Part shown: piece by piece, positions 1 through 64,000 of the stretch
How the letters are laid out: each line of letters begins with the position of its first letter
How positions within the stretch are numbered: position 1 is the stretch's first letter
Origin: Shigella virus Moo19
Sequence record: MZ358387
Direction: 5' to 3' (one strand)
Length of the DNA: 64,000 nucleotides
The notes under the pieces: model-generated
The model's database searches: none
The model's input: the letters and a program-made list of their open reading frames with translations, nothing else
Told to the model about the DNA's origin: nothing
Position numbers and translations under genes: made by a program

Positions 1-215
1 TGATGGTGACGATGTGATTCTTGCTGTACCCCGCCCAGTGGCTAGTGGCGGGACCGATTAACTAAAGGGCTTTCCACCTCCTTACCCGTTTAGCTAAAGG
101 CTAATAACTACCACAGTCAGGGTTCCTCGGCTCCTTTGACTTAAGACTGCAATCTTAAGTTTAACGGTACATAAGTACCTAGAGGGATGAACTGACCCGA
201 TACTGAAGTCGGTCA

Positions 216-252
216 GGGGCATAGTCGAGAGGCTATGCCCCATTTCTTTTTA
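216..252 (+). terminator. Stem-loop (9-bp stem ggggcatag/ctatgcccc, 8-nt loop) followed by T-rich tract, just upstream of first ORF
   Basis: Inverted repeat read directly; atttcttttta follows. Confidence 0.4.
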
Positions 253-263
253 TAGGAGCTATC

Positions 264-674
264 ATGGACATCTACGGTCTTGATATAGAAACACAGACAC
301 AAAAGAAAGAAGCTGACCCATACGTGATAGGTTCAGCTCAGTTCTTCGCCACCATCTTTGGTAACAAACACGCTATCCTTCTCCCAGATTGTGAAGAATC
401 CCACGAACTAGTAGGTTGCTGGCTGTTAGACAACATCCCACTAACCACTCGTATCATGAAGCAAGGTGAGACTATCATCTACAATCTGGAAGACTATGGA
501 ATACAAGAGGATGGTCAGTACACATGGATGCCACCTACTTACTTTATTCCACTGCCTGACTGGGAACTCATAGCTTCTCACGACGTATTCAAAAGGCAGA
601 TTGCTATCTACTTCCGTCCACGCCCTACCTGGAGAAAGAATCCATATGCAAGTCCAATTAATCTGTCGCAGTGA
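264..674 (+). CDS. Hypothetical early protein, member A of tandem small-ORF paralog family (SHELVGCWLL motif)
   Basis: ORF track; aggag RBS at 255-259; shares H-E-(V/L/F)-x-G-x-L-L motif with downstream ORFs. Confidence 0.4.
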   Translation: MDIYGLDIETQTQKKEADPYVIGSAQFFATIFGNKHAILLPDCEESHELVGCWLLDNIPLTTRIMKQGETIIYNLEDYGIQEDGQYTWMPPTYFIPLPDWELIASHDVFKRQIAIYFRPRPTWRKNPYASPINLSQ

Positions 675-1011
675 TAAAGATTCTGATGTAGTAAACGCAT
701 TAGAAATTCCATTCGACTTCTTTAGTCATGAGCTACACCTGAGCCAAGTAATCCTGGTTCCCTCCCTTGAGCATTATCATGAAGTTCAGGGGCAACTGTT
801 AATCAATGGTGTGACTGCTAAAGTAATCTGCATTCTTCCACCATCCCAATATCAGCCACCAGTTGGAAGTGTTCCTTATGCACTAGTCACTGATGACTAC
901 GTTGCTAAGTGTGACCCACTGCCTAATGTTGGTAAGTACAACGATACTTTAAATCTTACTTATTATTTCGAGAAGAAAGATGCAGCTACAACTAACGAGG
1001 TTCATGAGTAA
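646..1011 (+). CDS. Hypothetical early protein, paralog family member B (YHEVQGQLLINGVTAKV)
   Basis: ORF track 601-1011; first in-frame ATG beyond most of the overlap with upstream ORF is 646. Confidence 0.4.
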   Translation: MQVQLICRSDKDSDVVNALEIPFDFFSHELHLSQVILVPSLEHYHEVQGQLLINGVTAKVICILPPSQYQPPVGSVPYALVTDDYVAKCDPLPNVGKYNDTLNLTYYFEKKDAATTNEVHE

Positions 1012-1288
1012 CCCTCATAACTTATCTCTAGTGCACCCGGACGCAGAACCTTATCTATTAAGTGACGTTGGTTATGTACTCAGCGGTGAGTCCAAAGTCG
1101 TTATGCTTACCAGTGAGTCAGCTAACCTATTCCTCGTTGAGTGCATGATGCGGGGTGTCAATGCTGATATCACCCTCAAGGAACCAGGTGAGAAAGTATA
1201 TGGTGGCCTGCTCTGCTACTTAATACATAGTCCGCATGAGTATCCTGACTACGATAATGATGGTTATGTCTGGATAAGGAGGCCGTAA
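1004..1288 (+). CDS. Hypothetical early protein, paralog family member C (ends WIRRP)
   Basis: ORF track 980-1288; ATG 1004 overlaps upstream stop (ATGAGTAA). Confidence 0.45.
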   Translation: MSNPHNLSLVHPDAEPYLLSDVGYVLSGESKVVMLTSESANLFLVECMMRGVNADITLKEPGEKVYGGLLCYLIHSPHEYPDYDNDGYVWIRRP

Positions 1289-1563
1289 TGTTTGCCTATT
1301 TTGTACGCTCTACTTACGATGCCTACCACGGTATGCTATCCATCAAGTTAGAAGTAGGGCAACACTGGCCTACTTTTGAACCAGGAACAGCAGCTATTTG
1401 GGTTCATCCTGACATAGACTTTCATGAAGTACAGGGTGACCTGTTACTTCGGGGTAAGACAGCTAAGCTGATGGAATGTCCTCCGAACTATCGAATAAAA
1501 GAGAGTGGCATATTCATCCTGGCTCATAGTTACAGTAATGCACTGGAGTTACTGCGTCCATGA
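1288..1563 (+). CDS. Hypothetical early protein, paralog family member D (FHEVQGDLLLRGKTAKL, ends LLRP)
   Basis: ORF track; start overlaps upstream stop (TAATG). Confidence 0.5.
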   Translation: MFAYFVRSTYDAYHGMLSIKLEVGQHWPTFEPGTAAIWVHPDIDFHEVQGDLLLRGKTAKLMECPPNYRIKESGIFILAHSYSNALELLRP

Positions 1564-1922
1564 ATCTCTTCCTAATACCCCCTATGTCCTGTAATCCGCT
1601 TAAGCTGGTGGGCGAACAACCTACCTGGGATAGACTTGGCGTAACTAAAGAGACTGTCCTGTATGAACCAAGTGAAGAAGCACACGAGTTCATTGGTCAC
1701 TGTCTCATGATAAGTAGTGAAATACAGTTCAAGTCTCTTGCTGAACCAGTAGAAGTAAGGGAACAGGATAAGGTTTATGTAATAGGGCATCACTATCCTG
1801 ATGTATGCACCACCTTACAGGGCAGGCTTATCAGGCTTACTGATGAGAGTACCTGCATCCAGTGTACCTGCTATCACCCCTGCCCTTCTTCAAAGAAGGT
1901 TATCTACCCACTGGATATCTAA
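1560..1922 (+). CDS. Hypothetical early protein, paralog family member E (AHEFIGHCLM), Cys-rich C-terminus
   Basis: ORF track; ATGA overlap with upstream gene. Confidence 0.45.
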   Translation: MNLFLIPPMSCNPLKLVGEQPTWDRLGVTKETVLYEPSEEAHEFIGHCLMISSEIQFKSLAEPVEVREQDKVYVIGHHYPDVCTTLQGRLIRLTDESTCIQCTCYHPCPSSKKVIYPLDI

Positions 1923-2210
1923 ATGAATCTTACTAAGATACACGTTACTCCTACTAAGATGGTTAACTGTCCTATAACTAAAAAGTTATTTACTGTATCC
2001 AGTGACATACTCATTCTTGTACCAGACCTGGATAGCTTTCATGAAGTGAAAGGACAGGAGATGTTACTCAATAAGAAATGGGAAGTTCATCTACTTGAAC
2101 CAGGAAAGGAACTTAGGTGGCTGGGTATGTACAGTCCCTGGCATCTTAATACGGATAGCTACCGTCTTACCTTTACTGACCATATTGCTGTATATACTCC
2201 ACGCCCCTAG
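1923..2210 (+). CDS. Hypothetical early protein, paralog family member F (FHEVKGQEMLL, ends YTPRP)
   Basis: ORF track; tttcatgaagt nucleotide motif shared with members B and D. Confidence 0.5.
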   Translation: MNLTKIHVTPTKMVNCPITKKLFTVSSDILILVPDLDSFHEVKGQEMLLNKKWEVHLLEPGKELRWLGMYSPWHLNTDSYRLTFTDHIAVYTPRP

Positions 2211-2245
2211 CTCCTCAAACATAACTGCTTATAAAGAGTAACCTC

Positions 2246-2434
2246 ATGGATAATATTGCATTAAAAAACTACCGTACTGCTATTCAAGCCATAGAGCTTA
2301 TTAAAGCAGAGGTAGAAGTAACCTTTGGGTTACACGTAGGAACAGACCCAGAACCAGAAATAATGGTGGAAGCTTATAACATTGTTCTGGCTATACGTGC
2401 AGGTTATAACAGGCTATGCGAAGCATCTAAATAG
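2246..2434 (+). CDS. Hypothetical small protein (62 aa)
   Basis: ORF track only. Confidence 0.3.
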   Translation: MDNIALKNYRTAIQAIELIKAEVEVTFGLHVGTDPEPEIMVEAYNIVLAIRAGYNRLCEASK

Positions 2435-2480
2435 GAGGTATATAATTACCCTCTATCTAATATTTTTGCATGTCAAAATG

Positions 2481-2593
2481 GTGATAGCTACTTGTGATAG
2501 CTGTGGTGTGGCAGGGGCTACACCCTTACACGTTAACTACCCCCCCGGTATGTTGACTCATGGGTGTACTACCCTACCCCACCTTACACGTTA
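2481..2593. repeat. Intergenic direct repeats: gtgatagct x2 (2481, 2494) and ccttacacgtta x2 (2524, 2582), plus repeated ctaccc runs
   Basis: Read directly from sequence. Confidence 0.6.
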
Positions 2594-2595
2594 CA

Positions 2596-2608
2596 CATGC
2601 TCCGCATG
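2596..2608 (+). promoter_or_regulatory. Tri-loop hairpin catgc-TCC-gcatg (bottom strand GC-GGA-GC); candidate N4-type vRNAP early promoter hairpin
   Basis: Perfect 5-bp stem, 3-nt loop; same core as hairpins at 3584 and 7442; upstream of ORF 2652. Confidence 0.35.
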
Positions 2609-2651
2609 GTATGGACATGTCGTCCTTATCATTAACTATTGGAGCTATACA

Positions 2652-2972
2652 ATGACTACTACTGCTAACGTACGTATGACTGCTGGAACTTTACTGGGTA
2701 CTGTAAATGAAGCAGCTACTACTATTGCTGATACCTTTGGTACTGCAACTAAAGCTGTTGGTATGCTGAACTCATATGTCACTACTATGAGTGAGAAACA
2801 ACGTATTCGTACTAAATTGGAAATGCATACATTTACCAATAAATTAGCTGAAGAAACAGCTATGCAAGATACTATCCGTAAGAAAGCTATCGTAGAATTC
2901 TGCAAAGATGAAAAGAATGCTGAACTCTATAAAGCATCTTACGATGATGTAATGGCACTGTTATCTAAATAG
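2652..2972 (+). CDS. Hypothetical protein (106 aa)
   Basis: ORF track frame 2382-2972; ATG 2652 has ggag RBS 8 nt upstream; upstream part of track ORF is repeat-rich intergenic DNA. Confidence 0.4.
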   Translation: MTTTANVRMTAGTLLGTVNEAATTIADTFGTATKAVGMLNSYVTTMSEKQRIRTKLEMHTFTNKLAEETAMQDTIRKKAIVEFCKDEKNAELYKASYDDVMALLSK

Positions 2973-2981
2973 TAAAATAAC

Positions 2982-3010
2982 GGAAGACTCCTTGGAGTCT
3001 TCCTGTTTTA
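2982..3010 (+). terminator. Rho-independent terminator (9-bp stem ggaagactc/gagtcttcc, loop cttg, then tgtttta)
   Basis: Read directly. Confidence 0.6.
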
Positions 3011-3013
3011 AAG

Positions 3014-3032
3014 ATTAGATAGTCAATCTAAT
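3014..3032. promoter_or_regulatory. Palindrome attagat-agtca-atctaat containing 14-mer ttagatagtcaatc (second copy at 3529-3542)
   Basis: 7-bp inverted repeat read directly; lies just after a terminator and upstream of ORF 3063. Confidence 0.4.
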
Positions 3033-3062
3033 TTGAATAAATAGTTAAAAGAGAATCCTACT

Positions 3063-3209
3063 ATGAGCAAACTAAAAAACGCATTTATCCTGATTGTCAG
3101 TATCCTTGCACTTGTTACTTTGGTTTCCGTTCACATTGGAAAACCTCTGGTAAACACTGACTATGGTAATGGTCAAAAAGTAAAATCCATCCTGTTAGCG
3201 GATAAGTAA
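3063..3209 (+). CDS. Small putative membrane protein (48 aa, MSKLKNAFILIVSILALVTLVSV...)
   Basis: Hand-translated; hydrophobic N-terminal segment; below the 60-aa cutoff of the ORF track. Confidence 0.3.
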   Translation: MSKLKNAFILIVSILALVTLVSVHIGKPLVNTDYGNGQKVKSILLADK

Positions 3210-3276
3210 AAACCGCATCTAGAAACTGGGCTGTTCCACAGCTTACGGATACATTTCAACCAATTAGGAGGCATCC

Positions 3277-3492
3277 ATGAACGTAGAAAATATCCGTATA
3301 ATTGAGAATTGCTTTGGTGATAAACCAGTAGACCTCAGCAACGCAAGAAGGTCTACAGATGAAGAATACAGAGAGTTTTTATCCTTACTCGATGAATATC
3401 ATATGCAAGGGCATGTTGAATTACATGCCCATCTGCATAACTCAGGCTACTTCATGGATAAACTGGAAGCTGAGACAGGCTGTCCATTCTAA
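3277..3492 (+). CDS. Hypothetical protein (71 aa)
   Basis: ORF track; strong RBS aggagg upstream. Confidence 0.45.
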   Translation: MNVENIRIIENCFGDKPVDLSNARRSTDEEYREFLSLLDEYHMQGHVELHAHLHNSGYFMDKLEAETGCPF

Positions 3493-3499
3493 GTAAAGC

Positions 3500-3526
3500 A
3501 TTCCCTCTTAGGAGGGAATTAGCCAT
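3500..3526 (+). terminator. Terminator-like hairpin (attccctc-ttag-gagggaat)
   Basis: 8-bp inverted repeat read directly; weak T tract. Confidence 0.4.
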
Positions 3527-3528
3527 CT

Positions 3529-3547
3529 TTAGATAGTCAATCAAAAG
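3529..3547. promoter_or_regulatory. Second copy of 14-mer ttagatagtcaatc in an imperfect palindrome
   Basis: Identical 14-mer to 3015-3028. Confidence 0.4.
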
Positions 3548-3583
3548 TAGATTGTGATTCTACTTTAGTTCAACTTCAAAACC

Positions 3584-3600
3584 AAGACGCTCCGCGTCTT
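3584..3600 (+). promoter_or_regulatory. Tri-loop hairpin aagacgc-TCC-gcgtctt (7-bp stem); candidate vRNAP early promoter hairpin
   Basis: Perfect inverted repeat; GC-TCC-GC core shared with 2596 and 7442. Confidence 0.35.
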
Positions 3601-3705
3601 AAGGATGTATGAGTGCATCCAATCCTGTATGAAATCTTAGTCCTTTGTTTGGGTATGTTCACCGACGAGCGTACCCATAAATCACATTTATCTGGAGAGT
3701 ATAAA

Positions 3706-4089
3706 ATGTCTATTAAAACTTTTGGTCAAACTTTCGGTTCTGCTGTTGCTAACAAACCTGCTGCAACTGAACGTCCTAAAGCTAAATTCTGGCTGAACGT
3801 TGGCTATACAGCTAACGAAGGCACAGAAGAAGCTAAGTTCATCTCACTGCCTACTGGTATTCCACTGGATACTCAGGAGCATGTAAGCACTAAGTCCAGC
3901 AATGCTGACTTCCGTGCTATGCGTTGTGCTCAGAACGACCTGCTTGACCAGCTTCTGGCATTTGCAGAAGGTCTGGAACCAGGTGAAGAAGGTGTCATTC
4001 AACTTCAGGTTCAACTTCGTCGAGTCAAAGAAGAAGAAGCTGACATCCCAGCAGACGAGAATAAATATGCTCGTAAGCTGACTTTCTAA
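3706..4089 (+). CDS. Hypothetical early protein (127 aa)
   Basis: ORF track frame 3613-4089; ATG 3706 with ggagag RBS; followed by strong terminator. Confidence 0.5.
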
Positions 4090-4098
4090 TCACTAACT

Positions 4099-4127
4099 GG
4101 ACTCCCTTCGGGGAGTCCTTTTATTTT
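4099..4127 (+). terminator. Rho-independent terminator (ggactccc-ttcg-gggagtcc + T tract)
   Basis: Read directly. Confidence 0.7.
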
Positions 4128-4232
4128 AACTCAGCGATAAACTAAGTTTAACTTTTAGGAGCTTTTCGACGAAGAGTCACTAAAACTTAAACGTAAACAC
4201 AAGCAGATAACTTAGAGTAAGGAGTAATCAAG

Positions 4233-4418
4233 ATGCGTGTACTATGTAACCGTTATAATCCGACTAGGTTAATTAACATAATGGCTATGTATGGTAGCAA
4301 GATGGCTTATGATGCTCGTTGGCAGGTATCTGTAGAAGATAGAGATGGTCAGCATTATGACCACTACTTCACAGCTAAGCCAACTCGTAAACAAATCCGC
4401 AAACTTCACAAAGGATAA
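4233..4418 (+). CDS. Hypothetical protein (61 aa)
   Basis: ORF track; RBS taaggag upstream. Confidence 0.4.
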   Translation: MRVLCNRYNPTRLINIMAMYGSKMAYDARWQVSVEDRDGQHYDHYFTAKPTRKQIRKLHKG

Positions 4419-4422
4419 TGCT

Positions 4423-4575
4423 ATGAAGCTACTGGCAGAGATTCTATGTATTTTATTAATGATACTGCTGGTAGCTGCATTTCCGTGGCTATTAGCCGTA
4501 GGCGTAATTATTGGCATGTTCGCAGCCGGAGTGAATGATGCTCGTGGCAGAGATGAACCAGGTGGAGACGTATAA
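4423..4575 (+). CDS. Small membrane protein (50 aa, MKLLAEILCILLMILLVAAFPWLLAVGVIIGMF...)
   Basis: ORF track frame 4345-4575; ATG 4423 with aagga RBS; hydrophobic. Confidence 0.4.
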   Translation: MKLLAEILCILLMILLVAAFPWLLAVGVIIGMFAAGVNDARGRDEPGGDV

Positions 4576-4576
4576 C

Positions 4577-4657
4577 ATGGCCTATGTAATCATAGTTGTT
4601 GCGTGGTTAGCTGTTGGTGTATTCGTAGGTATGGCATTCGGGAGAATGGCTAAATGA
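4577..4657 (+). CDS. Possible tiny hydrophobic peptide (26 aa, MAYVIIVVAWLAVGVFVGMAFGRMAK)
   Basis: Hand-translated; tightly packed between neighbours; speculative. Confidence 0.2.
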   Translation: MAYVIIVVAWLAVGVFVGMAFGRMAK

Positions 4658-4845
4658 TTGAATTTAAGGTAGGCGATATAATTGAACCAATAGAGGGATT
4701 CCCACAGTGGAAAGGTATAACAATACTTGAGTGGAATCCTATTACTCGTGATGCCTCAGTTAAGCTTAAATCCGGTACTGTTATACATGGTTTTAATCTA
4801 GACCCTGACTATGGAGTTGAATTCAAATGCGTAAGTCCATCTTAA
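4654..4845 (+). CDS. Hypothetical protein (63 aa)
   Basis: ORF track; ggag RBS. Confidence 0.4.
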   Translation: MIEFKVGDIIEPIEGFPQWKGITILEWNPITRDASVKLKSGTVIHGFNLDPDYGVEFKCVSPS

Positions 4846-4989
4846 TGGGAACCAGAGAAGATGTTATTAAGCGTCGTGCTAAACAAGTTACTGCTCAATC
4901 AGTGCCTGTTACTGGTTATAGTAGAACATATAACAGTAAGCCTAAGCAGTATATCGTAACTTTCAATCATCCTTGTATTCAATAATAGT

Positions 4990-5017
4990 GGCTCCCATTA
5001 GGGAGCTTCTATTTTTT
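4990..5017 (+). terminator. Terminator (gctccc-atta-gggagc + T tract)
   Basis: Read directly. Confidence 0.5.
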
Positions 5018-5031
5018 ATTTAGAATAGTTA

Positions 5032-5062
5032 GTCCCGAAGGGACAATCTTACGAAGTAAGAT
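5032..5062 (+). promoter_or_regulatory. Two adjacent GAA tri-loop hairpins (gtccc-GAA-gggac; atcttac-GAA-gtaagat)
   Basis: Perfect inverted repeats read directly; function unknown. Confidence 0.3.
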
Positions 5063-5095
5063 TAGACATAGATAGATATAGGAGAAACTATTAAA

Positions 5096-5404
5096 TTGTT
5101 AAATGAAATCATCTGTATTCCACAGAATAAGGCTCGCATTGCAGATAGGAATATTCGTATTCATCTGCCAATGCCATTAGCTAACCCATTCAGTAAGTCT
5201 GAAAGACTGAACCAGGATGATGTAGATGTGGCTTATGAGGCATATCTGCGTAATCGTCTTATCTCAGGCGATAAGCTAATCACTGCTGAAATGGAAAAGA
5301 TTGCAGGCTTTGTCATGGACAAAACAGGCAAACCTGTAGGACTGATAGGCAATGAGCCAGAGGTAAATGTAATACGTAAACTTATTATGGAGGCTATTGG
5401 ATAA
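5096..5404 (+). CDS. Hypothetical protein; N-terminal half resembles DUF4326-type motif (LANPF...AYEAYL) seen in ORF 6220
   Basis: ORF track (non-ATG start at 5096 implied); start uncertain. Confidence 0.35.
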   Translation: MLNEIICIPQNKARIADRNIRIHLPMPLANPFSKSERLNQDDVDVAYEAYLRNRLISGDKLITAEMEKIAGFVMDKTGKPVGLIGNEPEVNVIRKLIMEAIG

Positions 5405-5625
5405 TGATTCTTAATCCTAATTACCGTACATGTGAAATATGTGGTAAACACAGGGCTAAGGGAAATCATAATAAGTGTTCACGTATACTACAGAAGCAAC
5501 GTAATAATGCTGAACAAGCATTAATATTAGAGAACCAGAGGAAACACGAAGAGTACATCTCTGTTCGTAAGGCTTCTCTAAACAAATTTAGAAGGAAACC
5601 ATTTATACGTATAAGTAAAGGTTAA
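5404..5625 (+). CDS. Hypothetical basic protein with CxxC...H...C (possible zinc-binding)
   Basis: ORF track; composition. Confidence 0.35.
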   Translation: MILNPNYRTCEICGKHRAKGNHNKCSRILQKQRNNAEQALILENQRKHEEYISVRKASLNKFRRKPFIRISKG

Positions 5626-5627
5626 CT

Positions 5628-5912
5628 ATGAAAGTAATCACCTATCCTACTCATAAAATAGCACTCTACATGGGACAAAAAGTAGAAGTTCCATTATGGG
5701 TTAAATATTTAGCAGTACTTCCAATGATGTATGGTCATTCAAGTTCTGCACTAATTGGCTTCAGCCATAAACCCAAATTCACTAAGACTGGTATTTGGAA
5801 AATATCATCTCAGTATAAGAACACTAAGCAGGAACAAATAGGCATAGTCCGTAACTTTGCTCCTGCTAAAAATGAAATTGAAGCTACTCTAAGTGAGGTT
5901 CTATTACCATGA
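5628..5912 (+). CDS. Hypothetical protein (94 aa)
   Basis: ORF track. Confidence 0.4.
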   Translation: MKVITYPTHKIALYMGQKVEVPLWVKYLAVLPMMYGHSSSALIGFSHKPKFTKTGIWKISSQYKNTKQEQIGIVRNFAPAKNEIEATLSEVLLP

Positions 5913-6223
5913 CTACCATCGTAGTATTGCATGACACCACATTCAAAGATGTGGATAAGATGATGAACAATATAGACTATGTTGCTCAGCATTCTAAAGC
6001 ATTCAATGGGGAGTTCACTATTTATTGTGAACCAGAATCTCCATTGGCTCCTGTATTAAAAGAAGCAGGGCTTCCGTTCAGTACTACTGACTTCCCAGAA
6101 GAACCTGACTTCGTTATCTCATTCATCTACGATTTACACGACGGTTCTAAAGCCAGTGAACTGGCAATGAACCAGTGGAAGTCTCGCCGTCCTGTATGGC
6201 CTTTCCAGGTACTGAAACCATGA
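5909..6223 (+). CDS. Hypothetical protein (104 aa)
   Basis: ORF track; ATGA overlaps with neighbours. Confidence 0.4.
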   Translation: MTTIVVLHDTTFKDVDKMMNNIDYVAQHSKAFNGEFTIYCEPESPLAPVLKEAGLPFSTTDFPEEPDFVISFIYDLHDGSKASELAMNQWKSRRPVWPFQVLKP

Positions 6224-6600
6224 AGACTATCTCATTAGGTGACGATACCAATGCTTTGCTGGGTGTAGCTGCACGTCCAATCATCATTGTTAATAAACAT
6301 CATGGTAAACCGGGTGAGTATATTGGACGTGGTTCACCATTGGGTAATCCATACCCAATTGGTGATAAATACAACCGTCAACAAGCTATTGCTATGTATC
6401 GTGTCTGGCTGCAAGAACAGATTGATAAAGGTAATCCAGTTGTACTGGATGAACTTAATCGTCTGGGTAATAAAGCCATTGACGAAAAAGGACTGGCCTT
6501 ACAGTGCTTCTGTTATCCGAAACCATGTCATGGTGAGGTTATTAAAGAGAAGCTCGTAGAGGCTATGTACAACTACTTTGTGGAGAATCCAAATGAGTAA
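6220..6600 (+). CDS. DUF4326-like protein (GRGSPLGNPY ... CFCYPKPCHGEV)
   Basis: Motifs GNP and C-x-C-x-P-x-P-CHG recalled as DUF4326 signature; ATG 6220 overlaps upstream stop. Confidence 0.5.
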   Translation: MKTISLGDDTNALLGVAARPIIIVNKHHGKPGEYIGRGSPLGNPYPIGDKYNRQQAIAMYRVWLQEQIDKGNPVVLDELNRLGNKAIDEKGLALQCFCYPKPCHGEVIKEKLVEAMYNYFVENPNE

Positions 6601-6787
6601 GCAATGTAAATGTGGTAAAGGCTATGTATCCCAATGGGATGATAAGTGTGGTAAATGCCGAACCAAGAAGGAACAGCGTGACCATCAAATAGCTTTAAGG
6701 GACTTAGACCTGTATATCGCAGGTCGTCCAGAATTTAATATGACTCCACAAGAAGCCTATAAAGGCTTAAGGAAACTGTACAAATGA
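6593..6787 (+). CDS. Small zinc-ribbon-like protein (CKCGKG...CGKC)
   Basis: ORF track frame; ATG 6593 with ggag RBS; two Cys pairs. Confidence 0.4.
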   Translation: MSKQCKCGKGYVSQWDDKCGKCRTKKEQRDHQIALRDLDLYIAGRPEFNMTPQEAYKGLRKLYK

Positions 6788-7167
6788 AAGAAATATTCGT
6801 ATTCGGTTCTAATCTGGCTGGTGTACACGGTGCTGGTGCAGCTAAGACTGCATATAAGAAGCACGGTGCTCGTTGGGGTATGGGCGTAGGCCATTATGGT
6901 TGCAGCTATGCAATTCCAACTAAAGACCAGAACATCAAAACAATGGAGTTGGTTGATATCGCTGTATTTGTATCTGCCTTCATCCTGTATGCAGCAGCAC
7001 ACCCAGAGTGGGACTTCAAAGTAACACGAGTAGGTTGTGGGCTGGCTGGCCTGTCTGATAAAGACATGGCATTCATGTTCTTACCTGCAACAGGTAATGT
7101 CATGTTTGATGAAGCATGGAAACCTTATTTAGGTGATACCTATAACTACTGGGGTACATTCGAATGA
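6784..7167 (+). CDS. Gly-rich Rossmann-like motif protein (FVFGSNLAGVHGAGAAKTA...GCGLAGL); possible nucleotide-binding (SLOG/macro-like?)
   Basis: Motif only; family assignment uncertain. Confidence 0.35.
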   Translation: MKEIFVFGSNLAGVHGAGAAKTAYKKHGARWGMGVGHYGCSYAIPTKDQNIKTMELVDIAVFVSAFILYAAAHPEWDFKVTRVGCGLAGLSDKDMAFMFLPATGNVMFDEAWKPYLGDTYNYWGTFE

Positions 7168-7436
7168 CCTATGAAGAATTATGGGCTGCTCAAGTAAGAA
7201 GTAAGGCGAGAGCCTTTGCTCATGTCTACAGCACATTGCAGCATCTTATTAAAAGCAGAACCAAAGCTGGACATATACATGGTTACTACAAAGAAGATTG
7301 TATTCCCGATGGTGACTACCTATGGGATAAAAGAATCCGTCACGAGAGTGACATTATAAAAGTGAATATTGCTATTCATTCATACCCACCAAGGGGTAAT
7401 CGCTACCTATCTATTCACTTTTATACAAAGCGTTAG
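7164..7436 (+). CDS. Hypothetical protein (90 aa)
   Basis: ORF track. Confidence 0.4.
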   Translation: MTYEELWAAQVRSKARAFAHVYSTLQHLIKSRTKAGHIHGYYKEDCIPDGDYLWDKRIRHESDIIKVNIAIHSYPPRGNRYLSIHFYTKR

Positions 7437-7441
7437 GTAAT

Positions 7442-7460
7442 AGCTGCTCCGCAGCTTTTG
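7442..7460 (+). promoter_or_regulatory. Tri-loop hairpin agctgc-TCC-gcagct followed by TTTT; candidate vRNAP promoter hairpin or short terminator, 30 nt upstream of RNAP II genes
   Basis: Perfect 6-bp stem, TCC loop; same GC-TCC-GC core as 2596 and 3584. Confidence 0.35.
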
Positions 7461-7488
7461 GTCATTAATCATATTTAGGAGATATGCG

Positions 7489-8307
7489 ATGTACTCATCT
7501 ATTGAACATCAGAAGCAACTGGAAACTCTGTTTAACAAGAATCAACTAATTCCTCGTATGAGGAAAGAGTTCGAGGACTCCGAAGAAATCCAATTCACTA
7601 AGTATTTTGAGCATATTGGCATCGACCCCAAACTGGGTATTGATGCAATGGTGCAAATTGCTCTGCATAAACGTGCTGACATTCCTACTATGGTTGGCTC
7701 ACTCATGAGTCACAGTCAGGATGCTCAGTACATAGCAGACACTCTGCTTAAGATGGCAGAGCACGACTGCTTTGACTTCGACCCAAGTATCGATAAGTTC
7801 ATCGTCATCTATGAAATCAGTGATGATGTACAACTGGAACTGGAAGCATTCCAGTATCCACTGCCTATCGTCAGTGAACCGAGAGAGGTTAAAGATAACC
7901 GTGGCTCAGGTTACTGGAATACCAAAGGCAGTATCATCCTCAAGAAGAACCACCATGAAATGGATGTGTGTCTCGACCACATTAACCGTATGAACAATCA
8001 ACGACTCAGCATCAACTGGGACGTTGCCAAGTTCGTCAAAAACTCATGGGCTAACCTGGATAAACCTAAAGAAGGGGAATCCCGTCAGGACTTTCAGAAG
8101 CGTGTACGTGCATTCGAGAAATACGACCGTACAGCAAAAGACGTTATGGAACTGGTGACTAAAGAAGGTAACAACTTCTCACTTGACCATAAGTATGACA
8201 AGCGTGGACGCACCTACTCACAGGGCTACCACATTAACTATCAAGGTACTAGCTGGAATAAAGCTGTTATCGAGTTCGCTGATAAGGAGTTGGTAAACGA
8301 TGAGTAG
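7489..8307 (+). CDS. Phage RNA polymerase II small subunit (N4 gp15-like)
   Basis: 272 aa; lies upstream of a T7-like RNAP C-terminal-half homolog; N4-like organisation; strong RBS aggag. Confidence 0.55.
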   Translation: MYSSIEHQKQLETLFNKNQLIPRMRKEFEDSEEIQFTKYFEHIGIDPKLGIDAMVQIALHKRADIPTMVGSLMSHSQDAQYIADTLLKMAEHDCFDFDPSIDKFIVIYEISDDVQLELEAFQYPLPIVSEPREVKDNRGSGYWNTKGSIILKKNHHEMDVCLDHINRMNNQRLSINWDVAKFVKNSWANLDKPKEGESRQDFQKRVRAFEKYDRTAKDVMELVTKEGNNFSLDHKYDKRGRTYSQGYHINYQGTSWNKAVIEFADKELVNDE

Positions 8308-8587
8308 GAAAGAATTTAAAGCTATTGCTCAAACCAGTGGTGGTATGGGCACATTAGCACTAGGAGAAGACGGTACAGTACTGTACACGGCTTACGACGT
8401 ATTATCTGGCAAAACAGTAACAGTATGTCTGTTCTTTGATGTAAATACTTACATGTCACTGGAGAATGCTTTCTCAGATTTCAGCAATGTTATGCGTAAT
8501 CGTGACCAGAAAGCTGACTTAACTCCGGCTGACAAAGACTTCCAGGCAATCCTCAATGACCTGAAGAAACCAGGCAAACTTCATTAA
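8300..8587 (+). CDS. Hypothetical protein between the two RNAP II subunit genes
   Basis: ORF track. Confidence 0.4.
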   Translation: MSRKEFKAIAQTSGGMGTLALGEDGTVLYTAYDVLSGKTVTVCLFFDVNTYMSLENAFSDFSNVMRNRDQKADLTPADKDFQAILNDLKKPGKLH

Positions 8588-8636
8588 TTAACCCATATGC
8601 GTGTTCCATACAGGAACCAGATGCAGGAGTAATAAA

Positions 8637-9854
8637 ATGCAAACTTTTACCGCTAAACAGTACCTGGCTATCGATATCGCTAACAACTTTGGTCTGGATA
8701 AGAAGACCTGGGATGAGCGTTTGGCCTGGTTCGATGAGAACAAAGACAACCTCATGAACCAGTTAGAAGCAGCAGAGGAACCTGCTCTGTATTATGCAGG
8801 CGTTAAAGCCTATGAAGACATGCTGGCTGGTAAGCCTATTGGTTATACCATTGCACTGGATGCTACTGCATCTGGTCTGCAATTACTGGCATGTCTGACT
8901 GGTGACCGTAAGGCTGCTCAGTTGTGTAACGTAGTGAACTACTATGGTAGCGAAGGCAAGGCTCGTCGTAGCGATGCCTACACCGTTATCTACCGTACCA
9001 TGCTGGAAGCCGTAGGTCAGTCTTCTCGTGTTAAACGTGATGACTGTAAGCAGGCTGTAATGACTGCATTCTATGGCTCAGAAGCTAAGCCTAAAGAAGT
9101 GTTCGGTGAAGGTATTCTGTTGAAGACCTTTGAACACGTAATGGGTATCGAAGCACCTGGCCCGTGGGAACTGAACAAGTTCTATCTGCAATGTGGTAAC
9201 CCGGATGCAACCTCATATTTATGGGTTCTGCCGGATAACTTCCATTGTCAGATTAAGGTAATGGTTGACGAAGTACAGACCATTAACTTTATGAACAAGC
9301 CATATGACATCATTCGCAAAGTACAGGGTACTGAAGAGAAGACTCGTATGCTCTCTGCTAATACCACTCACTCAATTGATGGAATGGTAGTGCGTGAGAT
9401 GCTGCGTCGTTGTAACTATGATGCTGACCTGATTACCTATGTAAAACAGCTTTGCTATGGCGTACAGGAATCAAATGTATTCCTGCCAGAAAACGCTGAA
9501 ATGGTGCATGAGTTATGGAACCACTATGAACGTAGTGGTTTCCTGTCCATGCGTATCTGCGATTATCTGGATGCAGGCTCCATCGCTCTGGTTGACCGTC
9601 AGGTCATCCTTGAGATGCTGGAGACTCTGCCTAAGAAGCCATTCAAAGTACTGACTGTACATGACTGCTTCCGTTGCCATCCTAATTATGGCAATGACCT
9701 GCGTCGTCAATACAATCAGATTCTGTCTGACATTGCTAAATCCAACCTGCTGTCATTCATTCTGTCTCAGGTACTGGGACAAGAGTTCACTGCTGGTAAG
9801 CTGGACAATGACATGTGGAAAGATGTCTTAGACGCTGAGTACGCATTAAGCTAA
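8637..9854 (+). CDS. Phage RNA polymerase II large subunit, T7-like single-subunit RNAP catalytic half (N4 gp16-like)
   Basis: Motifs DATASGLQ (motif A-like), KQAVMTAFYGS (motif B-like), TVHDCF (motif C-like); ATG 8637 with aggag RBS (track ORF starts 8601). Confidence 0.75.
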   Translation: MQTFTAKQYLAIDIANNFGLDKKTWDERLAWFDENKDNLMNQLEAAEEPALYYAGVKAYEDMLAGKPIGYTIALDATASGLQLLACLTGDRKAAQLCNVVNYYGSEGKARRSDAYTVIYRTMLEAVGQSSRVKRDDCKQAVMTAFYGSEAKPKEVFGEGILLKTFEHVMGIEAPGPWELNKFYLQCGNPDATSYLWVLPDNFHCQIKVMVDEVQTINFMNKPYDIIRKVQGTEEKTRMLSANTTHSIDGMVVREMLRRCNYDADLITYVKQLCYGVQESNVFLPENAEMVHELWNHYERSGFLSMRICDYLDAGSIALVDRQVILEMLETLPKKPFKVLTVHDCFRCHPNYGNDLRRQYNQILSDIAKSNLLSFILSQVLGQEFTAGKLDNDMWKDVLDAEYALS

Positions 9855-9857
9855 TAT

Positions 9858-9895
9858 GAGCCTCATACCTTCGGGTATGGGGCTTATTTTTTTCG
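9858..9895 (+). terminator. Rho-independent terminator (catacc-ttcg-ggtatg extended, then ttattttttt)
   Basis: Read directly. Confidence 0.6.
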
Positions 9896-9911
9896 AATTG
9901 AGGACACAACT

Positions 9912-10733
9912 ATGCCTGAGTTAAAAGTTGCTTTTAACAAAGACACCTATGTAGCTACCGTACTGGATGCCAGTGGTAGCGTTCCGAGTGGTTCTGTGAA
10001 CGTAGGTACTTTCTTCCATCCTGATGAGACTTACCCTGATAGTTATGTTATCTATCATGGTGTTCGTGAACTCCTGTATAAGCGTTCTGAAGTTGACCCG
10101 GCACAACCAGGCTTCTGGCCTGAGAACATTACCAACATGCAAGCTGTTACCATCGATAACAAGGCTACTGCACGTCTGGTACTGAATACCTCCCTACCTC
10201 GTGTAGTATCTACCATCGAAGGTGGTAAGGTTACTCTGTCTGTTGTTGCTCTGGGTGGTAAGGCTCCTCTTAAATACAAGTGGGAGTTCCGTGCACCTAA
10301 TGCTTCAACCTGGACTGCTGTATCTGGGCAGACTACTGCTAATCTGGTTCTGGATAATATCGATGCTGATAAAGCAGGTGAGTATAAAGTCACCGTTACC
10401 GATGCTGCCGGAACCAGTGTAGATAGTACTGCTCTGGTAGCTGTGGGTGCTTATCCACCACCAGCACTGACGGGCATTAAGGCTACGCCTACTTCCCTGT
10501 CTCTGTCTGTAGCTACTGACGCTGCTGGTAAAACTGTAGCTCTGTCTGCTATCCCGACTGATGCTGAACTGGGTACATTGTCTATTAAGACTGCTCCAGA
10601 TTCTGCTCGTGCTACTGCTACTATTTCTGGTTCTACTCTGACTGTTAAACCAGTGGCTGCTGGTGCTGCAACTTCTGTTGTAGTAACCAACGGTAAAGTT
10701 GATGTGACTATCACTATCAACGTTGCAGCATAA
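9912..10733 (+). CDS. Ig-like domain protein; probable capsid decoration protein (N4 gp17-like)
   Basis: Ig-like sequence features (GEYKVTVTDAAG; Big_2-like C-terminal repeats); position after RNAP II genes. Confidence 0.5.
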   Translation: MPELKVAFNKDTYVATVLDASGSVPSGSVNVGTFFHPDETYPDSYVIYHGVRELLYKRSEVDPAQPGFWPENITNMQAVTIDNKATARLVLNTSLPRVVSTIEGGKVTLSVVALGGKAPLKYKWEFRAPNASTWTAVSGQTTANLVLDNIDADKAGEYKVTVTDAAGTSVDSTALVAVGAYPPPALTGIKATPTSLSLSVATDAAGKTVALSAIPTDAELGTLSIKTAPDSARATATISGSTLTVKPVAAGAATSVVVTNGKVDVTITINVAA

Positions 10734-10754
10734 GCTGATAGTTTTGTTTGGCTA

Positions 10755-10784
10755 AAGCCCTCCTTGTGAGGGCTTTCTTGTATC
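10755..10784 (+). terminator. Terminator-like hairpin (aaagccctc-cttgt-gagggcttt)
   Basis: Read directly; T tract weak. Confidence 0.5.
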
Positions 10785-10799
10785 TATAGGAGAGTAAAA

Positions 10800-11114
10800 G
10801 TGACTAACAAATTACGTGTATGGCATATCCCGCAAGTGCCAATGAAAGCATTCTTTGTAGAATGCGATAGCATTCAGGAAGCTGTTAAAATTCGTAGTGC
10901 ACTGGCAGATTACGACTTGTTCCAGTATGAGAACAATGTCAAAGGTGATTACTGTAACGCCAGCGGTATTCATATCTGGGATGAAACTCTGTCTGACCAA
11001 GACCTCATCGATATGGAACTAGACGACCGTTGGGTTGACTGGTTCTATGAAGATGAAAATGAATACTTCGATGACCCAGAAGAATATCTGGAATGGCTTG
11101 CTACGCAATCCTGA
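10800..11114 (+). CDS. Small acidic protein (C-terminal half D/E/W/Y-rich); candidate DNA-mimic-type host-interference protein
   Basis: ORF track (GTG start with aggag RBS); composition; bracketed by terminators. Confidence 0.45.
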   Translation: MTNKLRVWHIPQVPMKAFFVECDSIQEAVKIRSALADYDLFQYENNVKGDYCNASGIHIWDETLSDQDLIDMELDDRWVDWFYEDENEYFDDPEEYLEWLATQS

Positions 11115-11161
11115 TTGCTTTTTTGGGTTGAGCAAACCCGTAACATTCCTTTGATATCCTT

Positions 11162-11190
11162 GACCTCCCTAAATGGGAGGTCTTTTTTTG
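11162..11190 (+). terminator. Rho-independent terminator (gacctccc-taaat-gggaggtc + T7)
   Basis: Read directly. Confidence 0.75.
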
Positions 11191-11216
11191 GTTGTTATCT
11201 ACTTTGGAAAATAAAT

Positions 11217-11417
11217 ATGAAATTTTCTGATTTACTCTGGGCAATTCTATTCCTGTTACTTACTGCCTTTATTTATGGGGTAGTACTGCCTAATGCAGTA
11301 TCTGCTTCAGATAGTATAAGTGTAGTAATTGGATTGATTGTTTCTATTATGTGGCCTGTTATAGCAGGTCGTGTTGTTTACCTTATCGTTAAGAAACGGA
11401 AGAAGAAACATGCGTAA
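11217..11417 (+). CDS. Small membrane protein (66 aa, two hydrophobic segments, basic C-terminus)
   Basis: ORF track frame 11115-11417; ATG 11217. Confidence 0.4.
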   Translation: MKFSDLLWAILFLLLTAFIYGVVLPNAVSASDSISVVIGLIVSIMWPVIAGRVVYLIVKKRKKKHA

Positions 11418-12246
11418 ATTTATTATAGGTTGTTTACTGGCAATAGTTGCAATGGCTAGTCTTACTGGTTGTTATCAACGAGTAGAGCCAGGTAATGTAG
11501 GTATTATCGTTAACCGTTTGGGTGACGATAAGGGCGTTGACCAACAAGTAAAAGGCGTAGGCCGTTACTGGATTGGTTGGAATGAAGACCTGTATACGTT
11601 CCCGACATTCAAACAGATGAAAACCTACGACGATAAGTTTTACTTCCAACTGTCGGACGGTACTCAAATTGGCCATCAACTGGCTATCAGCTATAAGGTC
11701 AACCCGACCAAAGTAGCGACCATCTTCCAGACCTACCGTAAAGGTGTCGATGAAATCACTGACCAGGATTTACGTCAGCGTATTGCCGATATCCTGAACC
11801 GTCAGGGTAACCTGATTAACACTGACAAGTTCATTGACGGTGGTAAGTCACGTTTGCTGGATAGTGTAGCTGATGCAGTTAAAAAAGAGATGGAGCCAGT
11901 CGGTATCGACATTATGGCTATCTCCTGGGTAGGTGCACCGGAATACCCGGACAACGTGAAGCGTGCAATTAACGCGAAAGTTGAAGCTACCCAGAAAACC
12001 CTGCAACGTGAGCAAGAAGTGCAACAGCGTATCGCTGAAGCAAATATGGCTCGTGAGCAAGCCAAAGGTGAAGCTGATGCCGTAGTACTGAAAGCAAAAG
12101 CAGAAGCTGATGCTATTAAGCTGCGTGGTGATGCACTTCGTGAAAACCCTGGTGTAATGGAACTGGAAGCAATCAACAAGTGGAATGGTGTATTACCAAC
12201 CACAATGATTCCAGGTGCAGCCACACCATTTGTGCCTGTTAAATAA
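11410..12246 (+). CDS. SPFH/band-7 (prohibitin/HflC-like) lipoprotein
   Basis: Lipobox LTGC after signal peptide; SPFH-like core and C-terminal coiled-coil; ATG 11410 with ggaag RBS. Confidence 0.65.
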   Translation: MRKFIIGCLLAIVAMASLTGCYQRVEPGNVGIIVNRLGDDKGVDQQVKGVGRYWIGWNEDLYTFPTFKQMKTYDDKFYFQLSDGTQIGHQLAISYKVNPTKVATIFQTYRKGVDEITDQDLRQRIADILNRQGNLINTDKFIDGGKSRLLDSVADAVKKEMEPVGIDIMAISWVGAPEYPDNVKRAINAKVEATQKTLQREQEVQQRIAEANMAREQAKGEADAVVLKAKAEADAIKLRGDALRENPGVMELEAINKWNGVLPTTMIPGAATPFVPVK

Positions 12247-12252
12247 CAATAA

Positions 12253-12282
12253 AACCCCCAGACATTGCTGGGGGTTTTTACG
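12253..12282 (+). terminator. Rho-independent terminator (aaccccca-loop-tgggggtt + T tract)
   Basis: Read directly. Confidence 0.7.
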
Positions 12283-12295
12283 TCTGGAAAGTGTA

Positions 12296-12646
12296 ATGGA
12301 AAAGAACCGCAGGAAGACACTCATTGAGCGTCTGCTTGCCCGTATCAAGATAATGGATATGGGCTATACCGTTAATGGTCAGCCAAGCCTATGCCACATC
12401 TGGACTGGTTCCCACTCTGGGAATGGTCGAGGTGGTCAATATGGCAGGATTTCCGTGAATGGAGTTACCTCTGCTACACATATTGTGGCCTATACCCACT
12501 ATCACGGTTACATCCCTTGCAAAATGCAGGTAGACCATCTCTGTAATAACCGTCTGTGCTGTAACCCGGAACATCTCGAACTGGTGACTCACCAAGAGAA
12601 CCAGAGAAGAAGAGCTGCACGCCAAACTAAAGGTAAAAAGAAATGA
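12296..12646 (+). CDS. HNH homing endonuclease (HNH_3 type)
   Basis: Motifs CHIWTGS...GYI...VDHLCNNRLCCNPEHL...HQEN; ATG 12296 downstream of terminator. Confidence 0.7.
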   Translation: MEKNRRKTLIERLLARIKIMDMGYTVNGQPSLCHIWTGSHSGNGRGGQYGRISVNGVTSATHIVAYTHYHGYIPCKMQVDHLCNNRLCCNPEHLELVTHQENQRRRAARQTKGKKK

Positions 12647-12813
12647 TGAACTATTTAGGTGGTATTACTCTTGGTTGGCTTATTACCGCATTAGTTTTTG
12701 TATATCTGCCAGATGAGCATATTGCTAAAGCAAAAGCCATGAAAGAAACTTGCGAACAAAAACTTTCTCGTGAGCAGCAATGTGTAATGCAATTCGTACC
12801 GGAGAAAAAATGA
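12643..12813 (+). CDS. Small membrane protein (56 aa)
   Basis: Hand-translated; hydrophobic N-terminus; overlapping start/stop with neighbours. Confidence 0.3.
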   Translation: MMNYLGGITLGWLITALVFVYLPDEHIAKAKAMKETCEQKLSREQQCVMQFVPEKK

Positions 12814-13007
12814 CCTTAACTCGTACTCAACAGTCTACCCTGCGAATGATTGCAGGTGGTTTAACTCGTGTTGCACCGAATAACAAAACAGCCCTTGCTT
12901 TGAAAAAAGCAGGGCTGATTACATTCAATCCACCTTTCGGGTGGGTATGTACTAAAGCTGGTCTTGAAAAGAACCAGGAACTGATAGGTATGCGTAAGCC
13001 TACCTGA
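12810..13007 (+). CDS. Hypothetical protein (65 aa)
   Basis: ORF track frame 12780-13007; ATG 12810 overlaps upstream stop. Confidence 0.35.
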   Translation: MTLTRTQQSTLRMIAGGLTRVAPNNKTALALKKAGLITFNPPFGWVCTKAGLEKNQELIGMRKPT

Positions 13008-13035
13008 TAATTAATTCCCTAACAGGAGATGCAAA

Positions 13036-13380
13036 ATGAGTGACCGTACTCCCTCAACTGATGCCCTGGAAACTCTCGGCATGATTCACTTCAAACCGGA
13101 ACATCGTGACGCTATTCACTTAGCTGTTGAACCAGTTAAAGCAGGATTGCCACTGTCACCCGGTGAACGCATTGGTATCGTGGATGGCTTTGCTTATCCG
13201 GCTGGTTATAAACTGGTACTGGAAAACAAAGCATTGGTAGTCCCTTACCACGGAATTGTTGACCCATTCCTGCCTAAAGGTGTTATTACACCAGGCAAAT
13301 CCTTCTGGTTCGTAATGGCTCCACGTATGGTTACATCTCTACGTCATGTCTGGTCACACCCGGAGTTCCCTGATGAGTGA
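13036..13380 (+). CDS. Hypothetical protein (114 aa)
   Basis: ORF track; RBS aggag. Confidence 0.45.
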   Translation: MSDRTPSTDALETLGMIHFKPEHRDAIHLAVEPVKAGLPLSPGERIGIVDGFAYPAGYKLVLENKALVVPYHGIVDPFLPKGVITPGKSFWFVMAPRMVTSLRHVWSHPEFPDE

Positions 13381-13732
13381 ACCATTAGATATTAATGATA
13401 CCGGGCTGTGTGAAGCACTGCTCATCATGGGCGACGAAAAAGCCGTAGCCTGGGCATGGATTCGAGGTTATACCAAGAATCTGCTACAACAAATCGAAGA
13501 GTATCTCGGTGACACAGACTATAAATATCAGTCCAATGTCATTGAAGATGAATACGACTTAATGGAACTCGCTGACGGTCACCAAAATGGTAACTGGGGC
13601 GATTACATGATTGTCGGTGGACTCTTTGAAGGTGAAAGAATTGACCCAACTTTTTGGAACAAATATGCCCTCGTCCGTGGTATTCCTCGTGAAGAAATTT
13701 CAGAAAGTAATCTCTTCTCTTGCTCCTGTTAA
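13373..13732 (+). CDS. Hypothetical protein (119 aa)
   Basis: ORF track frame 13346-13732; ATG 13373 overlaps upstream stop. Confidence 0.4.
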   Translation: MSEPLDINDTGLCEALLIMGDEKAVAWAWIRGYTKNLLQQIEEYLGDTDYKYQSNVIEDEYDLMELADGHQNGNWGDYMIVGGLFEGERIDPTFWNKYALVRGIPREEISESNLFSCSC

Positions 13733-13743
13733 GGAATGAAATA

Positions 13744-14799
13744 ATGTCAAACATCGATTCACTTGTCGTGTGTAACTCAAGACAAGCTCGTAAATTTATC
13801 ATCCGTGCATTGCAGGCAGGTAACGTACCGTTCCTGACCTCCTCACCCGGTATGGGTAAATCTGCAATGATTCATAGCATTGCAGAAGAATTTGGCATGA
13901 AGCTGATTGACCATCGTCTGTCTACTTCTGCCCCAGAAGACCTGTCTGGTCTGCCACGTTTCCGTCCAGATGGACGTGCAGAGTTTGCACCGTTTGCAGA
14001 CCTGTTCCCACTGGAGGGTGACGAAGTACCCGAAGGTTATAACGGCTGGCTCCTATTCCTTGATGAGTTCAACTCAGCCAAGAAAGAAGTTGTTGCTGCT
14101 GCATACAAACTGATTCTCGACCGTATGACTGGTCAGAAGAAGCTGCATCCTCAAGTGATGATTGTATGTGCTGGTAACAAACAAACTGACCGTGCAATCG
14201 TTAACCCAATGGGTACTGCAATGCAGTCTCGTGTTGTGCATCTGGAAATGGAAATCAACTTCGACATCTTTGTCGAAGACGTAATGATTCCTCAGAAATG
14301 GGATGAGCGTTTAGTTGCATTCCTCCATGCTAATACGTCGTATCTGCATGACTTCGACCCGGCACACAAGAACAAAACGTTCTGCTGTCCTCGTACCTGG
14401 GACTTCGTTAACGAAGACCTAAAGAACCAGCCTCCTGGTGCTCTGCCTGATGAAGATTCTATCTTCTATGCTGGTCACGTCACTGCTGGTAAGGCAACTG
14501 AGTTCGTTCAGTTTACTCAGGTATATAACCAACTGGTCACTATTGAGCAAGTGGTTAAAGACCCTAAAGAGGCACGTTTACCGAAAGATAACAACCTCTG
14601 CTGGGCAACTGTTACCTATCTGGCTAATAAGACCACGGTAGATAACTTCCCGGATGTAGTTGAGTATATCCAGCGTCTGGATAAGATGACTCACCGCATC
14701 CTGTACTTCCGTACTGTGCATAAAATCGTACCAGATGTTACTGGCCTCCCTGAATGGCGTAAAGCTGGTGCAGAACTGTCTCGCTACCTACACGGATAA
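13744..14799 (+). CDS. MoxR-like AAA+ ATPase
   Basis: Walker A SSPGMGKS, Walker B LLFLDEF; ATG 13744 with aagga RBS. Confidence 0.75.
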   Translation: MSNIDSLVVCNSRQARKFIIRALQAGNVPFLTSSPGMGKSAMIHSIAEEFGMKLIDHRLSTSAPEDLSGLPRFRPDGRAEFAPFADLFPLEGDEVPEGYNGWLLFLDEFNSAKKEVVAAAYKLILDRMTGQKKLHPQVMIVCAGNKQTDRAIVNPMGTAMQSRVVHLEMEINFDIFVEDVMIPQKWDERLVAFLHANTSYLHDFDPAHKNKTFCCPRTWDFVNEDLKNQPPGALPDEDSIFYAGHVTAGKATEFVQFTQVYNQLVTIEQVVKDPKEARLPKDNNLCWATVTYLANKTTVDNFPDVVEYIQRLDKMTHRILYFRTVHKIVPDVTGLPEWRKAGAELSRYLHG

Positions 14800-14802
14800 A
14801 AC

Positions 14803-15975
14803 ATGAACCAGATACCTCAGCACACTTTGACCGACGAGCAACTCATGCGAGAGTATGACCGTACTCAGGCTCAGGCTTTTCTGGGCAAGAGTGCTGCGTT
14901 CTTTGGCTCACTACTGTGTAGTCTTAAATTCTCCTGGCAACGGGAGAATTGCGATACCGCTCAGACCGATGGTACTGAGCTTCAGTTTAACCCTGACTTC
15001 TTTGTCTGGTTAAAGCCTGAAACAAGAAAGACCGTGCTTATGCACGAGCTTTGGCATGTAGGTTATCTGCATGGTGTCCGTCAGGGTTCTCGTGACCCAG
15101 AGTTCTGGAACTATGCCTGTGACATCTACATTAACAACCAGTTAGAAGACGACGGCTACTCCTTCGAGGGAGTAGAGAACTGCTGGAAAGACCCAAAATA
15201 TAAAGGTTGGGTCGAAGAGGATATTTACGATGACCTTATGAAGAATCCCCACAAGAAGCCGAAGGCATTGGGGGCATTTGGAACAGGGTCTGGTGGAGAT
15301 ATGGTTAGCCCCACTTCGGGTTCATCTCCTGCAACTATCGTCAACAACGTAGTACGTGCACTGCAACAACAAAAACTGGCTGGTGGCACACTAGCTGGTA
15401 CTGGTGCAGGCCGTATGCAAGAGGTGATTACCCAATTCCTCAAGCCAGTAGTTCCGTGGCAGCAAGTCCTGTTCGACTTCTTCACTGACATTGATGACAC
15501 CAAGTACACCTGGGCAAGACCTAATCGTCGTTACCCGGATATGTACCTGCCATCTCTGGAAGATGATGAAGGTCGCTTACGACATCTGGCCTATTTCGAG
15601 GATGTCTCTGGTTCCATTAGCAATGCTGACTCTCTGCGTTTTAACTCAGAAGTGGCCTATGTTAAGAGCCAGTTTAATCCGAAGAAAATGACCCTACTCA
15701 CTTTCGATACTGTTATTCAGGACGAAATCGATATCACCGAAGAGGATACCTTTGAGGAGATTAAGATTACAGGCCGTGGAGGTACTTGCCTCAAGCCTGT
15801 TCGTGAGTGGATTATCAAGAACAAGCCAACTGCTGCTATCATCTTCTCTGATATGCACGTTGCACCTATGGAAGAACTCCCGTTTGATATACCTATCATC
15901 TGGGTTTGTTTGGGAAACCGACATGCCACCGTGCCTTTCGGTGAAATCTTACATATTGACCCAGGAATGAAATAA
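14803..15975 (+). CDS. VWA domain protein with N-terminal metallopeptidase-like HExxH (DUF2201-like)
   Basis: MIDAS-like DVSGSIS; HELWHVGYLH; typical partner of MoxR ATPases. Confidence 0.7.
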   Translation: MNQIPQHTLTDEQLMREYDRTQAQAFLGKSAAFFGSLLCSLKFSWQRENCDTAQTDGTELQFNPDFFVWLKPETRKTVLMHELWHVGYLHGVRQGSRDPEFWNYACDIYINNQLEDDGYSFEGVENCWKDPKYKGWVEEDIYDDLMKNPHKKPKALGAFGTGSGGDMVSPTSGSSPATIVNNVVRALQQQKLAGGTLAGTGAGRMQEVITQFLKPVVPWQQVLFDFFTDIDDTKYTWARPNRRYPDMYLPSLEDDEGRLRHLAYFEDVSGSISNADSLRFNSEVAYVKSQFNPKKMTLLTFDTVIQDEIDITEEDTFEEIKITGRGGTCLKPVREWIIKNKPTAAIIFSDMHVAPMEELPFDIPIIWVCLGNRHATVPFGEILHIDPGMK

Positions 15976-16481
15976 TGGTTTTAAACGGAAATGCTCTGTA
16001 TCGTTCGTCTCAACTGCTGGATGTCCCAGACCGTAAGGTATCCGAGCATGGTGTAAGCTATGGATTGGGTGAAGCTGGTTATGATATTCGTATCAAACAA
16101 GACATCACCTTCTATCGCTTATTTGGGTTGATTCCAATGGTGAAAACTGTCGATGGTGAGACGGTAACTCGTCGCTTCGGTAAGTTCGCATTGGCTTCAG
16201 CAATTGAGAAGTTCAATATGTCTCCGTCCTGTGTAGCTATCGTTCACGATAAGTCTACCTGGGCAAGACGTGCATTATCAGTGTTCAATACCGTGATTGA
16301 ACCAGGATGGAAAGGGTATCTTACTCTCGAACTGGTCTATCATGGTCGTAAGAAACTGCATATCCCGGCTGGTGCTGGGATTGCACAAGTGCTGTTCCAT
16401 CTGGTTCAAGAACCTGCCCATTACAATGGGAAGTATCAGAACCAGGAAAACCAACCTGTCGCTGCAAGAAGCAGCAAATAA
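15975..16481 (+). CDS. dCTP deaminase/dUTPase-fold protein
   Basis: Sequence resemblance to dCTP deaminase family (GYDIR...; beta-barrel motifs). Confidence 0.55.
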   Translation: MVLNGNALYRSSQLLDVPDRKVSEHGVSYGLGEAGYDIRIKQDITFYRLFGLIPMVKTVDGETVTRRFGKFALASAIEKFNMSPSCVAIVHDKSTWARRALSVFNTVIEPGWKGYLTLELVYHGRKKLHIPAGAGIAQVLFHLVQEPAHYNGKYQNQENQPVAARSSK

Positions 16482-16490
16482 GGAATTACC

Positions 16491-16688
16491 ATGTCTGTAT
16501 TTACTACTAAAGTTGGCGGTGTAAAAGTTACTGTTGTTGCTGCAAATGTTGCATTTGTACGCGATATCGAAGGTAAAGGTGAACTGAACTTCGTATCCGG
16601 TCTGCAACTGCAAACTGAAGTCGGTTATGACTCTGTACGTCGTAACGTAGCTAAAGCACTGTCAGGGGCTGAAGCAGAAGCTGAATAA
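16491..16688 (+). CDS. Hypothetical protein (65 aa)
   Basis: ORF track; RBS aagga. Confidence 0.4.
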   Translation: MSVFTTKVGGVKVTVVAANVAFVRDIEGKGELNFVSGLQLQTEVGYDSVRRNVAKALSGAEAEAE

Positions 16689-16708
16689 GTAGCAAGTGCT
16701 TACCTTAA

Positions 16709-16736
16709 TAGCCCTGCAATGCAGGGCTATTTGTGG
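16709..16736 (+). terminator. Rho-independent terminator (tagccctgc-aat-gcagggcta + ttt)
   Basis: Read directly. Confidence 0.6.
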
Positions 16737-16746
16737 AAGTTCCTTC
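16731..16746 (+). repeat. 16-mer ttgtggaagttccttc (copy 1), near-palindromic core ggaagttcc
   Basis: Identical 16-mer at 17055-17070. Confidence 0.6.
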
Positions 16747-16764
16747 AATAACTCAGGAGTCTTA

Positions 16765-17025
16765 ATGGAAGTTTTATCTGCATTACTGGTTCTGGTAATT
16801 GCTCTTACAGCTTATCTGTTACCAACTATCATCGCATTCGTTCGTGGTCATGCTTCTAAGTGGGGCATTTTTATCACTAATTTACTGTTGGGCTGGTCAC
16901 TGATTTTCTGGATTGTTGCACTGATTTGGTCACTGTCCAATAAAGGACAATCTCAGACTACAATCGTTAACGTTGGAAGTGGTAACAGCTACAACGTGTC
17001 TCAAACGAGTCAGTCTGATAAGTAA
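16765..17025 (+). CDS. Superinfection-immunity (T4 Imm-like) membrane protein
   Basis: Motif LPTIIAFVRGH...NLLLGWSLIFWIVALIW; ATG 16765 with aggag RBS. Confidence 0.6.
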   Translation: MEVLSALLVLVIALTAYLLPTIIAFVRGHASKWGIFITNLLLGWSLIFWIVALIWSLSNKGQSQTTIVNVGSGNSYNVSQTSQSDK

Positions 17026-17054
17026 CTAACCTAAGCATCATTTAAAAGTGGTGC

Positions 17055-17070
17055 TTGTGGAAGTTCCTTC
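17055..17070 (+). repeat. 16-mer ttgtggaagttccttc (copy 2)
   Basis: Identical to 16731-16746. Confidence 0.6.
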
Positions 17071-17098
17071 CAGCTCATTGCTTATCCATGCGTAACCC

Positions 17099-17127
17099 AA
17101 AGCCCACTTAATCGTGGGCTTTTTTAA
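17099..17127 (+). terminator. Rho-independent terminator (aaagcccac-loop-gtgggcttt + T6)
   Basis: Read directly. Confidence 0.75.
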
Positions 17128-17140
17128 TTTAGGTACTCTT

Positions 17141-17602
17141 ATGTCAGTCGTTAAAGGTTCATGGTCTGCCCGATACCCTAACTTAATGAATATACCCCGT
17201 GGCTCAGGTAAGTCAGTACTAGTAGGAATGGACTTTTCTAGTTTGGAAGACCGTGCAGCAATAGCTATACGTGATGGTAAATCTGCAAGAGTTATATCAG
17301 TATCGCCTACAGGTCGTATAAAAGATGACGCTATAGATGCGATGCTTATGCAAGCTCTACAACATAACCTGTCTGGAACAAAAGCTGACTGGTACACAGT
17401 AGATGACTTGTATACACCCCCTAAACCACACTGCATGTCCCAAGTGCATGACATTATTGATAGCTTCTGGTCTGCCCCGGCACTGGGATTATATGGGCAA
17501 TATATTGCTCAGTTAGACAAGAAGCCAAAAACCAAAGATGTTTTTAAAGGAAAAAGCACTACTCACCATTACCCCTGGTATAGAAGAGGAAGCAAATACT
17601 AA
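17141..17602 (+). CDS. Hypothetical protein (153 aa)
   Basis: ORF track frame; ATG 17141. Confidence 0.4.
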   Translation: MSVVKGSWSARYPNLMNIPRGSGKSVLVGMDFSSLEDRAAIAIRDGKSARVISVSPTGRIKDDAIDAMLMQALQHNLSGTKADWYTVDDLYTPPKPHCMSQVHDIIDSFWSAPALGLYGQYIAQLDKKPKTKDVFKGKSTTHHYPWYRRGSKY

Positions 17603-17604
17603 TA

Positions 17605-18051
17605 ATGCGTATCCCATTCTTAAACAAAAGGAAAAGGGTTCCAACCCTGTTTCAAAAGGGAATTGAAGACGAGTTCGCTCTTAACCGTAAAGCACAGCAA
17701 TACATCGTAACTTTGTTCACTGGTGCAAAGGTAGATGCAGAAATGCAGCTTACTTTCATATTTGAACAGCTATTCATCGTGTACAATCTCGCCTTGTTTA
17801 CTGGCTCTCACGAAGTGAGTGATTGTGCACGAGAAGCCCTCCGTAAGCTCCGTGGTGAGTTTGAAAGACTACATGCCAGCTTTCCCTTCACTATGGATGC
17901 AGTCGCCTCTGTGAACTGCTCAAAGGCTCTGGCAATGGGTATACCCATTTTGCAAGAACTACCTCGTAGTGAATTTAAGTTGGCTTATGTGCAAGCCCGT
18001 AAGCTAACGGAGTCCAAACAAACCCTAATCTATTTAGAGAACCTACGATGA
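17605..18051 (+). CDS. Hypothetical protein (148 aa)
   Basis: ORF track. Confidence 0.4.
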   Translation: MRIPFLNKRKRVPTLFQKGIEDEFALNRKAQQYIVTLFTGAKVDAEMQLTFIFEQLFIVYNLALFTGSHEVSDCAREALRKLRGEFERLHASFPFTMDAVASVNCSKALAMGIPILQELPRSEFKLAYVQARKLTESKQTLIYLENLR

Positions 18052-18992
18052 TTAAAGCAGAAGTAATTGCTGATAGTCTTCATGAGAAGACAGGCACTCG
18101 CATTACCACGTTTGAACTGGTTTACCCACGTTTCATTCACAGTGAGTTTATGACTCACCGCATCTTCAACCGTAATGCTTCAAGCAGTCGTGCAATTCCT
18201 ACCGACCGTTTTATTGAACAGGTGCGTACTGACCCTGTATTCCCAAGCTATTGGGGTAAGAACCAGAAAGGGATGCAGGCATTTGAAGAACTGTCTGAAG
18301 ACCAACGTAGTGATGCAATGTTTATCTGGGACCAGGCTGCGTCCAGTGCTGCTACCTATGCAGAAATGCTGCGTCGTGGACAAGTCCATAAGCAGATTGT
18401 TAACCGCATTCTGGAACCGTTCACCCATATCCGTGTGGTAGTTACATCCACTAGCTGGACAAACTTCTATGGTTTACGTGACCATGAGGATGCCCAACCG
18501 GAAATCCGTTTACTGGCTCAGGCCATGAAGAAGGCTCATGAAGAATCTGTTCCGCAAAAACTCAAGAAAGGTGACTGGCATCTGCCTTATATTCGTGGTG
18601 CTGATTGTGCTAACGCTTACAATCATTGCAAATATCAACGAATTACAAGGGATGAACCAGGTAATGAGGAAATTTTAGGCTTACTGCTTAAAGTTTCTGC
18701 TGCTCGTTGTGCTCGTGCCTCCTATAACAACTTCGAAGGCAAGCCATCTACTATCAGTGATGACCTTGACCTCTTCGCTAAGTTGGTAGAGAAACAGCCA
18801 ATTCATGCCTCACCTACTGAGCATCAGGCTACACCGATGGACTTCAGTACCAAGTACGTTAATAACTCAAACCCAGCAACCTGGGAACAGGGTGTTACCT
18901 CTATGGATAGGGAGGGTAATCTCTACTCCGGTAACCTGCTGCACTTCGTCCAATTCCGTAAACTCATCCCCGGCGAAACAATCACTGCGTGA
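18048..18992 (+). CDS. Putative FAD-dependent thymidylate synthase (ThyX-like)
   Basis: ThyX-like signature region (FMTHRIFNRNASSSRAIP); assignment by recall, not searched. Confidence 0.45.
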   Translation: MIKAEVIADSLHEKTGTRITTFELVYPRFIHSEFMTHRIFNRNASSSRAIPTDRFIEQVRTDPVFPSYWGKNQKGMQAFEELSEDQRSDAMFIWDQAASSAATYAEMLRRGQVHKQIVNRILEPFTHIRVVVTSTSWTNFYGLRDHEDAQPEIRLLAQAMKKAHEESVPQKLKKGDWHLPYIRGADCANAYNHCKYQRITRDEPGNEEILGLLLKVSAARCARASYNNFEGKPSTISDDLDLFAKLVEKQPIHASPTEHQATPMDFSTKYVNNSNPATWEQGVTSMDREGNLYSGNLLHFVQFRKLIPGETITA

Positions 18993-19028
18993 TTGTGTTG
19001 TTTGGTTTGAACAACTCTTAAGGCAAAT

Positions 19029-19301
19029 ATGAAAAAGCTCGCTTTGTACGCAATGATTGCTAGTTGCATCATTACACTGGTTTATGTAATTAAGCTCCAA
19101 TGGTTCGTTGAAACAGACTATGCGTTCTGGCGAATCACAGCCATTACTGCACTAAGTGAAATTGGTCTGTGGTGCTTCTATTACTACGCTCGTGACTACG
19201 AAGGCATCAAAGCACACGAAGAAAATGCCAAGCGTATTGCACGGCACTTTACTATGATGGTTCAGCCATCAGATGAAGACGACTCAGGACAAAAGCAGTA
19301 A
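19029..19301 (+). CDS. Membrane protein (90 aa, two TM-like segments)
   Basis: ORF track; hydrophobicity. Confidence 0.45.
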   Translation: MKKLALYAMIASCIITLVYVIKLQWFVETDYAFWRITAITALSEIGLWCFYYYARDYEGIKAHEENAKRIARHFTMMVQPSDEDDSGQKQ

Positions 19302-19307
19302 ACTTAA

Positions 19308-19334
19308 AGACCTCCTACGGGAGGTCTTTTTTTG
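19308..19334 (+). terminator. Rho-independent terminator (agacctcc-tacg-ggaggtct + T7)
   Basis: Read directly. Confidence 0.75.
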
Positions 19335-19359
19335 AGTCTACTACTGTCCGGGAGGACTT

Positions 19360-19578
19360 ATGCCACATAAATACCGTATTAAAAGCTCTGGTGATTTCGT
19401 CTATGCGTTAGTTTACTCGGACTACGGAGCAGCTAAGTTAGACACCAATGCTACTGGCATTGAGCACAAATCCGTAACCCTGGAAGAGAATGGAGGGTAT
19501 CCATTCTTCACTGTACCAGTTAATCAGTTGGAAGAAATTTATGATGAATCCAAAGGTAATACACAGCAAAACGGGTGA
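19360..19578 (+). CDS. Hypothetical protein (72 aa)
   Basis: ORF track; RBS ggagg. Confidence 0.35.
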   Translation: MPHKYRIKSSGDFVYALVYSDYGAAKLDTNATGIEHKSVTLEENGGYPFFTVPVNQLEEIYDESKGNTQQNG

Positions 19579-19888
19579 AGCTGTAGAGCTTGATACCATT
19601 GCTAAAGTGGAAGATATTCTGGCTTGCCCTGCAAATATTGCATCACTTTGCCAGTGTATTGTTGCACTGTCAGAGGAGCGTAAGCTATGGCTTGAACCAA
19701 ACAAAGAGATGGTTCAGGCTGGGATTGCTGAAGTACATAGTACTTTAGAAAATATTTCTCAGGAAAACTACGAAGCTGGGGAATGTAGTCATGTTGGTCA
19801 TATTGACCTTGATACAATGACTGATGACCAGGCTTCTGATTTAGCTGTATTCGTCCTGCAAGCTATGGCAGGTAAGCGTAGTGGTTGA
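19541..19888 (+). CDS. Hypothetical protein (115 aa)
   Basis: ORF track frame 19490-19888; ATG 19541. Confidence 0.4.
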   Translation: MMNPKVIHSKTGEAVELDTIAKVEDILACPANIASLCQCIVALSEERKLWLEPNKEMVQAGIAEVHSTLENISQENYEAGECSHVGHIDLDTMTDDQASDLAVFVLQAMAGKRSG

Positions 19889-20022
19889 GCTGTTCAACCT
19901 AATATCCCCACTGATGTATACCTTCAATGATTTTCTTGGAACATACGGCACTGCTTTAGGTAGTGCCGTAGTTCTATTCGCTCTTTTCTATTAAAAGCTG
20001 CATTCTATCTGGAGAGTTAAAA

Positions 20023-22647
20023 ATGCAAGTCGCAGACAATCAAGAATTAACTACCTCTGCTACCCTCGGTGGCAAACAAGCTATCTCATTCGGTATCTCG
20101 GATGACCCGGCATTCTTTCACGTACTGAGTTCATCTCTGTATAACAATCCAAATCTGGCTGTTGTACGTGAAACCATCTGTAATCAGTGGGATGCTCACA
20201 TTGAAGCAGGTAAGACACACCTGCCCGTGCTAATCGTCATTGATAAAGACAACTTTATTACCTTTCGTGACTACGGTAAAGGTATCCCATCCGATAAGAT
20301 TGGTGCTGTATATGCCACTTATGGGGCATCCACCAAGAAAGCTAATTCCAGTGTAACTGGTGGCTTTGGTCTGGGATGTAAATCACCATTCGCTTATACA
20401 GACAGCTTCCAGGTTACTTCATGGAACCAGGGTAAGATGTCTATCTATAACGTTACTAAGTCCTCGGTAGAGACTGACGGTAAGCCGGGTGTAATCCCAA
20501 TTATTACGGACGTTGCCTCTGACGATACTGGTCTGGAAGTTAAATTCCAGCTTCGTCCTGAAGATGTGAACGAGTTCATTCGTTACATCGAATCCATTGT
20601 TTATAACGGTGAGATTAAAGCAATCCTGCGTAGCCCTAAGATGGTACTCAATCCTGATGGTAACCGTACCATCGAGCTGCAAGACCGTAGTCTGCCTGTA
20701 CTAGGTATGTCCTTTGAACCTGGTTCATATGACATTAACGGTACATGGCATCGTAGCTATATGGGCAGCAGTGCTGTTTATGTACGTTATGGTAACGTAA
20801 TGTATCCGGCTGTTGAAAGTCCGGCTACAGAGGAAGCACTGGGAGTTATTCATAACTTCATGAACATCATTGGTGCTAACCGTATTGTTGTTCAAGCTGC
20901 TCCATCTACTCTGGCTATTGCCCCAAGCCGTGAAACACTGTCGAACCAGAAAATGACTGACGATGGTATCGTAGACATCTGTGTTGACCTCGTTGACCGT
21001 CTGGAAAAGGAAATCAAAGCAGGTATCCCAATAGCTTTGAAAGAAATTGAAGAAGGTATTGCTAAGTCTAATCACTTTAGCATGTATGACTGGGAAAATT
21101 TCTTTGATTACGTATCTAACACTCGTGTTAGAGGCTACATGAAGTCAAGCCTGTGGCGTAAAGCATCTCGCCACTATCGTAAACACTGGAAAAAACTGTC
21201 TAATAAACGATTCTTTGAACAAGAAGAGTTTAAAGGTATTCACTTTAGTCGTAGTCGTGCAATGACTGCACTAAAGCAATCCCGTTCAAGCCAAAGACAG
21301 GATTATTTTCTGAGCTTCCTGCAACGCTATGTTGTACTGCCTAAGCTGTATGAATGGAAGTTGTGTAAGCTGAAATGGTCTGGTCACGTTGTTGGTCGTT
21401 ATCACAACTGCATGTTAGTAAAGCATGGGTTACGTACCTATATGCGTACCTATTCTGACCTGGCTGTGCTTCAGACACTGGTAACCAAAAACGTAATCAT
21501 TACCCGTCGTATGTCAGATTGTCATGAATCGTTTTATTACCATCCTGATTATCATGGTTCAGCATGGGAAGCTAAATGTGGTGGCAATAGTGGTGTATAC
21601 ACTACTAAAACTGCTCATGTTATTCACATTGGAGCCAAGAAAGGCGAAGCTGAGGAGGTAGCTGCTAAGTATACTGCTCTGGGCTATCAAATCATTGACC
21701 TTACCAAGCAAAATGATTGGGATAAACCAGCAGAAATGCGACGTATTGCTACTGCATCGGCTAATGCTAAACGTGCCAAGAACAAAGCTGATTTATTAGC
21801 TGCTGGCATGAAAGGCTCTGAACCAAACCGTTTAATTTCAATTAACTGTGTGCTTAATAAGCGTAGTGGTATTGACCGTGATACCAAAAAAATCTATGAG
21901 TTCGATTATATCGACCCTGATTTTGCTGCACCAGAAAAGTGGAAACAATATGGTCACGTTGACGTAGAGAATCCACTCTATTACGTAGAACTTAAAGAGA
22001 TTCGTTCTGGGCGTCCTGAACAGAATCCTGACATTGGTTCTATGCACCAATGGACTGATTTAACTGATGAAGTTAAAGCAGTAACCGTTGTCTGCCGTAA
22101 TAAAATTGAGGTTAACAAAGCCATTAAACGTGGTGCTGTGCATCTCGATGACAAACGCTACAAGGAAGTGCTGGACATTGTTAAATCCAAAGAGTTCAAG
22201 AAATACGTTACTTATGAACGTATTGGTATTCTTGAATATCTGAACATGGAGGATGGTCAGTACCAAGAGTTGCTTAAGCTGCTCGGCATTAAAGCTAAGG
22301 TATTCGATAATCTGGTTCTAAGACCAGAGTTCGAGTGGGCATATAAATTCCTCAATTACATGGACTCCAGTAAGAAACGCAAATTGGTTTCTCTGGGTTG
22401 CATGGAAAAAGAGGAAGATATTGACCAGTACCTACCATTAACTCACTTGAAGACGTTCAAAAACCTTCAATCGTTACTGGATATCAAGGGTATCTTCCAA
22501 GTAAGGGAAGTAAGTGGTCCTGCTATGTATTACTCATCTGTGCAGGATTTAATCAACTGGCTTACTGAACACCCAGAGGATATTCCTGGGTATAAGATAC
22601 TCATCCGTAACTGTTTAACTAAACGTAAAGGTATATACACAAGATGA
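20023..22647 (+). CDS. rIIA-like protein with N-terminal GHKL-type ATPase domain
   Basis: Bergerat-fold motifs (RETICNQWDAH; RDYGKGI; TGGFGLGCKSPF); size and pairing with downstream gene. Confidence 0.55.
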   Translation: MQVADNQELTTSATLGGKQAISFGISDDPAFFHVLSSSLYNNPNLAVVRETICNQWDAHIEAGKTHLPVLIVIDKDNFITFRDYGKGIPSDKIGAVYATYGASTKKANSSVTGGFGLGCKSPFAYTDSFQVTSWNQGKMSIYNVTKSSVETDGKPGVIPIITDVASDDTGLEVKFQLRPEDVNEFIRYIESIVYNGEIKAILRSPKMVLNPDGNRTIELQDRSLPVLGMSFEPGSYDINGTWHRSYMGSSAVYVRYGNVMYPAVESPATEEALGVIHNFMNIIGANRIVVQAAPSTLAIAPSRETLSNQKMTDDGIVDICVDLVDRLEKEIKAGIPIALKEIEEGIAKSNHFSMYDWENFFDYVSNTRVRGYMKSSLWRKASRHYRKHWKKLSNKRFFEQEEFKGIHFSRSRAMTALKQSRSSQRQDYFLSFLQRYVVLPKLYEWKLCKLKWSGHVVGRYHNCMLVKHGLRTYMRTYSDLAVLQTLVTKNVIITRRMSDCHESFYYHPDYHGSAWEAKCGGNSGVYTTKTAHVIHIGAKKGEAEEVAAKYTALGYQIIDLTKQNDWDKPAEMRRIATASANAKRAKNKADLLAAGMKGSEPNRLISINCVLNKRSGIDRDTKKIYEFDYIDPDFAAPEKWKQYGHVDVENPLYYVELKEIRSGRPEQNPDIGSMHQWTDLTDEVKAVTVVCRNKIEVNKAIKRGAVHLDDKRYKEVLDIVKSKEFKKYVTYERIGILEYLNMEDGQYQELLKLLGIKAKVFDNLVLRPEFEWAYKFLNYMDSSKKRKLVSLGCMEKEEDIDQYLPLTHLKTFKNLQSLLDIKGIFQVREVSGPAMYYSSVQDLINWLTEHPEDIPGYKILIRNCLTKRKGIYTR

Positions 22648-24734
22648 AAATCGAGCTGATTTCAATAATCGCACTCGCCGTAGACAGCCGTAACATCACG
22701 CTGTGGAAACCTGATGGTTCCACGGTAGTCTTCCCACAAGGCGACCTTCGTGTCGCCCGTATCGTTGCCGAAGCTAAAGCCAAAGGTCTTGAACCAGGCA
22801 AGGTAATTGAAGTGAATATCGCACCAGAAATCGCAGGTAAAACTGAGTTCACTGATGCAGAGAAACACACTAACGGCCTCGTTAAATTCTTCAAAGTGGC
22901 TAAAGCCAAACTCAAAGAGTTCTTTGAAGACGAAACCGAAGTCCGTCCTGCACCACAAGTACCTGATATCAAAATGGGTAGCCCATGTCAGGTAATGGTT
23001 GATAAAGCAATGGATACCTTCCTGGCTATCCAGGCTAATCAACCAGAGGTAACTGTAGAGTATGGGGATTACGACCGCTGTAATCACCTGCTGTGGATTA
23101 CCGGGTATGACAAAGAGCATGACCGTGTTGGCTTAATTCGTTTCATTAGTGAGACTCTGAATTACAGCCCGGAACGTGCAACTACTCATGCCAATCTGGA
23201 ATGGCCTATTGCCCTGAAAGCTGTGTCTGATGATGCACTGGTAGAATTTACCAATCGTCTACAACAACTTAAGGGTGTGCACTGGGCAGTTACTAATCGC
23301 AGTGTAACGCCGGATGCTTATGAAGAACCTAAAGTTACTCAGGACAAACCTGCTGAACCAACTAAGCAAGAAAAACTGACTGCTGCGTCTGAGAAGCTGA
23401 AAGCACTGGGTGCTGTAAGTACCGATGATGCTTCCTTCCACGAAGATGTAAAAGAAGACGAAGCAATCGTAGCTGTTACGAGTGCTGGTGTAGTCCCTGG
23501 TGTTGAAGGGCTGCAACGTCATCTGCGTCAGGCAAGTAAGCTGAAAGACTACAAGGGCTTTAACCGTTTCCTTGAGCGTCTGGCTCCGGTAGTTAAAGAC
23601 CGTCGTCACTCAGTTGAAGACCTGATGAAATTCATGGAAAAAGCAGAACTTCCTATCGCTGATGATGGTTGTATTCTGTTCCTGAAACGCCTGAACTTCA
23701 AAGAGACTGGCGTAGATGGTCGTCGTGTATTCGTGGATTGTCACTCCGGTAAAATTAAACAATGGGTTGGCATGAAGGTACAGGTTCGTGAAGACCTGGT
23801 AGACCCTGACCGTCGTAAAGACTGTTCTAACGGTCTGCACGTTGCTGCTATGAGCTATATTACTGGCTTCAGCGGTAATGTAACCATCCTGGGTAAAGTA
23901 GCACCTGAAGACGTATTTGCTGTTCCTGAGTACAGCACCAACAAGATGCGAGTAGCTGCATATCACATCATTGCTGAGTTGCCTGAAAAAGAACGTAGTA
24001 ACGTCTGTAATGGCGTTTACCTGTCCAAAACGGACGTAGGTAAAAAACTACTTAACGATGCAATTGTGGGCAACCACACTGCACCAACAGACCTGGTAAT
24101 GGTTGGTGGTCATATGGGCAGCAACCTGAAATACACCCAGTTAACTGGCGGTACTGTAGAGCAAATCCGTACCACTGCATCGAAAGAAGCATTGGATATG
24201 GAAGAGTCTCTGTCACCAGAAGCTCTGAGTGCTGAACCAGTGAAAGCACTTGATGTCAAACCCGTAAACAAACCAGCGGTTGAAATTAAACCTGCTAAGG
24301 CTCCTACTGTGAAAGAACAAATCCTGGAACTGGTAAAAGAGTTCCAAAATGCAACTTCCCCGGAAGATAAGCTGGCTGCTGCTGACCTGCTGGTCGAACT
24401 ACGTGGTAAGGCTAAGAAGCCGTGGGGTGCATTCGGCGTCGATAGCTCTATCGTCGATGAGATTGCCAAAGTACGTTCCACTCAGGAACGTCTGGAAGAA
24501 GCTAAAGCCGAACCAGTGAAAGTAAGCAAGCCCGTTAAGGCTGCTGCTAAACCTGGTAAGGGCAAACATGCTGATACCATCCGTAGCTGGCTCAATGATA
24601 GTGGTATGTCTGACTATCAGAAAGCCCACTCTATTCATGACCTGAAACGTGCTGCTAAGAAATCTTATGCTGCACTGGGTCTTACTGAAGAAGAGTGCAA
24701 AGCTATTGACAAGCTTAAGCATCATCTGAAGTAA
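22644..24734 (+). CDS. rIIB-like protein (by adjacency to rIIA-like gene)
   Basis: ORF track; translational coupling (ATGA overlap) with rIIA-like gene; no independent motif. Confidence 0.35.
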   Translation: MKIELISIIALAVDSRNITLWKPDGSTVVFPQGDLRVARIVAEAKAKGLEPGKVIEVNIAPEIAGKTEFTDAEKHTNGLVKFFKVAKAKLKEFFEDETEVRPAPQVPDIKMGSPCQVMVDKAMDTFLAIQANQPEVTVEYGDYDRCNHLLWITGYDKEHDRVGLIRFISETLNYSPERATTHANLEWPIALKAVSDDALVEFTNRLQQLKGVHWAVTNRSVTPDAYEEPKVTQDKPAEPTKQEKLTAASEKLKALGAVSTDDASFHEDVKEDEAIVAVTSAGVVPGVEGLQRHLRQASKLKDYKGFNRFLERLAPVVKDRRHSVEDLMKFMEKAELPIADDGCILFLKRLNFKETGVDGRRVFVDCHSGKIKQWVGMKVQVREDLVDPDRRKDCSNGLHVAAMSYITGFSGNVTILGKVAPEDVFAVPEYSTNKMRVAAYHIIAELPEKERSNVCNGVYLSKTDVGKKLLNDAIVGNHTAPTDLVMVGGHMGSNLKYTQLTGGTVEQIRTTASKEALDMEESLSPEALSAEPVKALDVKPVNKPAVEIKPAKAPTVKEQILELVKEFQNATSPEDKLAAADLLVELRGKAKKPWGAFGVDSSIVDEIAKVRSTQERLEEAKAEPVKVSKPVKAAAKPGKGKHADTIRSWLNDSGMSDYQKAHSIHDLKRAAKKSYAALGLTEEECKAIDKLKHHLK

Positions 24735-24793
24735 CCTGTTCAAGAACCCTCAGTTGAAATATACTGAGGGTATCTTTGAAGAGGAAATGTACT

Positions 24794-25189
24794 ATGTCTA
24801 AAGTTTATCGTGTTAATCGCAAAGCAACTGATGAAGACATCATTAAGATGAATGCAGTTGGTTTATCCCTGGCAACTATTGCAAAGACGTTGGGGATTCA
24901 TCCCACAACAGTTACTTTGCGATTGCGTTCTCTAAATATTGAACCTGCCGACACCCGTCGGACGTTCATGGAGAATGTACTAACACCACTGCCCACCCAT
25001 GTGGTCGATTGGTTAGCCGAGCAAGTGGGTCCACAATATGAGATTCGCTCATATGTTCGTGACCTGCTTATGGAGGCTTACAACAATCGCCACCAATATC
25101 AAGAGAGTGCTCATGAGCGATTCCTCAAACGATACGCTGGTACAAACTCAGAACTGGTTTCTGAAAGCAGTACCAAACCCAACGAGTAA
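24794..25189 (+). CDS. Helix-turn-helix DNA-binding protein
   Basis: HTH-like segment GLSLATIAKTLGIHPTTVTLRL; ATG 24794 with gagga RBS. Confidence 0.45.
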   Translation: MSKVYRVNRKATDEDIIKMNAVGLSLATIAKTLGIHPTTVTLRLRSLNIEPADTRRTFMENVLTPLPTHVVDWLAEQVGPQYEIRSYVRDLLMEAYNNRHQYQESAHERFLKRYAGTNSELVSESSTKPNE

Positions 25190-25574
25190 AAATATCAGTA
25201 CCCAAATTGGTTGCCATTTAGAAGAAGTTCTAGAAATGGTAGATGTATTAATGGGGGAAGATTCATTTTCCCAGATGGCTCTTACCGATTTACGCCATGC
25301 ACTACGAACTGTGTCAGAGCGTATGAAAAACAATTCAGATGCCATTTATATTAATCAGGAAGACAGGGAAGAACTTCTGGACAGTCTTGCTGACCAGATT
25401 GTTACAGCGACTGGTGTCGGTGTTTTCCTGGGTATGAATGTACCCGGTGCTCTCGATGAAGTTAACCGTTCGAACTACTCTAAGTTCGAGAATGGGGAAC
25501 CAGTATTCAACGAGAACAAAAAGGTCATGAAAGGCAAAGACTATACGCCACCTGACCTGAGCAAATTTATCTAA
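25113..25574 (+). CDS. Putative MazG-like nucleotide pyrophosphohydrolase (all-alpha NTP-PPase)
   Basis: EExxE-type motif HLEEVLEMVD and downstream acidic residues; overlaps upstream gene by 77 nt. Confidence 0.4.
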   Translation: MSDSSNDTLVQTQNWFLKAVPNPTSKNISTQIGCHLEEVLEMVDVLMGEDSFSQMALTDLRHALRTVSERMKNNSDAIYINQEDREELLDSLADQIVTATGVGVFLGMNVPGALDEVNRSNYSKFENGEPVFNENKKVMKGKDYTPPDLSKFI

Positions 25575-25595
25575 CCCTCTACGGAGGGTTTTTTA
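25573..25595 (+). terminator. Rho-independent terminator (aaccctc-tacg-gagggtt + tttt)
   Basis: Read directly. Confidence 0.65.
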
Positions 25596-25604
25596 CTGGA
25601 GAAA

Positions 25605-26918
25605 TTGATGTTTTCTAAACCTACCAAGTCCCCGTTGAACCAGGGGCAGAATGCTGTCGCAGACGCTTTCTTTGACTTCCTGCTTGACCCTAATCAGTCA
25701 GAGTTCAATATCAGTGGACCTGGGGGTACTGGTAAGACTTACCTCATGTCTCACCTGATTGATGACACGATGCCACGTTACATGGAAACATGTGAACTGA
25801 TGGGTACTAAACCCATGTATCAGGAAGTTGTCATGACAGCGACGACTAACAAGGCTGCTGAAGTACTGGCTCGTGCTACTGGGCGTCCTACGTCTACGTA
25901 TCACTCATTCCAGGGACTGACTGTTAAGAACGACTTTAAGACTGGTGACAGTAATGTAATTCCGTCCAAGTCATTCAGTGTTAAACGAAACAAAATCATC
26001 TTTATTGATGAAGCGTCAATGATTGACCGTCAGTTACTGAAGTATGCCCGTGAGGGAACTCATAACAGTAAGCTGGTATTCGTAGGTGATGCAAGTCAGC
26101 TACTGCCAGTAAAAGAAAACAAGTCACCAGTATATGCTGGTAACATCCCGACTCACTATCTGACCCAGCAGATGCGTACCGACCAGCCAGAACTGAAAGC
26201 ATTGCACCAGCAACTGCGAGATACAGTTAACGGCGTAACGGGATTCCTGCCAATCAAATGTGTACCGGGAGTTATCGACTGGGTACAAGGCGAGGAGATG
26301 GAGAAGCTGGTACTTGACCACTTCACCCAACCTACTGATAGCCGTATTGTGGCCTACACGAATGACCAGGTTATTAATTACAATAACTACATTCGTGGTG
26401 CTAATGGTCACACTGGCGAATACAAAGTAGGTGAGAAACTCGTTTCTAACTCTGCTGTAGCAGTTACTGCCGAAGACCGTCTGTCTATTGAACAGGAAGT
26501 CGAAATCATCGACCAAGACAGTGCAACTCGTATGATTCGTGTCGTTAACGACATTGAATTAGAAGTACGGGATAGCACTCTTGACCTGGGTTACGGTGGT
26601 ATCGTCAGCAGTGTACCTGTTCCGACTGACCCAGATTATTTCAACCGTTTGGTTAAATGGCTGGGTAAGGATAAGAACTGGGAACCCTATTTCCGTATGA
26701 AGGAAACTATCCCAGACCTCCGTGCTCTACATGCCTGTACTGTTCACAAGTCACAAGGCTCGACTTACGACACTATCTTCATTGATGCTTCCGACCTCTC
26801 AAGCTGTCGCCAACCTGACATGGTTGCCCGTCTGCTTTATGTCGCAGTATCCCGTGCTCGTAAACGAGTTGTGTTCTATGGTGACCTGGCTCAGAAATAC
26901 GGTGGCCTTACCTACTAG
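25605..26918 (+). CDS. Dda-like SF1 DNA helicase
   Basis: Walker A GPGGTGKT, Walker B IIFIDEASM, motif TVHKSQGSTYD, VAVSRARKRV. Confidence 0.75.
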   Translation: MMFSKPTKSPLNQGQNAVADAFFDFLLDPNQSEFNISGPGGTGKTYLMSHLIDDTMPRYMETCELMGTKPMYQEVVMTATTNKAAEVLARATGRPTSTYHSFQGLTVKNDFKTGDSNVIPSKSFSVKRNKIIFIDEASMIDRQLLKYAREGTHNSKLVFVGDASQLLPVKENKSPVYAGNIPTHYLTQQMRTDQPELKALHQQLRDTVNGVTGFLPIKCVPGVIDWVQGEEMEKLVLDHFTQPTDSRIVAYTNDQVINYNNYIRGANGHTGEYKVGEKLVSNSAVAVTAEDRLSIEQEVEIIDQDSATRMIRVVNDIELEVRDSTLDLGYGGIVSSVPVPTDPDYFNRLVKWLGKDKNWEPYFRMKETIPDLRALHACTVHKSQGSTYDTIFIDASDLSSCRQPDMVARLLYVAVSRARKRVVFYGDLAQKYGGLTY

Positions 26919-26926
26919 GAGGAACT

Positions 26927-27457
26927 ATGGCACAGATAGGAACCAGAACGATTAACGACATTTCCAACAGTAGTGAAATCGTTAAACATTTGTTCTTCGC
27001 TGAATTAACCCGTCTGGATGATGTGCTTAACAAGCTCATTGACCAGAATGACCGTATTCACGGTATAGATATATCAGCAGGATTCATGTATCAGGGGGAG
27101 TATTACCTACGTTCCAACGCAAGCCGTGCACCAACCTACGGTGAGAGACTCATGCTTAACCCAGAACTCTGGGAAAAGATGAATAATTATCTCAAAGCTG
27201 CTAGTCGTCTGGTCATGGAAGTGCATCTGGTAAACCAGACCGTATTCCGTCTGGTTCGTGGTTGTATGACCTATCAGGATGTACGTGATGCTCTACCTGA
27301 ATGTCTGGTAGCGCAAGACCAGTCAGGACGTTATAAAGGGCTGGAGCGTACTCGTGAGGCTGCTTGGACACTGGCTGGTGACAAACGTGCACTAGAACAG
27401 TACGAAAAGATTTTGCCTTCGATTGAATATTACGCTGCTGCCCACTTAATCTTCTAA
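26927..27457 (+). CDS. Hypothetical protein (176 aa)
   Basis: ORF track; RBS aggagg. Confidence 0.45.
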   Translation: MAQIGTRTINDISNSSEIVKHLFFAELTRLDDVLNKLIDQNDRIHGIDISAGFMYQGEYYLRSNASRAPTYGERLMLNPELWEKMNNYLKAASRLVMEVHLVNQTVFRLVRGCMTYQDVRDALPECLVAQDQSGRYKGLERTREAAWTLAGDKRALEQYEKILPSIEYYAAAHLIF

Positions 27458-27467
27458 GAGGGAAGCT

Positions 27468-30047
27468 ATGCGTCATATCGTATCCCATGATTCCGGCAAG
27501 TATCCTATTGCCATTCTGTCTACCCGACTCAACAGGGAAGACATGATAAAAACCTATCTGCACCCCGACCAGTTATCTATGGAAGATTTTATCTTCCTGG
27601 AACTGCATTCTGCACCGGGTAAAAAGAAAACTCCTGCCAAGGAAATGAAGGAGTTTATTCAGTCAGAGTTGCAGCAAGTGCTCGACACTGCTGAGACTAA
27701 GTACGTTATCTGTACTGACTCTGACTACTTTAAGGTGCTGACTAAGGAAACTAAAGCTGAAGCCAACTTAGGCTACATCGTTGATTCCATCTGGGGTGAC
27801 CAGAAAGTTATCTATGTGCCTAACTACAGACAGGTCTTTTATGACCCACCTGTGGTTAAGGCCAAGATTAAACAAGGGATGGATGCTTTACTCAACCATA
27901 TCCGGGGGCAGTATGCTGAACCAGGACAAGGAATAATTGAGTTTGAAGCCTATCCCCGTACTAACCAGGAAATCAAAGCATGGCTTGACCAGTTGCTTGA
28001 GATGAATAAGCCATTGGCAATAGACATCGAAGCATTCGGTTTAAAGCACTATAACGCAGGCATAGGAACGATTACGTTCTGCTGGAGTAAGACACAGGGC
28101 ATTGCCTTCAACGTCGATTACGAGCCGATTGTAGGGGCTACACAGCCACCTTACGGACGAGTTAACCGTAACGACATTGTTCGTAACCTGTTACGTGACT
28201 TCTTCATGAAGTACATGCAACGGCAGATATATCACAATATCAGCTATGACGTGTATGTCCTCATCTATCAGTTGTTCATGGACAACCTGATTGATACAGG
28301 AGGACTGCTTGACGGCATGGACGTAATGCTTCGTAACTGGGACTGTACAAAACTGATTACCTATCTGGCTACAAATAGCTGTGCTGGTAATCACCTTAGC
28401 TTGAAGGAACAAGCTCAAGAATACGCTGGTAACTATGCTCAGGATGACATTAAAGACATCTGTCAGATTCCTAATGACCAACTGCTGCGTTACAACCTCA
28501 TAGATGGTCTATGTACCTGGTACACCTATGAGAAGCACTGGGATACTCTGGTAGCTGATGACCAACTGGATGTTTACAACAACATCTTTAAGCCAGCATG
28601 TGAGGATATTATTCAGATGCAGCTTACGGGTATGCCCATGAACATGGACACCGTAAATGAAGTTGCAACTGAGATGGAACAAGACCGGAACCGGGCAATG
28701 AAGACTATCCAGAGTAGCACTCTGGTTAAGAACTTCACCCTGCATCTTCGTCAGAAGTGGGTAGACGAAAAGAATCAGAAGCTGAAAAAGAAACGAGTAA
28801 CACTGGCTGATTGTAACCTTGAGTTTAATCCAAACTCTGGGCCACAACTGCAAGATTTGTTATTCGAATTCATAGGCTTACCTGTATTAGGTCTGACTAA
28901 GAGCAAGCAACCTGCTACCGATGGTGACACCATTAAAGCTCTACGAAGTCACACCAAAAATGACGACGTTAAGGAACTGCTCAATGCACTTATCGACTAT
29001 AAGCTTGTGGATAAGATTATCACTAGCTTCATCCCAGCCTTCCGTAATGCTCAGCCAGGGCCAGATGGATGGCACTACTTATTCGGCAACCTCAACCTTG
29101 GGGGAACTGTATCTGGACGGCTGTCGGCAAGCGAGCCTAACCTTCAGACAATACCATCTGGTTCGAAATATGCTAAGGCAATAAAACGTTGCTTCCAAGC
29201 ACCACCGGGATGGATATTCTGTGGATTAGACTTTGCCTCACTGGAGGACAGAATCTCTGCACTGACTACGAAAGACCCTCAGAAACTTAAGGTATATACC
29301 GATGGTTACGATGGTCATAGTCTTCGTGCATATGCTTACTTCGGTGAGCAAATGCCCGACATCGTAGACACAGTTGAGTCAATTAATTCCATTCAAGAGA
29401 AGTACAAACACTTGCGTGGTGACTCTAAAGCCCCAACATTCTTGCTTACTTATGGTGGCACGTATATGGGCTTGATGAAAAACTGTGGATTCTCGGAAGA
29501 GAAAGCTAAGACAACAGAGAAACGTTATCACGACCTCTATACGGTCAGTGATGCGTGGGTACAGGCTAAGCTGGACGAAGCTGCCAAAACTGGTTATGTT
29601 ACTGCCGCATTCGGTTTGAGAGTGCGTACTCCTTTACTGGCTCAGGTATTACGTGGGACATGTAAGACTCCGTATGAGGCAGAAGCTGAAGGCCGAACTG
29701 CTGGTAATGCTTTAGGGCAAAGCTGGTGTCTGCTTAATAACCGTGCTGGTTCAGAGTTCATGCGTAAAGTCAGAACCAGTGAGTTCAGGCTGGATATCCG
29801 ACCGAGTATTCATATTCATGATGCTCAGTACTTCATGATTCGTGACAACATGGACACGTTGCAGTTTACCAACAAGCACCTCGTTGATGCAGTTAACTGG
29901 CAGAATCACCCGGATATTGCCCATCCAGATGTTGGTCTGGGTGGAGAGCTATCTTTATTCTACCCAACGTGGGCTAACGAGATTGTCATTCCAAATCACG
30001 CTACCCCGGAAGAAGTTCATTCAACAATTCAAAAGGCATTTTCATGA
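27468..30047 (+). CDS. Family A DNA polymerase with 3'-5' exonuclease domain
   Basis: Exo I LAIDIEAFG; pol motif A GLDFASLEDR, motif B KAPTFLLTYGG, motif C IHIHDAQY. Confidence 0.85.
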   Translation: MRHIVSHDSGKYPIAILSTRLNREDMIKTYLHPDQLSMEDFIFLELHSAPGKKKTPAKEMKEFIQSELQQVLDTAETKYVICTDSDYFKVLTKETKAEANLGYIVDSIWGDQKVIYVPNYRQVFYDPPVVKAKIKQGMDALLNHIRGQYAEPGQGIIEFEAYPRTNQEIKAWLDQLLEMNKPLAIDIEAFGLKHYNAGIGTITFCWSKTQGIAFNVDYEPIVGATQPPYGRVNRNDIVRNLLRDFFMKYMQRQIYHNISYDVYVLIYQLFMDNLIDTGGLLDGMDVMLRNWDCTKLITYLATNSCAGNHLSLKEQAQEYAGNYAQDDIKDICQIPNDQLLRYNLIDGLCTWYTYEKHWDTLVADDQLDVYNNIFKPACEDIIQMQLTGMPMNMDTVNEVATEMEQDRNRAMKTIQSSTLVKNFTLHLRQKWVDEKNQKLKKKRVTLADCNLEFNPNSGPQLQDLLFEFIGLPVLGLTKSKQPATDGDTIKALRSHTKNDDVKELLNALIDYKLVDKIITSFIPAFRNAQPGPDGWHYLFGNLNLGGTVSGRLSASEPNLQTIPSGSKYAKAIKRCFQAPPGWIFCGLDFASLEDRISALTTKDPQKLKVYTDGYDGHSLRAYAYFGEQMPDIVDTVESINSIQEKYKHLRGDSKAPTFLLTYGGTYMGLMKNCGFSEEKAKTTEKRYHDLYTVSDAWVQAKLDEAAKTGYVTAAFGLRVRTPLLAQVLRGTCKTPYEAEAEGRTAGNALGQSWCLLNNRAGSEFMRKVRTSEFRLDIRPSIHIHDAQYFMIRDNMDTLQFTNKHLVDAVNWQNHPDIAHPDVGLGGELSLFYPTWANEIVIPNHATPEEVHSTIQKAFS

Positions 30048-30355
30048 CCAAAGAAACCCAAAAAGAAGATAAAGCCATGCACCACTGGATGGTATCTGCA
30101 CAGGTTGTATTTACCAACAAAGATGCCAGTGATGGTGGCGTACTTCCAATGAATGCCATTCTGCTGACCGAGCAACAGTATGTTAACGCTGCTTCTCTGG
30201 CACAGGCTCAACGTACTCTGACAGCAAATACGATGGAACGTATGCAAGCCCCAGATATGGGTATTGTTGATATCGTATTTATGGGTATCAGCTATCTGGG
30301 TCACATGACTCAGGCAGGCTTCAACCCGGATAACTCAGTTAAGCCGGGGGTCTGA
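30044..30355 (+). CDS. Hypothetical protein (103 aa)
   Basis: ORF track. Confidence 0.4.
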   Translation: MTKETQKEDKAMHHWMVSAQVVFTNKDASDGGVLPMNAILLTEQQYVNAASLAQAQRTLTANTMERMQAPDMGIVDIVFMGISYLGHMTQAGFNPDNSVKPGV

Positions 30356-30356
30356 T

Positions 30357-30635
30357 ATGACTAAGCTCTCCGGTGGTCTTAATAACTGGTATGTAGTACC
30401 AGTAAAAAATCCCCAACGGAAAGAGCAAGAGCCATATCAGGCAGAGTGTGAGGATATTATCCAGGCACTGGGCATGACCTTCGATGAAGGTTGTGCCTTT
30501 AAAGCCTTATGGCGAAATGCTGCTGCTCGTATGGGTAATGGTAAACCAGGCAACACTGCTGTTTACGATGCTCAAAAAATGGTGCATTACACCACTCGTG
30601 TATTGAATAAGGAGTTAGCTGATGAAGATAACTAA
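30357..30635 (+). CDS. Hypothetical protein (92 aa)
   Basis: ORF track. Confidence 0.4.
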   Translation: MTKLSGGLNNWYVVPVKNPQRKEQEPYQAECEDIIQALGMTFDEGCAFKALWRNAAARMGNGKPGNTAVYDAQKMVHYTTRVLNKELADEDN

Positions 30636-31602
30636 TGAACATGACGTAAGTCTGGCCTTAGCTGTCTGGCTCCTGTACGACGAATATGACTATGTGGATA
30701 ATCCGAAGTATCTTTCGGCTACCACACTGCTTAAACCACTTAAGCAGATTGTCATGAAGCACCGTGTTGACTTCAGCAATGAGTCAATCGATGTGATGGA
30801 CTTTGCTCAGGCTTCGATGGGTACTGGTTTACACGACTCTATCGAGAAAGCATGGAAGTTAGGCCATAAGTCTGCACTCAAGAAACTGGGATACCCAGAC
30901 CGTGTTGTTAATGCTGTAGTCATTAACCCTACCAAAGAAGATTTCGATAAGAACCCGAATTTAATTCCGGTGTATATCGAACGTCGTGGAACCAAGAACC
31001 TCAGAGGCTGGCTCATTGGGGGTAAGTTCGACATTGTAACAGAAGGTCTGTTGCAGGACTTTAAGTCCACCTCAACCTATTCCTGGGTTGCAGGTTCCCG
31101 TGACGACGAACATAAAATGCAAGGTAGCATCTACCGTTGGATTCACGATGATGTAATCACAGAGGATGTGATTCGCATTAACTACATTTTTACCGACTTC
31201 GTTAAGTACATGGCAGCAAATAATCCGAAGTATCCTGCCCGTCGCATTATGCACAAAGATATTCCGTTGCTGTCTTACGAACGTACTGAAGCCTGGCTAA
31301 ATGAAAAGCTACAGCTTATTGAGAAGTACTGGGATGCTCCTGAAAGTGAAATCCCTGAGTGTACTGACGAAGAGCTGTGGCGAACTGAGCCACAGTTTAA
31401 GTATTTTTCTGACCCAACAAAGGTAGATGTACCCGGAGCGAGAAGTACTAAGAACTTTGATGACATGATTTCTGCTCGCAAATTCATGGCTGAAAAAGGT
31501 GGTAAGGGTGCAATCAAAGTAGTCGAGGGACAAGTTAAACGCTGCGAGTATTGTGCCGTAGCACCTATTTGTAAACAAAGAGAGAGATATTTCCCATCAT
31601 GA
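30622..31602 (+). CDS. Putative PD-(D/E)XK exonuclease with Cas4-like C-terminal Cys cluster
   Basis: GGKFDIV...DFKST core-like motif; C-terminal CEYCAVAPIC (C-x2-C-x5-C). Confidence 0.5.
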   Translation: MKITNEHDVSLALAVWLLYDEYDYVDNPKYLSATTLLKPLKQIVMKHRVDFSNESIDVMDFAQASMGTGLHDSIEKAWKLGHKSALKKLGYPDRVVNAVVINPTKEDFDKNPNLIPVYIERRGTKNLRGWLIGGKFDIVTEGLLQDFKSTSTYSWVAGSRDDEHKMQGSIYRWIHDDVITEDVIRINYIFTDFVKYMAANNPKYPARRIMHKDIPLLSYERTEAWLNEKLQLIEKYWDAPESEIPECTDEELWRTEPQFKYFSDPTKVDVPGARSTKNFDDMISARKFMAEKGGKGAIKVVEGQVKRCEYCAVAPICKQRERYFPS

Positions 31603-32114
31603 GTAAGCTGACTCAGCAACGGCTGAAAGAGTTGCTGCATTATGACCCATTAACTGGGATATTCACTCGCCGCATTTCTTTAAGCAACCGCACACCAGTA
31701 GGTAGCGTTGCTGGGTCACTTAATAAAAGTGACGGCTACGTCTACATAACTGTTGATTCAATACGTGAATCTGCACATAGATTGGCTTGGTTGTATGAAA
31801 AAGGTGTTTGGCCTAAAGGTCTTATAGACCATAGGGATACAATACGTCATCACAACTGGATAGCAAATTTAAGGGAAGCAGATAAAAGTACTAATGGTGC
31901 TAACCGTGGACTGAATATAAACAACACCACTGGTTTTATGGGTGTTGCAAAATTCAGAAAGGGATACCGAGCAGCAATAAAGGTAAACCATAAATCATAT
32001 TTTTTAGGCGTGTTTCCAAAGGCAAACGATGCAGCAAAAGTCTATGACCAAGCAGCTATTGAACACTTTGGTGAATTTGCTGTCACTAACATGAGTTTAG
32101 GATTAATTACATGA
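31599..32114 (+). CDS. HNH homing endonuclease with AP2-like DNA-binding domain
   Basis: HNH_3-like region (SAHRLAWL...IDHRD...NLR) and AP2-like region (GFMGVAKFRKGYRAAIKV...YDQAA). Confidence 0.7.
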   Translation: MSKLTQQRLKELLHYDPLTGIFTRRISLSNRTPVGSVAGSLNKSDGYVYITVDSIRESAHRLAWLYEKGVWPKGLIDHRDTIRHHNWIANLREADKSTNGANRGLNINNTTGFMGVAKFRKGYRAAIKVNHKSYFLGVFPKANDAAKVYDQAAIEHFGEFAVTNMSLGLIT

Positions 32115-34267
32115 GTATCGACCTTACTGGTATAAGCCACCATCCTGCAATTGAAGAAATTGTGGATGTGTTGTGTAACAAGACACAAAATAACGACCGG
32201 GGGTTCTTCCGTGTCGAAGTAGCTTACTTCCTGGCTAAAATGGCATCCTGTATGGGTGCAACCATCGTCACTAAAGACCGTGGTGACCTGCCAGTAAACA
32301 TCTATGCTATGGCGTTAGCTACGTCTGGCTTCGGTAAAGGTCACTCGGTAAATATCATTGAAGATGGGTTCATGTCTGGATTCCGTAAACGTTTTATGGA
32401 AGACACCATGCCCGTCATCTCTAACGACCGTCTATGGCGTATTGCCAATGACCGTTCTGCAAGGAATGGTACTGACCAACAGGAAGAGTTTGATAAAGTT
32501 GAAGCTGAGTATAAACGTGCTGGTGCATATCCATTTACGTTTGACTCAGGTACTCCACCAGCAGTTAAGCAATTACGCCATAAACTGTTAATGGCTGGCT
32601 GTGGTTCTATCAACCTACAGATTGACGAAATTGGTTCCAACTTGTTAGCCAACGTCGATGTGCTGAATCTGTTCCTGGAGTTATATGACCAGGGTAAGGT
32701 TAAGCAGAAGCTGACCAAGAACACTGCCGAGAGCCAGCGAGGTGAGGAACTGGACGGTAAGACTCCAACTAATCTGCTGCTTTTTGGTACGCCAAGTAAA
32801 CTGCTGGATGGTGGTCAGACCGAAGACCAGTACTATGACTTCCTGGACACTGGTTACGCACGTCGTTGTATCTTTGCTATCGGTCAAGTTGACCGTAAAG
32901 CCTATAACACAATGACTCCTGAAGAAATCTACCATAACCTGACTAAGCAGGATAATACGGCATCGTTAAGTAAGTGGGCTAATAAGTTTCACGACTTAGC
33001 TGACCCAAATTTATTCGGCTTTAAGATGGTAGTAGAAGACGATGTAGGTATTGCCCTGATTGCTTATAAAATTGACTGTGAAAGACAAGCTGAAGCTATG
33101 GCTGACCACGAAGAAATTCGTAAAGCTGAAATCTCTCACCGTTACTTTAAAGCACTCAAACTGGCTGGTGCATTGGCCTTTGTTGACCAAAGTTCATTTA
33201 TTGAAATGGGTCACTTACAGCAAGCCATTCTGTTAGTAGAAGAGTCTGGTGCAGCATTCCAAACAATTCTGAATCGTGAGAAAGCTTACGTTAAGCTGGC
33301 TCGTTACATTGCCTCTGTAGGCAAGGAAGTAACTCACGCAGATTTGCTGGAGTCATTGCCATTCTATAAGAGTGGTAATGCAGCTCGTAATGAGATGATG
33401 ACCCTTGCTACTGCATGGGGCTACAAACAGCACATTATTATTAAGAAGACCTTCAACGAAGGAATTGAGTTCTTCCGTGGGGAAACTCTGAAAGAAACCA
33501 ATACTGATGAAATGGTAATCGCCTACAGTGATAACTTTGCTTATAACTACATTGGCGAAAAAGTACCATTCGACCAGCTTCATGTGCTGACCCAGCATGA
33601 GGGTATGCACTGGATTAACCACCACGTTAAGAACGGTCATCGTTCTGAAGAAAACGTTATCGCTGGCTTTAACATGATTGTTATTGACTGTGATGGTGGC
33701 ATTCCACTGAATACGTGCCATGAACTGATGAAAGATTATAAGTTCATGACGTATACCACCAAACGTCACACAGATGACGAAAACCGTTTCCGTCTCATTC
33801 TGCCAATGAACTACCAACTCGAACTGGACACAGAAGAGTACAAGGAGTTCATGAATAACGTTATGGCCTGGCTCCCGTTTGATACGGATGAATCAGCCAA
33901 CCAACGTGCTAAGAAATGGATGTCTTGTGAGACAGGAACGTATCACTACAACCTTGAAGCTCCACTTCTGGATGTACGTGATTTCATTCCTCGAACCAGT
34001 AAGAACGAGCAATTCCGTCAGCATATGCAACAGGTTCAATCATTGGATAACCTGGAACGTTGGTTTGCTGGGCGTATTGCCTCTGGCAACCGTAACAACC
34101 AGATGATTAAGTATGCCCTGGCTCTCGTAGACAGTGGCTGGGACTTTAATCAGGTTCATAAGTCAGTGATGGAATTTAACAAGAAATTGTCTAATCCATT
34201 GCCAGACGATGAACTTAACTCAACTGTTATGGTCACTGTAGCGAAGAAATTCGCAGGCAGTAAGTAA
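32111..34267 (+). CDS. Putative DNA primase / replication protein
   Basis: Size and position in replication module; possible primase-like acidic motif IVIDCDGG; weak. Confidence 0.4.
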   Translation: MSIDLTGISHHPAIEEIVDVLCNKTQNNDRGFFRVEVAYFLAKMASCMGATIVTKDRGDLPVNIYAMALATSGFGKGHSVNIIEDGFMSGFRKRFMEDTMPVISNDRLWRIANDRSARNGTDQQEEFDKVEAEYKRAGAYPFTFDSGTPPAVKQLRHKLLMAGCGSINLQIDEIGSNLLANVDVLNLFLELYDQGKVKQKLTKNTAESQRGEELDGKTPTNLLLFGTPSKLLDGGQTEDQYYDFLDTGYARRCIFAIGQVDRKAYNTMTPEEIYHNLTKQDNTASLSKWANKFHDLADPNLFGFKMVVEDDVGIALIAYKIDCERQAEAMADHEEIRKAEISHRYFKALKLAGALAFVDQSSFIEMGHLQQAILLVEESGAAFQTILNREKAYVKLARYIASVGKEVTHADLLESLPFYKSGNAARNEMMTLATAWGYKQHIIIKKTFNEGIEFFRGETLKETNTDEMVIAYSDNFAYNYIGEKVPFDQLHVLTQHEGMHWINHHVKNGHRSEENVIAGFNMIVIDCDGGIPLNTCHELMKDYKFMTYTTKRHTDDENRFRLILPMNYQLELDTEEYKEFMNNVMAWLPFDTDESANQRAKKWMSCETGTYHYNLEAPLLDVRDFIPRTSKNEQFRQHMQQVQSLDNLERWFAGRIASGNRNNQMIKYALALVDSGWDFNQVHKSVMEFNKKLSNPLPDDELNSTVMVTVAKKFAGSK

Positions 34268-34273
34268 GAAACC

Positions 34274-34303
34274 GGGAGTCTTTCTTTGGTTTGAAGGACT
34301 CCC
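34274..34303. promoter_or_regulatory. Inverted repeat gggagtc ... gactccc with 16-nt loop, intergenic
   Basis: Read directly; no T tract. Confidence 0.3.
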
Positions 34304-34322
34304 AATTAACCGAGGAAAAGTA

Positions 34323-35078
34323 ATGTCCGAAGAATTAGTCGCCAATGACATGAACACACAATTGATTCTGATTGCTGGGTTCTCTGCGAGTGGTAAATCA
34401 GCGTCACTCCGTAACTTACGGAACCAAGAACGCTGGTTGTATCTGAATACCGAAGCAGGTAAACGTCTGCCATTCCGTAACAAGTTTCAGTCCTACAACA
34501 TCGAAGACCCGTATCAAATCTGGGAAGCGTTCGATGCTGCATCACCTGGTGGTGATATGGCTAATGACATTGATGGCATCATCATTGACTCAGCCACATT
34601 TATGATGGATATGCTGGAATCCCAGTATGTACTTCCATCAGCAAACACCCAGAAAGCCTGGGGGGACTTTGCTCAGTTCTTCAAAATTCTGCTTCAGCAG
34701 AAGGTTGTTAAGTTTGGTAAGCCAGTGATTATCACGGCTCATGCCAAAGACGAACTGGACGAAGCAGCAGGTATCATGAAGACGTTCATTCCAGTGAAAG
34801 GTTCGCTGAAGAATAACGGCCTGGAAGCATACTTCTCAACTGTCGTTTACGCAGAGCGTGTAGACATTAAGGAACTAGAGAAGTATGGCAATAAGATGCT
34901 GGAGATTACGGAAGAAGAACGTGACTTAGGTTATAAACACGTATTCCAGACTCGCCCGACTAAGAAATCTGTCGGTAAGCGTCTTCGTTCACCAATGGGT
35001 ATGTTCGAGAAGTCAGAGACTTATATCGATAACGATGCCCAGAAACTGCTCGACCACCTGGCTGAATACTACGCTTAA
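34323..35078 (+). CDS. RecA-fold P-loop ATPase (Sak4/AAA_24-like)
   Basis: Walker A GFSASGKS; acidic DSAT motif; position next to SSB. Confidence 0.45.
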   Translation: MSEELVANDMNTQLILIAGFSASGKSASLRNLRNQERWLYLNTEAGKRLPFRNKFQSYNIEDPYQIWEAFDAASPGGDMANDIDGIIIDSATFMMDMLESQYVLPSANTQKAWGDFAQFFKILLQQKVVKFGKPVIITAHAKDELDEAAGIMKTFIPVKGSLKNNGLEAYFSTVVYAERVDIKELEKYGNKMLEITEEERDLGYKHVFQTRPTKKSVGKRLRSPMGMFEKSETYIDNDAQKLLDHLAEYYA

Positions 35079-35117
35079 GCGTTTGCCTGGTTGTTAATAA
35101 CTTATTAGGAAAATCAC

Positions 35118-35909
35118 ATGTCAAATCTGTTTGGTAATCTGAAAGACAAAACCAAAAACGCTGAAGCTACTAAAGACTCCCTGGGTGGTGGCTTCGGTGC
35201 TAAAGAAACTGACATCTACACTGGTGTTGTGAAAGTTGCCTACGTAGGCAAAGCTGACTCCGGTGCTGACTGGATGCAGCTTATCATCGAAGAACTGAAG
35301 AACTCTGACGGTGCACCTGCTGGTGAATACCGTGAGCAAGTCTACTTCACTTCCGGTAAAGAAAAAGGCAACAAGCCTACTTACGAGAAGAACGGTAAGG
35401 AATACTTCCTGCCTGGTTACACCACCATCAACGATATGATGTTGATGACTACTGGCAAAGAACTGTTCGAAGCTGACTTCGAAGAGAAGATTGTCAAAGT
35501 GTATGACTTCGACCAGCAAGCCGAAGTTAACAAGTCTGTCATGGTTCCAGTCGAAATGATTGGTCAGCCAATCACCATTGCGATTGAAAAAGTTCTGGAG
35601 AACAAACAGTCCAAAGGTGACGACGGTAAGTACTACGACAACGGTGAAACCCGTGAAGTAAACAACATCCAGAAAGTGTTCCACCCGGAACTGTTGGTTA
35701 CTGTTGTTGAAGCTCGTGAAGCCGAAAAAGCAGAGAAAGACCTGACGCCTGAACTGGCTCAGTTCCATGCTGCATGGCTGGATAAGAACAAAGGTAAAAC
35801 CCGTGATAAAACCAGCAAGACTGGTGGCAAAGCGGGTACTCCACCTAAACCAGGTTCTACTGGTGGTTCTGCTCCGGCTGGTGGTAAGTCTCTGTTCGGT
35901 AAGAAATAA
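35118..35909 (+). CDS. Putative single-stranded DNA-binding protein (N4 SSB-like)
   Basis: 263 aa; Gly/Lys-rich flexible C-terminus; synteny with replication and recombination genes. Confidence 0.5.
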   Translation: MSNLFGNLKDKTKNAEATKDSLGGGFGAKETDIYTGVVKVAYVGKADSGADWMQLIIEELKNSDGAPAGEYREQVYFTSGKEKGNKPTYEKNGKEYFLPGYTTINDMMLMTTGKELFEADFEEKIVKVYDFDQQAEVNKSVMVPVEMIGQPITIAIEKVLENKQSKGDDGKYYDNGETREVNNIQKVFHPELLVTVVEAREAEKAEKDLTPELAQFHAAWLDKNKGKTRDKTSKTGGKAGTPPKPGSTGGSAPAGGKSLFGKK

Positions 35910-36469
35910 TGCAAATCCCAATTCTCGGAGCAGACATCTCTCTTCGGAATTGGGGATTAGCAAGGGGTATGCTGGACATTGAGTCCGGCGTGTTTGAGAA
36001 GGTAGAACTCAAACTGGTTCAGACTGAAGTTGACCACAACAAGCAAGTCCGAACCAACTCCAAAGACATTCAAGCTGCCCATGATATCTTCATTGGCGTT
36101 AAGGACTGGTTCATTGAAGACAAGCCCAAAGCTGTATTCATTGAAGTGCCTGTAGGCTCTCAGTCTGCTAATGGCATGAAGTCATATGGCTTGTGTGTCG
36201 GACTCGTTGGGGCATTCCGTGCATTGGGATGCCCCGTCTTCGAGGTATCCCCTACCGAAAACAAAATTGCACTGGCTGGTAATAAAACAGCCTCCAAAGA
36301 CGTAATGATACGTACTGCCTACGAAATCTATCCTGAAGCTAACTGGCTCAAGGATAGTAAGGGTAAGTTGCTCAATAAGAATGAGCACTTAGCTGATGCA
36401 ATCGGTGCAATCCATGCTGGTGTAAATCTGCCAGCGTTTCAAAACTTACTGAAAATGTTAAAGGCTTAA
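35909..36469 (+). CDS. RuvC-like Holliday junction resolvase
   Basis: N-terminal ILGADIS...GLA and C-terminal EHLADAIGAIHAG resemble RuvC catalytic motifs. Confidence 0.55.
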   Translation: MQIPILGADISLRNWGLARGMLDIESGVFEKVELKLVQTEVDHNKQVRTNSKDIQAAHDIFIGVKDWFIEDKPKAVFIEVPVGSQSANGMKSYGLCVGLVGAFRALGCPVFEVSPTENKIALAGNKTASKDVMIRTAYEIYPEANWLKDSKGKLLNKNEHLADAIGAIHAGVNLPAFQNLLKMLKA

Positions 36470-36470
36470 C

Positions 36471-36968
36471 ATGCAAATCACACTGAACCAAGAAGAAGTA
36501 CAGGCTGCGTTGCAGGCTCACGTTGACACACTTGTTAACGTAGCAGGTGATGCTCATATCACCGTCAACGAAGATGGTACTGCCCTGGTTATTATCGGGG
36601 AGGAACATCATGAAGATACTCCACCCGTGGTAGATAAGCCAAAACGTACCCGTGGTCCGAACAAACGCAACCCTGCTGAAGCTAAGCATGTTCCTGTAGA
36701 AGCAAAAAAGGAACTGGAACAGCCTGCCGAAACCCAGACCTCGACTGGTGGTCAGAACGAGAGTTCTACGCAGGAAGCTAAAGAATCCGAGCAGGAAAAG
36801 GATACTGAATCAACCGAGCAACTGAAAGAAGAAGCTACCGAGCAAGCTGAAGAAGCAGCATCGAAAGGGGCTTCTCAGGAAGCTGAAGTAAAACAGGAAG
36901 TTCAGGAAGAGAAGGCTGCTGAAGCTCCGGCTGCAAAACCTTCCCTGTTTGCTAACCTGAAACGTTAA
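36471..36968 (+). CDS. Acidic low-complexity protein (E/Q/T/S-rich)
   Basis: ORF track; composition. Confidence 0.45.
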   Translation: MQITLNQEEVQAALQAHVDTLVNVAGDAHITVNEDGTALVIIGEEHHEDTPPVVDKPKRTRGPNKRNPAEAKHVPVEAKKELEQPAETQTSTGGQNESSTQEAKESEQEKDTESTEQLKEEATEQAEEAASKGASQEAEVKQEVQEEKAAEAPAAKPSLFANLKR

Positions 36969-36976
36969 TCTGGTAG

Positions 36977-37138
36977 GTGGCTCAGAAGCTGCTGCTATTT
37001 GTGGTAGTGTTCATAATTCTGATGCTATTGCTTATCAGGATTCTGGACGTGTCGGCTCCATACATAGCCTTTATCATCACTGTGATTATCCTCTGGAAAT
37101 GCAGTGAAAAGTCCGGTGGTGACAAGCCGCCAGATTAA
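36977..37138 (+). CDS. Possible small hydrophobic protein (53 aa, GTG start)
   Basis: Hand-translated; two hydrophobic segments; weak RBS; overlaps next ORF; speculative. Confidence 0.2.
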   Translation: MAQKLLLFVVVFIILMLLLIRILDVSAPYIAFIITVIILWKCSEKSGGDKPPD

Positions 37139-37445
37139 TAACAACCGAACCAGTGTGCAGGAATACTCTCCCCTGTGCATTGGTTCAACTCGGATAAGTA
37201 ATATGACTGTTCATCCTATGGAAGAGTACATTGATGCTCTTGTTACCTGTGAAATTGCCATGTTGATGGCCATCAAACACAAGGAGAATCCGAATGTTTC
37301 TGTAGCTTTGTGTGCTGCAAGGCAGTCACTTAAGTGCACTAACAGAATGAACAGGGATTTGTTTCGTGAAGTCAGTAAATCTGAATTACCTGCTGTAATG
37401 GTCTATAGTTTCAGGACTATGCTGGATGAAGCAATTAGTAAATAG
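37104..37445 (+). CDS. Hypothetical protein (start uncertain)
   Basis: ORF track. Confidence 0.3.
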   Translation: MKSPVVTSRQINNNRTSVQEYSPLCIGSTRISNMTVHPMEEYIDALVTCEIAMLMAIKHKENPNVSVALCAARQSLKCTNRMNRDLFREVSKSELPAVMVYSFRTMLDEAISK

Positions 37446-37484
37446 TTGCACAAGCAGATAAGTTTGTAGTATAAAGATTTCCAC

Positions 37485-37566
37485 GGGGGAGTAGTCAAGC
37501 GGTCGAAGACGGCAGACTGTAAATCTGTTATCCCACACGGTAGTTCGAATCTACCCTCCCCCACCA
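37485..37566 (+). tRNA. tRNA-Tyr (anticodon GTA), 10-nt variable region, CCA encoded
   Basis: Hand-folded cloverleaf: acceptor GGGGGAG/CTCCCCC, T-loop TTCGAAT, anticodon loop CTGTAAA. Confidence 0.65.
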
Positions 37567-37567
37567 C

Positions 37568-37642
37568 GGTAAGTTAGCTAATTGGTGAAGCGGCTGACTG
37601 TTAATCAGTGATAGAGTGGTTCGAGTCCACTACTTACCGCCA
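37568..37642 (+). tRNA. tRNA-Asn (anticodon GTT), CCA encoded
   Basis: Hand-folded: acceptor GGTAAGT/ACTTACC, T-loop TTCGAGT, anticodon loop CTGTTAA. Confidence 0.7.
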
Positions 37643-37647
37643 CATTA

Positions 37648-37724
37648 CGGAGTTTAGCTCAGTCTGGTAGAGCATCTGCTTTGGGAGCAGAGGGTCGTAG
37701 GTTCGAGTCCTGCAATTCCGACCA
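37648..37724 (+). tRNA. tRNA-Pro (anticodon TGG), CCA encoded
   Basis: Hand-folded: acceptor CGGAGTT/AATTCCG, D-arm GCTCAGTCTGGTAGAGC, anticodon TGG. Confidence 0.7.
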
Positions 37725-37730
37725 AACAAT

Positions 37731-37806
37731 TAGGGGTTAGTTCAGTTGGTAGAACATCGGACTTTGATTCCGAATGTCACAGGTTCGAATCCTGTACCCC
37801 TTGCCA
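37731..37806 (+). tRNA. tRNA-Gln (anticodon TTG), CCA encoded; position 1-72 is T-T (unpaired)
   Basis: Hand-folded: D-arm GTTCAGTTGGTAGAAC, anticodon loop CTTTGAT, T-loop TTCGAAT. Confidence 0.6.
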
Positions 37807-37808
37807 AA

Positions 37809-37884
37809 TGCTTCATAGCTTAGTAGGTAGAGCACACCCCTGATAAGGGTGAGGTCATTGGTTCAAATCCAATAACGGACGCCC
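37809..37884 (+). pseudogene. tRNA-Ile(GAT)-like element with non-complementary acceptor stem (possible pseudo-tRNA)
   Basis: D-arm, anticodon arm (CACCC-CTGATAA-GGGTG) and T-arm are canonical, but 5' TGCTTCA cannot pair with 3' AACGGAC. Confidence 0.4.
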
Positions 37885-38112
37885 AATTTGGCAGTAACAT
37901 AGTCCTGATTGTATAGCACTCTAAAGACAACACTGGTAAGACAGTCCAGTGGCTGCTAATATATTGTTATTCCCCTCGACGGGAATTTCGCTGGAGAATA
38001 GGAACTCCTTAAATCCTAGCCCTGATGAAGTAGTGGACTATCAATCCATCCTCGCTCTAGTGATGAGTACTACTGAATCTGCAAGCCTCCCAGCTATGGG
38101 TAAATAGTACTA

Positions 38113-38148
38113 AGCCCCTCAGAGCCGTCACTCTGGGGGGCTTTTTTA
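38113..38148 (+). terminator. Rho-independent terminator (11-bp stem gcccctcagag/ctctggggggc + T6)
   Basis: Read directly; ends tRNA-region transcript. Confidence 0.7.
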
Positions 38149-38176
38149 TTCGAACAATACAAACACTGAGGAACCT

Positions 38177-38599
38177 ATGGAACTCGAACAAAAGATTAAA
38201 GAAGCTGGTGCTGATAAAGCTCCACGTATTACCCCTGACCATATCCAGAGCAAAGTAATTGCTAAGCACTTCTTCACAGCATTAGATGGTGCATCCACTC
38301 AGATGCGTAGCGAAGATAAGTTCTCGAACCAGGAAGTACAGTCACTGTCTCTACTGACTTTCTGTGTACTGGTTCTGGAGAATGGCTTTACTGTTACTGG
38401 TGAGTCTGCCTGTGCATCCCCGGAAAATTTCAATGAGGAAATTGGACGTAAGATTGCCTATGACAATGCAATCGATAAAGTCTGGTTGCTGGAAGGTTAC
38501 CTGCTTAAGCAGAATCTCCATGAGCAAGCTCAGAGCCAGGAAATGCTGAAGGGTTTTCTGGAAAACAATGAATGTGAGGGTGGGGGCTGTAAAATATAA
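38177..38599 (+). CDS. Conserved phage protein (N4 gp49 / Phage_gp49_66-like)
   Basis: Motif NGFTVTGESACASPENFNEEIGRKIAYDNA recalled as characteristic of this family; immediately precedes vRNAP gene as in N4. Confidence 0.45.
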   Translation: MELEQKIKEAGADKAPRITPDHIQSKVIAKHFFTALDGASTQMRSEDKFSNQEVQSLSLLTFCVLVLENGFTVTGESACASPENFNEEIGRKIAYDNAIDKVWLLEGYLLKQNLHEQAQSQEMLKGFLENNECEGGGCKI

Positions 38600-38835
38600 T
38601 GTCGTTAACTGAAATCATCCGAAATTCTATTATCGAAACGGATACCCGTGGCAAAGCCTTTGACTTTATTCAACGCGAAGCAGGTGTACCCCGTATCGTA
38701 GCTAAGAGACTACTGTTCTCTTTCCTCTGGTTCCCTACTGAGGAAACACTCCAGAAGATTAAAGATAGTGGTGGTGATGATTTACCTGCCGATATCAAAA
38801 GCAACCTGGAAAGTGCAGTAGCAGCAAAGCTGTAA
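38599..38835 (+). CDS. Hypothetical protein (78 aa)
   Basis: ORF track. Confidence 0.4.
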   Translation: MSLTEIIRNSIIETDTRGKAFDFIQREAGVPRIVAKRLLFSFLWFPTEETLQKIKDSGGDDLPADIKSNLESAVAAKL

Positions 38836-38840
38836 AAATT

Positions 38841-38872
38841 AAAGCCCCTCTAATGAGGGGCTTTTTTATTTT
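38841..38872. terminator. Bidirectional terminator (aaagcccctc-taat-gaggggctt flanked by A-run and T-run) between convergent + and - transcription units
   Basis: Read directly; T/A tracts on both sides. Confidence 0.7.
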
Positions 38873-41800
38873 AGTTTACCAGATTCATCCAAGGGTTGAG
38901 GTTATGAGCACGTAAGCCCTGACCCAATCCGATAGAGTAATCCAGTCTACCATCAGCAGCAGCCGAGAACAGGTTATCCTGTAATGGCAGACCAACGTTA
39001 CCAAACATGGTAGGAGTTGGAGCCAGCATAGCCATAGCTGCATGAACAGGGTTATTACGAATCATGGACACTGCAACTTTAGTAGAACGAATCTTAAAGT
39101 TATAGAACCACATCAGACCCATGCTTTCCATGTAACCACGGAAACGACCCGGCAGACGGTCATAGTTAATGAACTCTTCGGTAACACGACCCAGAGCTTC
39201 TTCCTTACTCTTACCTTTACGCTTAGTCAGTTCATCATAGATGATTGCTTTAGCAATAAAGTCAGAGTACTCAACCGTCTTCTGGATACCCTGGAACAGA
39301 GCAGTATCCTTAGTGATAAGTGCATAACGACCAGCAGTTTGCAGCTTCTTAGGCAGCTTATCTGCTAAACGCTGCATGTACTCCTGTACCTTACCATCCG
39401 GGATTAACAGGTCATCACGAGAGATACCAGCATCAGCAATAGAAGAGAACTCACCAGCTTCCAGCAAAGGCCAGATACTCATACGCTTATAGCTATCATT
39501 GATGGACTGAATCTCAGCTTTCAGTTTACGAGCCTGGTTCGGATTAGTAGTTGCACGAAGTTCTGCTTCAGCATCAACCTGGCGAAGACGAGACTTCATA
39601 TACTGGTTAATCTCAGCAGTCTTCTGAGGGATACCTTTAGCAATATCCTTAACTGGAACACCACGGGCAACCATCTGATAGAGGTTAGCCAGGAAGTTCA
39701 CAGCAGGAACCACGAGAGACTTGACCACGATTAAGGTCTTAGCCTCACGTACAACCGTCTGAGTGATATTCTCACCCTGCATAAAGTATTTGTATGCACG
39801 GTTGCCAAATACGCCCAGCATTGCTTTCTTGAAGGTATCCAAAGTCTCAGGTGACCAACGAGAGTTACCAGTCCATACATCACCAACAGAAGCAGCACGA
39901 TAACCAAGTGCATCATTCAACATGTCACGACGTACCCACAGTTCACCATTACCAAACAGTGACTCAGCTTTCTGACGAGTTTCTGCATTCATCAGACGCA
40001 TAGCATCAGCAGTAACTGGGTCAAGTTTAGAACCAAGAAGGTTAATGTACTGGCTCTTATTGCTGGTAGAATCTGCCATGTCCTTCTCGTACATAGCGTG
40101 AAGATTTTCAATCAGAGCATCGTTAAACTTCTGGGCTTTAGCTTCTTCTACCTGACGACCTCGCCATACACCAATTGCTTTAGCAAGGTTATCCTCACCA
40201 GCAATGTGAGTCAGCATGTTAGGGTCAATAGAGTGCTCATAAGCAACCACACGACCATTGCCATCATAGATAGGCATCAGTGGTTCATTACCACGTTCAC
40301 CCTTCGCCAGAGCTTTGGTGATACGGTCAACGGAAGGCTTGTCAGTAATACGACCAGCAACCATTGTTCCCATTGTGAAGCCAGTACCAACATCCACACC
40401 ACCAGCAGTATTACGAACGTTCTGGAGAATACCCTGTGAGTATGGAGCACGAGCAGCAACCGGGCTGAAGTAGTAACCACGACTACGAGTACGTTCACCA
40501 GAGCTACCCTGATAACCAGCAATACGAGTGAATGACTTCTCACTCAGTTCGTTAAACTGGCTGTCTTCTGCAACAATCAGGTTAACACCCTGCTTAGTCT
40601 CAGAAGGAATGTAGCCTTTGTAGTGGTTCAAACGAGCACGGTCATCATTCTGTGCTTTACGTTTCTCTTCCACACGCTGGCCTACCAGATAGGAAGTGAC
40701 AAAGTCCATACCTTCGGTTTCAGTCTGAGCCAGGGAAGCTAATGCCTCACGGTCAGCCTGACTCATTGCTTCGATGGCATACAGAGTAATCAGCTTGTCT
40801 AAGGTGTCCACATCAACGGTAGATTTAACGCTGGTACGCTCACCTAACAGACGGGAGATTGCCTCAGCATTACGCAGCAGGTTGTTACCGACAGTACCAT
40901 TAATCATGTACTGAGCCAGTTGCTTAGACTTACGGTTAATCAAAGGCCAGTTACGTCCTGCCTGATTCTGGAGGTCAGCTTCCAGCTTATTAACCAGCTT
41001 ATCCATTTCTTTCTGTGAAGACAGCAGGTCACGAATTTCACCCAGACTCATGGTGTCACGCAGTACAGCAAGGTCAGTTTTACCCATACCAGTGTGCATA
41101 GCTTTCCACTCTGCATCAGTCAGCTTACGGCTGAACTTAGAAGCAATAGTGGTAGGCAGATGCTCACGGAATTGCTGACGGTCAGCCTGTACCTGAGAGC
41201 GAACAGCTTTAATCATGTCATAGACAGAAGCATTCGACTTAGTACGACCTACGATGTCATTAACCAGGTCATAGAAAGGTTGCCATGCTTTTCCCTGGTT
41301 CATTGCAGCCATAACACCCTGTGCAACTTTCTCACCGTTCTTCTCAGTAGCAATAGCAGCTACCAATTGAGCAGCATGAGCAGTTGCCTTAACCAGTGGG
41401 TTCTTAGCATTAGCAGCAACATCACGAGCAGTATCCAGTGTGGCATCAGCCAGACGTTCTACACCATCAACAATATATTGGTTAGCACGGTCAATCATAT
41501 TCCCAGTTGGGGTAGCAACAGAGTCATAGAAGGACTGAGCATTCAGGCTGGATTCCATAATAGTTTCTGCCAGAGCATCAATACCTTCCTGAACGTTAGT
41601 TGCTTTGGTATCACCAGCAACACGCTTGTTCAGGCTATCCATTGCAGCTACGCCAATGTTAGTCAGCATTGCATCAATAGTATTACCGGATGCTTTATCT
41701 GCTTTCATAACAGGCATGTCAGTCAGTACGTTACGTACCTCTTCGCTTACCATTGCCAGACCAACAAAGGTAGGCAGTAAGGAAGAACGACCCTGAGCAT

Positions 41801-44800
41801 CAAACTCAATATTGTTAGCACCCATCAACGTATCGAACTTCTGTTGAGCATAGTAACGGTCAGCAGGGTTAGTGCTGTTCGGGTCTGCCATGAAGTCTTC
41901 TACTTTCAGGTTCTTGGTAACGTGAGTGTAATACTCCTGAGCACGAGCCAGAGCAGCAGGATGAATTGCAGCCTCAGTTGCTAGTGCAGCAACAATGTTG
42001 GTGAACAGACGACGTTCTTGCATGTTCATAGTAAAACCATGCCCCTGAACATCACGAGTTACCTTAACTGCATTCACTACTGCGTCAGAGAATTTACCCT
42101 TACGCATATGTTGCTGTACCGGGTCATTACCCAGGTAGTTCGTAATGAGACGGTCAAAGGTTTGACCCAGTGAAGTAAGACGGTCATTGTTGCCATAAGC
42201 AGTGCTATGGAACAGGGTAGCCTCAGCAGTAACCGGAGCAACCGGAGGCTGTGAACGCATCACTACAGCAGAGTTAAACAGCAGACCGGAGAACATATCT
42301 TCACCGTAAGCAGGGGCTTTCTTACGACCAAAAATGAGGCGTTTAATTGCTTCATAAACATCTTTAACCATCCTGGTAAGAGCAGTGGTTTTCTTCTGCT
42401 TCTTAATCAGTTCATGGTTGGTTAAGCCCCATGCCATGTACTCATTCAGTGCAGCAGCTTTAGCCATTGCTGGGTCAATGAAACCGTTGGACAGATGACC
42501 ATTGATAGTATCCAGTGCATCAGCGTAAGCCTCACGCATAGCCGGAGTATCTTTGGATACATCCAGACTACGGAACTGTTCCATCAGATTCTCGATGTTC
42601 TGTACAGCTTCATTGGTCTGGCCTTGATAGTGGTCAAGTACAGTCTCAAAAGTAGAAGCATGAACCAGTTCATGAATCAAGGTTTCCATTGATGGGCTAA
42701 CCAGGTAGACAGTCTTATCTGCAAAGTTAGTCCAACCATAGATATTACCTGCATTTGCAGCTTCAATATCTTCTGGAGCAGGACGCTCTACGTTACGTTC
42801 CATTGCATACTGGTCAATCTGGTTCACGTTACCGTAAACAACCTTGTAGCCTTTAGCAGCCAGTGACTTCTGAATCTCATTCAGTACAGCAGCCTGTTCA
42901 ACAGGAAGGTTGGACTCTTTAGCCAGTTTGTTAATAGCAGTCTGAGACAGCACACGAACACCAGACTTCAGAGCACGGCCTACAGTATCAAACTTATTAG
43001 TATCGGCTACTGGAGTCTTCTCAGCTTTACGAGCCTCTTTACGAGCCTGCAATTCAGCATCGAATAGCTCATTCAGTTTTGCTACTTGCTGGTCAACAGT
43101 CAGACCATCCAGAGAGATATTACCGTTGTTCACATAAGGGGAACCAACAGCAGCCATCTGGTCAACAGTAGTCTGTACCTGGTTCATTACCTTGTGACGG
43201 ATATCGACACCCAGAGCAATGTTACGCAGGTTACGCTCAATAAGATTAACACCTGCTTTCTCAATCATATCAATCTTATACTGCCTGTCACCATCAACAC
43301 GACTGATATGAGAAAGTTGTTCAAAATCCAAAGCAGAACGGGCAATACTATCAATTGCTTCATCTGATAACTTATTGAAATCTACATTTTTTACAAACTT
43401 AGAGAAGGAGTCATACACATTCTTGATAGGGTTACCCTGCCATGAAGTGTATACAGCTTCGTTAGCCTTACGGCTTGCATCAGTGATGTCATTGATACCG
43501 ATGTTCATACCATCAAAGATTTTGAGAGTATTTTTCGGTGCACCTTTCATAATAGAAAGGGTCTGCATCATCATGCCGTCACCAGTACCAATCGTCATGA
43601 AAGGAATACCAGCAACACCAGCTTGTGACGGTGCATAGATGCTCATTGGCACACGCATACGGTCATCAAAGTTGGTAGCCAGAACCTGGTTAGCAACATC
43701 AGTATTCTCAGAACCAGCAATGTAGAAAGTCTGGGAACCAGTCTCAATCATTGGAGCTAAGTCAGACAGTGAAGCCTGAATATCGTTAAGCTCTTTCTGA
43801 GTTAAGAAGTCACCCTTCTTCCAGTTAGGGTCTTTTTCTTTTTCTGCCAGCTTCTCCTGGACACGTTGCTGGAACATGTCTTGCAGAACCAGAGACTGAA
43901 TCTGGGTAGCTTTCTGAAGCTGTTCAGTGGAGTGCATCAGCCCTTCACCAACAGTATTCTGAATACCCTGTCTCATTGGTTCAACGAAAAAGTGCAGCAT
44001 GTTCTCTTGCAGAGACTTCAGTTGCTCACCTTTGACAGTGAACTTCTGAGGGTCAATCTTGCCAGACATAGCAGTACCAGTGTCTTCAAGAGACAGTTTA
44101 CCTTTACGCATAACTGGAACAGTACCAGTCAATGCTTTCATGTCTTCAATGAAACGACCGAGCATAGCCTCAGCATCGGCCTCAGATGCTGCCTGCTTGC
44201 CGAACATTGCCATAGCCGGGGAAATGTCCGGGTTCTGTGCACGGGCTTGCAGAACGTCGCTGAAGCGTTCGTAGATGGCATCAGTAATTGCACTCACCAT
44301 CTTGCCTGCAATACCACGAGCACCGGAACCATAAATGGTAATGGTCAGTGGGTTCTTGGCAATGCCACGTTTCAGTTCGAGGTTGCCTTCTTCATTGATG
44401 TTATAGTCAGGAATGAACAAGTCCATCAGAGAGGACAGATGATTCATCTGAGTATTAACAGCCGGGTTATTGGCATAGGTATTTCGCAGGTTAGTCAGTG
44501 CAGCTTTCAGACCGTTAGTGGATGCTTCGTACAGGTCAACGCTATCGTCAATAGAACGATGTTCGTTCATCGTCTTACCAGCACGACCAAAGAATAGACC
44601 ACCCTTAGCAGTATTCTGTACCCATTCTTTGGTGAACTTACCACCAGTCATCAGCATCATTGCGTTAATCGGACCGTTGGTTACACCATCAGCCTCAACG
44701 TACAGTGGAGTGTTGAACTTAGACTTGTCTTCAGCATTCAGGTAACGGGCATACTCCATCAGAGCCATGAGAGCTACGAAGGATTTATCACCACCCAATG

Positions 44801-47800
44801 CAGTATTCAGAATCTCAACAGAGTTATCTGGCAGGTTCCCAGTTTTATCGAAATCAACCATCATATCGACAGCAGGTTTCAAATTGCCTTCCAGTGCAGC
44901 AGTCAGTTTTGCTGACATTGCCTCACGAGACATGTTGTGAACCTTGATGCCCAATGCCTGAGCCAAGCCAACCTGGAAATCAGAGAAGGTCTGTGAGTTT
45001 TCATTGGACAGGTCAATAGTAGAAAACGTAGGCAGAATAGCTTCACGAACCAGCTTACTGGACTGAGGATTATTCTTACCAAGCATCTGCATACGACCAA
45101 CACGAGTCATGTTGTAGGCATAGTGGATTGGAGTTTCCAGTCCGTTTTCCTGTGCACGAGTTTGCTCTACCACACTAAACAAGGAATCATAAGCCATAGC
45201 TACTGACAGGTTTTTACCTTCCAGTGACTTAGCAGTATTCACATTCAGCAGTTCAGGATTAAGCGTACCAGCACCCATCAATTCCAGAATCTTGTCACGA
45301 CCCATAGCCTCATAGAAGTTAACCATAGGTTCATGAATACGGAACTCAGTAGCCTGTTCTGCTTTCAGAGCAGCTTTCTGTTCCGGGGTATTCTTAACAG
45401 CAGGGTTGCGTAACTGAGTCTGAGCCACAGAAGGTACGTCGTCACCGAAGTACATTTTCTCTTCTGGTTCTACCAACACAGCTTCTTCAATTGCTGTAGG
45501 GAATTTATTGATAGGGTCATTGTCTGCCAGCTTATCAATGGTATACAGACCAACAGTCTTAGTGGAGTCTGGGTCAATTTCAGAGACATCTAGCATAGTC
45601 TCAGTAACTTCACCTGCTTCAATAAGAGCAGACAGAATCTCAGTTGCCATAGCAACAGGGATACCTTTGGTATAACCCAGTGGTGCATTAGGGTTACGGT
45701 CAAAGCCCCAGTAAGATTCAATTTTCTGAGCCAGTGAGTTAGTAGCTTCAACGAGAGTCTGAGCATTCTCAAACATCTCAACTACACCTTCCGGTAACAG
45801 AGCCTGTTCAATACCAGTAATAGCAGCCACGTCTTTAGCATCTTTAACGGCAGCATTCTGAGTAGCAGTCAGTCGCCATTGCAGACCAGCAAGTACGGCA
45901 GTTTCAAGCAGAGAATCGTTGAACTTAAAGCTATTGCCATCTGGTTCAACAATATTCAGCAGCTTACCACCAACCCAACGGTTAGCTTCAGTGCCCTCAG
46001 CAAAACGCTTACCTACGTTCTTGTTAGACAGGAACTTAGCCAGTCGGTCATTCAGAATGGATTTAATGTTTTCACCCGTGTTCATCAGGTCTTTATAACG
46101 ACCAGATACATCAGGGGTAAGAGCAGTATTCTCACTCTGAGTAAACGTTTCGAAACGTGCATTAGAAGACAGAGCCTGACCAATATCTTTCATTGGAGAC
46201 TCGGAACCAGTGGTACGAGACTTAGGTTCAGCAGGTAATGAGTAAGCAATCTTGAGGTAATTTTTTACCCCAGGCTGGCTGACATCAGTACTCCCAACCA
46301 AATCAGGATAAGCAGCGTCAATACCACTACGAGTGGATTCCACTTCATTAGTAGTTTCCTCAGTATTTTCAGTAACATCCTCGATGCTACCCTCATTGAT
46401 GAGGGTAGCATCCTTTGCCTTTTCGGATTGAGGCTTAGTTACTTTCTCTGGTTCTGCCTTAGACTCAGTAAAAGGAGCACTATTTTCTACCGTCGATTCC
46501 CTATTAGGAGTTACAGTAGGTGCAGCCTCCTGAGTTTGTGCAGGAGTTTCGTCAACTTGATTCACTGGTTCATTAGTCTGTTGGGATTGAGCAGCGTCAA
46601 GATTGCCCTGACGGAACTCTTTAACCACCTGGGCAGCAGGCTTGTCCAGACGTGAATCCAATGAGGTAACATTGATATGAGAAACGTTAAGCTCCGGGTA
46701 AGCCGTAGCAAGTGCATTAGCAATATCAGCTACGGTTTTGGCTTCCAGTCCTACTTGCTGGGCAAACTTAACCGACTTGGTATCGTAAGGATTAACACCG
46801 AGTCCAGTACGACTTCTTACCCATTCACGGGAAGGGGTGAGGGCTTGGTAATGGACAGACTTATTCTTATCCGCATTCCCAGAAATCAGATGTTCATTCA
46901 ACGCTCCGACCTTGTTCTGCATGTGCTGGGCGAACTGCATAAAGTCGCTCAAATAAGCGGAAGCCAAATCGAAGTTACCAGAGTTATACGCAGACCGAAT
47001 GCGTTTAGCATGTTGCAACGCAGAGTACTGGCCTTCATTAGAACGAGACTCGTCGGTTTTAATCTGTTTACCCACAATGTCTTGAGGCCGTAAACCAAGC
47101 TGTTCAGCTTTGGTATCAAACTCACGTGCTCCCTGTAATAGAGCAGCAGCGGATTGCAGGGCAGCACGTTGACGATTGTTCAACGTAATCTTGCCTTCAC
47201 TCGCATGTTTCAGAACCATGTTCACTGAATCAGCGTCCAGTACTTCCGGGCTTACGTCAGCAGCCATTGCTACGTTGTTAGCCTGATTCTGGTCTGCTAC
47301 ATCTTCGGTCACATTCAGATTACCTTGTTCAGCTTGTTCCTGAATCATGGAATGAATGGCACGGAATGCACGAAGTACCTTTGGAGTATTCTGGATGTTA
47401 GCCATCAGACCCGAATACTGGTCGAGCACAGCATTAGCAGGACTATCTTTAGGCAGATTGTTCAGTGCAGCAGGGTCACGGTTAACGAAGTCTTCCATCT
47501 GCATAACCATGTCGTACATATTGGCAGCAGCTTCCATCATCTGGTTCGGGTCTTCAGTAGTGTTAACTACATCAGCCAGTTTCTGGATTACCTGAACTCG
47601 GTCAGTGGAACCGTTAACAGCTTCCTGAACCACAGGAGAAGCATCAGCAAATTCTTCCGGGTTAATACGGGTAGCATTAACCAAATCACTTGCATACTGG
47701 TGTGCAGCAGCCTTCTCTTCAGGAGAGATGTCCATTGCTTCAACAGCATCAGCCATAGTTGCCTGAGCAGTATCTGCTTGTGCAGCAGCTTCCTGAGCAG

Positions 47801-49310
47801 CCTCAGCTACTTTAGCGTCAGCAACAGGAGAAGCCTCTTCATTGCGTCGTGCAACTTCTTCACCACGTTGAACCAGGATATTGGTAATAGGTGAAGCAGC
47901 TTTAGCTACGACATTACCAGCAGCGTTAAGACCAGCCAGGGTAGTACGCAGAGCAGGACCAGCAGCAGCACTTGCAGCTTTAACAGCAGAGCCAGGAGCT
48001 TGAGCAACTCCAGCAGAGCCGAAGCCATAGAGTGCACCCAGACCAGCTTGCTCACCCACACCTTTGAGTGTGTCACGGGTAGCATCAACGTTACTCCGAA
48101 TTGCACGGTTCTGTGCATACTGACCAGTACCAGACTGAATACCTTCTTCCACAGTCTCACGAAGCATGTTGGAACCAGCACCAGCAAGTGAACCTACTTT
48201 CAGTGGATTCAGTTCAAACTTGGATACCAGTGGACCCGTTGCAGCAGCAACCGGAGCAGTGATAGCAGCAGCATCAATACCTGTTTCAGAAGCAGTCTGA
48301 CGACGAGCTTCATCTGGAGAAAGACCATCTTTGATATGTTGCTGATAAACAGGAGACTTAGCAGCCAGTTCTTCATGAGACATTTTCATAATCTCAGAAG
48401 CAGTTTGCTGATAAGCACCACCAGCTTCCATTGTGCCAATAGCAATGGCAGCAGGAGCAACCTTAGAGGCAGCATTAACCAACTGTGCAGGACGATGGCC
48501 TAATTCAGCAGCAAGTGCAATTGCACGAGCAGCTTTTTCACCACCCATTACAGCACGACCTAATGCAGCAACCCCTTTAATAAGAGGACCACCCGTAAAC
48601 AGTGAGCCTACTCCTTCGCTCAATCCATCTGTTGCAGCCATACCAGTGTCAAGAGTGTTGGCAACAGAATCATAAGCGTCACGGCCAATACGAGAAAGAG
48701 AAGCGACCAAATCACTCTCGCCATCTTTAATATCCTGTTCGTATAAACGCTGGTTTTTCTGAGCAGATAGCTGGTTCTGGTTCTGAACTACTTTACGGGA
48801 AAGATTTAAAGCATCAGACTGAAGACCATGAACACCTTCATTCAACCAGTCCATGCCACTAGCTATGGTAGCACCAGCATTATCGTTGATAAGACCTGTT
48901 CCAAGAGAAGCAATGCCCCCAAGGGTATTAGCAACACCAAGACCAACACCAGAAAGAGAATCACCAATTGCTTCTGCATTCGTTCTCTCTCTGGATAAGT
49001 CCTGACGAACAGAATCGGCTGCATTAGCACGGCTATTAAGAATACGAAGACCTTCTTCGGTTCCATACTTAGCAATAAGTTCCATTGGGGAGGCTTGAGT
49101 AAAATCAGCCTGAAGTGAACCTGGTTCGAATGCACCAATGCCGAGATTACCTACCCGACCTGTTTGAAGGTTATAGGCAGTATCTGGGGTGAGTTGGAAA
49201 GGGTTATACCCTTCAGCAGCTTGCTTCTGGGAGGTTGCAGTAGAGACATCGACTTGCTTAGCATTAGTGATGCTGTCTGCGAAACCTGCCAGTCTGTCAA
49301 ATGTTGACAT
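38871..49310 (-). CDS. Virion-encapsidated giant RNA polymerase (N4 vRNAP gp50-like), ~3479 aa
   Basis: Size; T7-like motifs in central part (YVEADGVTNG; RGIAKNPLTITIYGSG; KIFDGMNIG), the two Asp 392 residues apart; ATG 49310 has aggaaa RBS (track start 49352 is GTG). Confidence 0.85.
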   Translation of the reverse strand: MSTFDRLAGFADSITNAKQVDVSTATSQKQAAEGYNPFQLTPDTAYNLQTGRVGNLGIGAFEPGSLQADFTQASPMELIAKYGTEEGLRILNSRANAADSVRQDLSRERTNAEAIGDSLSGVGLGVANTLGGIASLGTGLINDNAGATIASGMDWLNEGVHGLQSDALNLSRKVVQNQNQLSAQKNQRLYEQDIKDGESDLVASLSRIGRDAYDSVANTLDTGMAATDGLSEGVGSLFTGGPLIKGVAALGRAVMGGEKAARAIALAAELGHRPAQLVNAASKVAPAAIAIGTMEAGGAYQQTASEIMKMSHEELAAKSPVYQQHIKDGLSPDEARRQTASETGIDAAAITAPVAAATGPLVSKFELNPLKVGSLAGAGSNMLRETVEEGIQSGTGQYAQNRAIRSNVDATRDTLKGVGEQAGLGALYGFGSAGVAQAPGSAVKAASAAAGPALRTTLAGLNAAGNVVAKAASPITNILVQRGEEVARRNEEASPVADAKVAEAAQEAAAQADTAQATMADAVEAMDISPEEKAAAHQYASDLVNATRINPEEFADASPVVQEAVNGSTDRVQVIQKLADVVNTTEDPNQMMEAAANMYDMVMQMEDFVNRDPAALNNLPKDSPANAVLDQYSGLMANIQNTPKVLRAFRAIHSMIQEQAEQGNLNVTEDVADQNQANNVAMAADVSPEVLDADSVNMVLKHASEGKITLNNRQRAALQSAAALLQGAREFDTKAEQLGLRPQDIVGKQIKTDESRSNEGQYSALQHAKRIRSAYNSGNFDLASAYLSDFMQFAQHMQNKVGALNEHLISGNADKNKSVHYQALTPSREWVRSRTGLGVNPYDTKSVKFAQQVGLEAKTVADIANALATAYPELNVSHINVTSLDSRLDKPAAQVVKEFRQGNLDAAQSQQTNEPVNQVDETPAQTQEAAPTVTPNRESTVENSAPFTESKAEPEKVTKPQSEKAKDATLINEGSIEDVTENTEETTNEVESTRSGIDAAYPDLVGSTDVSQPGVKNYLKIAYSLPAEPKSRTTGSESPMKDIGQALSSNARFETFTQSENTALTPDVSGRYKDLMNTGENIKSILNDRLAKFLSNKNVGKRFAEGTEANRWVGGKLLNIVEPDGNSFKFNDSLLETAVLAGLQWRLTATQNAAVKDAKDVAAITGIEQALLPEGVVEMFENAQTLVEATNSLAQKIESYWGFDRNPNAPLGYTKGIPVAMATEILSALIEAGEVTETMLDVSEIDPDSTKTVGLYTIDKLADNDPINKFPTAIEEAVLVEPEEKMYFGDDVPSVAQTQLRNPAVKNTPEQKAALKAEQATEFRIHEPMVNFYEAMGRDKILELMGAGTLNPELLNVNTAKSLEGKNLSVAMAYDSLFSVVEQTRAQENGLETPIHYAYNMTRVGRMQMLGKNNPQSSKLVREAILPTFSTIDLSNENSQTFSDFQVGLAQALGIKVHNMSREAMSAKLTAALEGNLKPAVDMMVDFDKTGNLPDNSVEILNTALGGDKSFVALMALMEYARYLNAEDKSKFNTPLYVEADGVTNGPINAMMLMTGGKFTKEWVQNTAKGGLFFGRAGKTMNEHRSIDDSVDLYEASTNGLKAALTNLRNTYANNPAVNTQMNHLSSLMDLFIPDYNINEEGNLELKRGIAKNPLTITIYGSGARGIAGKMVSAITDAIYERFSDVLQARAQNPDISPAMAMFGKQAASEADAEAMLGRFIEDMKALTGTVPVMRKGKLSLEDTGTAMSGKIDPQKFTVKGEQLKSLQENMLHFFVEPMRQGIQNTVGEGLMHSTEQLQKATQIQSLVLQDMFQQRVQEKLAEKEKDPNWKKGDFLTQKELNDIQASLSDLAPMIETGSQTFYIAGSENTDVANQVLATNFDDRMRVPMSIYAPSQAGVAGIPFMTIGTGDGMMMQTLSIMKGAPKNTLKIFDGMNIGINDITDASRKANEAVYTSWQGNPIKNVYDSFSKFVKNVDFNKLSDEAIDSIARSALDFEQLSHISRVDGDRQYKIDMIEKAGVNLIERNLRNIALGVDIRHKVMNQVQTTVDQMAAVGSPYVNNGNISLDGLTVDQQVAKLNELFDAELQARKEARKAEKTPVADTNKFDTVGRALKSGVRVLSQTAINKLAKESNLPVEQAAVLNEIQKSLAAKGYKVVYGNVNQIDQYAMERNVERPAPEDIEAANAGNIYGWTNFADKTVYLVSPSMETLIHELVHASTFETVLDHYQGQTNEAVQNIENLMEQFRSLDVSKDTPAMREAYADALDTINGHLSNGFIDPAMAKAAALNEYMAWGLTNHELIKKQKKTTALTRMVKDVYEAIKRLIFGRKKAPAYGEDMFSGLLFNSAVVMRSQPPVAPVTAEATLFHSTAYGNNDRLTSLGQTFDRLITNYLGNDPVQQHMRKGKFSDAVVNAVKVTRDVQGHGFTMNMQERRLFTNIVAALATEAAIHPAALARAQEYYTHVTKNLKVEDFMADPNSTNPADRYYAQQKFDTLMGANNIEFDAQGRSSLLPTFVGLAMVSEEVRNVLTDMPVMKADKASGNTIDAMLTNIGVAAMDSLNKRVAGDTKATNVQEGIDALAETIMESSLNAQSFYDSVATPTGNMIDRANQYIVDGVERLADATLDTARDVAANAKNPLVKATAHAAQLVAAIATEKNGEKVAQGVMAAMNQGKAWQPFYDLVNDIVGRTKSNASVYDMIKAVRSQVQADRQQFREHLPTTIASKFSRKLTDAEWKAMHTGMGKTDLAVLRDTMSLGEIRDLLSSQKEMDKLVNKLEADLQNQAGRNWPLINRKSKQLAQYMINGTVGNNLLRNAEAISRLLGERTSVKSTVDVDTLDKLITLYAIEAMSQADREALASLAQTETEGMDFVTSYLVGQRVEEKRKAQNDDRARLNHYKGYIPSETKQGVNLIVAEDSQFNELSEKSFTRIAGYQGSSGERTRSRGYYFSPVAARAPYSQGILQNVRNTAGGVDVGTGFTMGTMVAGRITDKPSVDRITKALAKGERGNEPLMPIYDGNGRVVAYEHSIDPNMLTHIAGEDNLAKAIGVWRGRQVEEAKAQKFNDALIENLHAMYEKDMADSTSNKSQYINLLGSKLDPVTADAMRLMNAETRQKAESLFGNGELWVRRDMLNDALGYRAASVGDVWTGNSRWSPETLDTFKKAMLGVFGNRAYKYFMQGENITQTVVREAKTLIVVKSLVVPAVNFLANLYQMVARGVPVKDIAKGIPQKTAEINQYMKSRLRQVDAEAELRATTNPNQARKLKAEIQSINDSYKRMSIWPLLEAGEFSSIADAGISRDDLLIPDGKVQEYMQRLADKLPKKLQTAGRYALITKDTALFQGIQKTVEYSDFIAKAIIYDELTKRKGKSKEEALGRVTEEFINYDRLPGRFRGYMESMGLMWFYNFKIRSTKVAVSMIRNNPVHAAMAMLAPTPTMFGNVGLPLQDNLFSAAADGRLDYSIGLGQGLRAHNLNPWMNLVN

Positions 49311-49372
49311 AGCTTGTTTCCTGTTCAAACTTATATCTATAAGAGAACTCACTGTACATTAAGTGAGGGTAA

Positions 49373-49398
49373 GAAAAAAGCCCCGAAGGGCTTTTATA
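49373..49398 (-). terminator. Terminator between upstream virion gene and vRNAP gene (hairpin aagccc-cgaa-gggctt; U-run on - strand)
   Basis: Read directly. Confidence 0.55.
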
Positions 49399-49401
49399 GT
49401 A

Positions 49402-51366
49402 TTACTGATTTTGTCTTGGTTGCATATACTCTGGCAACCCTTGTGCTTGTCTCATATATCGAGCAGCACGCTCTCTGTTTTCTTTCTCAACTGCCCGGTC
49501 TACGGAAGCCTGAGATTGAAAGTTTCTCGGAGCCAGATTCTGTGGGTCAGCTTGAACCTGTCCTTGTGCAGCTTGCAACATTGCAGCAGCTTTCTGTACT
49601 GCTTCCTGACGTGATGGAAGCAACGCAGTGAGTGCAGTCTGACCTGTAGCAATCTTATTCTGAGTGTTATTGAGTTGAGCAACAGCAGCGTCATAAGCTG
49701 TCTGTGCAGCCTGGATATTTTGAATAGCCTGAGCATTACCCAGATTACGAACACTTGCTTCCAGTGGTTCACCACGCTTCAATCCCTCAACCATCTGGTC
49801 TACAGCACGGTCATTAAGACGCAAGCCATTACCAGCTTCATTACTAATGAATGGGTTTAGTGCATCAATACCACGACTAATATAGCCTTCCGGTACGTTG
49901 GTCATTGCACGTTGAATAACGTTAGCAGCCATCGCCGGGGACACATTAGCACGTTGACTAATATCATTGATACGAGCCACAACCCAATTCTTATCAGCAC
50001 CCTTAAAGTCACCTTCCAGAAGTTTGGAAGCAACTTCACCTACAGTAGAGGTGTCATTCAGAGAACGTAAATAATCAGGGGTAATACCACCTGCATTATT
50101 CTCCATCAGACGAGTACCAATCATACCAGAAGCAAGAGTAGATACAGCCTGATTACCCTGAGCATCCTGAACCAGAGCAAGAGGATTAGCTCCTACTTCA
50201 GCCTGAGCAATCACAGGTTTAATCTGTTCCCAGGTCATATCTTTGTAAGCACCTGGAGAAGAGTTAGGCAGAGCAGCCCAGGTATCTTTCAAGTTGCCAT
50301 TCTTACGAGCTTCAAAGATAGCCTTACCAATCTTCTCCTGATTCTCAGCAGACATTGGCTGACTAGCCCAGTTATCTCCCAGTACTTTAGGTGCAAAGTC
50401 CTGAAGAGTAGCCTGATTAATCTGGAATGCACCAACAGGGGAAGCACCCAGATTAGTCTTCATACCATCCTGATGTTTGACCACATCACCAATGCTCATC
50501 TGAGTAATTGGAGTAGAGGTTGGGGTAAAACCATACGTTGTATCATATGGAGAACCAGCACGAGTACCAGCAGTTCCTGGGGCAGAAGGAGCACCAACCC
50601 CATTGCCATAGACACCTGGGTAAGCCTGAGCAAGTAAACCTTGCAGACGAGCCTGAGCTACTGGGGACAGTTGCTTACTATATGCCTCAGCCAGGATACG
50701 AGCATCGTTGGGGTTCTCAGCACCACGAGTAATCTGAGACATAACACCCATAGCAGCCTGAGCATCAGCATCATTACGCATCTGAGTACCCAAGTTGAAA
50801 CGAGATTGGTTGTTACCAATACCACCCCGTTCCTGACCTTGCAGACGACCCATAATATCAAGAGCCTGGTCAGCAGGAAGAGTAGACAGAGCATCCCCTA
50901 CCTGACTTTGTGCAGCCTGAATCTGTTTAGGGTCACCAGACTGGTAAGCCATAGCCAGTTGACGAACAGCAGGGGAAGCAGCATCCATTGCAGCGTCAGT
51001 AGTCTTAAGACGACCAAAACGGTAATCATTATAGGCATTAGTCCCAGCCTGACCTTCCTGGTTCAACAGAGTGCCAGCACGGTTATCCAGATTTTCCAGA
51101 GTACGGGTACTAATCAGATTGGGGTCAACACCCTCAAACAGAGCACCAGATGCCAGAGCATTACGGTACGCTGTAGGGTCTTGATAACGCATAGCGTTCA
51201 TCATGACAGCACTGCCAGCATCCTGACGAGCAGCGTTCTGGAAGTTACCCAGTGCATCACTCAAGCCAGTAGTGGCATTACCAATCATGTTGCCAAATGT
51301 GCGAATGCTATCACCAACTCCAGAGAAGTTAGGTGTATCAACATTACGCCAAGTAATTTGAGCCAT
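49402..51366 (-). CDS. Virion structural protein (N4 gp51 position), Gly/Ala/Gln-rich
   Basis: ORF track; aggaaa RBS; late-operon position. Confidence 0.5.
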   Translation of the reverse strand: MAQITWRNVDTPNFSGVGDSIRTFGNMIGNATTGLSDALGNFQNAARQDAGSAVMMNAMRYQDPTAYRNALASGALFEGVDPNLISTRTLENLDNRAGTLLNQEGQAGTNAYNDYRFGRLKTTDAAMDAASPAVRQLAMAYQSGDPKQIQAAQSQVGDALSTLPADQALDIMGRLQGQERGGIGNNQSRFNLGTQMRNDADAQAAMGVMSQITRGAENPNDARILAEAYSKQLSPVAQARLQGLLAQAYPGVYGNGVGAPSAPGTAGTRAGSPYDTTYGFTPTSTPITQMSIGDVVKHQDGMKTNLGASPVGAFQINQATLQDFAPKVLGDNWASQPMSAENQEKIGKAIFEARKNGNLKDTWAALPNSSPGAYKDMTWEQIKPVIAQAEVGANPLALVQDAQGNQAVSTLASGMIGTRLMENNAGGITPDYLRSLNDTSTVGEVASKLLEGDFKGADKNWVVARINDISQRANVSPAMAANVIQRAMTNVPEGYISRGIDALNPFISNEAGNGLRLNDRAVDQMVEGLKRGEPLEASVRNLGNAQAIQNIQAAQTAYDAAVAQLNNTQNKIATGQTALTALLPSRQEAVQKAAAMLQAAQGQVQADPQNLAPRNFQSQASVDRAVEKENRERAARYMRQAQGLPEYMQPRQNQ

Positions 51367-51378
51367 GATGGTTTCCTA

Positions 51379-51834
51379 TTAGCGAGAAAGTTTATTCTTC
51401 TCAATGTACTCGTCAGCAGTAGATTGGTCACGGTTTTCTGCAACAGCACGACTACGTGCACGGTCTTCTAACGCAGTGTTATAAGACTTAATCGAGTTAT
51501 TAAGGTTCGTGTTAGTAATGTCCTTAGTAAAGGACAACTGGTCTTTGGCTAACTTGTTAGCCTGGAAACCACCATAGATATTAGCCAATGAACCAAGAGC
51601 ACCAAGTCCCAATTGGAAGGTTGGAATATTCAAGCCTAAGCCCTGAGATGCCCCACCAAACAGAGAGGTATTACCAGCAGAGGAAGTACCTGGGGAAGTG
51701 TAATCTCCCAAAGTCATGCCCGGCTGATAATTCATTGCTGGAGTATTAAAGTTTTGGTTCTGGTTGTTACCAGATAACCAGGACATCCCACCAGCATTTT
51801 GAGAGGGATTCCCTGTAAGGAAGTTCAAATCCAT
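51379..51834 (-). CDS. Virion protein (N4 gp52 position), Gly/Asn-rich
   Basis: ORF track; aggag RBS. Confidence 0.45.
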   Translation of the reverse strand: MDLNFLTGNPSQNAGGMSWLSGNNQNQNFNTPAMNYQPGMTLGDYTSPGTSSAGNTSLFGGASQGLGLNIPTFQLGLGALGSLANIYGGFQANKLAKDQLSFTKDITNTNLNNSIKSYNTALEDRARSRAVAENRDQSTADEYIEKNKLSR

Positions 51835-51847
51835 AAGGATTCTCCTG

Positions 51848-54490
51848 TTAATCTTTCAGTGTTAAGTCTAAGGTCATGTCAGAGAAATTGGTAATCATAT
51901 CCAGAGACATACCAGCAATATCGGAACCAGTTAAGGTAGTACGAGAGAGGAAGGTATCCAGCGACTCGATAGAGACAAACTGCATTGGGTCAATTACACC
52001 CATACCATCTGTACCGAACATCTCTTCATACTTCTTATTAACAGCCATCATATCAGTATTGTACTGCTGCATGGTTTGCTCTGCCTGACGAATGATATCA
52101 GCAGTAGAGGCATTAATGTACTGAGTAATCCCATTACCTACAGCAGAGGTAAGCTGCATGATATTCTGAGCATTCATCATGTTAGCTGCCATAGTAGACA
52201 TAGTAGTACCTGTAGCCATTGCAGTACCCACGTTCATTGCAACTACAGAGGCAATAGCAGCTACGATGAAACCAATCTTATCACCGAACAGTTGAGTAGA
52301 AGCCAACTGAAGAATAGAGATAAGAACCATTGCAGCAATGGCATTTGCCACAGCACCTACAATTACAGCAGCTAAGCCAGCAAAGCCTAATGCAGCCCCT
52401 ACAGCACCGTAAGCACCCAGGATACCAGCACCACCTGCACCAGCAGTAAATACTGATACAACCACAGCAACCACAACTACTACGATTTTAAATGTCCCAG
52501 TTTGATACCACTTCTGCTTAACCTTCTTGTATGAGTTCATTACAAGATAGGAGCAAGCAGTAGCTAACTGAGTACTATGAGTCAGTGACATAGCACGATA
52601 AATATTGGTATGCAGTGGGATAAGGAATCCTGACTCCTCAGCATCACCCATAGCCTCTGCTACATCAATGCCAACAGACTTGTTCTTATACACCCGGTTA
52701 TTATGATACAGACCCAGAACACGAAGACGGCGATAGGTGTTCTTACCATCCTGCCATAACATTTCATACTCCTGCATGTTATAGACAGTATTGGTTTTTA
52801 CTAAGTCACCCGTTTGATTATCTTTACGGAAATTGCTACGAGTAAGCTGAACATCACCAGCATAGCGAGTTCTTAGCTGGCTCTGCTTTGCACCTTCCCA
52901 TGCTTGACCTGTATGAATAGTTTCAAATACGAAGTTCCACTCAATGGTCATATCATACTTGTAACCCTTATCACTGCTAACCCTAAAGCTACGCTTAGGA
53001 ATTACAGGATACTGTGGGGGTTCTGGTGGATTACCAGCAGAATGGTCACCCTCTTTCCACCACTTATAATATGCCTCAGCAGCGGCATTAGCATCAGCAA
53101 ACCCCTGGATAACAGCTTCCAATGTCGGATATTCTGGGTCAGGTGGGAATGACTCAGTAGCCATCTGGAAGAATCGATAAATATACTCTTTAGCCGTATC
53201 TTCCGGTGTATTGAGTGCACAACCGAATGTACCGTAGATGTATTGAATATCCCCAATTTTGTCGTTCTTTTTTAATTCAGTAACGACATCATCAAGCTTC
53301 CCTCCGGTTGCCTTCTTCATTGCTTTTTTGCAATCAGGGTAGATAGGGTCATTCTCTACCCAACGTTTATCATTACGAATAGGAATGAATGGATAGAAGC
53401 GGTTATCAGACGCTGGGGTATCAAATAAAGCGTCCAGCACAGGATTACCATCCCCCTGCTTATAGATAAACAAATGAGGTTCATCAGTAGCAGTCATGGT
53501 TGTGTTGTTACTGGTGGACTGAGATACATAGAAGTTAACCAAAGATTCTTTGGTCACTTCAGTAATTGTAGTAATGGTTACCCCACCAACAGTTTCAGTC
53601 TTAGTATCGGTAGTGGTTTGCTTATCCACTCTCCCACGTTTAGATTGAGTCATCACACGGTTATCAATGATGATAGTAGTGCCATCAGTGTTAAGAGTGA
53701 AGCCTCGTTTATAAACATTGACCCAGGAAGTCCAGTTCTGGGTAGTAGTAACAGGAGTAGTTGTTACTTCATCGGGACGACCATCACTGTACTTCTTAGT
53801 TACCTTGGTGGTGGTAGTCAGGGAAGTACTTTCTGCCTTATCTGTTTCAGACACAGTAGACCATAGAAAGGTAGACGGTAAATCACCCTCAGTAGGATAA
53901 ATATCTTCTGGTCTTACTACAGGTGGTTCAACAGTAGGTTGCCTGTAATAGCTGTAATCCACATAGAGGTAAAGAGCACCCGGAACAAAGTTCTCAGGGA
54001 AGAAGGAGATATCCGTTCCCCCATCCTGAGAAATCATGGTGATTTCGTTGGTATCCTCATCAATATCAATTTCGAATTGTTCCATAATTCGTTCCGGATA
54101 ATTTTCGTAAAGATACTGGTCACACCAATACTCAAAGTCAGCAAACCCAATCTCAGCAGATTGCACGAAAGTAGTGCTGTCTGCCTGAGTAGGTAACTGG
54201 CTGGCAACCACATCTGGGTCAACCTTAGCCAGTACACCTAATGAACTTGCTGCCATGCCTACCTTGTCATCGTAATGGTCTTTGCTCCATGAAGAGAACA
54301 AACGCATACGTACACCCGGACCATTCAGATAACTGCTTTGAATAGTGTCTGCCATAGTAAATCCTGTGTTGGAAACAATGTTCCCAATCACCACGGTCTT
54401 CATATAGTTAGGACGTTGGGCAATATCCCCAGCCAGGTTATACACTGAGGATGCTACGTAAATTTTTGTTTTCCTACTGAACAATCCCAT
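51848..54490 (-). CDS. Large virion protein (880 aa) with long C-terminal hydrophobic Gly/Ala/Val-rich region; candidate ejection/internal protein
   Basis: ORF track; ~100-aa hydrophobic stretch (VVVVVAVVVSVFTAGAGGAGILGAYGAVGAALGFAGLAAVIVGAV...). Confidence 0.5.
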   Translation of the reverse strand: MGLFSRKTKIYVASSVYNLAGDIAQRPNYMKTVVIGNIVSNTGFTMADTIQSSYLNGPGVRMRLFSSWSKDHYDDKVGMAASSLGVLAKVDPDVVASQLPTQADSTTFVQSAEIGFADFEYWCDQYLYENYPERIMEQFEIDIDEDTNEITMISQDGGTDISFFPENFVPGALYLYVDYSYYRQPTVEPPVVRPEDIYPTEGDLPSTFLWSTVSETDKAESTSLTTTTKVTKKYSDGRPDEVTTTPVTTTQNWTSWVNVYKRGFTLNTDGTTIIIDNRVMTQSKRGRVDKQTTTDTKTETVGGVTITTITEVTKESLVNFYVSQSTSNNTTMTATDEPHLFIYKQGDGNPVLDALFDTPASDNRFYPFIPIRNDKRWVENDPIYPDCKKAMKKATGGKLDDVVTELKKNDKIGDIQYIYGTFGCALNTPEDTAKEYIYRFFQMATESFPPDPEYPTLEAVIQGFADANAAAEAYYKWWKEGDHSAGNPPEPPQYPVIPKRSFRVSSDKGYKYDMTIEWNFVFETIHTGQAWEGAKQSQLRTRYAGDVQLTRSNFRKDNQTGDLVKTNTVYNMQEYEMLWQDGKNTYRRLRVLGLYHNNRVYKNKSVGIDVAEAMGDAEESGFLIPLHTNIYRAMSLTHSTQLATACSYLVMNSYKKVKQKWYQTGTFKIVVVVVAVVVSVFTAGAGGAGILGAYGAVGAALGFAGLAAVIVGAVANAIAAMVLISILQLASTQLFGDKIGFIVAAIASVVAMNVGTAMATGTTMSTMAANMMNAQNIMQLTSAVGNGITQYINASTADIIRQAEQTMQQYNTDMMAVNKKYEEMFGTDGMGVIDPMQFVSIESLDTFLSRTTLTGSDIAGMSLDMITNFSDMTLDLTLKD

Positions 54491-54495
54491 GTTAC

Positions 54496-55335
54496 TTACC
54501 CGTTAAGATTATTGTTACGTTTCAGGGTAGTCAGAACATCATCGATGCTGGAGTTAGTGAATCCATTAGGTGGAGTCAGACCTTCATCAATGGTTTTCTG
54601 AGTAATCCATGCGTCAGTAAACAGCTTGGATGCTTTAACTTCTGCATCACGCTGGTAGCTAGTAATCTGCTGAGTATACAGTTCTTTCTGTTTACCAATA
54701 GAACCAGAAACAGTAGCACCGTCAGACCGTTTATCCAGAGTCTGTGCACGTTGTGCTTCAGTCTGCTCGATAAGCAGTTTGAGTTGCTGAGGCAGAGTCT
54801 GTTCTACATTGAACAATGCAGCACAGTAAGTCTCAGATTCAGTAGAGAGTTTGAGCTTGGTAAGAGCATATTCACTCTTAGCATTCAGTGCCTGGAACTT
54901 AGCCAGCACGTACTGAGCTTTAGAAGTAGCCAATGCAACACGAGCACTAACAGCCTGAATCTGTGCCATAGCAGCAGCCCAGTAAGCCTGGTCACGACCT
55001 AACAGATACTGAGTGGCATTGCCCATACAGGTCTCTACAATAGCAATATATGCTTTGGTGTATTCACCACCAGTAATACGACCTTCCTTGAACTCCTGCT
55101 TAAGGTGAGCAGCAGCAGAAGCCATCAGTGCATCGAATGTACCGGAACCACCAACAACACGGGTAGTCAGGTCTTCATTAGTAAGTCGGGTTACTTCTGC
55201 AAAGATAGGGGAACCGTCCCCACCTGGGATATCCCATTCAGGACCGGACATATCAATATCGGGTAGGGCAAAGTCCTCGCCCTCAGTTAATGCTAACAAC
55301 AGTCGGTTAGCTTCTACCTCTGCACCACATGACAT
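54496..55335 (-). CDS. Virion protein (N4 gp54 position)
   Basis: ORF track; ATG 55335 has gagga RBS (track start 55350 lacks one). Confidence 0.45.
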
Positions 55336-55351
55336 GATGTATTTCCTCATG

Positions 55352-55391
55352 GTTCAAAAAGAAACGGCTCACGGAATTAACCAGTGAGCCG
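55352..55391 (-). terminator. Putative terminator hairpin (cggctcac ... gtgagccg; U-run on - strand)
   Basis: 8-bp inverted repeat read directly, long loop. Confidence 0.35.
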
Positions 55392-55412
55392 TGTTATCGG
55401 TCAGCTTACAAC

Positions 55413-56051
55413 TTAATCGTTGTTTGTGCTACCAGCAGCAGTCTGGGCAGCAGCTAACTTATCCAGGTCTTCCTGGGTCAGTGGTGGGAGTTCTTCAATT
55501 GCAAACTCACGCACCCATGCCTGTTCAATCTTTTTACCCTTATTCGATACACGAATGTTCAGGAATTTACGATTCTTCAGGAACTCATAAATACAGTAAG
55601 GGATATGGTATCCATTATCAGTTGCTTCACCGAATGGAACGAACTTACGAATCGTACCCATGTATTCGTTAGCAACAGTGATAATCTCACCCGGTAGGTC
55701 TTTCTTCTTAGGGTCGAGATTCTGGATACGAACACGAATCAGACGGGTTTGTTCCAGACGAATGCGTTGACGCATTTGTGCTTCAGTCTCTTTGACTGGA
55801 GCTTTTTTAGTATCTTCGAGTGGATTCACTTCCGGTTCTTCCTGTTCTGGTTCAGATGCTTTACCTTCCTGTGCATCTGCAATTTTCTGACGCAACTTCT
55901 CAAGACTAATGTTGTTTGAGAATGAAATGTTCATCAGCTTGGCACGTTGCTTCAGTACTGTCAGTTCATCTGGCATTGGTACATCATCAACAGTGTCGTT
56001 GCTCTGAATGACTTCTTCTTGTTCAGGAGTCGGCTTGTCGTTAATGCTCAT
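55413..56051 (-). CDS. Hypothetical late protein (212 aa)
   Basis: ORF track; aggaa RBS. Confidence 0.45.
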   Translation of the reverse strand: MSINDKPTPEQEEVIQSNDTVDDVPMPDELTVLKQRAKLMNISFSNNISLEKLRQKIADAQEGKASEPEQEEPEVNPLEDTKKAPVKETEAQMRQRIRLEQTRLIRVRIQNLDPKKKDLPGEIITVANEYMGTIRKFVPFGEATDNGYHIPYCIYEFLKNRKFLNIRVSNKGKKIEQAWVREFAIEELPPLTQEDLDKLAAAQTAAGSTNND

Positions 56052-56067
56052 GTTAATAATTCCTGTG

Positions 56068-56098
56068 GTTCATAAATAAGGGGGAGGTTCCCCTCCCC
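56068..56098 (-). terminator. Terminator downstream of major capsid gene (ggggagg-ttcc-cctcccc; U-rich on - strand)
   Basis: Read directly. Confidence 0.5.
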
Positions 56099-56111
56099 GT
56101 TAGGTTAGCTA

Positions 56112-57317
56112 TTACAGAGGTGCAACAGCTTTCATTACGGCAATACGTTCTGGACGTTTAACCAGGATACCGTAGTACCACTTGATGCTGGAGAAGCCAG
56201 TCTCACCGTAAGGGTCATTACGGTCAGCAGTTTCTTTACCAGGCATCTTGGTCATAACATTGAACTTAACAGACTTACCGTCAGTCTGGAAGCCAATAGT
56301 GGTGAAGGAATCATCACCAACAACCAGTACTGGGTAGACATCGTAGTGCTCAGTACCGTTAACGGTAGAAGTACGATAACCAGGGTTAGCATCAGTAGCT
56401 GCTGCACCTGCACCTGCCCAGTGGAGCATCTCTGGAACCTGGATGATACGGAACTTATCGATAGTACCGATTTCACCGTTCATCAGAGTACCAGCATCAC
56501 CGTAGTGCTGAATCTCGATGAATGCTTTGTTACCGAACAGGTCTTTCATTGCCTTCAGGTCAGGAACCAGTTCAGAACCAACGTACATTACACGAGTACC
56601 ACCAATCACTTTGGTATCAACCAGACGGGAACCAGTGATGATAGTAGTTTGAGTAGGAGTACGGTTATCGGTCAGGATGGCATCCAGACGCATCAGGTTT
56701 TTATAGGTGATAACAGAAGGGGTAGAACCTTCACCAGTGATGGTTGCATCAGAGGTAGCAGCGCCTGCATACAGTACTGTACCAGCAGCAGCCAGAAGGT
56801 CTTTCTGGAGAACAGCTTCGGTAATCTGTACTGCACCGTTCATCAGTTCACGGGACAGGTGTTCTTTCAGTTGGTCATCAGAGTCGAAGTCCAGAGATTC
56901 CTGGGTGAACTCGTAGAAGAAACCGAACTTATGGATGGAACCTTCACGAGACAGACGGGTGAAGCCAACACGGTTAACACGACCACCGTTCTCGGTCAGC
57001 AGAGGCAGCTTGGAGGTAATAGTACCGATGTCTTTACTTGAACCATACAGGTTACCGTTTACGATGTGTGCACCGTTAGCATCGATACCCTGGTCGTTAA
57101 TGTTACGGTCATCCAGCAGAGGAACATATTCGTAAACCTTAATGGTTTTACCCATGTTCTTCGGCATGTTAGTAACGGAAGCCAGGGGCATAAAGTATTG
57201 GTCTTTACGAGCCTGGATAATAGCTTTCTTGAGCCAGTAGAAGGTATTCATCTGGTCAGAGCCAGCACCATCGATACTGGATTTCTGACCGTCAATTGGA
57301 GCGTTATAGTTCAACAT
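56112..57317 (-). CDS. Major capsid protein (N4 gp56 position, 401 aa)
   Basis: Size and synteny (scaffold-like acidic protein upstream, portal further upstream); terminator immediately downstream; no motif verification. Confidence 0.5.
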
Positions 57318-57329
57318 AATAATTTCCTG

Positions 57330-58565
57330 TTAAAGTCCACCGGGATTCGGCAGTTTAGCGAACTCTTCATCACTCATAGCGAGTGGATTAATGAAACGTT
57401 CTACTTTTTTAGGTGCAGCTCGACTTGGCGAAGCAGCACTTGCTTGTTCAGAGTGGGTCACCGTAGGTTTCGGTTTAACCACTCGTGTTGCTACTGCTGC
57501 ACGTTGAGCAGTAACTTCCGGCTTAGGTTCAACAGGTTTACCAGCCAGATGGTTAAATGCACCTTGTTTAGCAAGAGCATCACCAACATAGTTATAAGCC
57601 TGAATAAACGGTGTTCCGGCTGGAATCTGACCTAACATCTGAAGACGGTTAATCTCATTCGAGATAATGTCATAAATGCCATTTTCACGTTGAGACTGAA
57701 TCGTCTGGATTAAGCCACGATTCTCAAACAGTGCATTCTTACTGGCTTCATCCCATGTCTGAGAAATTACACCTAAAGTAGCTTGTCCTTCTGGGGTAGA
57801 CTTTAAATCGTCCAGTTCGGTTGCAAATGCTGCTTCAGTGTCAGATACACGGTGATTGCCTTTCTGGTAATTGATTTCCTCATCCATATTAATATCGAGA
57901 GGGTCAGTACCAGAATCTTTAAGCAACTTACGAATGGCTTCTGGGTTCTTCTTATCTAAGTCAATTAGATAAGACAGCTTGTCCTCATCCATCAGTCCGT
58001 TGTTTTCTAACATCAGCATCACCTTACGGTAAGGCTGTAATGCTTGCATCTTACGAGTGTAGTTAGCACCCATCTGCATCAGGCTAATGGCCTCCTCCGG
58101 TGATTGGGGAGTAATCATTTTACCGTTAGCTTTAAATGGAGCCATCAAACGTTCGTAACCAGCTTTATAGTCGAAGTCGGTTGGCAGACCTTCAGACTGT
58201 TTATCCTCTTCTGTCTTACTCTGGCCGGAGTCTTCAGTAGCAGGAGCAGCTTTAGTAATCGGCTTACCGTTACTATCAACTTCATTGGCGTCAACTTTAT
58301 CATCAACTTTATCAGAAGTTAAATTTTTTGCTGCATCTTCATCTACTTCAGACTGCTCAGAGTTATCTTCTTCTGGTTCGTCCGTTGTGGTTGTTTCTTC
58401 AGATTGGGTAGTAACTACTTCTTCTTGTTCAGTAGTAACGTCTTCTTCTGGGTTGTTCTGAGTGTCTTGCTCAACTTCCTCTGAAGGAGGAACAGACATA
58501 TTCAGAATCTCATCATCCGACATTGCGAGAATGTCGGAAGCCTGTTTAGTGGCTTCCGTAGTCAT
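57330..58565 (-). CDS. Acidic protein, possible scaffolding protein
   Basis: Very acidic N-terminal 140 aa; located between portal-side genes and capsid gene. Confidence 0.4.
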   Translation of the reverse strand: MTTEATKQASDILAMSDDEILNMSVPPSEEVEQDTQNNPEEDVTTEQEEVVTTQSEETTTTDEPEEDNSEQSEVDEDAAKNLTSDKVDDKVDANEVDSNGKPITKAAPATEDSGQSKTEEDKQSEGLPTDFDYKAGYERLMAPFKANGKMITPQSPEEAISLMQMGANYTRKMQALQPYRKVMLMLENNGLMDEDKLSYLIDLDKKNPEAIRKLLKDSGTDPLDINMDEEINYQKGNHRVSDTEAAFATELDDLKSTPEGQATLGVISQTWDEASKNALFENRGLIQTIQSQRENGIYDIISNEINRLQMLGQIPAGTPFIQAYNYVGDALAKQGAFNHLAGKPVEPKPEVTAQRAAVATRVVKPKPTVTHSEQASAASPSRAAPKKVERFINPLAMSDEEFAKLPNPGGL

Positions 58566-58583
58566 GGGGAGTATCTCCGGTTA

Positions 58584-58946
58584 TTAGTCTTGAATTACTT
58601 CTTCGTCTTCATCCGGTTCTGCACGAACCGTATCCAGCATTTCCTGAACACGTTCGATAGTACCGATAGCCTGGTCACCCAGACGCAAGGAGATATCCAG
58701 CCAACGACGGATATGACCAGCAGCTTGTGCCATTGCCAGAGCATCAGCACGTTGTTCTGCTGTCAGCAGAGGGTCGCCTGATTCCTGAACGTAGCGAGCA
58801 CATTCTTTCTCACAGAACTGTTCCAGAATTACTTTACGGAACAGACGGTTTTCACACAGTTTGCGAACGTCTTCTGCACGGGCAACAATTTCTTTGTTGC
58901 CAGCCAGTTGATATTCCAGTCCTGCGATTTCTTGTTCTTTACTCAT
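58584..58946 (-). CDS. Hypothetical late protein (120 aa)
   Basis: ORF track. Confidence 0.4.
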   Translation of the reverse strand: MSKEQEIAGLEYQLAGNKEIVARAEDVRKLCENRLFRKVILEQFCEKECARYVQESGDPLLTAEQRADALAMAQAAGHIRRWLDISLRLGDQAIGTIERVQEMLDTVRAEPDEDEEVIQD

Positions 58947-58960
58947 GAAGGTCTGCCTTA

Positions 58961-61243
58961 TTAAAGGTTCATGCCGGGACTCAATGCTGGGTCACGACTT
59001 GGGTCAAAATACTGGGAACCAATGGAAAGAGATGGGTCTTGGGGTGCAAGAGCATCACGTTCTAATTCATTGTTCACCTGGTTGTTACCATCGGTAATTG
59101 CATTATATCCGATAGCAGCAGATATGTTAGGGGAAGTTTCGCCTTCTTTTACTGGTTGTGTCAATGCTTTAGTTACTTGAAGGTTCTGGTTACCCTGAGA
59201 TTGTGCTTTTTGTTTTTCCATTTCACGAGCATGTTTAGTGCCGGATTCCTGTTCCAGATAATCCAGATTAGTCATATCTTTCTTAGCATCTTCTGCACGA
59301 ACCTTAGCTTCGTTCAATGCAATCTCAGATTGCAGCTTTTGGTTTTCCAGTTGAGCTTTCTGAATAGCCAGTTGCTTAAGTTGTTCTTCCATTGGGTCTG
59401 GTTCTGGTTTCCAGGTACGTAACTCGTGTGCCAGTTCAGGCATACGTTTAAGTTCTGCAATACGTGCAACCAGTTTAAGAGTAACTTGCTGGTCAACCGT
59501 GTTACCAATAGTCTGAACCATGAAGCCCAGGTCTTGGGATTTCTGGTTATCGACTTCAGCAGTGTTGATATCTACTTCAATATCAAAGTTGCCTTTCAGG
59601 TCTTCACGGTTAATAGTCACGTATTCCTCATTGGTAATACGAACGACTTCTGTCTCAGAAAGGAATACGGCATTCATTGCACAAATCTTTGTACCAATGT
59701 CAGCCATACCTTTTGCCAGACGACGAAGGATTGCCATCTCACGTTTAGAAGCTGCATCCAGTGCACCACGAATACCAGCAGCAACATCACCATAAGCTGA
59801 ACCAGTAACACCACCTGCAAATGCCTTTACCCCGGTAAGTGCTTCTGCTTCTTGGTTCTGCATCTGAGACATTACAATTGCAGACTGAGGTAACTCAGGG
59901 AATTTATGTTCGATAATTGCCTGAGAAGGATTACCCGTCTGGGGATTGTATTCATAGTCCAGACCATCTTCGAAACGACGACGGTTAAGAGTATCCAGCA
60001 TACCTTTAGGGTAAGCACGTTGACCATTGGCACTACGACCAAGTAAGTCAATCATGCCACGCATGGTAGCACCCAGGATTTTCTGGTTATCACCTAACAG
60101 TTCTGCATCTGCTTCGCCATACAATTCACGTTTACGTGGCATATATGGAACCAGTACGAATGGTAGCTTACCATCTGGGTATGGATTCTCTTCCATACGG
60201 ATAAGAGTTGTACCAATCCAGGTAGCTACAATTGGCTTAAGTTCACCGTCACCGTTAGTATCCCAGAATCCCCAGTATTCATATGCAATGACACGTTTAC
60301 GCATAGCATCACGGAACTGGAAGTCACCAGGAGTTTTACTCTCATGGTCTGGGTCAGTAAGTGGGGAAGAACTTTCCCAATCAATTTTATCCAGATTGTG
60401 ATAACGGTCTGGGGTCTTTAACAAATCTGCTTTACAGGTTTCGAATGAGACAACTGCAAACAGTGCTCGGTCGAGGTCACCATTACAGGACGGGTCGATA
60501 ACAACGTTGTTTGGGTCGAGCATTTCAACCGTTGGCCTGTTAACCACAGCCTTCTCGACTTCAACTTCCGTAGTACCCGTCTGGATAGCATAAGTAGCTT
60601 CACCCGTTTCATTGAAATAGTTAACAGCTTCCTTAACGTCATCTGCTACTTGTTCCTCATATCCACGGGGGTTTTGTGCCTGAAGGTCTAAGGCTTGTTG
60701 CAGAATCTGAACTTGTTCTTCTGTTTCAACAGGGTACATCTGGAAGACAGGGGCGTCCTGTTTAACCTTAACTACCTTGCGTTCCCAACCAACACGAGCA
60801 ATGCCAGTACCGTCATCGCAGACAGAGTGAACGTAATCATCCACCAGCTTCACACGGTTAAGCTGAGTACGGAACTGGTAATTAAGTACAAGTTCGTTCT
60901 GACGTGCAGCTTGTTCATCTTCCCAGGTAACCGGGGTAAGTTTGAATAACTTAGGGGATGACAGAAACGGCTCAGACAATGGGGCATAACGCCACTCTGC
61001 CTGACGTCGAACCAGTTTAGGCTGGACCTGGGAACGGCCTTTTACCTTTGGGGGCTTAGCCGAACCTTCTGCTTTCATGAGGTCATTCCATTTCTGGATT
61101 TCTTTCATGATTGCATCATGGGCTGGTTTACCTGCTTCAAGGTCAGCCTTCAGTGTCTGAATACTTGGCTCTTTCTTCCAGTTAGTCAGCTTATCTGATT
61201 GCCCTGGGTCTGGAAGAGGAGTCATAGAATCTTGATGTTCCAT
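58961..61243 (-). CDS. Portal protein (N4 gp59 position, 760 aa)
   Basis: Size and synteny only. Confidence 0.5.
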
Positions 61244-61251
61244 AGTAATTC

Positions 61252-61752
61252 CTATTGTAAAAGTTTCCGGTCGGCCTTGATTTGGTTCCCCAACTCAATC
61301 AATTGGTTGTCACGGAGTCTAACAGTTGCCCTGAGTTCTTCAACCACTCGTCTGCCTTGTTCAAGACTGGAGTCGAGTTCGGCTGCATGGCTTGCAAGAC
61401 TTCTGCACTCAAAGGTTCCGGCTTCGGCTTGACGTTTATATACGTCGGCTCTTTTGCTTGATTGCTGCATCCGGCTGTCGTAATCACTGCTAAGGCGAGC
61501 AAGCTCGCCTGCGTAATTACTCTCAGCCGTCTGCAATCTGGTAGTGAGCATACCGACTTCATAGCTGTGTTGTCTGTTAAGGACATCGTATTCACCCTTA
61601 AGTTTATTGTAGGCTTTCTGGTCTTCTACTTTCTGAGCATCCCACTTGGCCTGAACTTTATCCTGACCATTACTGGAACCCCAAAAGTAAATGGTGGCTC
61701 CCAAAGCCACCACTACCAGATAAGGCCAACCTTTAGAGATTAGCGTCATCAT
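61252..61752 (-). CDS. i-spanin (Rz-like): N-terminal TM plus periplasmic coiled-coil
   Basis: ATG 61752 with ggagg RBS; TM segment [22 protein letters not shown]; adjacent to endolysin. Confidence 0.5.
61299..61586 (-). CDS. o-spanin (Rz1-like) lipoprotein embedded in the i-spanin gene in another frame
   Basis: Lipobox-like ITTAGC after hydrophobic signal; ATG 61586 with aaggg RBS; embedded architecture. Confidence 0.45.
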   Translation of the reverse strand: MSLTDNTAMKSVCSLPDCRRLRVITQASLLALAVITTAGCSNQAKEPTYINVKPKPEPLSAEVLQAMQPNSTPVLNKADEWLKNSGQLLDSVTTN

Positions 61753-62368
61753 TACATGCCTCCAGAGGCACATTACCAATACGGTTTGATATCCAGCCAT
61801 ACGTATAGTCAGGCATGTTTAACGAGGTGTAGTGATTAAGTTGTTTACCATCCAATAGCTTAATCATAGTCTTACAGGCTTCTACTTTGCCTCGTTTTTT
61901 CTGGAGTGCCCTATACGAGTTAATGGTTGCTGTACCAACTTTACCATCAACTTGTATTTTAGGGTAGTCTTTGCCATTACGACTAACGTCATTCAAAGAC
62001 TCTTGAAGCCAACGTGCTGGACGTGGTGTCCCAGTGTTTACTCCAGCATCCACCAGCTTGTGGGTCACAGCAGGACTAATAGAAGCGAACTCAATAAAGT
62101 TTGGCTTGATAATGTAGTCATCAACATAAACTTCAGCAGCCATCTCTTTAGTAAGTCCTTTCATAGTCCCATCCCATCCGTATTTCTTTGCTAAGACTTC
62201 CTTGTGGGACTGGGCTACTTTCTTAGTTATCCCGTGATTAGTTTCCCCTCCTGGGTCTTTGGGGTCATTTACATAACCACCTTCCAGCATAAAAACGGAA
62301 CCAAGAATGGCAGCAACTACTGCTCCCACTGCACCACCCCTGGTTGCTAGTTTTTTATTTATTGCCAT
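61733..62368 (-). CDS. GH108-family N-acetylmuramidase endolysin with N-terminal SAR-like hydrophobic segment
   Basis: Signature EGGYVNDPKDPGGETNHGIT; N-terminal GGAVGAVVAAILGSVFML; gaggagg RBS. Confidence 0.75.
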   Translation of the reverse strand: MAINKKLATRGGAVGAVVAAILGSVFMLEGGYVNDPKDPGGETNHGITKKVAQSHKEVLAKKYGWDGTMKGLTKEMAAEVYVDDYIIKPNFIEFASISPAVTHKLVDAGVNTGTPRPARWLQESLNDVSRNGKDYPKIQVDGKVGTATINSYRALQKKRGKVEACKTMIKLLDGKQLNHYTSLNMPDYTYGWISNRIGNVPLEACNDDANL

Positions 62369-62621
62369 GATAGTCCTCCTCTTTAGGCTTTAAACGAATA
62401 AGCCTGCCAACGATGTTCAAGGCAAATAAGCCAATGGCAACACCTGAACCATGTGGAATCTGGTCAAGCAGATGTCTTGGCAAACCTGAGAACATTGGCT
62501 GGATTATATCGACGGCAGAGAAGAGAATCAGACCAATAGTACTAATCTGGATAGAAGCCCATTTCCAGGCTCGTTTCCAGTTAGGTACTAGTTCAACCCT
62601 TTTGGTTAACCTGCGAACCAT
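62355..62621 (-). CDS. Two-TM holin (pinholin-like)
   Basis: Two hydrophobic segments; overlaps endolysin start; aaggag RBS. Confidence 0.5.
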   Translation of the reverse strand: MVRRLTKRVELVPNWKRAWKWASIQISTIGLILFSAVDIIQPMFSGLPRHLLDQIPHGSGVAIGLFALNIVGRLIRLKPKEEDYHGNK

Positions 62622-62935
62622 GCGAAAATCTCCTTACGTGCTGCAACCAACAGACTTAAGATTGCACCTGCTGCTGCCCATACCCACTTACCAAAGATTC
62701 CTGCACCAACTACCTTGTGCTTAATGGTAATGAACTCTTCGATGGTAGGCTCATTTTTAGCAAGACTCTCTTCAACATTCTTAAGTCTGTTACTAACTTC
62801 AGCAACTGAGTCCTTAAGATTGGTGATGGAGTTTTCCAGCTTTGCTCGGTCATTCCTTTCACGTTCCTGGTTCTCGAACATGGTTTTAAATCGTTCCTCC
62901 AGTCGAGCCAGTAATACATCAGTGGGTTCAGACAT
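62606..62935 (-). CDS. Coiled-coil protein with C-terminal TM; possible holin/antiholin-type lysis regulator
   Basis: ORF track frame (ATG 62935); C-terminal hydrophobic GAGIFGKWVWAAAGAILSLLVAA. Confidence 0.35.
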   Translation of the reverse strand: MSEPTDVLLARLEERFKTMFENQERERNDRAKLENSITNLKDSVAEVSNRLKNVEESLAKNEPTIEEFITIKHKVVGAGIFGKWVWAAAGAILSLLVAARKEIFAWFAG

Positions 62936-63031
62936 AATAATTTTCCACGTAGTAATAATATGCACCAGGAATAATACTTATAAACGCTAGCCTACGAAAG
63001 GAAAAAGCCCCCATTAAGGAGGCTTACTTTT

Positions 63032-64000
63032 TTAAAGCTGGGAGATGCTCCAGTATGCACTACGTGATTTTGTCAGTGGTGGTCTAGTGGTAAGTGGTTC
63101 GGTTGCCCGAATACGAGTACCTGCCGGAACTGCTGTCTGAATAGGATGAGCAATGTCCATCGTAATCGGAGCAGAGATGTTTGTAGCAGGTGTCTGATAA
63201 GGAGCCTTAGTAATATAAGTCTCAAGGTCAGCACCTCCAGCCCCAGCACCCGGAATTGTAATACGAGTACCTGGTGAGAACTGGCAAACGTACAACCATG
63301 CTGAACCCTTAGACGTACCATCTGGAGTCAGATTCTGGGTAATGGTTTTAGTCCCAACAGCAGCAGCTTTAATATCTGCTTCTTCGGTATCCGGGATAAA
63401 CACACCAGGGGAAGTAACTACGAATGGGCTGTTAACGTAAACGTCAGCAGCAACAAACTTAGTCTTATCCCTCATGTTGTCACGACCAGAGAGTGACGTG
63501 TTAGGAACCATCATGGAACGTTGAAGCTCCATAACAAACACCGTATCCCCATAGTTAAACTGACGACCAGTAGGGAAACGAGTACCATTCTGACCGTGGT
63601 CAGCTTCACCAGGGAAGTAGACACGACCAGCAGAACCAACAGGCACACCGTTAGAACCAATGAAGTTAGCGTATGGTACAGACGTAACGTTAGAACCAGT
63701 GATGCTCACCTCAGAGTAACGGCAACGTAACCAGCCCTGACTAATTGCAATACGGTCACCGTGGGTAGCGTTAACGTTAGTCATGTTCAGGACAGAACGT
63801 TGGAACGTAAACCAACCATCACCAGTAAAGCCATCAGCAGAAGAATACTGACCAACACAGTTAAATACCTGAGTCAGTACGTTGGACATGTTCAACTCAG
63901 ATGCTACACCGAACACAGTGAACTTGTAGGCATCAATGTTATCCAGTGTCACACGGTTATTGTGCTCAACCAGATTGCCGTCCAGACCAGCAGATACACC
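63032..64000 (-). CDS. Virion/tail structural protein, C-terminal part (gene continues beyond window edge)
   Basis: Open reading frame continues without stop to position 64000; Gly/Thr/Ser-rich beta-type composition. Confidence 0.4.
   Translation of the reverse strand, partial: GVSAGLDGNLVEHNNRVTLDNIDAYKFTVFGVASELNMSNVLTQVFNCVGQYSSADGFTGDGWFTFQRSVLNMTNVNATHGDRIAISQGWLRCRYSEVSITGSNVTSVPYANFIGSNGVPVGSAGRVYFPGEADHGQNGTRFPTGRQFNYGDTVFVMELQRSMMVPNTSLSGRDNMRDKTKFVAADVYVNSPFVVTSPGVFIPDTEEADIKAAAVGTKTITQNLTPDGTSKGSAWLYVCQFSPGTRITIPGAGAGGADLETYITKAPYQTPATNISAPITMDIAHPIQTAVPAGTRIRATEPLTTRPPLTKSRSAYWSISQL

Follow-up and report, generated by a model that had tools for sequence, protein, structure and literature searches.

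The HNH nicking endonuclease I-HmuI of phage SPO1 (PDB 1u3e) is the product of an ORF within a group I intron of a DNA polymerase gene, and its C-terminal DNA-binding region is of the helix-turn-helix type. T4 MobE, the product of a free-standing HNH gene located between nrdA and nrdB, nicks the nrdB 5' end of phages that lack mobE; mobE+ and mobE– phages carry different sequences at the nick site, and the activity has been mapped in vivo (PMC2790892). "HNH-AP2" is also an established category of homing endonuclease genes (HEGs) in T4-related genomes, with putative members in RB49, RB43, RB16 and JSE (PMC2993671, Table 5). These have the same two-domain architecture as the gene described here, but differ from it in genome and insertion site. 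To our knowledge, none of the HNH-AP2 HEGs of T4-related phages has a mapped target.

The window analysed here, i.e., the whole 64,000-nucleotide stretch of Shigella virus Moo19 DNA (MZ358387), contains such a gene, gp58 (171 aa), at positions 31599-32114 of the + strand, on which its neighbours and the other parts of this locus are also located. It is flanked by an exonuclease gene (30622-31602) and a primase gene (32111-34267). Free-standing HNH-AP2 HEGs are common in lytic phages, and gp58 by itself would be a routine feature. From the sequence and from comparison with relatives, we consider it very probable that 31599-32114 is a free-standing, currently mobile HEG encoding an I-HmuI-like HNH domain plus an AP2 domain, with homing as the full explanation of the locus.

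[quoted passage not shown] Unlike I-HmuI, gp58 carries an AP2 domain and is free-standing: its ORF is separate from the two flanking genes, both of which are complete, and lies outside any intron or intein. An Rfam search of 30000-34500 matched no group I or II intron, the lone hit being a sub-threshold DicF (E = 0.037).

Two types of HNH gene known from other N4-like phages are also comparable. The G7C/Bp4/ECBP1-type gene of Gamaleyavirus is 49% identical to gp58 at the amino acid level, with the same architecture and in the same replication module, but it is inserted one gene upstream, at the gp41/exonuclease junction; the Moo19 window lacks it, and gp41 there overlaps the start of the exonuclease gene. 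The HNH-AP2 gene typified by EC1-UPM gp47 and U1G gp54 occupies the same exonuclease/primase junction as gp58, matches HNH_3 and, weakly, AP2, and is linked to changes in primase codons 6–9. It differs in being only about 33% identical to gp58 over part of its length and in having boundaries offset by a few nucleotides, an exonuclease one codon shorter and a primase without the Ser2 codon.

Coding status and domain composition of gp58

The gene is already annotated: the GenBank record of Shigella virus Moo19 names an HNH endonuclease, to which gp58 proved 100% identical in our homologue search. The paper on Moo19 (PMC11654681) makes no mention of the HNH gene.

A chance ORF is excluded, and gp58 is a real gene, because it matches Pfam HNH_3 (PF13392; E = 1.5e-9, 37.8 bits against a cutoff of 24.8, residues 59–100) and phrog_99 "HNH endonuclease" (E = 5.6e-61), has 719 homologues at E ≤ 1e-10, yields an AF2 model with a mean pLDDT of 95.3, shows a dN/dS of 0.10–0.14 between HEG variants, and coincides with a fall in GC content (39% over the ORF versus 43–47% in most flanking intervals). 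With dN/dS at about 0.1, the HEG protein is therefore under purifying selection.

The HNH (beta-beta-alpha-metal) catalytic domain spans residues 59–100 (31773-31898). Conserved residues in this region are H60, D77-H78, N86, N90, R92, N99 and N102; among 66 gp58 homologues H78, N86 and N102 were invariant, and D77, N90 and N99 were at least 90% conserved. In a profile alignment spanning the DH...NN...NLR...N motif, the protein could be aligned with the DHKD..NN..NLR..N motif of I-HmuI. The AP2-type DNA-binding domain is C-terminal (residues about 110–165, 31926-32093) and consists of three beta-strands and a helix. In the AlphaFold model, which matches I-HmuI and plant AP2 domains, this part forms a three-stranded antiparallel sheet packed on one helix and is superposable on solved AP2 domains, while the HNH fold resembles that of a solved HNH homing endonuclease. 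A profile search against the PDB with gp58 likewise returned the AP2 domain of WRI1 (8.8e-12) and I-HmuI (4.9e-6). The Pfam AP2 model (PF00847) did not match gp58 even at E ≤ 10, and it was sub-threshold in its relatives Bp4 orf42 (1.5e-3) and EC1-UPM gp47 (5e-5); PF13392 together with PF00847 is precomputed for many more distant homologues. Profile comparison and the structure model thus confirm the predicted fusion of an I-HmuI-like HNH catalytic domain to a C-terminal AP2 domain, and endonuclease activity may be expected from the sequence.

The preliminary description had called gp58 the second HNH gene of the window. This was borne out, since the sole other recognisable HNH gene among the window ORFs tested was that at 12215-12646, which matches HNH_3 (E = 9e-19) plus zf-His_Me_endon. 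We rejected the idea that the two are paralogues: they had no BLASTP similarity, and the gene at 12215-12646 is of a different, HNH_3/zf-His_Me type.

The exonuclease/primase junction in Moo19 and its relatives

Both boundaries of the HEG are 4-nt ATGA stop/start overlaps (31599-31602 and 32111-32114), in agreement with the earlier statement that the ORF at 31599-32114 overlaps the start and stop codons of its two neighbours. The left junction (31580-31602) combines a purine-rich, Shine-Dalgarno-like GAGAGAGA (31580-31587) with the first ATGA. This sequence is the primase translation start region in HEG-less relatives and is used by the HEG in Moo19; the 30 nt preceding the left ATGA are essentially alike in genomes with and without the HEG. 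At the right junction (32098-32114), the second ATGA is preceded by a TAGGA Shine-Dalgarno sequence (32098-32102), 8 nt ahead of the primase ATG, which comes from the 3' end of the HEG; the string "taggatta" upstream of the primase ATG is shared by every HEG-A genome, and empty sites lack it. The HEG has therefore been shown to take over the original start of the primase, with its ATGA coupling to the exonuclease, and to supply a new Shine-Dalgarno sequence and ATGA through its own 3' end.

Empty junctions read CCATC-ATGAGTAT-TGACC in HK2, pSb-1, St11Ph5, Jgk1 and others, while the L043-type empty junction contains CCCATCATGAGTATTGACCTGACTGGAGTCACTCATCAC. A 7-bp target-site duplication, ATGAGTA, appeared to flank the Moo19 insert, but in ZQ2, L040 and L046 the repeat is no longer than ATGA(G); it is not a conserved duplication, because it reflects the two ATGA start/stop overlaps. 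A + strand hairpin at 31372-31398, considered as an HEG-specific terminator, is also conserved in relatives that lack the HEG and hence is not related to it.

When we compared the junction across close relatives, an HNH gene was present in 12 of 33 loci and the remaining 21 had an empty exo-ATGA-primase arrangement, a raw count over phylogenetically non-independent genomes. The empty junctions include that of Jgk1, the closest relative of Moo19 in the phage collection, and those of five Moo19-level contigs (L038, L039 and L043-45) with flanks 94–97% identical. For the sister species DSF2 (PV699627), the state was read from the published ORF table, in which exonuclease and primase are adjacent (PMC13153029); the two proteins are 99.4% and 99.0% identical, respectively, to those of Moo19. 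According to the preliminary description, an HNH gene at this position in all relatives would contradict an insertion; the empty loci and DSF2 show that this is not so. All located gp58 homologues of 59–89% amino acid identity occupied this junction, too, in a series of ever more distant N4-like contigs, and in some relatives other HNH-AP2 lineages replace the HEG-A lineage to which gp58 belongs (as variant A1). The junctions of the relatives, together with the profiles and the structure model, support the earlier proposal that an HNH-AP2 homing endonuclease gene has been inserted into the replication module.

Because it is absent from relatives whose flanking genes are 94–99% identical, the HEG appears to be dispensable for phage replication. 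This speaks against a domesticated function, either in the replication/recombination module (with the exonuclease, the primase and the Sak4-like annealing protein) or in non-specific degradation of host or competitor DNA. Such a role could be suggested by the purifying selection on gp58 and by its place within the replication operon, translationally coupled to the exonuclease. However, other HNH-AP2 lineages substitute at the same junction, and the tight link to a 16-nt patch next door (see below) fits a site-specific HEG and not a general nuclease, so that we regard domestication as highly improbable.

The histories of the HEG and of its flanks were incongruent in both directions. Between L037 and L010, the HEG (variant A2) is 98.6% identical at the nucleotide level while the flanks are 79–82% identical, with dS values of 0.018 for the HEG versus 1.2–1.4 for the flanks. 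Conversely, the HEGs of Moo19 and L037 are 81% identical within flanks of 95–96% identity (dS of 0.92 versus 0.19–0.24), and those of L010 and ZQ2 are 77.5% identical within flanks of 91–96%. Mobility is thus well supported by these sequence comparisons, which demonstrate recent movement for variant A2 but not for A1 of Moo19; apart from Moo19 itself, the latter turned up, at 85% nucleotide identity, in a single 1.4-kb contig.

The rarity of A1, which is about equally far (79–81% nucleotide identity) from all other variants, might instead be that of a decaying or inactive relic, vertically inherited and repeatedly lost, in which case the patchy distribution would stem from deletions and ordinary homologous recombination and not from homing. 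In keeping with this, HEG divergence roughly follows flank divergence in distant N4-like contigs, and the ATGAG repeats at both HEG ends could permit precise deletion. Decay is nevertheless at odds with the low dN/dS and with catalytic residues that are all intact, and vertical inheritance with the near-identity of A2 between genomes with strongly diverged flanks. Further evidence on this point came from the primase gene.

An HEG-linked patch at the 5' end of the primase gene

Sliding 100-nt identity comparisons of Moo19 with HEG-bearing and HEG-less relatives revealed no extended region in which Moo19 was closer to the HEG-bearing genomes, and we rejected a long co-conversion tract. The sole HEG-linked signal in the flanks was a patch of 16 nt near the start of the primase gene (32125-32140; primase nt 15–30, codons 5–10). 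It reads CTT ACT GGT ATA AGC CAC (L-T-G-I-S-H) in HEG-bearing genomes, and CTG ACy GGA GTC ACT CAy or CTT ACC GGA GTA GTG CAy (L-T-G-V-T/V-H) in HEG-less ones; G7C and St11Ph5 have the TGVV allele. The TGIS form was present at 12/12 HEG-A/C loci versus 0/21 empty loci. Among 3134 aligned positions only eight were perfectly associated with the HEG, six of them in the patch (primase nt 15, 21, 22, 24, 26 and 30), and codons 7–9 are the most variable of the first 50 in the primase gene. When the HEG state was forecast from primase residues 8–9 before viewing the contigs, the forecast was right for all six primase variants to which it was applied. A different HNH-AP2 lineage at this junction, that of EC1-UPM, U1G and PGN829.1, goes together with synonymous changes at the third position of four successive patch codons (ACA GGk GTA ACC).

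These data also bear on the repeated loss of an inherited HEG. Simple deletion would leave TGIS behind, yet none of the empty junctions has kept it; all 21 are TGV(T/V), a form found as well in the distant HEG-less phages L023 and L024. Descent as a relic with recurrent deletion is therefore very unlikely in our estimation.

Under the homing explanation, we infer that the cleavage target lies within primase nt 15–30 and that the patch confers resistance on HEG-bearing genomes. The analogy with T4 MobE also suggests a target at this place: with gp58, too, the 5' end of the downstream gene is polymorphic between HEG-bearing and HEG-less phages, although this is a likeness by description to a putative target, and the MobE nick lies at nrdB nt 122–126 as opposed to primase nt 15–30. 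During co-infection with an HEG-less relative, the AP2 domain would bind the unmodified primase 5' end (...GAC CTG ACy GGA GTC ACT CAy...), and the bound enzyme would then nick or cut nearby. Recombinational repair off the HEG-bearing genome would finally transfer to the recipient both the HEG and the short resistant patch, which comprises V8I/T9S and the synonymous changes.

The patch might, however, have no part in immunity. It might compensate for the new upstream sequence, at the level of mRNA structure or primase initiation, or be neutral donor sequence travelling with the cassette, the true cut site being the junction or elsewhere. Indeed, the patch falls inside or next to the stretch that ribosomes protect at the primase start, and insertion of the HEG by itself already breaks any junction-spanning site. 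When the patch was swapped in silico to the HEG-less alleles, for three HEG variants, the folding energy around the primase start shifted by at most about 3 kcal/mol and the accessibility of the Shine-Dalgarno sequence and start by at most about 0.15, and neither shift was consistent in direction across the three, which argues against compensation. Moreover, the patch brings two amino acid changes into an otherwise invariant primase N-terminus and is retained across HEG lineages 20–45% diverged, while the EC1-UPM-type HEG, in an unrelated context, changes these codons in another way, with synonymous substitutions only. Overall, we think it rather unlikely, though still to be reckoned with, that the patch is something other than an immunity determinant.

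On a broader scale, and tentatively, since we hold this to be somewhat short of an even chance, the exonuclease/primase boundary could be a homing hot spot over which HEGs compete in N4-like phages, both in Moovirus and Gamaleyavirus and in Schitoviridae further removed. In that case no fewer than three HNH-AP2 lineages (HEG-A in its variants A1, A2 and A3, as well as the L042 and EC1-UPM types) would aim at the same roughly 16-nt primase stretch, where an arms race still in progress between target, resistant and HEG-bearing forms would be written into the TGVT, TGVV and TGIS alleles and into the synonymous recodings. Besides spreading selfishly, the HEGs would serve as weapons by which co-infecting genera interfere with one another.

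What the comparison adds to the mere occurrence of gp58 is a testable Schitoviridae system, with Moo19 as donor, natural recipients whose flanks are 94–99% identical, a 16-nt stretch of an essential gene that is predicted to be both target and immunity patch, and evidence that one HEG variant crossed recently between phage genera. As a candidate sequence-specific HNH-AP2 enzyme, gp58 has a specificity that can be mapped. Phage-therapy work targeting Shigella and E. coli makes use of Schitoviridae, and HEG-made recombination boundaries and marker exclusion may bear on cocktails of related therapeutic phages.

The flanking genes

The upstream gene (30622-31602) encodes an N4 gp42-type exonuclease of 326 aa, of the PD-(D/E)XK/RecB-like kind, with a C-terminal CX2CX5C cysteine cluster. 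It matches phrog_2139 exonuclease (E = 2e-145) and phrog_1706 "CRISPR/Cas system associated" (E = 5.7e-10). PDDEXK_1 was sub-threshold in the Moo19 protein (E = 2.4e-3, 18.3 versus 22 bits) and was matched by six of nine orthologues (best 1.4e-6), and the residues D137, D146-F-K148, Q167..Y171, C247 and C308-x2-C311-x5-C317 were invariant in all nine. Sequence and profile searches of the exonuclease against the PDB gave nothing significant, and NCBIfam gave no useful match for the exonuclease, gp58 or the primase. In Cas4, the first cysteine of the cluster is N-terminal to the nuclease core, whereas all four cysteines of the exonuclease are C-terminal to it. The label "Cas4-like PD-(D/E)XK", used in the preliminary description, accordingly holds at the level of motifs and family (phrog_1706, the invariant motifs and PDDEXK_1 in orthologues) and no further.

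The downstream gene (32111-34267), the probable target gene, is Moo19 gp59 and encodes an N4 gp43-type DNA primase of 718 aa. Its earlier designation as a putative primase agrees with matches to phrog_2135 "DNA primase" (1226 bits) and PriCT_1 (E = 8e-8), and with the N4 gp43 annotation in relatives.

The HNH-AP2 gene and its setting

According to the ORF listing, the 171-aa HNH ORF (gp58, the HEG; 31599-32114, +) is co-directional with its two neighbours, an N4 gp42-type exonuclease gene upstream (30622-31602, +; 326 aa) and an N4 gp43-type primase gene downstream (gp59; 32111-34267, +; 718 aa). The overlapping start and stop codons reported in the preliminary description are indeed there, as a 4-nt ATGA stop/start overlap at each of the two boundaries. 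Gp58 is 100% identical to 'HNH endonuclease [Shigella virus Moo19]' (YP_010657780.1); with the neighbours matching the Moo19 'exonuclease' and gp59, this identifies the window as Shigella virus Moo19, an N4-like podophage (Schitoviridae). The closest genome in the phage collection, besides Moo19 itself, is Jgk1 (~82% nt), followed by Gamaleyavirus phages (~80%).

Pfam, PHROGs and the annotation of relatives agreed with the proposed placement in a replication module, namely that of N4, which here comprises, besides the exonuclease and primase, a Dda-like helicase, DNA polymerase (27468-30047; one intact 859-aa ORF), gp40 and gp41 homologues, a Sak4-like ATPase (34323-35078) and SSB. The description of the exonuclease as Cas4-like is plausible from its motifs, but falls short of rigorous proof. 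GC drops to 39% across the HNH ORF, and an Rfam search of 30000-34500 detected no intron near it.

Residues 59-100 of gp58 match Pfam HNH_3 above threshold, and PHROGs assigns the protein to phrog_99 ('HNH endonuclease'). Across 66 aligned homologues, H78, N86, R92 and N102 are invariant, and conservation reaches 90% or more at D77, N90, N99 and H60. A profile of this alignment matched I-HmuI (E = 4.9e-6) over the DH..N..NLR..N motif and plant AP2 domains (WRI1, 8.8e-12; TEM1, 1.9e-6) over the last third of the protein, and the AlphaFold2 model was confident (pLDDT 95.3). The label 'HNH-AP2' is therefore right, even though the Pfam AP2 model is blind here and gave no match in gp58 itself. HNH-AP2 HEGs are an established phage category (PMC2993671, Table 5), of which gp58 is an uncharacterised member; records of Moo19, PhAPEC5, ZQ2 and others already label it an HNH (homing) endonuclease. 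What our analysis adds is a predicted target/immunity patch, direct evidence that one variant (A2) recently moved between genera, and the use of the exonuclease/primase junction by several HNH-AP2 lineages.

Gp58 had been called the second HNH gene, and the window does contain another recognisable one (12215-12646, +; 143 aa as listed, GTG start; HNH_3 E = 9e-19, zf-His_Me_endon E = 1.6e-6). This gene belongs to another type; BLASTP showed no similarity between its product and gp58, so the two are not paralogues. A 390-aa ORF at 14803-15975 (+) is DUF2201 metallopeptidase-like plus VWA-like by Pfam; for the DSF2 ORF in the equivalent place, immediately before the dCTP deaminase gene, the table of the DSF2 paper gives 'HNH endonuclease [Shigella virus Moo19]' as best match, probably an annotation or table slip.

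Occupancy of the junction among relatives

We found this region of the module in one of four states: HEG-A, meaning the lineage to which the window gene belongs; an empty junction; other HNH-AP2 lineages; and a paralogue one gene upstream. HEG-A homologues (59-89% aa identity to the window gene) always lie at the exonuclease/primase junction; carriers are ZQ2, PhAPEC5, PBM-2, UE-M6 and several metagenomic contigs, some of them from distant N4-like phages with an exonuclease of just 48-58% identity. The junction is empty in Jgk1, HK2, pSb-1, St11Ph5, G7C, Bp4, F22, Bas96, Moonfish, nithesis, PE007, UE-S5a, VTCCBPA_322, three IMG/VR contigs and five Moo19-level contigs (flanks 94-97% identical to Moo19). 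For the sister species DSF2 (94% nt identity to Moo19), the published ORF table shows no HNH gene at this place: the gp59 homologue (8099-10255; 99.0% aa) comes immediately after the exonuclease (7122-8102; 99.4% aa; PMC13153029). Clearly, then, the gene is not a fixture of all relatives.

Where relatives lack the HEG, the stop codon of the exonuclease gene directly overlaps the primase start (...CCATC ATGA GTATTGACC...). The HEG occupies what was originally the start region of the primase (GAGAGAGA...ATGA), and its own 3' end provides a TAGGA 8 nt before the primase ATG, so that its insertion has rewired translation at the junction. A terminator-like hairpin within the exonuclease gene, ~200 nt upstream of the HEG (31372-31398, +; 10-bp stem, then a T-rich tail), is conserved alike in HEG-bearing and HEG-less relatives and hence not tied to the HEG.

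The exonuclease/primase junction is common to several HNH-AP2 lineages. A different one is represented by EC1-UPM gp47 (L004, 3514-4002), U1G gp54 (L008, 2948-3385; C-terminally shortened, 145 aa) and an unannotated 478-bp gap in PGN829.1 (L035, 1552-2028); its boundaries are slightly shifted, the exonuclease lacking one codon and the primase its Ser2 codon. The U1G and PGN829.1 copies may be decaying. The Moo19-level contig L042 (flanks 94-95% identical) has at this junction a 172-aa HNH-AP2 gene (2486-3004; 54% nt identity to gp58) that overlaps the exonuclease and rewrites its last codons, yet shares the gp58-type 3' end (..LGLF*, taggattatttga) and the TGIS primase patch discussed below; it could be a replacement or a chimeric cassette. 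One gene upstream, the gp41/exonuclease junction holds an HNH-AP2 paralogue (49% aa identity to gp58) in G7C (L022, about 3013-3501), Bp4 (L003, 2049-2546), ECBP1, PD38, PW8 and Mimir124, which is missing from the window.

Other parts of the module vary too. The gp41-like ORF just 5' of the exonuclease (30357-30635, +) has 92-94 aa in Moo19, ZQ2, HK2, L037 and L043 and 155-165 aa in PhAPEC5 (L005), St11Ph5 (L007), L038, L044 and L045; the DSF2 paper gives 218 aa (PMC13153029). This ORF is a second variable spot, and in PHROGs the portion common to all is related to the C-terminal end of 3'-phosphatase/5'-polynucleotide kinase families. An insertion interrupts the DNA polymerase gene of Bp4 (L003, 1-1199), PhAPEC5 (L005, 1-1199), U1G (L008, 1-1199) and L010 (1-1955); in the last three the insertion includes another HNH gene, and the PhAPEC5 record labels it an intron. 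In L043, whose exonuclease/primase junction is HEG-less, the start of a 165-aa HNH_3 + AP2 gene lies at 8108-8157, a few genes 3' of the primase. This place, which in the window is free of HNH genes, looks like a further variable HEG site of this phage group.

Independent movement of the HEG

Pairwise nt identities of the HEG and its flanks (exonuclease/primase) are incongruent in both directions. The HEGs of L037 (Moo19-like) and L010 (Gamaleyavirus-like) are 98.6% identical, against 79%/82% for the flanks, while the HEG is 81% identical between Moo19 and L037 (flanks 96%/95%) and 77.5% between L010 and ZQ2 (flanks 96.5%/91%). Synonymous distances agree: dS is 0.018 for the HEG and 1.2-1.4 for the flanks of L037 and L010, as opposed to 0.92 and 0.19-0.24 for Moo19 and L037. 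These incongruities show that at least three variants, A1 (Moo19, L046), A2 (L037, L040, L041, L010, L011) and A3 (ZQ2, PhAPEC5, PBM-2, UE-M6), circulate independently of host genomes, with the same landing site every time; A2 provides direct evidence of recent transfer between genera. Between variants dN/dS is 0.10-0.14 (neighbours, 0.01-0.08), showing selection for a working protein, with a constraint weaker than on the flanking genes. Overall, the HEG is dispensable, has spread horizontally to a fixed site and is selectively constrained.

L037 (GCA_026132285.1, JANDFC010000012.1; 74,785 bp) is a complete-length Moo19-like phage genome that forms a contig of a Salmonella enterica assembly, its primase being named as a Salmonella protein (WP_265323745.1); this suggests contamination or carriage, or else a Salmonella host for this phage group. 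It has an extra 153-aa ORF (5961-6422) between the Sak4-like gene and the next gene.

A recoded patch in the primase gene linked to the HEG

Aligned primase starts fall into two allele classes at codons 5-10 according to HEG state. All genomes with HEG-A or the L042 gene read CTT ACT GGy ATm AGy CAC (L-T-G-I-S-H), except that in UE-M6 the glycine codon is replaced by GAC, whereas all empty junctions read CTK/CTA ACy GGA GTC ACT CAy or CTT ACC GGA GTA GTG CAy (L-T-G-V-T/V-H). The former allele occurs in 12/12 HEG-A/L042-type loci versus 0/21 empty loci, although the loci are not phylogenetically independent. In ten Moo19-level genomes (3134 aligned exonuclease and primase positions, 383 of them variable), only eight variable sites have disjoint alleles in HEG+ and HEG- genomes, and six of these are primase nt 15, 21, 22, 24, 26 and 30 (window 32125-32140). 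Codons 7-9 are the most variable among the first 50, where amino-acid polymorphism is limited to codons 7-9 and 12. The linked tract is very short, because HEG+ alleles occur on at least three downstream primase haplotypes, each also present in HEG-less genomes.

Distant genomes fit the pattern: the HEG-less phages L023 and L024 retain IDLTGVTHH, and the HEG-A genomes L012, L015 and L016 all deviate in patch codons. When we used primase N-termini from the Moo19 90% cluster to predict HEG state (TGIS, preceding HNH gene; TGVT, none), the prediction was correct for 6/6 proteins looked up, spanning ten loci. With the EC1-UPM-type HEG goes another recoding of these codons (ACA GGk GTA ACC), four synonymous third-position changes in a row. 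The window's HEG lineage shows strict linkage to a recoded stretch (16 nt) of the essential gene that follows it.

Alternatively, the patch might tune primase translation in its new upstream context; however, the shifts in folding energy and start-site accessibility after in silico patch swaps were small and lacked a common direction. We rather infer that the enzyme recognizes the primase 5' end in its unrecoded form, as present in HEG-less genomes, with AP2 presumably as the DNA-binding module and HNH as the nuclease. During mixed infection it would nick or cut there, repair templated by the HEG+ genome would copy the HEG plus the patch into the recipient, and the patch would shield the carrier from self-cleavage. 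A parallel is T4 MobE, the product of a free-standing HNH gene that lies between nrdA and nrdB: in T2, which lacks mobE, it nicks the 5' end of nrdB at a position where mobE+ and mobE- phages are polymorphic (PMC2790892). Like I-HmuI and MobE, gp58 may be a nicking enzyme, or it may produce a double-strand break.

Antisense inside the primase gene, a weak match to DicF RNA (33694-33774, -; 24.4 bits versus a gathering score of 48, E = 0.037) is most likely due to chance. One member of the Moo19 primase cluster, P0126, has 730 aa instead of 718, with a 12-residue replacement/insertion (..KRNNLVAGKDKDGNDIIGPDRFRL..) where other members read ..KRHTDDENRFRL...

Follow-up and report, generated by a model that had tools for sequence, protein, structure and literature searches.

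A hybrid pseudo-tRNA, very likely left by a single deletion in the hypervariable RNA-gene island of an N4-like phage

The tRNA-like element that follows the four tRNA genes of Shigella virus Moo19 (MZ358387) is very likely a hybrid pseudo-tRNA, produced by one deletion in a hypervariable island of RNA genes of an N4-like phage. The element has two parents, a tRNA-Ile(GAT) gene on its 5' side and a CCA-less tRNA-like gene on its 3' side, and the breakpoint between them lies in a stretch of seven nucleotides. The DNA that separates the two parent genes in a relative is absent, and the junction is unique among the sequences searched. Because its two acceptor strands come from different genes, they never belonged together, and hence they do not match. 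The window referred to below is the whole stretch of 64,000 nucleotides that was analysed.

The window belongs to an N4-like podophage (Schitoviridae, Enquatrovirinae). Over 10 kb around the tRNA cluster, identity to Escherichia phage Jgk1 and Gamaleyavirus phages is about 80-83%, and the counterpart of a minus-strand ORF of 3493 codons (38871-49352) is annotated as the virion RNA polymerase in these relatives. With default settings, ARAGORN calls four tRNAs in the whole 64-kb window, arranged as one head-to-tail cluster (37485-37806). They are exactly the Tyr-GTA, Asn-GTT, Pro-TGG and Gln-TTG genes that the initial annotation had described as well formed; each is matched end to end by the Rfam tRNA covariance model, with full-length scores of 59.8-69.3 bits, and each encodes its CCA. 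The features of the region are collected in Table 1.

Table 1. Features of the tRNA cluster, the hybrid element and the adjoining RNA (window coordinates)
Feature	Coordinates	Strand	Remarks
tRNA-Tyr (GTA)	37485-37566	+	canonical, CCA encoded; ARAGORN; Rfam tRNA 62.2 bits, full length
tRNA-Asn (GTT)	37568-37642	+	canonical; ARAGORN; Rfam 59.8 bits, full length
tRNA-Pro (TGG)	37648-37724	+	canonical; ARAGORN; Rfam 66.2 bits
ACCAAACAAT, one copy	37721-37730	+	tRNA-Pro 3' end and spacer
tRNA-Gln (TTG)	37731-37806	+	U1.U72 mismatch; ARAGORN, Rfam
Hybrid, part 1	37809-37850	+	5' acceptor strand, D arm, anticodon arm (GAT), start of variable loop; from tRNA-Ile(GAT)
Hybrid 5' acceptor strand TGCTTCA	37809-37815	+	read from sequence
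Hybrid D arm GCTT/GAGC	37818-37833	+	read from sequence
Hybrid anticodon arm CACCC-CTGATAA-GGGTG	37835-37851	+	anticodon GAT at 37842-37844; read from sequence
Crossover interval GAGGTCA	37851-37857	+	microhomology of both parents; AGAGGTCA, 8 nt, in Jgk1
Hybrid variable loop AGGTC	37852-37856	+	read from sequence
Hybrid T arm ATTGG-TTCAAAT-CCAAT	37857-37873	+	read from sequence
Hybrid, part 2	37858-37884	+	T arm, AACGGAC, CCA-less trailer; from tRNA-like gene before terminal RNA block
Hybrid 3' acceptor strand AACGGAC	37874-37880	+	followed by GCCC in place of A-CCA
Conserved structured non-coding RNA	37886-38150	+	adjoins the hybrid, not part of it; co-oriented with the tRNAs
P1 of downstream RNA	37891-37895/37952-37956	+	covariation
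P3 of downstream RNA	37931-37936/37946-37951	+	covariation
Hairpin, loop CTATCAA	38034-38048	+	covaries
Intrinsic terminator	38112-38150	+	

The fifth element (37809-37884) receives no call from ARAGORN at default settings. With the Rfam tRNA model the match is confined to 37816-37873 (positions 8-63 of the 71 in the model; 50.1 bits, E=4.5e-9). This is far too strong a match to be due to chance: the D, anticodon and T arms derive from a tRNA, and the acceptor stem is absent. All three arms are paired in the Rfam alignment, with an anticodon loop of 7 nt and a T loop that conforms to TTCRANY. Compared with E. coli tRNA-Ile, positions 8-63 show 87.7% identity, and the anticodon arm does not differ at all. 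The initial annotation was thus right to liken these arms to those of tRNA-Ile(GAT), and right also that TGCTTCA is not complementary to AACGGAC: positions 1-72 to 7-66 read T.C, G.A, C-G, T.G, T.C, C.A and A.A, and with one Watson-Crick pair and one wobble (G.U) only two of the seven are pairable, which is about chance level. The 3' strand is followed by GCCC and not by ACCA, so that the discriminator and CCA, both encoded by the intact Ile genes of relatives, are missing. No canonical fold had been overlooked. A 'tRNA-Ile(gat)' in a shifted register (37812-37880) is obtained only when the ARAGORN threshold is lowered to 90%, and this fold is degraded, with two mismatches and two wobbles in the acceptor stem, a D stem of 3 bp and a T stem of 4 bp.

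The comparison with the tRNA clusters of related phages, which the initial annotation had proposed, is what explains the element: both parents are intact in Jgk1, and the 5' parent is intact in two further sequences. In Jgk1 (PV292302; coordinates as L003) the same Tyr-Asn-Pro-Gln genes are followed by an intact tRNA-Ile(GAT) (L003:2249-2324) that begins with TGCTTCA, ends with TGAAGCA-A-CCA and scores 68.8 bits over its full length in Rfam. The metagenome contigs L020 and L026 (Ga0224735_1189 and Ga0224730_1039), which share 94% identity with the window on either side of the fifth element, likewise carry the four tRNAs and an intact tRNA-Ile(GAT) (L020:2368-2443), whose acceptor strands are TGCTTCA and TGAAGCA as in Jgk1. 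ARAGORN calls the intact tRNA-Ile(GAT) genes of relatives. Like those of Jgk1 and L020, the element of the window stands directly after tRNA-Gln and has the same 5' strand, TGCTTCA, and the same D and anticodon arms; but whereas the genes of the relatives continue into the T arm ACTGG-TTCGAAC-CCAGT, TGAAGCA and A-CCA, the hybrid switches to the corresponding parts of another gene.

That other gene is a second tRNA-shaped gene of Jgk1 (L003:3374-3502), without CCA, which lies about 1.1-1.18 kb downstream of the Jgk1 tRNA-Ile. It consists of the 5' strand GTCCGTT, the D arm GCTC/GAGC, ~70 nt in place of an anticodon arm, the T arm ATTGG-TTCAAAT-CCAAT and the 3' strand AACGGAC, followed by TCCC, and its minimum-energy fold has closed acceptor, D and T helices. 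Gamaleyavirus phages carry a shorter homologue in the same place, also intact (GTCCRCT ... AGTGGAC-A-CCC), and the anticodon region is highly variable among relatives, being a normal arm, a form ~10-15 nt longer, or the ~70-nt insert. The gene is found upstream of the terminal RNA block in CU10EC, PBM-3, PhAPEC7, Bas96 and UE-S5a, and across the Enquatrovirinae it has been annotated as tRNA-Ile(AAT), tRNA-Xle, tRNA-Val or tRNA-OTHER (PMC11927229). The T arm, 3' strand and trailer of the window (37858 onward) are homologous to it, whereas its own 5' strand (GTCCGTT or GTCCRCT) and D arm, and with them the whole 5' part, are absent in the window.

Similarity changes partner inside the fifth element, the match to Jgk1 running up to about 37871 and that to Gamaleyavirus phages starting only at about 37852-37854. 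In blastn, window positions 37721-37871 correspond to L003 2161-2311 (93.4%) and positions 37851-37958 to L003 3474-3581 (91.7%), and these two matches to Jgk1 overlap only in the T-arm region, at 37851-37871. Bases that distinguish the two parents are of the tRNA-Ile type up to 37850 and of the tRNA-like type from 37858 on, which places the crossover within GAGGTCA. This heptamer occurs in Jgk1 at L003 2291 and 3474, a distance of 1183 bp; the longest exact run common to the two Jgk1 parent regions is AGAGGTCA, of 8 nt, and 17 of 21 positions match. On the 3' side, positions 37851-37880 are identical to the Jgk1 tRNA-like gene at 30 of 30 positions (L003:3474-3503). On the 5' side, the first 49 nt agree with the L020 tRNA-Ile at 47 positions, and the differences are at 37821, where the D-stem pair C13-G22 becomes U.G, and at 37825, in the D loop. 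All changes of the tRNA-Ile part relative to the relatives are compatible with a cloverleaf, which neither proves nor excludes continued constraint. The T stem ATTGG/CCAAT was considered as a compensatory change and rejected, as it belongs to the tRNA-like gene.

In the ancestor, tRNA-Gln would have been followed by an intact tRNA-Ile(GAT), then by non-coding RNA-like blocks totalling ~1 kb, and finally by a tRNA-like gene without CCA that immediately preceded the conserved terminal non-coding RNA. The two tRNA-type genes resemble each other in the variable loop and T arm, and recombination or replication slippage between these regions would have removed the DNA between the two genes, with the crossover inside the shared heptamer and a loss of 1183 bp relative to Jgk1. 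In the product, everything from the 5' strand to the anticodon arm would come from tRNA-Ile, and the T arm and 3' strand from the tRNA-like gene. From the relatives, we infer a deletion of about 0.8-1.2 kb. The exact ancestor was not found in any database; Jgk1 represents the 3' parent, and L020/L026 are closest to the 5' parent. Both halves are no more diverged than the flanking DNA, and the deletion therefore looks fairly recent, rather than the outcome of slow decay. The reverse polarity, an insertion in the relatives, was rejected: it would require that two complete cloverleaves be built from one mismatched element, and the 3' gene is intact in the Gamaleyavirus outgroups. These two points together place a deletion in the lineage of the window. 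An attP-like remnant of integration into a tRNA gene was also rejected, both halves being phage genes of lytic N4-like relatives.

Recombination between short similar stretches of tRNA genes is known to delete the intervening DNA and can leave a fused gene. Tandem copies of E. coli tyrT can lose one member by recombination, phage T4 mutants with deletions in the tRNA cluster have been described, and tRNA pseudogenes occur in organelle genomes. Unlike these cases, the event proposed here had different genes as partners, so that the acceptor strands mismatch, and the exact homology is only 7-8 nt. Two degenerate patterns of the junction found no second instance in IMG/VR or the GTDB genomes, nor did the stricter of the two in JGI metagenomes, and no phage record was found that covers 80% of 37790-37960. 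Look-ups of three flanking ORFs as exact proteins likewise yielded no near-identical genome.

Other rearrangements are visible at the same locus. In Jgk1, two copies of ACCAAACAAT (L003:2065 and 2161, 96 bp apart) flank an extra tRNA-like unit; this 96-bp unit sits between the Pro and Gln genes and is absent from the window. In phages of the EC1-UPM type the tRNA-like gene is missing between CACCYATT repeats, and EC1-UPM has been reported to be without tRNA (PMC3853248). The gain or loss of units through short homologies is recurrent at this locus.

The segment that Jgk1 has and the window lacks (about L003 2298-3480) contains no ORF of more than 85 codons and consists of non-coding blocks conserved in many N4-like phages; these blocks have no match in the window. 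One of them aligns to the tag region of the Rfam permuted-tmRNA model, with 47.8 bits in Klebsiella phage VLCpiP4a (gathering score 47), 34.7 bits in Jgk1 and 33.1 bits in JZBo1. It reads GCAAACGATGATGTTGTTCTGATGGCTGCTTAA, which gives ANDDVVLMAA-stop, and its 20-mer is present in six of the related loci compared; in the window it is not found even when up to 3 mismatches are tolerated. No mention of this tmRNA-like block was found in the literature searched; searches on hybrid tRNA genes in phages, and on tmRNA or non-coding RNAs in N4-like phages, returned nothing specific and only routine tRNA counts. A hypervariable RNA-gene island is seen in N4-like phages of E. coli and Klebsiella, and holds tRNAs, tRNA-like genes with intact acceptor and T arms and aberrant anticodon regions, the tmRNA-like block and the terminal structured RNA. 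The window represents a natural deletion variant in which most of the island is lost and the terminal RNA is kept.

The RNA that adjoins the hybrid is a candidate new phage RNA family. Across 20 distinct versions its first ~70 nt are almost all invariant, in surroundings of 10 kb with ~80% identity. The block is more conserved than the coding flanks, and it is present with or without a preceding tRNA. Covariation in P1 and P3 was tested on an alignment that included more distant versions from Kaypoctavirus, HK2 and pSb-1. For the two helices together, 100% of cells are paired and 8 of 11 pairs have changed on both sides, a result reached by none of 500 shuffles (0/500). When the registers of P1 and P3 are shifted, covariation is lost, with at most one pair still changed on both sides. 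The RNA corresponds to no Rfam family, and no paper on it was found in the literature searched.

The position of the hybrid, 5 nt upstream of this conserved RNA and co-oriented with it, together with its intact D, anticodon and T arms and an anticodon arm identical to that of the host tRNA-Ile, raises the question of whether the element functions as a tRNA-like structure, either as a decoy for an anticodon nuclease or a modification enzyme, or by giving the downstream RNA a structured 5' cap or a signal for processing. An 8-bp inverted repeat, TGCCAAAT (37802-37809) and ATTTGGCA (37886-37893), also brackets the element, is used in its minimum-energy fold and, on that model, could in principle close a tRNA-like three-way junction. 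A functional role is nevertheless unlikely. The junction is unique in the four collections searched, so that there is no conservation across genomes, and the 'tRNA-like structure with another role' that had been suggested gains no support, its junction occurring in no other sequence searched. In relatives the downstream RNA is preceded by an intact tRNA-like gene, by an ORF or by nothing, and the hybrid is therefore not needed by that RNA. A selected fold was not seen, either for the element alone (z = -0.79) or with its flanks (z = -1.32), the folding being no better than that of shuffles. The inverted repeat overlaps the covariation-supported 5' strand of P1, and its GG variant is found also in contigs that lack an upstream tRNA-Gln. 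Given this competition with P1 and the occurrence of the variant, the idea of a closing helix by design was rejected, and the repeat is regarded as chance.

The cluster and the block that follows it are co-oriented and run into an intrinsic terminator, and the hybrid is thus probably transcribed with them. RNase P needs stacked acceptor and T helices, and IleRS uses the acceptor stem and A73 besides the anticodon. Without an acceptor helix, A73 and CCA, the hybrid would be neither matured by RNase P nor charged by IleRS; judged from these known enzyme requirements, it is probably neither cut nor aminoacylated. Rather than a new kind of RNA, it is most likely the remnant of a dead gene, which would either be degraded or remain attached to the 5' end of the downstream RNA as an inert leader. 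It is very unlikely that the deletion product is not inert, the acceptor-less tRNA-Ile body, fused to the 5' end of the downstream RNA, acting as an uncleavable decoy for a host enzyme that targets tRNAs or as a stabiliser of that RNA, and that loss of the tmRNA-like block was adaptive. If true, that loss would represent adaptive remodelling of a phage RNA island.

It is highly improbable that the element is an artefact of assembly or cloning in which two T-arm regions were joined because of their similarity. The junction does lie in a stretch that is similar between the two genes, and no second sequence confirms it. However, the longest exact run shared by the parents, 8 nt, is far below the k-mer lengths of assemblers, both flanks are collinear with relatives, and natural deletions of the same style occur in several relatives that were sequenced independently.

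The body of the element, at 50.1 bits as a tRNA with unpaired ends, has the look of a pseudogene, and the initial annotation had offered a decaying pseudo-tRNA as one possibility. The pseudo-tRNA part of that proposal holds, but not decay as its origin, for the halves are identical at 47 of 49 and 30 of 30 positions to two intact genes. That a normal tRNA-Ile lost its acceptor pairing in situ by accumulated point substitutions is scarcely credible. Five of the seven positions of the 3' strand would have changed, versus only 2 positions in the 42 nt upstream; the T arm and 3' strand are those of a different Jgk1 gene, without a single difference; the trailer downstream carries on the context of that tRNA-like gene; and the 1183 bp between the two genes in Jgk1 are absent from the window.

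In relatives, this island contains permuted tmRNA-like signals, so that permuted genes of tRNA-like type are conceivable in the family. That the element is a split or permuted tRNA, completed by a strand encoded elsewhere or by unusual processing, is nevertheless extremely unlikely: GTCCGTT has 5 sites in the window, all of them distant (45140, 57995 and 58380, on the + strand inside genes) or in the element itself; none of the 27 TGAAGCA sites in the window has tRNA context, the nearest (37427) lying upstream, inside an ORF and with no T arm beside it; TGAAGTA at 38027 is inside the downstream RNA and is present also in L020, where tRNA-Ile is intact; no tmRNA or permuted gene is called by ARAGORN, even in its tmRNA mode and with the thresholds relaxed; the 20-mer of the tmRNA-like block is, as noted, missing; and the strands that the element lacks are to be found in the intact genes of relatives, no complementary strand with tRNA context being nearby.

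On its own the hybrid matters little; its explanation is ordinary, and it adds one more case to a type of event already known. It does show, in a clean and datable way, that deletions between conserved parts of tRNA genes can reshape the tRNA arrays of phages, and it warns annotators that an acceptor-less 'tRNA-like element' can be two fused genes. Its value is as a pointer to the RNA island, in which the downstream RNA is more interesting than the hybrid itself.

A minor irregularity of the cluster concerns tRNA-Gln, for which an unpaired T1-T72 position had been noted. The mismatch is real, Infernal flagging model positions 1/71 as non-canonical, and it is conserved among related phage tRNA-Gln genes. 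The gene of the window is identical to that of Jgk1 and differs by 1 base from that of L020, and the U1.U72 mismatch is common to the tRNA-Gln of Jgk1, L020 and VLCpiP4a, the last of which is otherwise E. coli-like. In E. coli, the 1-72 pair of tRNA-Gln is weak and is opened by GlnRS, and an unpaired 1-72 is therefore expected to be tolerated or even favourable; the mismatch is no defect and no sign of damage.

Downstream of the hybrid, the pseudo-tRNA formed by joining parts of two genes through a deletion, lies a conserved, structured non-coding RNA of ~265 nt. This RNA is found in N4-like phages of E. coli, Shigella and Klebsiella, independent of what precedes it. Covariation is strong in its helices P1 and P3, where both sides have changed in 8 of 11 pairs while pairing is retained in 100%, a result obtained in none of 500 shuffles. 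Covariation extends to a hairpin whose loop, CTATCAA, is invariant. No Rfam family corresponds to this RNA, and a literature search found no paper on it.

The inverted repeat that flanks the hybrid is probably due to chance. Its arms, TGCCAAAT and ATTTGGCA, are paired in the minimum-energy fold of the hybrid with its flanks, and this fold is no better than those of shuffled sequences (z = -1.32). The repeat also overlaps P1 of the downstream RNA.

Coordinates of features in the window and in loci of related phages
Feature	Location	Strand	Remark
tRNA-Gln	window 37731-37806; L027:1258-1334 (Klebsiella phage VLCpiP4a)		U1.U72 mismatch
10-nt repeat ACCAAACAAT	window 37721-37730; L003:2065-2170 (Escherichia phage Jgk1; spans both copies and the tRNA-like unit between them)		discriminator, CCA and spacer
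Inverted repeat TGCCAAAT / ATTTGGCA	window 37802-37809 and 37886-37893		perfect, 8 bp; flanks the hybrid
Structured non-coding RNA	window 37886-38150	+	3' end is an intrinsic terminator
tRNA-like genes	L003:3374-3502; L011:1148-1232; L010:1156-1234; L002:1452-1527		RNA island of relatives
tmRNA-like block	L003:2396-2586 (Jgk1); L027:1354-1575 (VLCpiP4a)		Rfam tmRNA_permuted match

In relatives the site of the hybrid falls within a hypervariable island of RNA genes, among them tRNA-like genes that do not encode CCA. The anticodon regions of these genes differ widely, although their acceptor, D and T arms are perfect: the forms include a normal arm with AAT, an arm ~10-15 nt longer, one with a ~70-nt insert, and one with an odd loop, in which ARAGORN reads a 2-nt anticodon. 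The perfect arms, the divergence of the anticodon regions and the lack of an encoded CCA together suggest that the role of these genes is tied to their acceptor/T half and not to decoding.

A tmRNA-like block of the same island occurs in Jgk1 and VLCpiP4a, and in four further N4-like loci (L002, L007, L009 and L028). The VLCpiP4a copy scores 47.8 bits against Rfam tmRNA_permuted (gathering score 47); ARAGORN makes no call on the block. Within it is a tag-like frame, GCA AAC GAT GAT GTT GTT CTG ATG GCT GCT TAA, which reads ANDDVVLMAA-stop, and the block may represent a phage tmRNA-like RNA. It is absent from the window, having been removed by the deletion that made the hybrid.

Units of the tRNA cluster itself also vary. 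In Jgk1, tRNA-Pro and tRNA-Gln are separated by an additional tRNA-like unit of 96 bp with ACCAAACAAT on either side, whereas the window and the metagenome contig L020 have a single copy of ACCAAACAAT without the unit. Identical 3' trailers seem to be the route by which tRNA units of this cluster come and go. The adjoining tRNA-Gln has the same U1.U72 mismatch in the window, Jgk1, VLCpiP4a and two metagenome contigs (L020 and L026); since it is conserved across these relatives, the mismatch is a feature of their tRNA-Gln genes, not damage.

Further downstream, the last plus-strand ORF, ending at 38835, and the minus-strand virion RNA polymerase gene, ending at 38871, are separated by a hairpin (38841-38864) that is GC-rich and symmetrical and has a T-run on each strand. 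This hairpin resembles a bidirectional terminator where two converging transcription units meet.

The heptamer TGAAGCA/TGCTTCA occurs 27 times in the whole window against 11.9 expected, a count reached in 0 of 100 shuffles. Most of the sites are in minus-strand orientation and fall at 39.5-61 kb; the virion RNA polymerase ORF (38871-49352) is on the same strand. The excess is probably a codon-pair effect.

Follow-up and report, generated by a model that had tools for sequence, protein, structure and literature searches.

Gene Content and Context

The window, i.e., the whole 64,000-nt stretch of Shigella virus Moo19 DNA (MZ358387) that was analysed, contains a maximal minus-strand open reading frame at 38871..49352, comprising 3493 codons when counted from the GTG at 49352. 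The 10.4-kb coding sequence starting at the in-frame ATG 49310 encodes a 3479-aa product, which an exact-sequence look-up identified as Moo19 gp67 (YP_010657789.1 / UEN68863.1). The two proteins are identical from the first to the last residue, and this is the same gene without any difference. The mass calculated for the 3479-aa product, 378.3 kDa, agrees with the published value: gp67 was found by mass spectrometry in CsCl-purified virions, where it is listed at 378 kDa, and 67.1% identity to the N4 polymerase was reported (PMC11654681). The features of the locus are collected in Table 1.

The upstream open reading frames on the same strand encode homologues of N4 gp51 (51% identity), gp52 (59%) and gp53 (54%), establishing synteny with N4. 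In N4, gp51 and gp52 are ejection proteins; they build a complex in the outer membrane and a periplasmic tunnel through which the virion RNA polymerase (vRNAP) is released (PMC13434306). Besides the gp51–gp53 neighbours, Moo19 and N4 have in common the terminator-hairpin upstream of the polymerase gene and the leader block discussed below with the translation start.

At its 3′ end the gene is parted from convergent plus-strand genes by a bidirectional intrinsic terminator, likewise annotated in SP5M. A second, terminator-like hairpin, AAAAGCCC-TTCG-GGGCTTTT followed by a T-run, separates the gp51 homologue from the vRNAP gene. It was read from the sequence, being unlisted in the automatic scan, and is nearly invariant in N4, Bas96, SP5M and Jgk1. 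A scan for sigma-70 promoters gave nothing convincing directly upstream of the vRNAP gene. A conserved block, GATATAAGT, may represent a putative −10-like element of an N4-type late promoter.

Table 1. Features of the Moo19 vRNAP locus and predicted promoters in the window (positions are those of the window; residues are numbered from ATG 49310; identities are to N4 gp50, MAFFT alignment).
Feature	Position	Strand	Details
Bidirectional intrinsic terminator	38841..38864	.	10-bp stem with 6 G-C pairs; T-runs on both strands
vRNAP coding sequence (Moo19 gp67)	38871..49310	-	3479 aa plus TAA stop at 38871–38873
C-terminal domain (CTD)	38874..42986	-	Residues 2109–3479 = N4 2123–3500; 70% identity
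Polymerase domain (Pol)	43020..46328	-	Residues 995–2097 = N4 mini-vRNAP 1007–2103; 73% identity; 2PO4/3C2P/3Q0A, E=0
Motif C catalytic Asp (candidate)	43512..43514	-	D1933 = N4 D1948 = mini-vRNAP D951; context TLKIFDGMNIG as in N4
Motif B Lys and Tyr	44331..44357	-	K1652 = K670 (codon 44357–44355); Y1660 = Y678 (codon 44333–44331); context KRGIAKNPLTITIYGSGAR as in N4
Motif A catalytic Asp (candidate)	44688..44690	-	D1541 = N4 D1556 = mini-vRNAP D559; context LYVEADGVTNG as in N4
T/DxxGR-motif Arg	45093..45095	-	R1406 = mini-vRNAP R424; residue list from PMC2784036
−11 promoter base readers	45975..46007	-	R1102 = R119; W1112 = W129; roles from PMC13492108
Low-complexity linker 1	46329..46604	-	Residues 903–994 = N4 907–1006; 35% identity
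N-terminal domain (NTD)	46605..49310	-	Residues 1–902 = N4 1–906; 62% identity
14-codon extension from GTG 49352	49311..49352	-	Rejected as coding; 5′ leader or regulatory region
AGGAAA Shine-Dalgarno-like element	49317..49322	-	AGGA core 8 nt from ATG 49310; invariant in N4, Bas96, SP5M and Jgk1
Terminator-like hairpin	49371..49395	-	Separates gp51 homologue and vRNAP gene
Predicted hairpin promoters (three)	2608–2596, 3242–3230, 3600–3584	-	Template strand; left end of the window

Similarity to N4 gp50 and Related Polymerases

A phmmer search against all PDB sequences matched residues 1–3478 to residues 1–3499 of the 3500-aa N4 virion DNA-directed RNA polymerase (E=0). The PDB matches of the ATG-started protein include full-length N4 vRNAP (11GP, 9PNQ, 9PNR and others) and the mini-vRNAP crystals 2PO4, 3C2P and 3Q0A. 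All four vRNAP-specific Pfam domains are present, namely the helical domain, dom_2, dom and the plug insertion (PF21894, 9.8e-99; PF21867, 6.8e-55; PF21769, 4.8e-51; PF21624 plug, 8e-28), each far over the cut-offs. An earlier note, made from the sequence alone, had described the product as an N4 vRNAP-type protein and named alignment with N4 gp50 as a check; the end-to-end match (E=0, 67% identity), together with the four Pfam domains, bears this out, and homology to N4 is established over the whole length, with the catalytic aspartates at the expected places.

In a MAFFT alignment with N4 gp50 (YP_950528.1, taken from NC_008720), the whole proteins share 67.4% identity, the polymerase domain being the most conserved part. 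The two proteins have a common three-domain layout and are colinear over their whole length, with only short indels. The Moo19 protein is 21 residues shorter (3479 vs. 3500 aa); among the differences are an insertion of 10 residues near position 1999 and a deletion of 8 residues in linker 2, and linker 1 has diverged strongly.

In the phage collection searched, the gene had no counterpart of more than 95% identity; G7C-like members of Gamaleyavirus came nearest, at about 80–81%, Jgk1 being the closest relative. The vRNAPs of this group, e.g., those of Bas96, SP5M and Jgk1, share about 81% protein and DNA identity with that of Moo19, as well as the N-terminus MSTFDRLAGFADSITNAKQ and the gene context, but differ by linker 1 indels that bring their length to 3441 to 3599 aa. 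A further relative, P0002, is at least 90% identical and has an N-terminus of the form MS(V/T)FDRLAGF, like N4.

The 3479 residues include no cysteine, compared with about 1% in the other long open reading frames of the window. Lack of cysteine is a noted peculiarity of N4 vRNAP (PMC2784036). Cysteine is likewise missing from the N4, SP5M and Jgk1 enzymes; its absence is not absolute in the family, as the Bas96 and P0002 proteins carry one each.

We consider it nearly certain that the gene product, a single-subunit DNA-dependent RNA polymerase packed into the virion, is the vRNAP of an N4-like phage (Schitoviridae, Enquatrovirinae), started at ATG 49310.

Translation Start

GTG 49352 is the first start codon downstream of an in-frame TAA, and ATG 49310 is codon 15 of the same frame. 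The sequence preceding the ATG reads ...AACAGGAAACAAGCT and includes the AGGAAA element. Predicted pairing with the 3′ end of 16S rRNA amounts to −4.3 kcal/mol for the ATG, −1.0 kcal/mol for an in-frame TTG at 49328 and +0.9 kcal/mol for the GTG. Since approximately 20% of the 20-mers within the gene also reach −4 kcal/mol, the ribosome-binding site alone is modest evidence for a start; we therefore rejected its strength as sufficient proof, and it is the comparison with related phages that carries the argument.

Residue 1 of the ATG-started protein pairs with residue 1 of N4 gp50 (MSTFDRLAGFADS vs. MSVFDRLAGFADS), the predicted N-terminal peptide being (M)STFDRLAGFADSITNAK. An in-frame stop codon is found at or past the GTG-equivalent position, before the ATG, in all four relatives, whose proteins all begin with MS(T/V)FDRLAGF. 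In N4, a TGA directly follows the GTG-equivalent position; Jgk1 shows a 1-nt length difference upstream of the ATG and an in-frame TGA; in Bas96 and SP5M the GTG is replaced by GTA, and both show a 2-nt indel as well as a TAG in frame. The deposited RefSeq protein has 3479 aa, the length given by the ATG start, and the ATG is used in all deposited annotations examined. With the start established by comparison, we conclude that ATG 49310 is the predicted initiation codon. This choice corrects the maximal open reading frame only, as the public annotation already has the ATG.

Two other start codons have to be weighed. Initiation at TTG 49328, six codons upstream of the ATG, is highly improbable. 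In its favour, five of five phages compared retain the TTG together with the in-frame codons that follow. Against it, the conserved AGGAAA comes only after this codon and is unusable for it, and the pairing predicted upstream of the TTG is weak. Moreover, a block containing the TTG, ATAGATATAAGTTTGAACAGGAAAC (49340–49316), hardly varies, not even at third-codon positions, as would be expected of a regulatory sequence rather than a coding one; just past the ATG, in contrast, the coding sequence has synonymous changes. This pattern points to a non-coding regulatory role of the block. The uniform use of the ATG in the deposited annotations likewise argues against the TTG.

Still less probable is a start at GTG 49352, which would yield a protein of 3493 aa, extended by 14 residues at the N-terminus. 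The GTG owes its candidacy to its position as the first start codon past the in-frame stop, and the product would differ from the ATG-started one by 1.6 kDa in about 380 kDa, a gap beyond gel resolution. However, no Shine-Dalgarno-like sequence was found in the 22 nt upstream of it (TCTTACCCTCACTTAATGTACA), its predicted pairing energy is positive, and the codon sits within the 3′ arm of a small hairpin. The extension is broken by in-frame stops or indels in N4, Bas96, SP5M and Jgk1, and the N4 and P0002 proteins begin at the conserved MS(V/T)FDRLAGF. The earlier note had described the GTG as devoid of a ribosome-binding site and had preferred the ATG with its aggaaa site; both statements hold, the former by the missing Shine-Dalgarno-like sequence and the unfavourable pairing, the latter by the residue-1 alignment, the upstream stops in the relatives and the RefSeq length.

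Domain Organization

The protein is made up of three loosely linked parts: the NTD, a central T7-like polymerase domain and the CTD (Table 1). In N4, the NTD has been linked to association with the membrane and to the early phase of genome injection (PMC13492108), and the N4 CTD is needed for encapsidation and autoinhibits the polymerase domain (PMC13434306, PMC13492108). A linker between NTD and Pol has been described for N4 (PMC13434306). The corresponding linker 1 is hypervariable and indel-prone, with a large insertion in Bas96 and deletions in SP5M and Jgk1.

The polymerase domain is predicted to be a T7-like right-hand RNA polymerase with a plug module and a motif B loop. A single-sequence phmmer search of this domain against the PDB at E≤10 recovered N4 vRNAP chains only and not T7 RNAP; the relationship to T7 derives from the solved N4 structures and the motif literature, the Moo19 domain being 73% identical to the solved N4 domain. 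The N4 polymerase domain is described as T7-like (PMC13492108). According to the literature, N4 mini-vRNAP shares with T7-like enzymes (T7, mitochondrial) a right-hand fold and the four motifs T/DxxGR, A, B and C, as well as a two-metal mode of catalysis in which the aspartates of motifs A and C take part (PMC2784036, PMC13492108). Unlike the T7-like enzymes, vRNAP needs a DNA hairpin promoter, is autoinhibited through the plug and the motif B loop, is larger by about 2400 residues, and undergoes packaging and ejection (PMC13492108).

Catalytic and Promoter-Reading Residues

The sequences YVEADGVTNG and KIFDGMNIG occur once each in the protein. Their aspartates are residues 1555 and 1947 in the numbering from the GTG, or 1541 and 1933 from the ATG, and lie exactly 392 residues apart. 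In ungapped local alignments both fall on positions 559 and 951 of 2PO4_A. The global alignment with N4 gp50 has no indel between the two aspartates, and the spacing from motif A to motif C is therefore 392 in both proteins. The claim that these two residues are spaced like N4 D559 and D951, previously made from a residue count, is thus confirmed.

According to PMC2784036, which cites Kazmierczak et al. 2002, the residues involved in catalysis by N4 vRNAP are R424, D559, K670, Y678 and D951, distributed over motifs T/DxxGR, A, B and C. In addition, R119 and W129 of the N4 enzyme read the −11 guanine of the hairpin promoter (PMC13492108). All seven functional residues tested (R119, W129, R424, D559, K670, Y678 and D951) are intact in Moo19 and lie in 11-mers identical to those of N4, so that motif and spacing conservation, as well as identity of the catalytic and promoter-reading residues, is established. 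The alignments support D1541 and D1933 as the probable catalytic aspartates of motifs A and C, respectively.

A Palindrome in Linker 1

A perfect 30-nt palindrome with 14-nt arms and 2 nt between them is found within the gene at 46383–46412. It spans codons 967–976 (DATLINEGSI) in the linker 1 between NTD and Pol. As RNA, the segment is predicted to fold with −24.7 kcal/mol (z-score −5.15). The orthologous 30-mers of N4 and Bas96 are quasi-palindromes with 10 of 14 positions matching. All four substitutions separating the Moo19 palindrome from the Bas96 sequence raise complementarity, three of them being non-synonymous.

The segment is absent from P0002, despite at least 90% identity, and deleted in SP5M and Jgk1, and none of Bas96, SP5M and Jgk1 carries a perfect palindrome. 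The palindrome was accordingly rejected as a conserved element, being missing from P0002 and deleted in SP5M and Jgk1. We read it as the probable outcome of template switching that ‘corrected’ a quasi-palindrome within a linker prone to indels. A functional nucleic-acid element, such as a ribosome-pausing mRNA hairpin between NTD and Pol, a DNA cruciform or a protein-binding site, seems quite unlikely.

Candidate Hairpin Promoters

Rightward transcription uses the minus strand as its template. On this strand, the left end of the window has three hairpins, each with a 5–7 bp stem and a GGA loop. A TCC motif places the template C of position +1 at about 2613, 3247 and 3603, 11 nt from the loop centre, which is exactly the geometry of the N4 P2 promoter. 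Two of the hairpins have flanks homologous to those of N4 P1 and P2, and the predicted Moo19 stems differ from the N4 stems by compensatory changes. A strand-aware scan for the pattern yielded three matches in 64 kb, compared with 0.045 in shuffles, a statistic that is generous because the pattern was partly derived from these same sites. The three hairpins are candidate cognate promoters of the vRNAP.

A plus-strand match to N4 P2 at 6058–6074, with three mismatches, was rejected as a chance occurrence: its strand does not fit early transcription to the right, the conserved flank is missing, and 14% of the shuffles also gave such a match.

Proposed Mode of Action

For the Moo19 vRNAP we infer catalysis, promoter use, ejection and autoinhibition by analogy with N4 (PMC13434306, PMC13492108). 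A few copies of the enzyme would be packaged in the capsid via the CTD, which would also keep the polymerase autoinhibited through the plug and the motif B loop (PMC13434306, PMC13492108). The protein, arranged like beads on a string, would then be ejected via the tail channel together with the gp51 and gp52 homologues, and its NTD may aid early entry of the genome (PMC13434306, PMC13492108). In the infected cell, supercoiled DNA would extrude the hairpin promoters from which the polymerase domain transcribes the early genes, with D1541 of motif A and D1933 of motif C expected to bind the catalytic Mg2+ ions (PMC13434306, PMC13492108).

The idea that the protein is kept solely as a structural or ejection component with a degenerate polymerase is barely credible: the NTD and CTD do account for two thirds of the residues, and their roles in N4 are non-catalytic, with nothing specific beyond that in its favour, but the polymerase domain is the most conserved part, the seven tested residues are all intact in identical motifs, and predicted cognate hairpin promoters are present.

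Implications for Moo19 and the vRNAP Family

The gene, its start, the virion association of the product and its similarity to N4 are already known, being documented in RefSeq and in a 2024 paper, and the mechanism of the vRNAP family has already been characterized in detail, with full-length cryo-EM structures appearing in 2026. The value of the present analysis is mostly that of quality control: a reading based on the letters of the DNA named the vRNAP, picked the right start and placed the catalytic aspartates correctly. New for Moo19 is the mapping of D1541/D1933, R1406, K1652, Y1660, R1102 and W1112. The three predicted early promoters are also new for this phage, and could guide mutagenesis or in vitro transcription with it.

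Variation Within the vRNAP Linker

The Moo19 virion RNA polymerase (vRNAP; gp67, homologue of N4 gp50) contains a low-complexity linker 1 between its N-terminal and polymerase domains (NTD-Pol linker), which differs markedly between phages. In the G7C-like relative Bas96 it carries an insertion of far more than 100 residues, and two further Gamaleyavirus phages, SP5M and Jgk1, possess deletions at the same site; vRNAP length among close relatives ranges from 3441 to 3599 aa. As judged from these sequence comparisons, the linker is a hotspot of length variation among close relatives.

The same linker harbors a perfect palindrome occupying codons 967–976 of the gene (Table), with a predicted RNA fold of −24.7 kcal/mol (z −5.15). 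At the orthologous sites, N4 and Bas96 have 10/14 quasi-palindromes. Moo19 has four specific substitutions here, all of which complete the palindrome symmetry. The palindrome was not found in the closest relative; it is therefore probably not a conserved element but the product of quasi-palindrome correction.

Table. Features of the Moo19 window
Feature	Coordinates	Strand	Remarks
Predicted N4-type early hairpin promoter	2596–2608	−	
Predicted N4-type early hairpin promoter	3230–3242	−	
Predicted N4-type early hairpin promoter	3584–3600	−	
140-aa ORF	38177–38599	+	Convergent with vRNAP gene
78-aa ORF	38599–38835		
Perfect 30-nt palindrome	46383–46412	−	GATGCTACCCTCAT-CA-ATGAGGGTAGCATC; within vRNAP gene
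Small hairpin	49367–49348		In variable stretch of ~25 nt following terminator-like hairpin
Invariant block		 	ATAGATATAAGTTTGAACAGGAAAC; last intergenic element, after variable stretch
Strong terminator-like hairpin	49395–49371		First intergenic element
gp68 ORF, 654 aa	49402–51366	−	Homologue of N4 gp51

Candidate Early Promoters and the Probable Left Genome End

Similarity to G7C-like phages starts at about 2460–2510 of the window and aligns to G7C coordinate 1, terminal repeat included; the physical left genome end probably lies here. If so, window positions 1–2450 would represent part of the right end in a permuted assembly.

All three candidate early promoters possess a 5–7 bp stem, a GGA loop and a template C at +1. 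Two of them have flanks homologous to those of N4 P1 and P2, with compensatory stem changes. The hairpin pattern, partly derived from these same three sites, has no other matches across 64 kb, and all three lie on a single strand within 1 kb.

Genes and Intergenic Region Flanking vRNAP

A Pfam hit to PF13876 (N4 Gp49/Sf6 gene 66 family) was obtained for the 140-aa ORF that runs convergently to the vRNAP gene, yet the top BLAST match of this ORF is N4 gp48 (55% identity). Neither an N4 nor a Pfam match was found for the neighboring 78-aa ORF.

On the other side, gp68 shares 51% identity with N4 gp51 over its full length. It is, however, listed as 'Adaptor, 70 kDa' (Table 1 of PMC11654681); N4 gp51 is described in a 2026 study as an ejection protein forming an outer-membrane complex (PMC13434306). 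The SP5M homologue is annotated as 'lysozyme containing protein', whereas a Pfam search of the gp68 ORF found no domain.

The layout of the intergenic region between gp68 and the vRNAP gene (49316–49395) is kept in N4, Bas96, SP5M and Jgk1. Hypothetically, vRNAP could be kept at its low copy number by a partial terminator followed by a late-promoter/leader element.

Follow-up and report, generated by a model that had tools for sequence, protein, structure and literature searches.

A gene on the minus strand of a 64,000-nucleotide stretch of the Shigella virus Moo19 genome (record MZ358387; the whole stretch is hereafter the window) very probably codes for the plug protein in the tail of an N4-like podovirus, an ortholog of N4 gp53 and DEV gp74, with its long hydrophobic stretch as the cork of the tail tube. 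Most likely, the hydrophobic stretch is such a cork rather than a membrane channel. The present analysis shows orthology and synteny, finds the hydrophobic domain and the two knot segments conserved, and provides the predicted fold; by homology, the Moo19 protein would act as the N4 plug does, in the same position and the same copy number. The tail plug role is already known for N4, and the assignment made here is a transfer by orthology that adds no new biology.

The open reading frame starts with an ATG at position 54490 and ends with a stop codon at 51848–51850 (Table 1). The coordinates and the length of 880 aa given in the preliminary description are exact, and the strand is the minus strand; a plus-strand reading of the same interval was dropped, as it contains many stop codons. 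The spacer between the tail tube gene and the ATG of the plug gene is 5 nt, and that between the plug gene and the gp52-like gene is 13 nt. The gene order on the minus strand, portal and then, further along, the capsid protein (MCP), gp55-like protein, tail tube, plug, gp52-like protein, gp51-like protein and virion RNA polymerase (vRNAP), is the same as that of N4 gp59 through gp50, and each neighbour is orthologous to its N4 counterpart. The capsid protein is identical to PDB 9D7Z chain A (9d7z_A) at 401 of 401 residues.

Table 1. Features of the plug gene and its neighbours in the window
Feature	Coordinates	Strand	Basis
Whole gene, N4 gp53 ortholog (Moo19 gp70), very probable tail plug protein, 880 aa	51848..54490	-	ORF translation, phrog_2220, PDB 9yft_FA, N4 gp53 identity
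Knot, N-terminal half, residues 29–56, short predicted helices 29–40 and 46–55	54323..54406	-	N4 alignment, AF2
Thr-rich 'beta-feather' protrusion, residues 211–333, four antiparallel strands (predicted)	53492..53860	-	AF2
Gly/Ala/Val hydrophobic domain, residues 667–760, four TM-like apolar segments	52211..52492	-	Composition, hydropathy, family conservation
Knot, C-terminal half, residues 669–715 (N4 gp53 670–716)	52346..52486	-	N4 alignment, N4 cryo-EM
C-terminal tail, residues 761–880	51851..52210	-	N4 description, AF2 pLDDT below 50
Tail tube protein (N4 gp54 / Moo19 gp71), 279 aa, upstream neighbour	54496..55335	-	PDB 9d80_C
N4 gp52 ortholog, 151 aa, downstream neighbour, predicted outer-membrane pore ejection protein	51379..51834	-	PDB 9yf4_OA, 8vxq_A
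N4 gp51 ortholog, 654 aa, predicted periplasmic tunnel ejection protein	49402..51366	-	PDB 11mn_A
Giant virion RNA polymerase, 3493 aa as listed from a putative GTG start	38871..49352	-	ORF listing, annotation in related phages

The upstream neighbour matches PDB 9d80_C, 'Tail protein' (E = 1e-181; query residues 6–284 on chain residues 1–279), as well as N4 Gp54 of PDB 9lc0/9yft; its ORF comprises 284 codons, and the protein starts at the second Met (residue 6). This protein is the dodecameric tube that the plug would seal. The 151-aa protein matches PDB 9yf4_OA, '16.5 kDa protein' (E = 3e-45; 71% identity to N4 gp52), and DEV 8vxq_A, 'N4 gp52-like', while the 654-aa protein matches PDB 11mn_A, '66 kDa protein' (E = 3e-140; 53% identity to N4 gp51). 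The vRNAP has a computed mass of 379.8 kDa, compared with 378 kDa for Moo19 gp67, and the records of related phages annotate its counterpart as virion RNA polymerase. The plug gene had been placed next to the vRNAP gene; it does not adjoin it directly, since the 151-aa and 654-aa genes intervene. Of a gene that probably corresponds to Moo19 gp81, the window contains the C-terminal 323 codons, at its end (63032–64000); apart from these codons, the genes for tailspike gp82 and side appendage gp81 lie past the window end.

In a phmmer search of PDB sequences, the 880-residue protein (computed mass 97.5 kDa) matches N4 'Gp53' (9yft_FA, PDB 9YFT) with E = 0, its residues 1–878 aligning on 1–883, and the two proteins are 55.1% identical over 875 aligned positions. 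The protein also matches phrog_2220 (positions 1–847 of 850; E = 2e-300) and, in the phmmer search, DEV 'N4 gp53-like protein' 9ZE4_M (E = 2e-18), the latter most strongly at query residues 580–876, the hydrophobic and C-terminal part (E = 1e-13). A Pfam search returned no family for the plug protein, nor for most of its neighbours. Relatives carry the database labels 'membrane protein', '4 transmembrane helical domains containing protein', 'TMhelix containing protein' and 'baseplate wedge protein'. In the 2024 paper on DEV, gp74 is not mentioned, and 'gp53' is the name of DEV's own long tail fibre.

The peptide quoted in the preliminary description (FKIVVVVVAVVVSVFTAGAGG...) begins at residue 667. 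Gly, Ala and Val make up 57% of residues 667–760 (94 aa), compared with 23% of the whole protein, and the segment contains only three charged residues; charge-free runs extend over residues 669–736 (68 aa) and 739–797 (59 aa). The highest Kyte-Doolittle mean over 100 aa reaches 1.69, compared with 0.38 ± 0.14 (maximum 1.12) in 5000 shuffles, about 9 SD above. Chance or a compositional artefact was therefore rejected, because the observed mean exceeds that of every shuffle. Thus, the exceptionally long Gly/Ala/Val stretch described earlier is real, and it is C-terminal as described, although its place is the final quarter of the protein and not the C-terminal third.

Each of the 56 aligned relatives has the hydrophobic domain, at an unchanged relative position, with a conservation of 0.55–0.72 compared with a mean of 0.43, and with near-invariant glycines at G689, G692, G698, G702 and G712. 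Distant tblastn matches end at residue ~668. They probably end there through the low-complexity filter of BLAST and not through a loss of the domain, since it is seen throughout both the HMMER alignments and the 56-sequence alignment. In the cryo-EM structure of the N4 virion, gp53 residues 29–56 and 670–716 form a 'hydrophobic knot' in which six short helices cork the gp54 12-mer tube at its base (PMC13434306, Nat Commun 2026). Both knot segments align gap-free between the two phages, with identities of 68% (29–56) and 72% (670–716), and the following segment (717–775) is 68% identical.

An AF2 monomer model, calculated from an input alignment from which the N4 sequence row was left out, is confident for residues 6–680 (pLDDT mostly 70–93) and falls below pLDDT 50 for residues 683–880; the model did not reproduce the hydrophobic knot (pLDDT below 50 there). 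The predicted feather is composed of strands at residues 211–234, 241–267, 272–301 and 304–333, each of 24–30 residues, with pLDDT of about 85–93. N4 gp53 likewise bears a feather-shaped beta-sheet protrusion (PMC13434306), and this region is the least conserved (38% identical to N4 gp53). In the PDB library used for Foldseek (cut-off April 2026), which lacks 9YFT, the model has one significant match, the plug of the DEV tail-gating complex (9ze4_M; E = 8e-17, probability 1.0), with a TM-score of 0.55 on the target and 12% sequence identity. Weak fold matches to secretins, porins, aerolysin and ssRNA-phage maturation proteins were rejected (low probability, TM-scores below 0.1), and we take the feather, with its long beta-strands, to be their cause.

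The preliminary description took the product for a virion protein and named virion proteomics as a check, and published data bear this out. Moo19 gp70 (96 kDa, 'similar to N4's gp53') is detected by MS in CsCl-purified virions (PMC11654681), and for N4 gp53 there are both a model within the virion and an LC-MS detection (PMC13434306). In N4, gp53 is the single-copy plug of a 'tail-gating complex' with a 12:6:1 mismatch (PMC13434306), and in DEV, gp74 plugs the tail tube at a 12:1 interface seen at 8.5 Å (PMC12892993, mBio 2026). Furthermore, deletion of the DEV plug holder gp56 leads to DNA leakage (PMC12892993). The Moo19 structure paper (2024) reports weak, unassigned 'plug' density at the distal part of the tail tube (PMC11654681), for which our result gives a candidate identity; the tail-tip structure itself does not assign this protein.

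On the model of N4, a single plug molecule would be seated where the 12-subunit tail tube opens distally. Specifically, residues ~669–715 and 29–56 would fold up as short helices packed tightly into a bundle that excludes water and is wedged like a cork in the tube lumen, while the last ~165 residues would go up the lumen beside the gp52-like pore protein, of which copies are stored there. The C-terminal tail (residues 761–880) probably runs up the tail-tube lumen; its N4 counterpart, the last ~160 residues of gp53, is not resolved and is placed 'in the tail lumen' (PMC13434306). In this position, the plug would retain the pressurised DNA and the ejection proteins inside the particle. Receptor binding by a laterally attached tail protein may pull the plug sideways, and displacement of the plug would let the gp52-like protein, the gp51-like protein and the vRNAP exit and build a trans-envelope channel. 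The fate proposed for the plug in a real infection follows that seen on N4 particles whose DNA was released in vitro.

The preliminary description had instead proposed an ejection protein that forms the channel for the vRNAP; the reading in which its hydrophobic helices insert in the host membrane or membranes and form a channel for the vRNAP and DNA is one that we consider very unlikely. Four 19-residue segments (669–687, 690–708, 706–724 and 741–759) are TM-like by a simple Hessa-type scale (summed dG of -0.7 to +2.3); the literature describes N4 gp53 as 'predicted to contain TMDs', and relatives are labelled as membrane or TM-helix proteins. The segment would also lie in the tail lumen on the exit path, in a part of the N4 protein whose last ~160 residues are not seen, and siphovirus tape-measure proteins offer an analogy of hydrophobic segments that are stored in the tube and then inserted in a membrane. 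The topology check thus agrees with membrane spanning in length and hydropathy, but it gives no pore-lining face: the hydrophobic moments of the four segments (muH 0.06–0.16) indicate that they are uniformly apolar, and for this reason a single copy could hardly line an aqueous pore for DNA or for an unfolded 380-kDa protein. Moreover, the single copy of N4 gp53 is mostly outside the tube, and emptied N4 particles, with DNA released in vitro, still carry it on the tail (PMC13434306). Channel activity in lipid bilayers is demonstrated not for gp53 but for N4 gp52, the outer-membrane pore, and gp51, the periplasmic tunnel, which form decameric or nonameric rings with a lumen of ~22 Å (PMC13434306). 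Searches of Pfam, PDB sequences and Foldseek PDB found no sequence or fold similarity of the plug protein to known ejection proteins or ejectosome subunits, a group that comprises N4 gp52, gp51 and gp50, DEV gp73, gp72 and gp71, and T7 gp14-16. The idea of an ejection role survives in part, as the protein belongs to the apparatus that controls vRNAP ejection, but as a cork of which the N4 ortholog stays on emptied particles and not as the former of the channel through which the polymerase enters. The predicted channel formers are the 151-aa gp52-like and 654-aa gp51-like proteins, encoded between the plug gene and the vRNAP gene.

A dual use of the domain, as a cork in the virion that later enters the outer membrane (or, during assembly, the inner one) and serves as an anchor or 'ripcord' but not as a channel, is improbable. 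The unfolded domain would then anchor the tail tip or nucleate insertion of the gp52 pore. The hydropathy fits membrane insertion, an exposed apolar surface of 90 residues would be unstable in water, and a proposal by the N4 authors makes the plug C-terminus a 'ripcord' for luminal gp52 (PMC13434306). In addition, the C-terminal block at residues 842–859 (ESLDTFLSRTTLTGSDIA) retains E842, R850, T851 and G855 as invariant residues in the family alignment, although it is not seen in the structure, which implies a conserved interaction. Contact with a membrane is, however, a conjecture, and the proposal of the N4 authors that the plug rebinds to empty tails via refolding of the knot into the tube (PMC13434306) suggests that the knot is folded or refoldable; a chaperone or co-assembly could equally well keep the protein, with its four TM-like helices, in solution after its synthesis. 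The specific version in which, on triggering, the ~90-residue apolar knot and the C-terminal ~165 residues leave the tube, enter the outer membrane, and nucleate or anchor the gp52 pore has a correspondingly low probability. If it were true, the plug would represent tape-measure-like membrane insertion in a podovirus by one asymmetric protein.

TM-like segments in a late gene could also suggest a holin-like membrane protein of lysis lying among the late structural genes, and an N4 rapid-lysis line carried gp53 Q98R. The rebuilt Q98R, however, did not give rapid lysis, the lysis cassette (spanin, endolysin and holin) consists of separate genes at 61252–62621, and a protein of 880 aa with a folded soluble part of ~660 aa and a virion location is unlike a holin. 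A role in lysis was rejected, being effectively refuted by the N4 structure and genetics, and its probability is negligible.

Identification of the domain as a cork indicates that a phage structural protein can have a ~90-residue 'multi-pass transmembrane' signature that is a water-excluding tube cork and not a membrane domain. It corrects a natural misreading, and several database records of relatives bear labels such as 'membrane protein', '4 transmembrane helical domains' or 'baseplate wedge protein'. By the same result, it turns attention to the 151-aa and 654-aa neighbours as the likely real channel formers.

The tape-measure proteins of siphoviruses (lambda gpH and T5 pb2) are present in multiple copies and are ejected, and they probably insert in the envelope. 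They resemble the plug protein in having long apolar Gly/Ala-rich segments stored in the tail-tube lumen, but N4 gp53 has one copy and is retained by the particle, and no homology to them was detected. In other podoviruses, the P22 gp26 and Sf6 needles close the distal tail channel so that DNA does not leak out, and engagement of the receptor displaces them. These needles are trimeric coiled-coils that match the channel symmetry and are released; they do the same sealing job as the plug, whereas the plug has the form of a globular monomer that carries a hydrophobic cork, and searches of Pfam and Foldseek PDB found the two similar in neither sequence nor fold.

DEV gp74 (PDB 9ZE4 chain M), which is held by the gp56-gp55-gp54 receptor-binding fibre, is the only significant match to the predicted fold in the Foldseek PDB library and shows the 12:1 tube interface in DEV, but it comprises 740 aa and lacks the beta-feather. 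In N4, the plug is held by domains D9–D10 of one gp65 sheath protomer. The published Moo19 virion list instead contains tailspike gp82 and side appendage gp81 and no N4-type gp65 sheath (PMC11654681), so that the holder and the trigger of the Moo19 plug would differ from those of N4; gp81 is a candidate for the lateral partner of the plug. The plug itself differs from N4 gp53 in its poorly conserved feather region; the two proteins are otherwise alike in length (880 versus 885 aa), in an end-to-end identity of 55%, and in their place between the tail tube gene and gp52, and the N-terminal block, both knot segments, the Thr-rich feather region, the hydrophobic domain and the C-terminal block of N4 gp53 are all present in the Moo19 protein.

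The interval assigned to the 880-aa protein in the preliminary description matches one minus-strand ORF exactly; a plus-strand reading was rejected, as it contains stops throughout. The hydrophobic stretch is real and far above chance, with a mean Kyte–Doolittle (KD) value of 1.69 for the best 100-residue stretch versus 0.38 ± 0.14 (maximum 1.12) in 5000 shuffles. Specifically, residues 667–760, beginning at the first residue of the hydrophobic peptide quoted originally, are 57% Gly, Ala and Val, versus 23% over the full length; of these 94 residues, 3 are charged and 13 polar. There are two charge-free runs, 669–736 (68 aa) and 739–797 (59 aa), and simple summation of published Hessa-type scale values gives four TM-like 19-mers (669–687, 690–708, 706–724 and 741–759). 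The domain is C-terminal, as described, but falls in the final quarter of the sequence rather than the final third. In an alignment of 56 family members (about 30–91% identity), every relative has it at an equivalent place along the protein, with a KD of 1.3–2.0 for the best 90 aa, its conservation is 0.55–0.72 versus a mean of 0.43, and G689, G692, G698, G702 and G712 are nearly invariant.

A Pfam search with the 880-aa protein matched no family, and PHROGs places it over its full length in phrog_2220, annotated as function unknown. In a PDB sequence search, 'Gp53' of 9YFT (885 aa), the phage N4 plug, aligned end to end (E=0), while 'N4 gp53-like protein' of 9ZE4 gave a weaker match (E 2e-18), mainly over residues 580–876. 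Overall identity to N4 gp53 is 55%, differing by region: 89% for N4 residues 1–28, 68% for 29–56, 38% for the Thr-rich segment 201–340, 72% for 670–716 and 68% for 717–775. The AlphaFold2 model, built from 55 sequences (mean pLDDT 72), is confident for residues 6–680 and falls below pLDDT 50 for residues 683–880. It contains an N-terminal helix pair at 29–40 and 46–55 and, in 211–333, four strands of 24–30 residues matching the 'feather', a beta-sheet protrusion of the plug. A Foldseek search of the PDB returned one significant match, the plug chain 9ze4_M of the DEV asymmetric tail-gating complex (E 8e-17, probability 1.0), and all hits among viral models were podovirus proteins that are uncharacterised, in some cases annotated as 'TMhelix containing protein'. 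Sequence, gene order, fold and the presence of the two knot segments place the protein in the N4 gp53/DEV gp74 plug family, whose members are variously labelled 'baseplate wedge protein', 'putative tail protein' and 'membrane protein'. The most conserved block, MGLFSxKTKIYVASSVYNLAGD at the N-terminus, has invariant F4, V12, Y17, N18 and G21 (mean conservation 0.79 over residues 1–20), and is recognisable even in DEV gp74.

In N4, one copy of gp53 plugs the 12-subunit gp54 tail tube, with a globular core and the feather outside the tube; residues 29–56 and 670–716 come together as a 'hydrophobic knot', six short helices that close the tube base like a cork, and the last ~160 residues vanish into the lumen (PMC13434306, Nat Commun 2026). 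The plug is held by one gp65 sheath protomer, giving a 12:6:1 mismatch, and is seen on full and empty particles alike. The N4 ejection proteins are instead gp52 (150 aa) and gp51 (644 aa), which show channel activity in planar bilayers; the models make gp52 the outer-membrane pore and gp51 the periplasmic tunnel, with the N-terminal domain of the virion RNA polymerase (vRNAP) exiting after them (PMC13434306). The homologous DEV gp74 caps the tube at a 12:1 interface and is held by the gp56–gp55–gp54 fibre, and gp56 deletion causes DNA loss (PMC12892993, mBio 2026). Moo19 gp70 (96 kDa, 'similar to N4's gp53'; computed mass of the 880-aa protein, 97.5 kDa) was found by mass spectrometry in purified virions (PMC11654681, Sci Adv 2024), documenting the proposed virion location. 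The hydrophobic domain is already explained by published work. The ejection channel originally proposed from it is contradicted by the single copy, the retention on emptied N4 particles, the channel activity demonstrated for the proteins encoded next to it and the absence of an amphipathic face (muH 0.06–0.16), and we regard it as very unlikely.

We predict with considerable confidence that Moo19 uses the 880-aa protein as its tail plug, with the hydrophobic domain as the cork. Short helices rich in small residues (Gly, Ala) would pack very closely against the N-terminal helix pair, forming a water-excluding bundle inside the lumen, with the C-terminal tail among stored gp52 copies. On receptor engagement the plug would be shifted sideways, after which the proteins of the ejectosome would exit. 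A secondary role as membrane anchor or 'ripcord' draws on the C-terminal part, which lacks density in the N4 structure yet has invariant residues; we consider it improbable, though slightly less so than a channel. Within that part, also modelled at low confidence, residues 842–859 (ESLDTFLSRTTLTGSDIA) hold 4 of the family's 24 invariant columns (E842, R850, T851 and G855) and look like a conserved interaction motif.

The Moo19/B2 paper states that B2, an Ithacavirus, lacks a gp53 homolog (PMC11654681). In the Ithacavirus Salmonella phage FSL SP-058 (KC139517.1, 47563–49248), tblastn gives a distant match to residues 1–668 of the query at 28% identity; judged by sequence, B2-type phages probably carry a divergent plug of the N4 gp53 family.

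The 880-aa gene lies in a block of late genes from an N4-like podovirus (Schitoviridae). The minus-strand order is portal, 120 aa, 411 aa, major capsid protein, 212 aa, tail tube, 880-aa gene, 151 aa, 654 aa and vRNAP, so that two genes separate the 880-aa gene from vRNAP, to which it had been placed next. This order is that of N4 gp59 through gp50, and identity between each protein and its N4 counterpart is 53–89%. A lysis role is excluded by N4 genetics, and the window has a separate lysis cassette; we give this reading practically no weight.

Features of the Moo19 late-gene region
Feature	Coordinates	Strand	Length	Remarks
Portal		minus	760 aa	Pfam SU10_portal
Major capsid protein		minus	401 aa	
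vRNAP		minus	3493 aa	
N4 gp51 ortholog	49402-51366	minus	654 aa	69.5 kDa
Putative plug	51848-54490	minus	880 aa	ATG at 54490
Conserved block	51914-51967	minus		residues 842-859
N-terminal block	54427-54490	minus		residues 1-21
Tail-tube ORF	54496-55350	minus	284 aa (listed)	probable start, second ATG at 55335
N4 gp57 ortholog	57330-58565	minus	411 aa	
Lysis cassette	61252-62621			
Open frame	63032-64000	minus	323 codons	open up to window edge

The capsid protein is identical to 9d7z_A (401/401), and the tail tube matches 9d80_C (E 1e-181) from the second Met of its ORF, the solved structure (279 aa, MSCGAEV...) starting five codons downstream of the listed start. Together with the neighbouring 9d82/9d83 chains, of which one carries the label 'B2 Capsid', these entries seem to represent the Moo19 and B2 structures described in PMC11654681. 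The window is therefore Moo19 or a phage nearly identical to it. The best DNA match to the window in the phage collection is only ~77%, and the best match of the 880-aa protein elsewhere is 91%. The 654-aa protein matches PDB 11mn_A, '66 kDa protein' (E 3e-140, 53% identity), and by sequence is the N4 gp51 ortholog, hence the ejection protein predicted to form the periplasmic tunnel. In the Moo19 paper, 'gp68, 70 kDa' stands under 'Adaptor' in Table 1, although the adaptor modelled there has 234 residues (PMC11654681); the entry looks like a mislabel, the 27-kDa gp83 being the likelier adaptor. The 411-aa protein is labelled 'tail length tape measure protein' by PHROG and RefSeq, an implausible name, given that the phage is short-tailed and its tail has been fully modelled without this protein.

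The frame at the window edge, misleadingly listed as a 306-aa GTG ORF, matches phrog_6117 'colanic acid degradation' (positions 470–708 of 711) and probably encodes the C-terminal portion of Moo19 gp81, a G7C-gp66-like trimeric side appendage and candidate plug holder. Unlike N4, Moo19 has in its published virion list the tailspike gp82 and the trimeric side appendage gp81, not a gp65 sheath; speculatively, by analogy, the asymmetric gp81 appendage could act like the lateral fibre of DEV.
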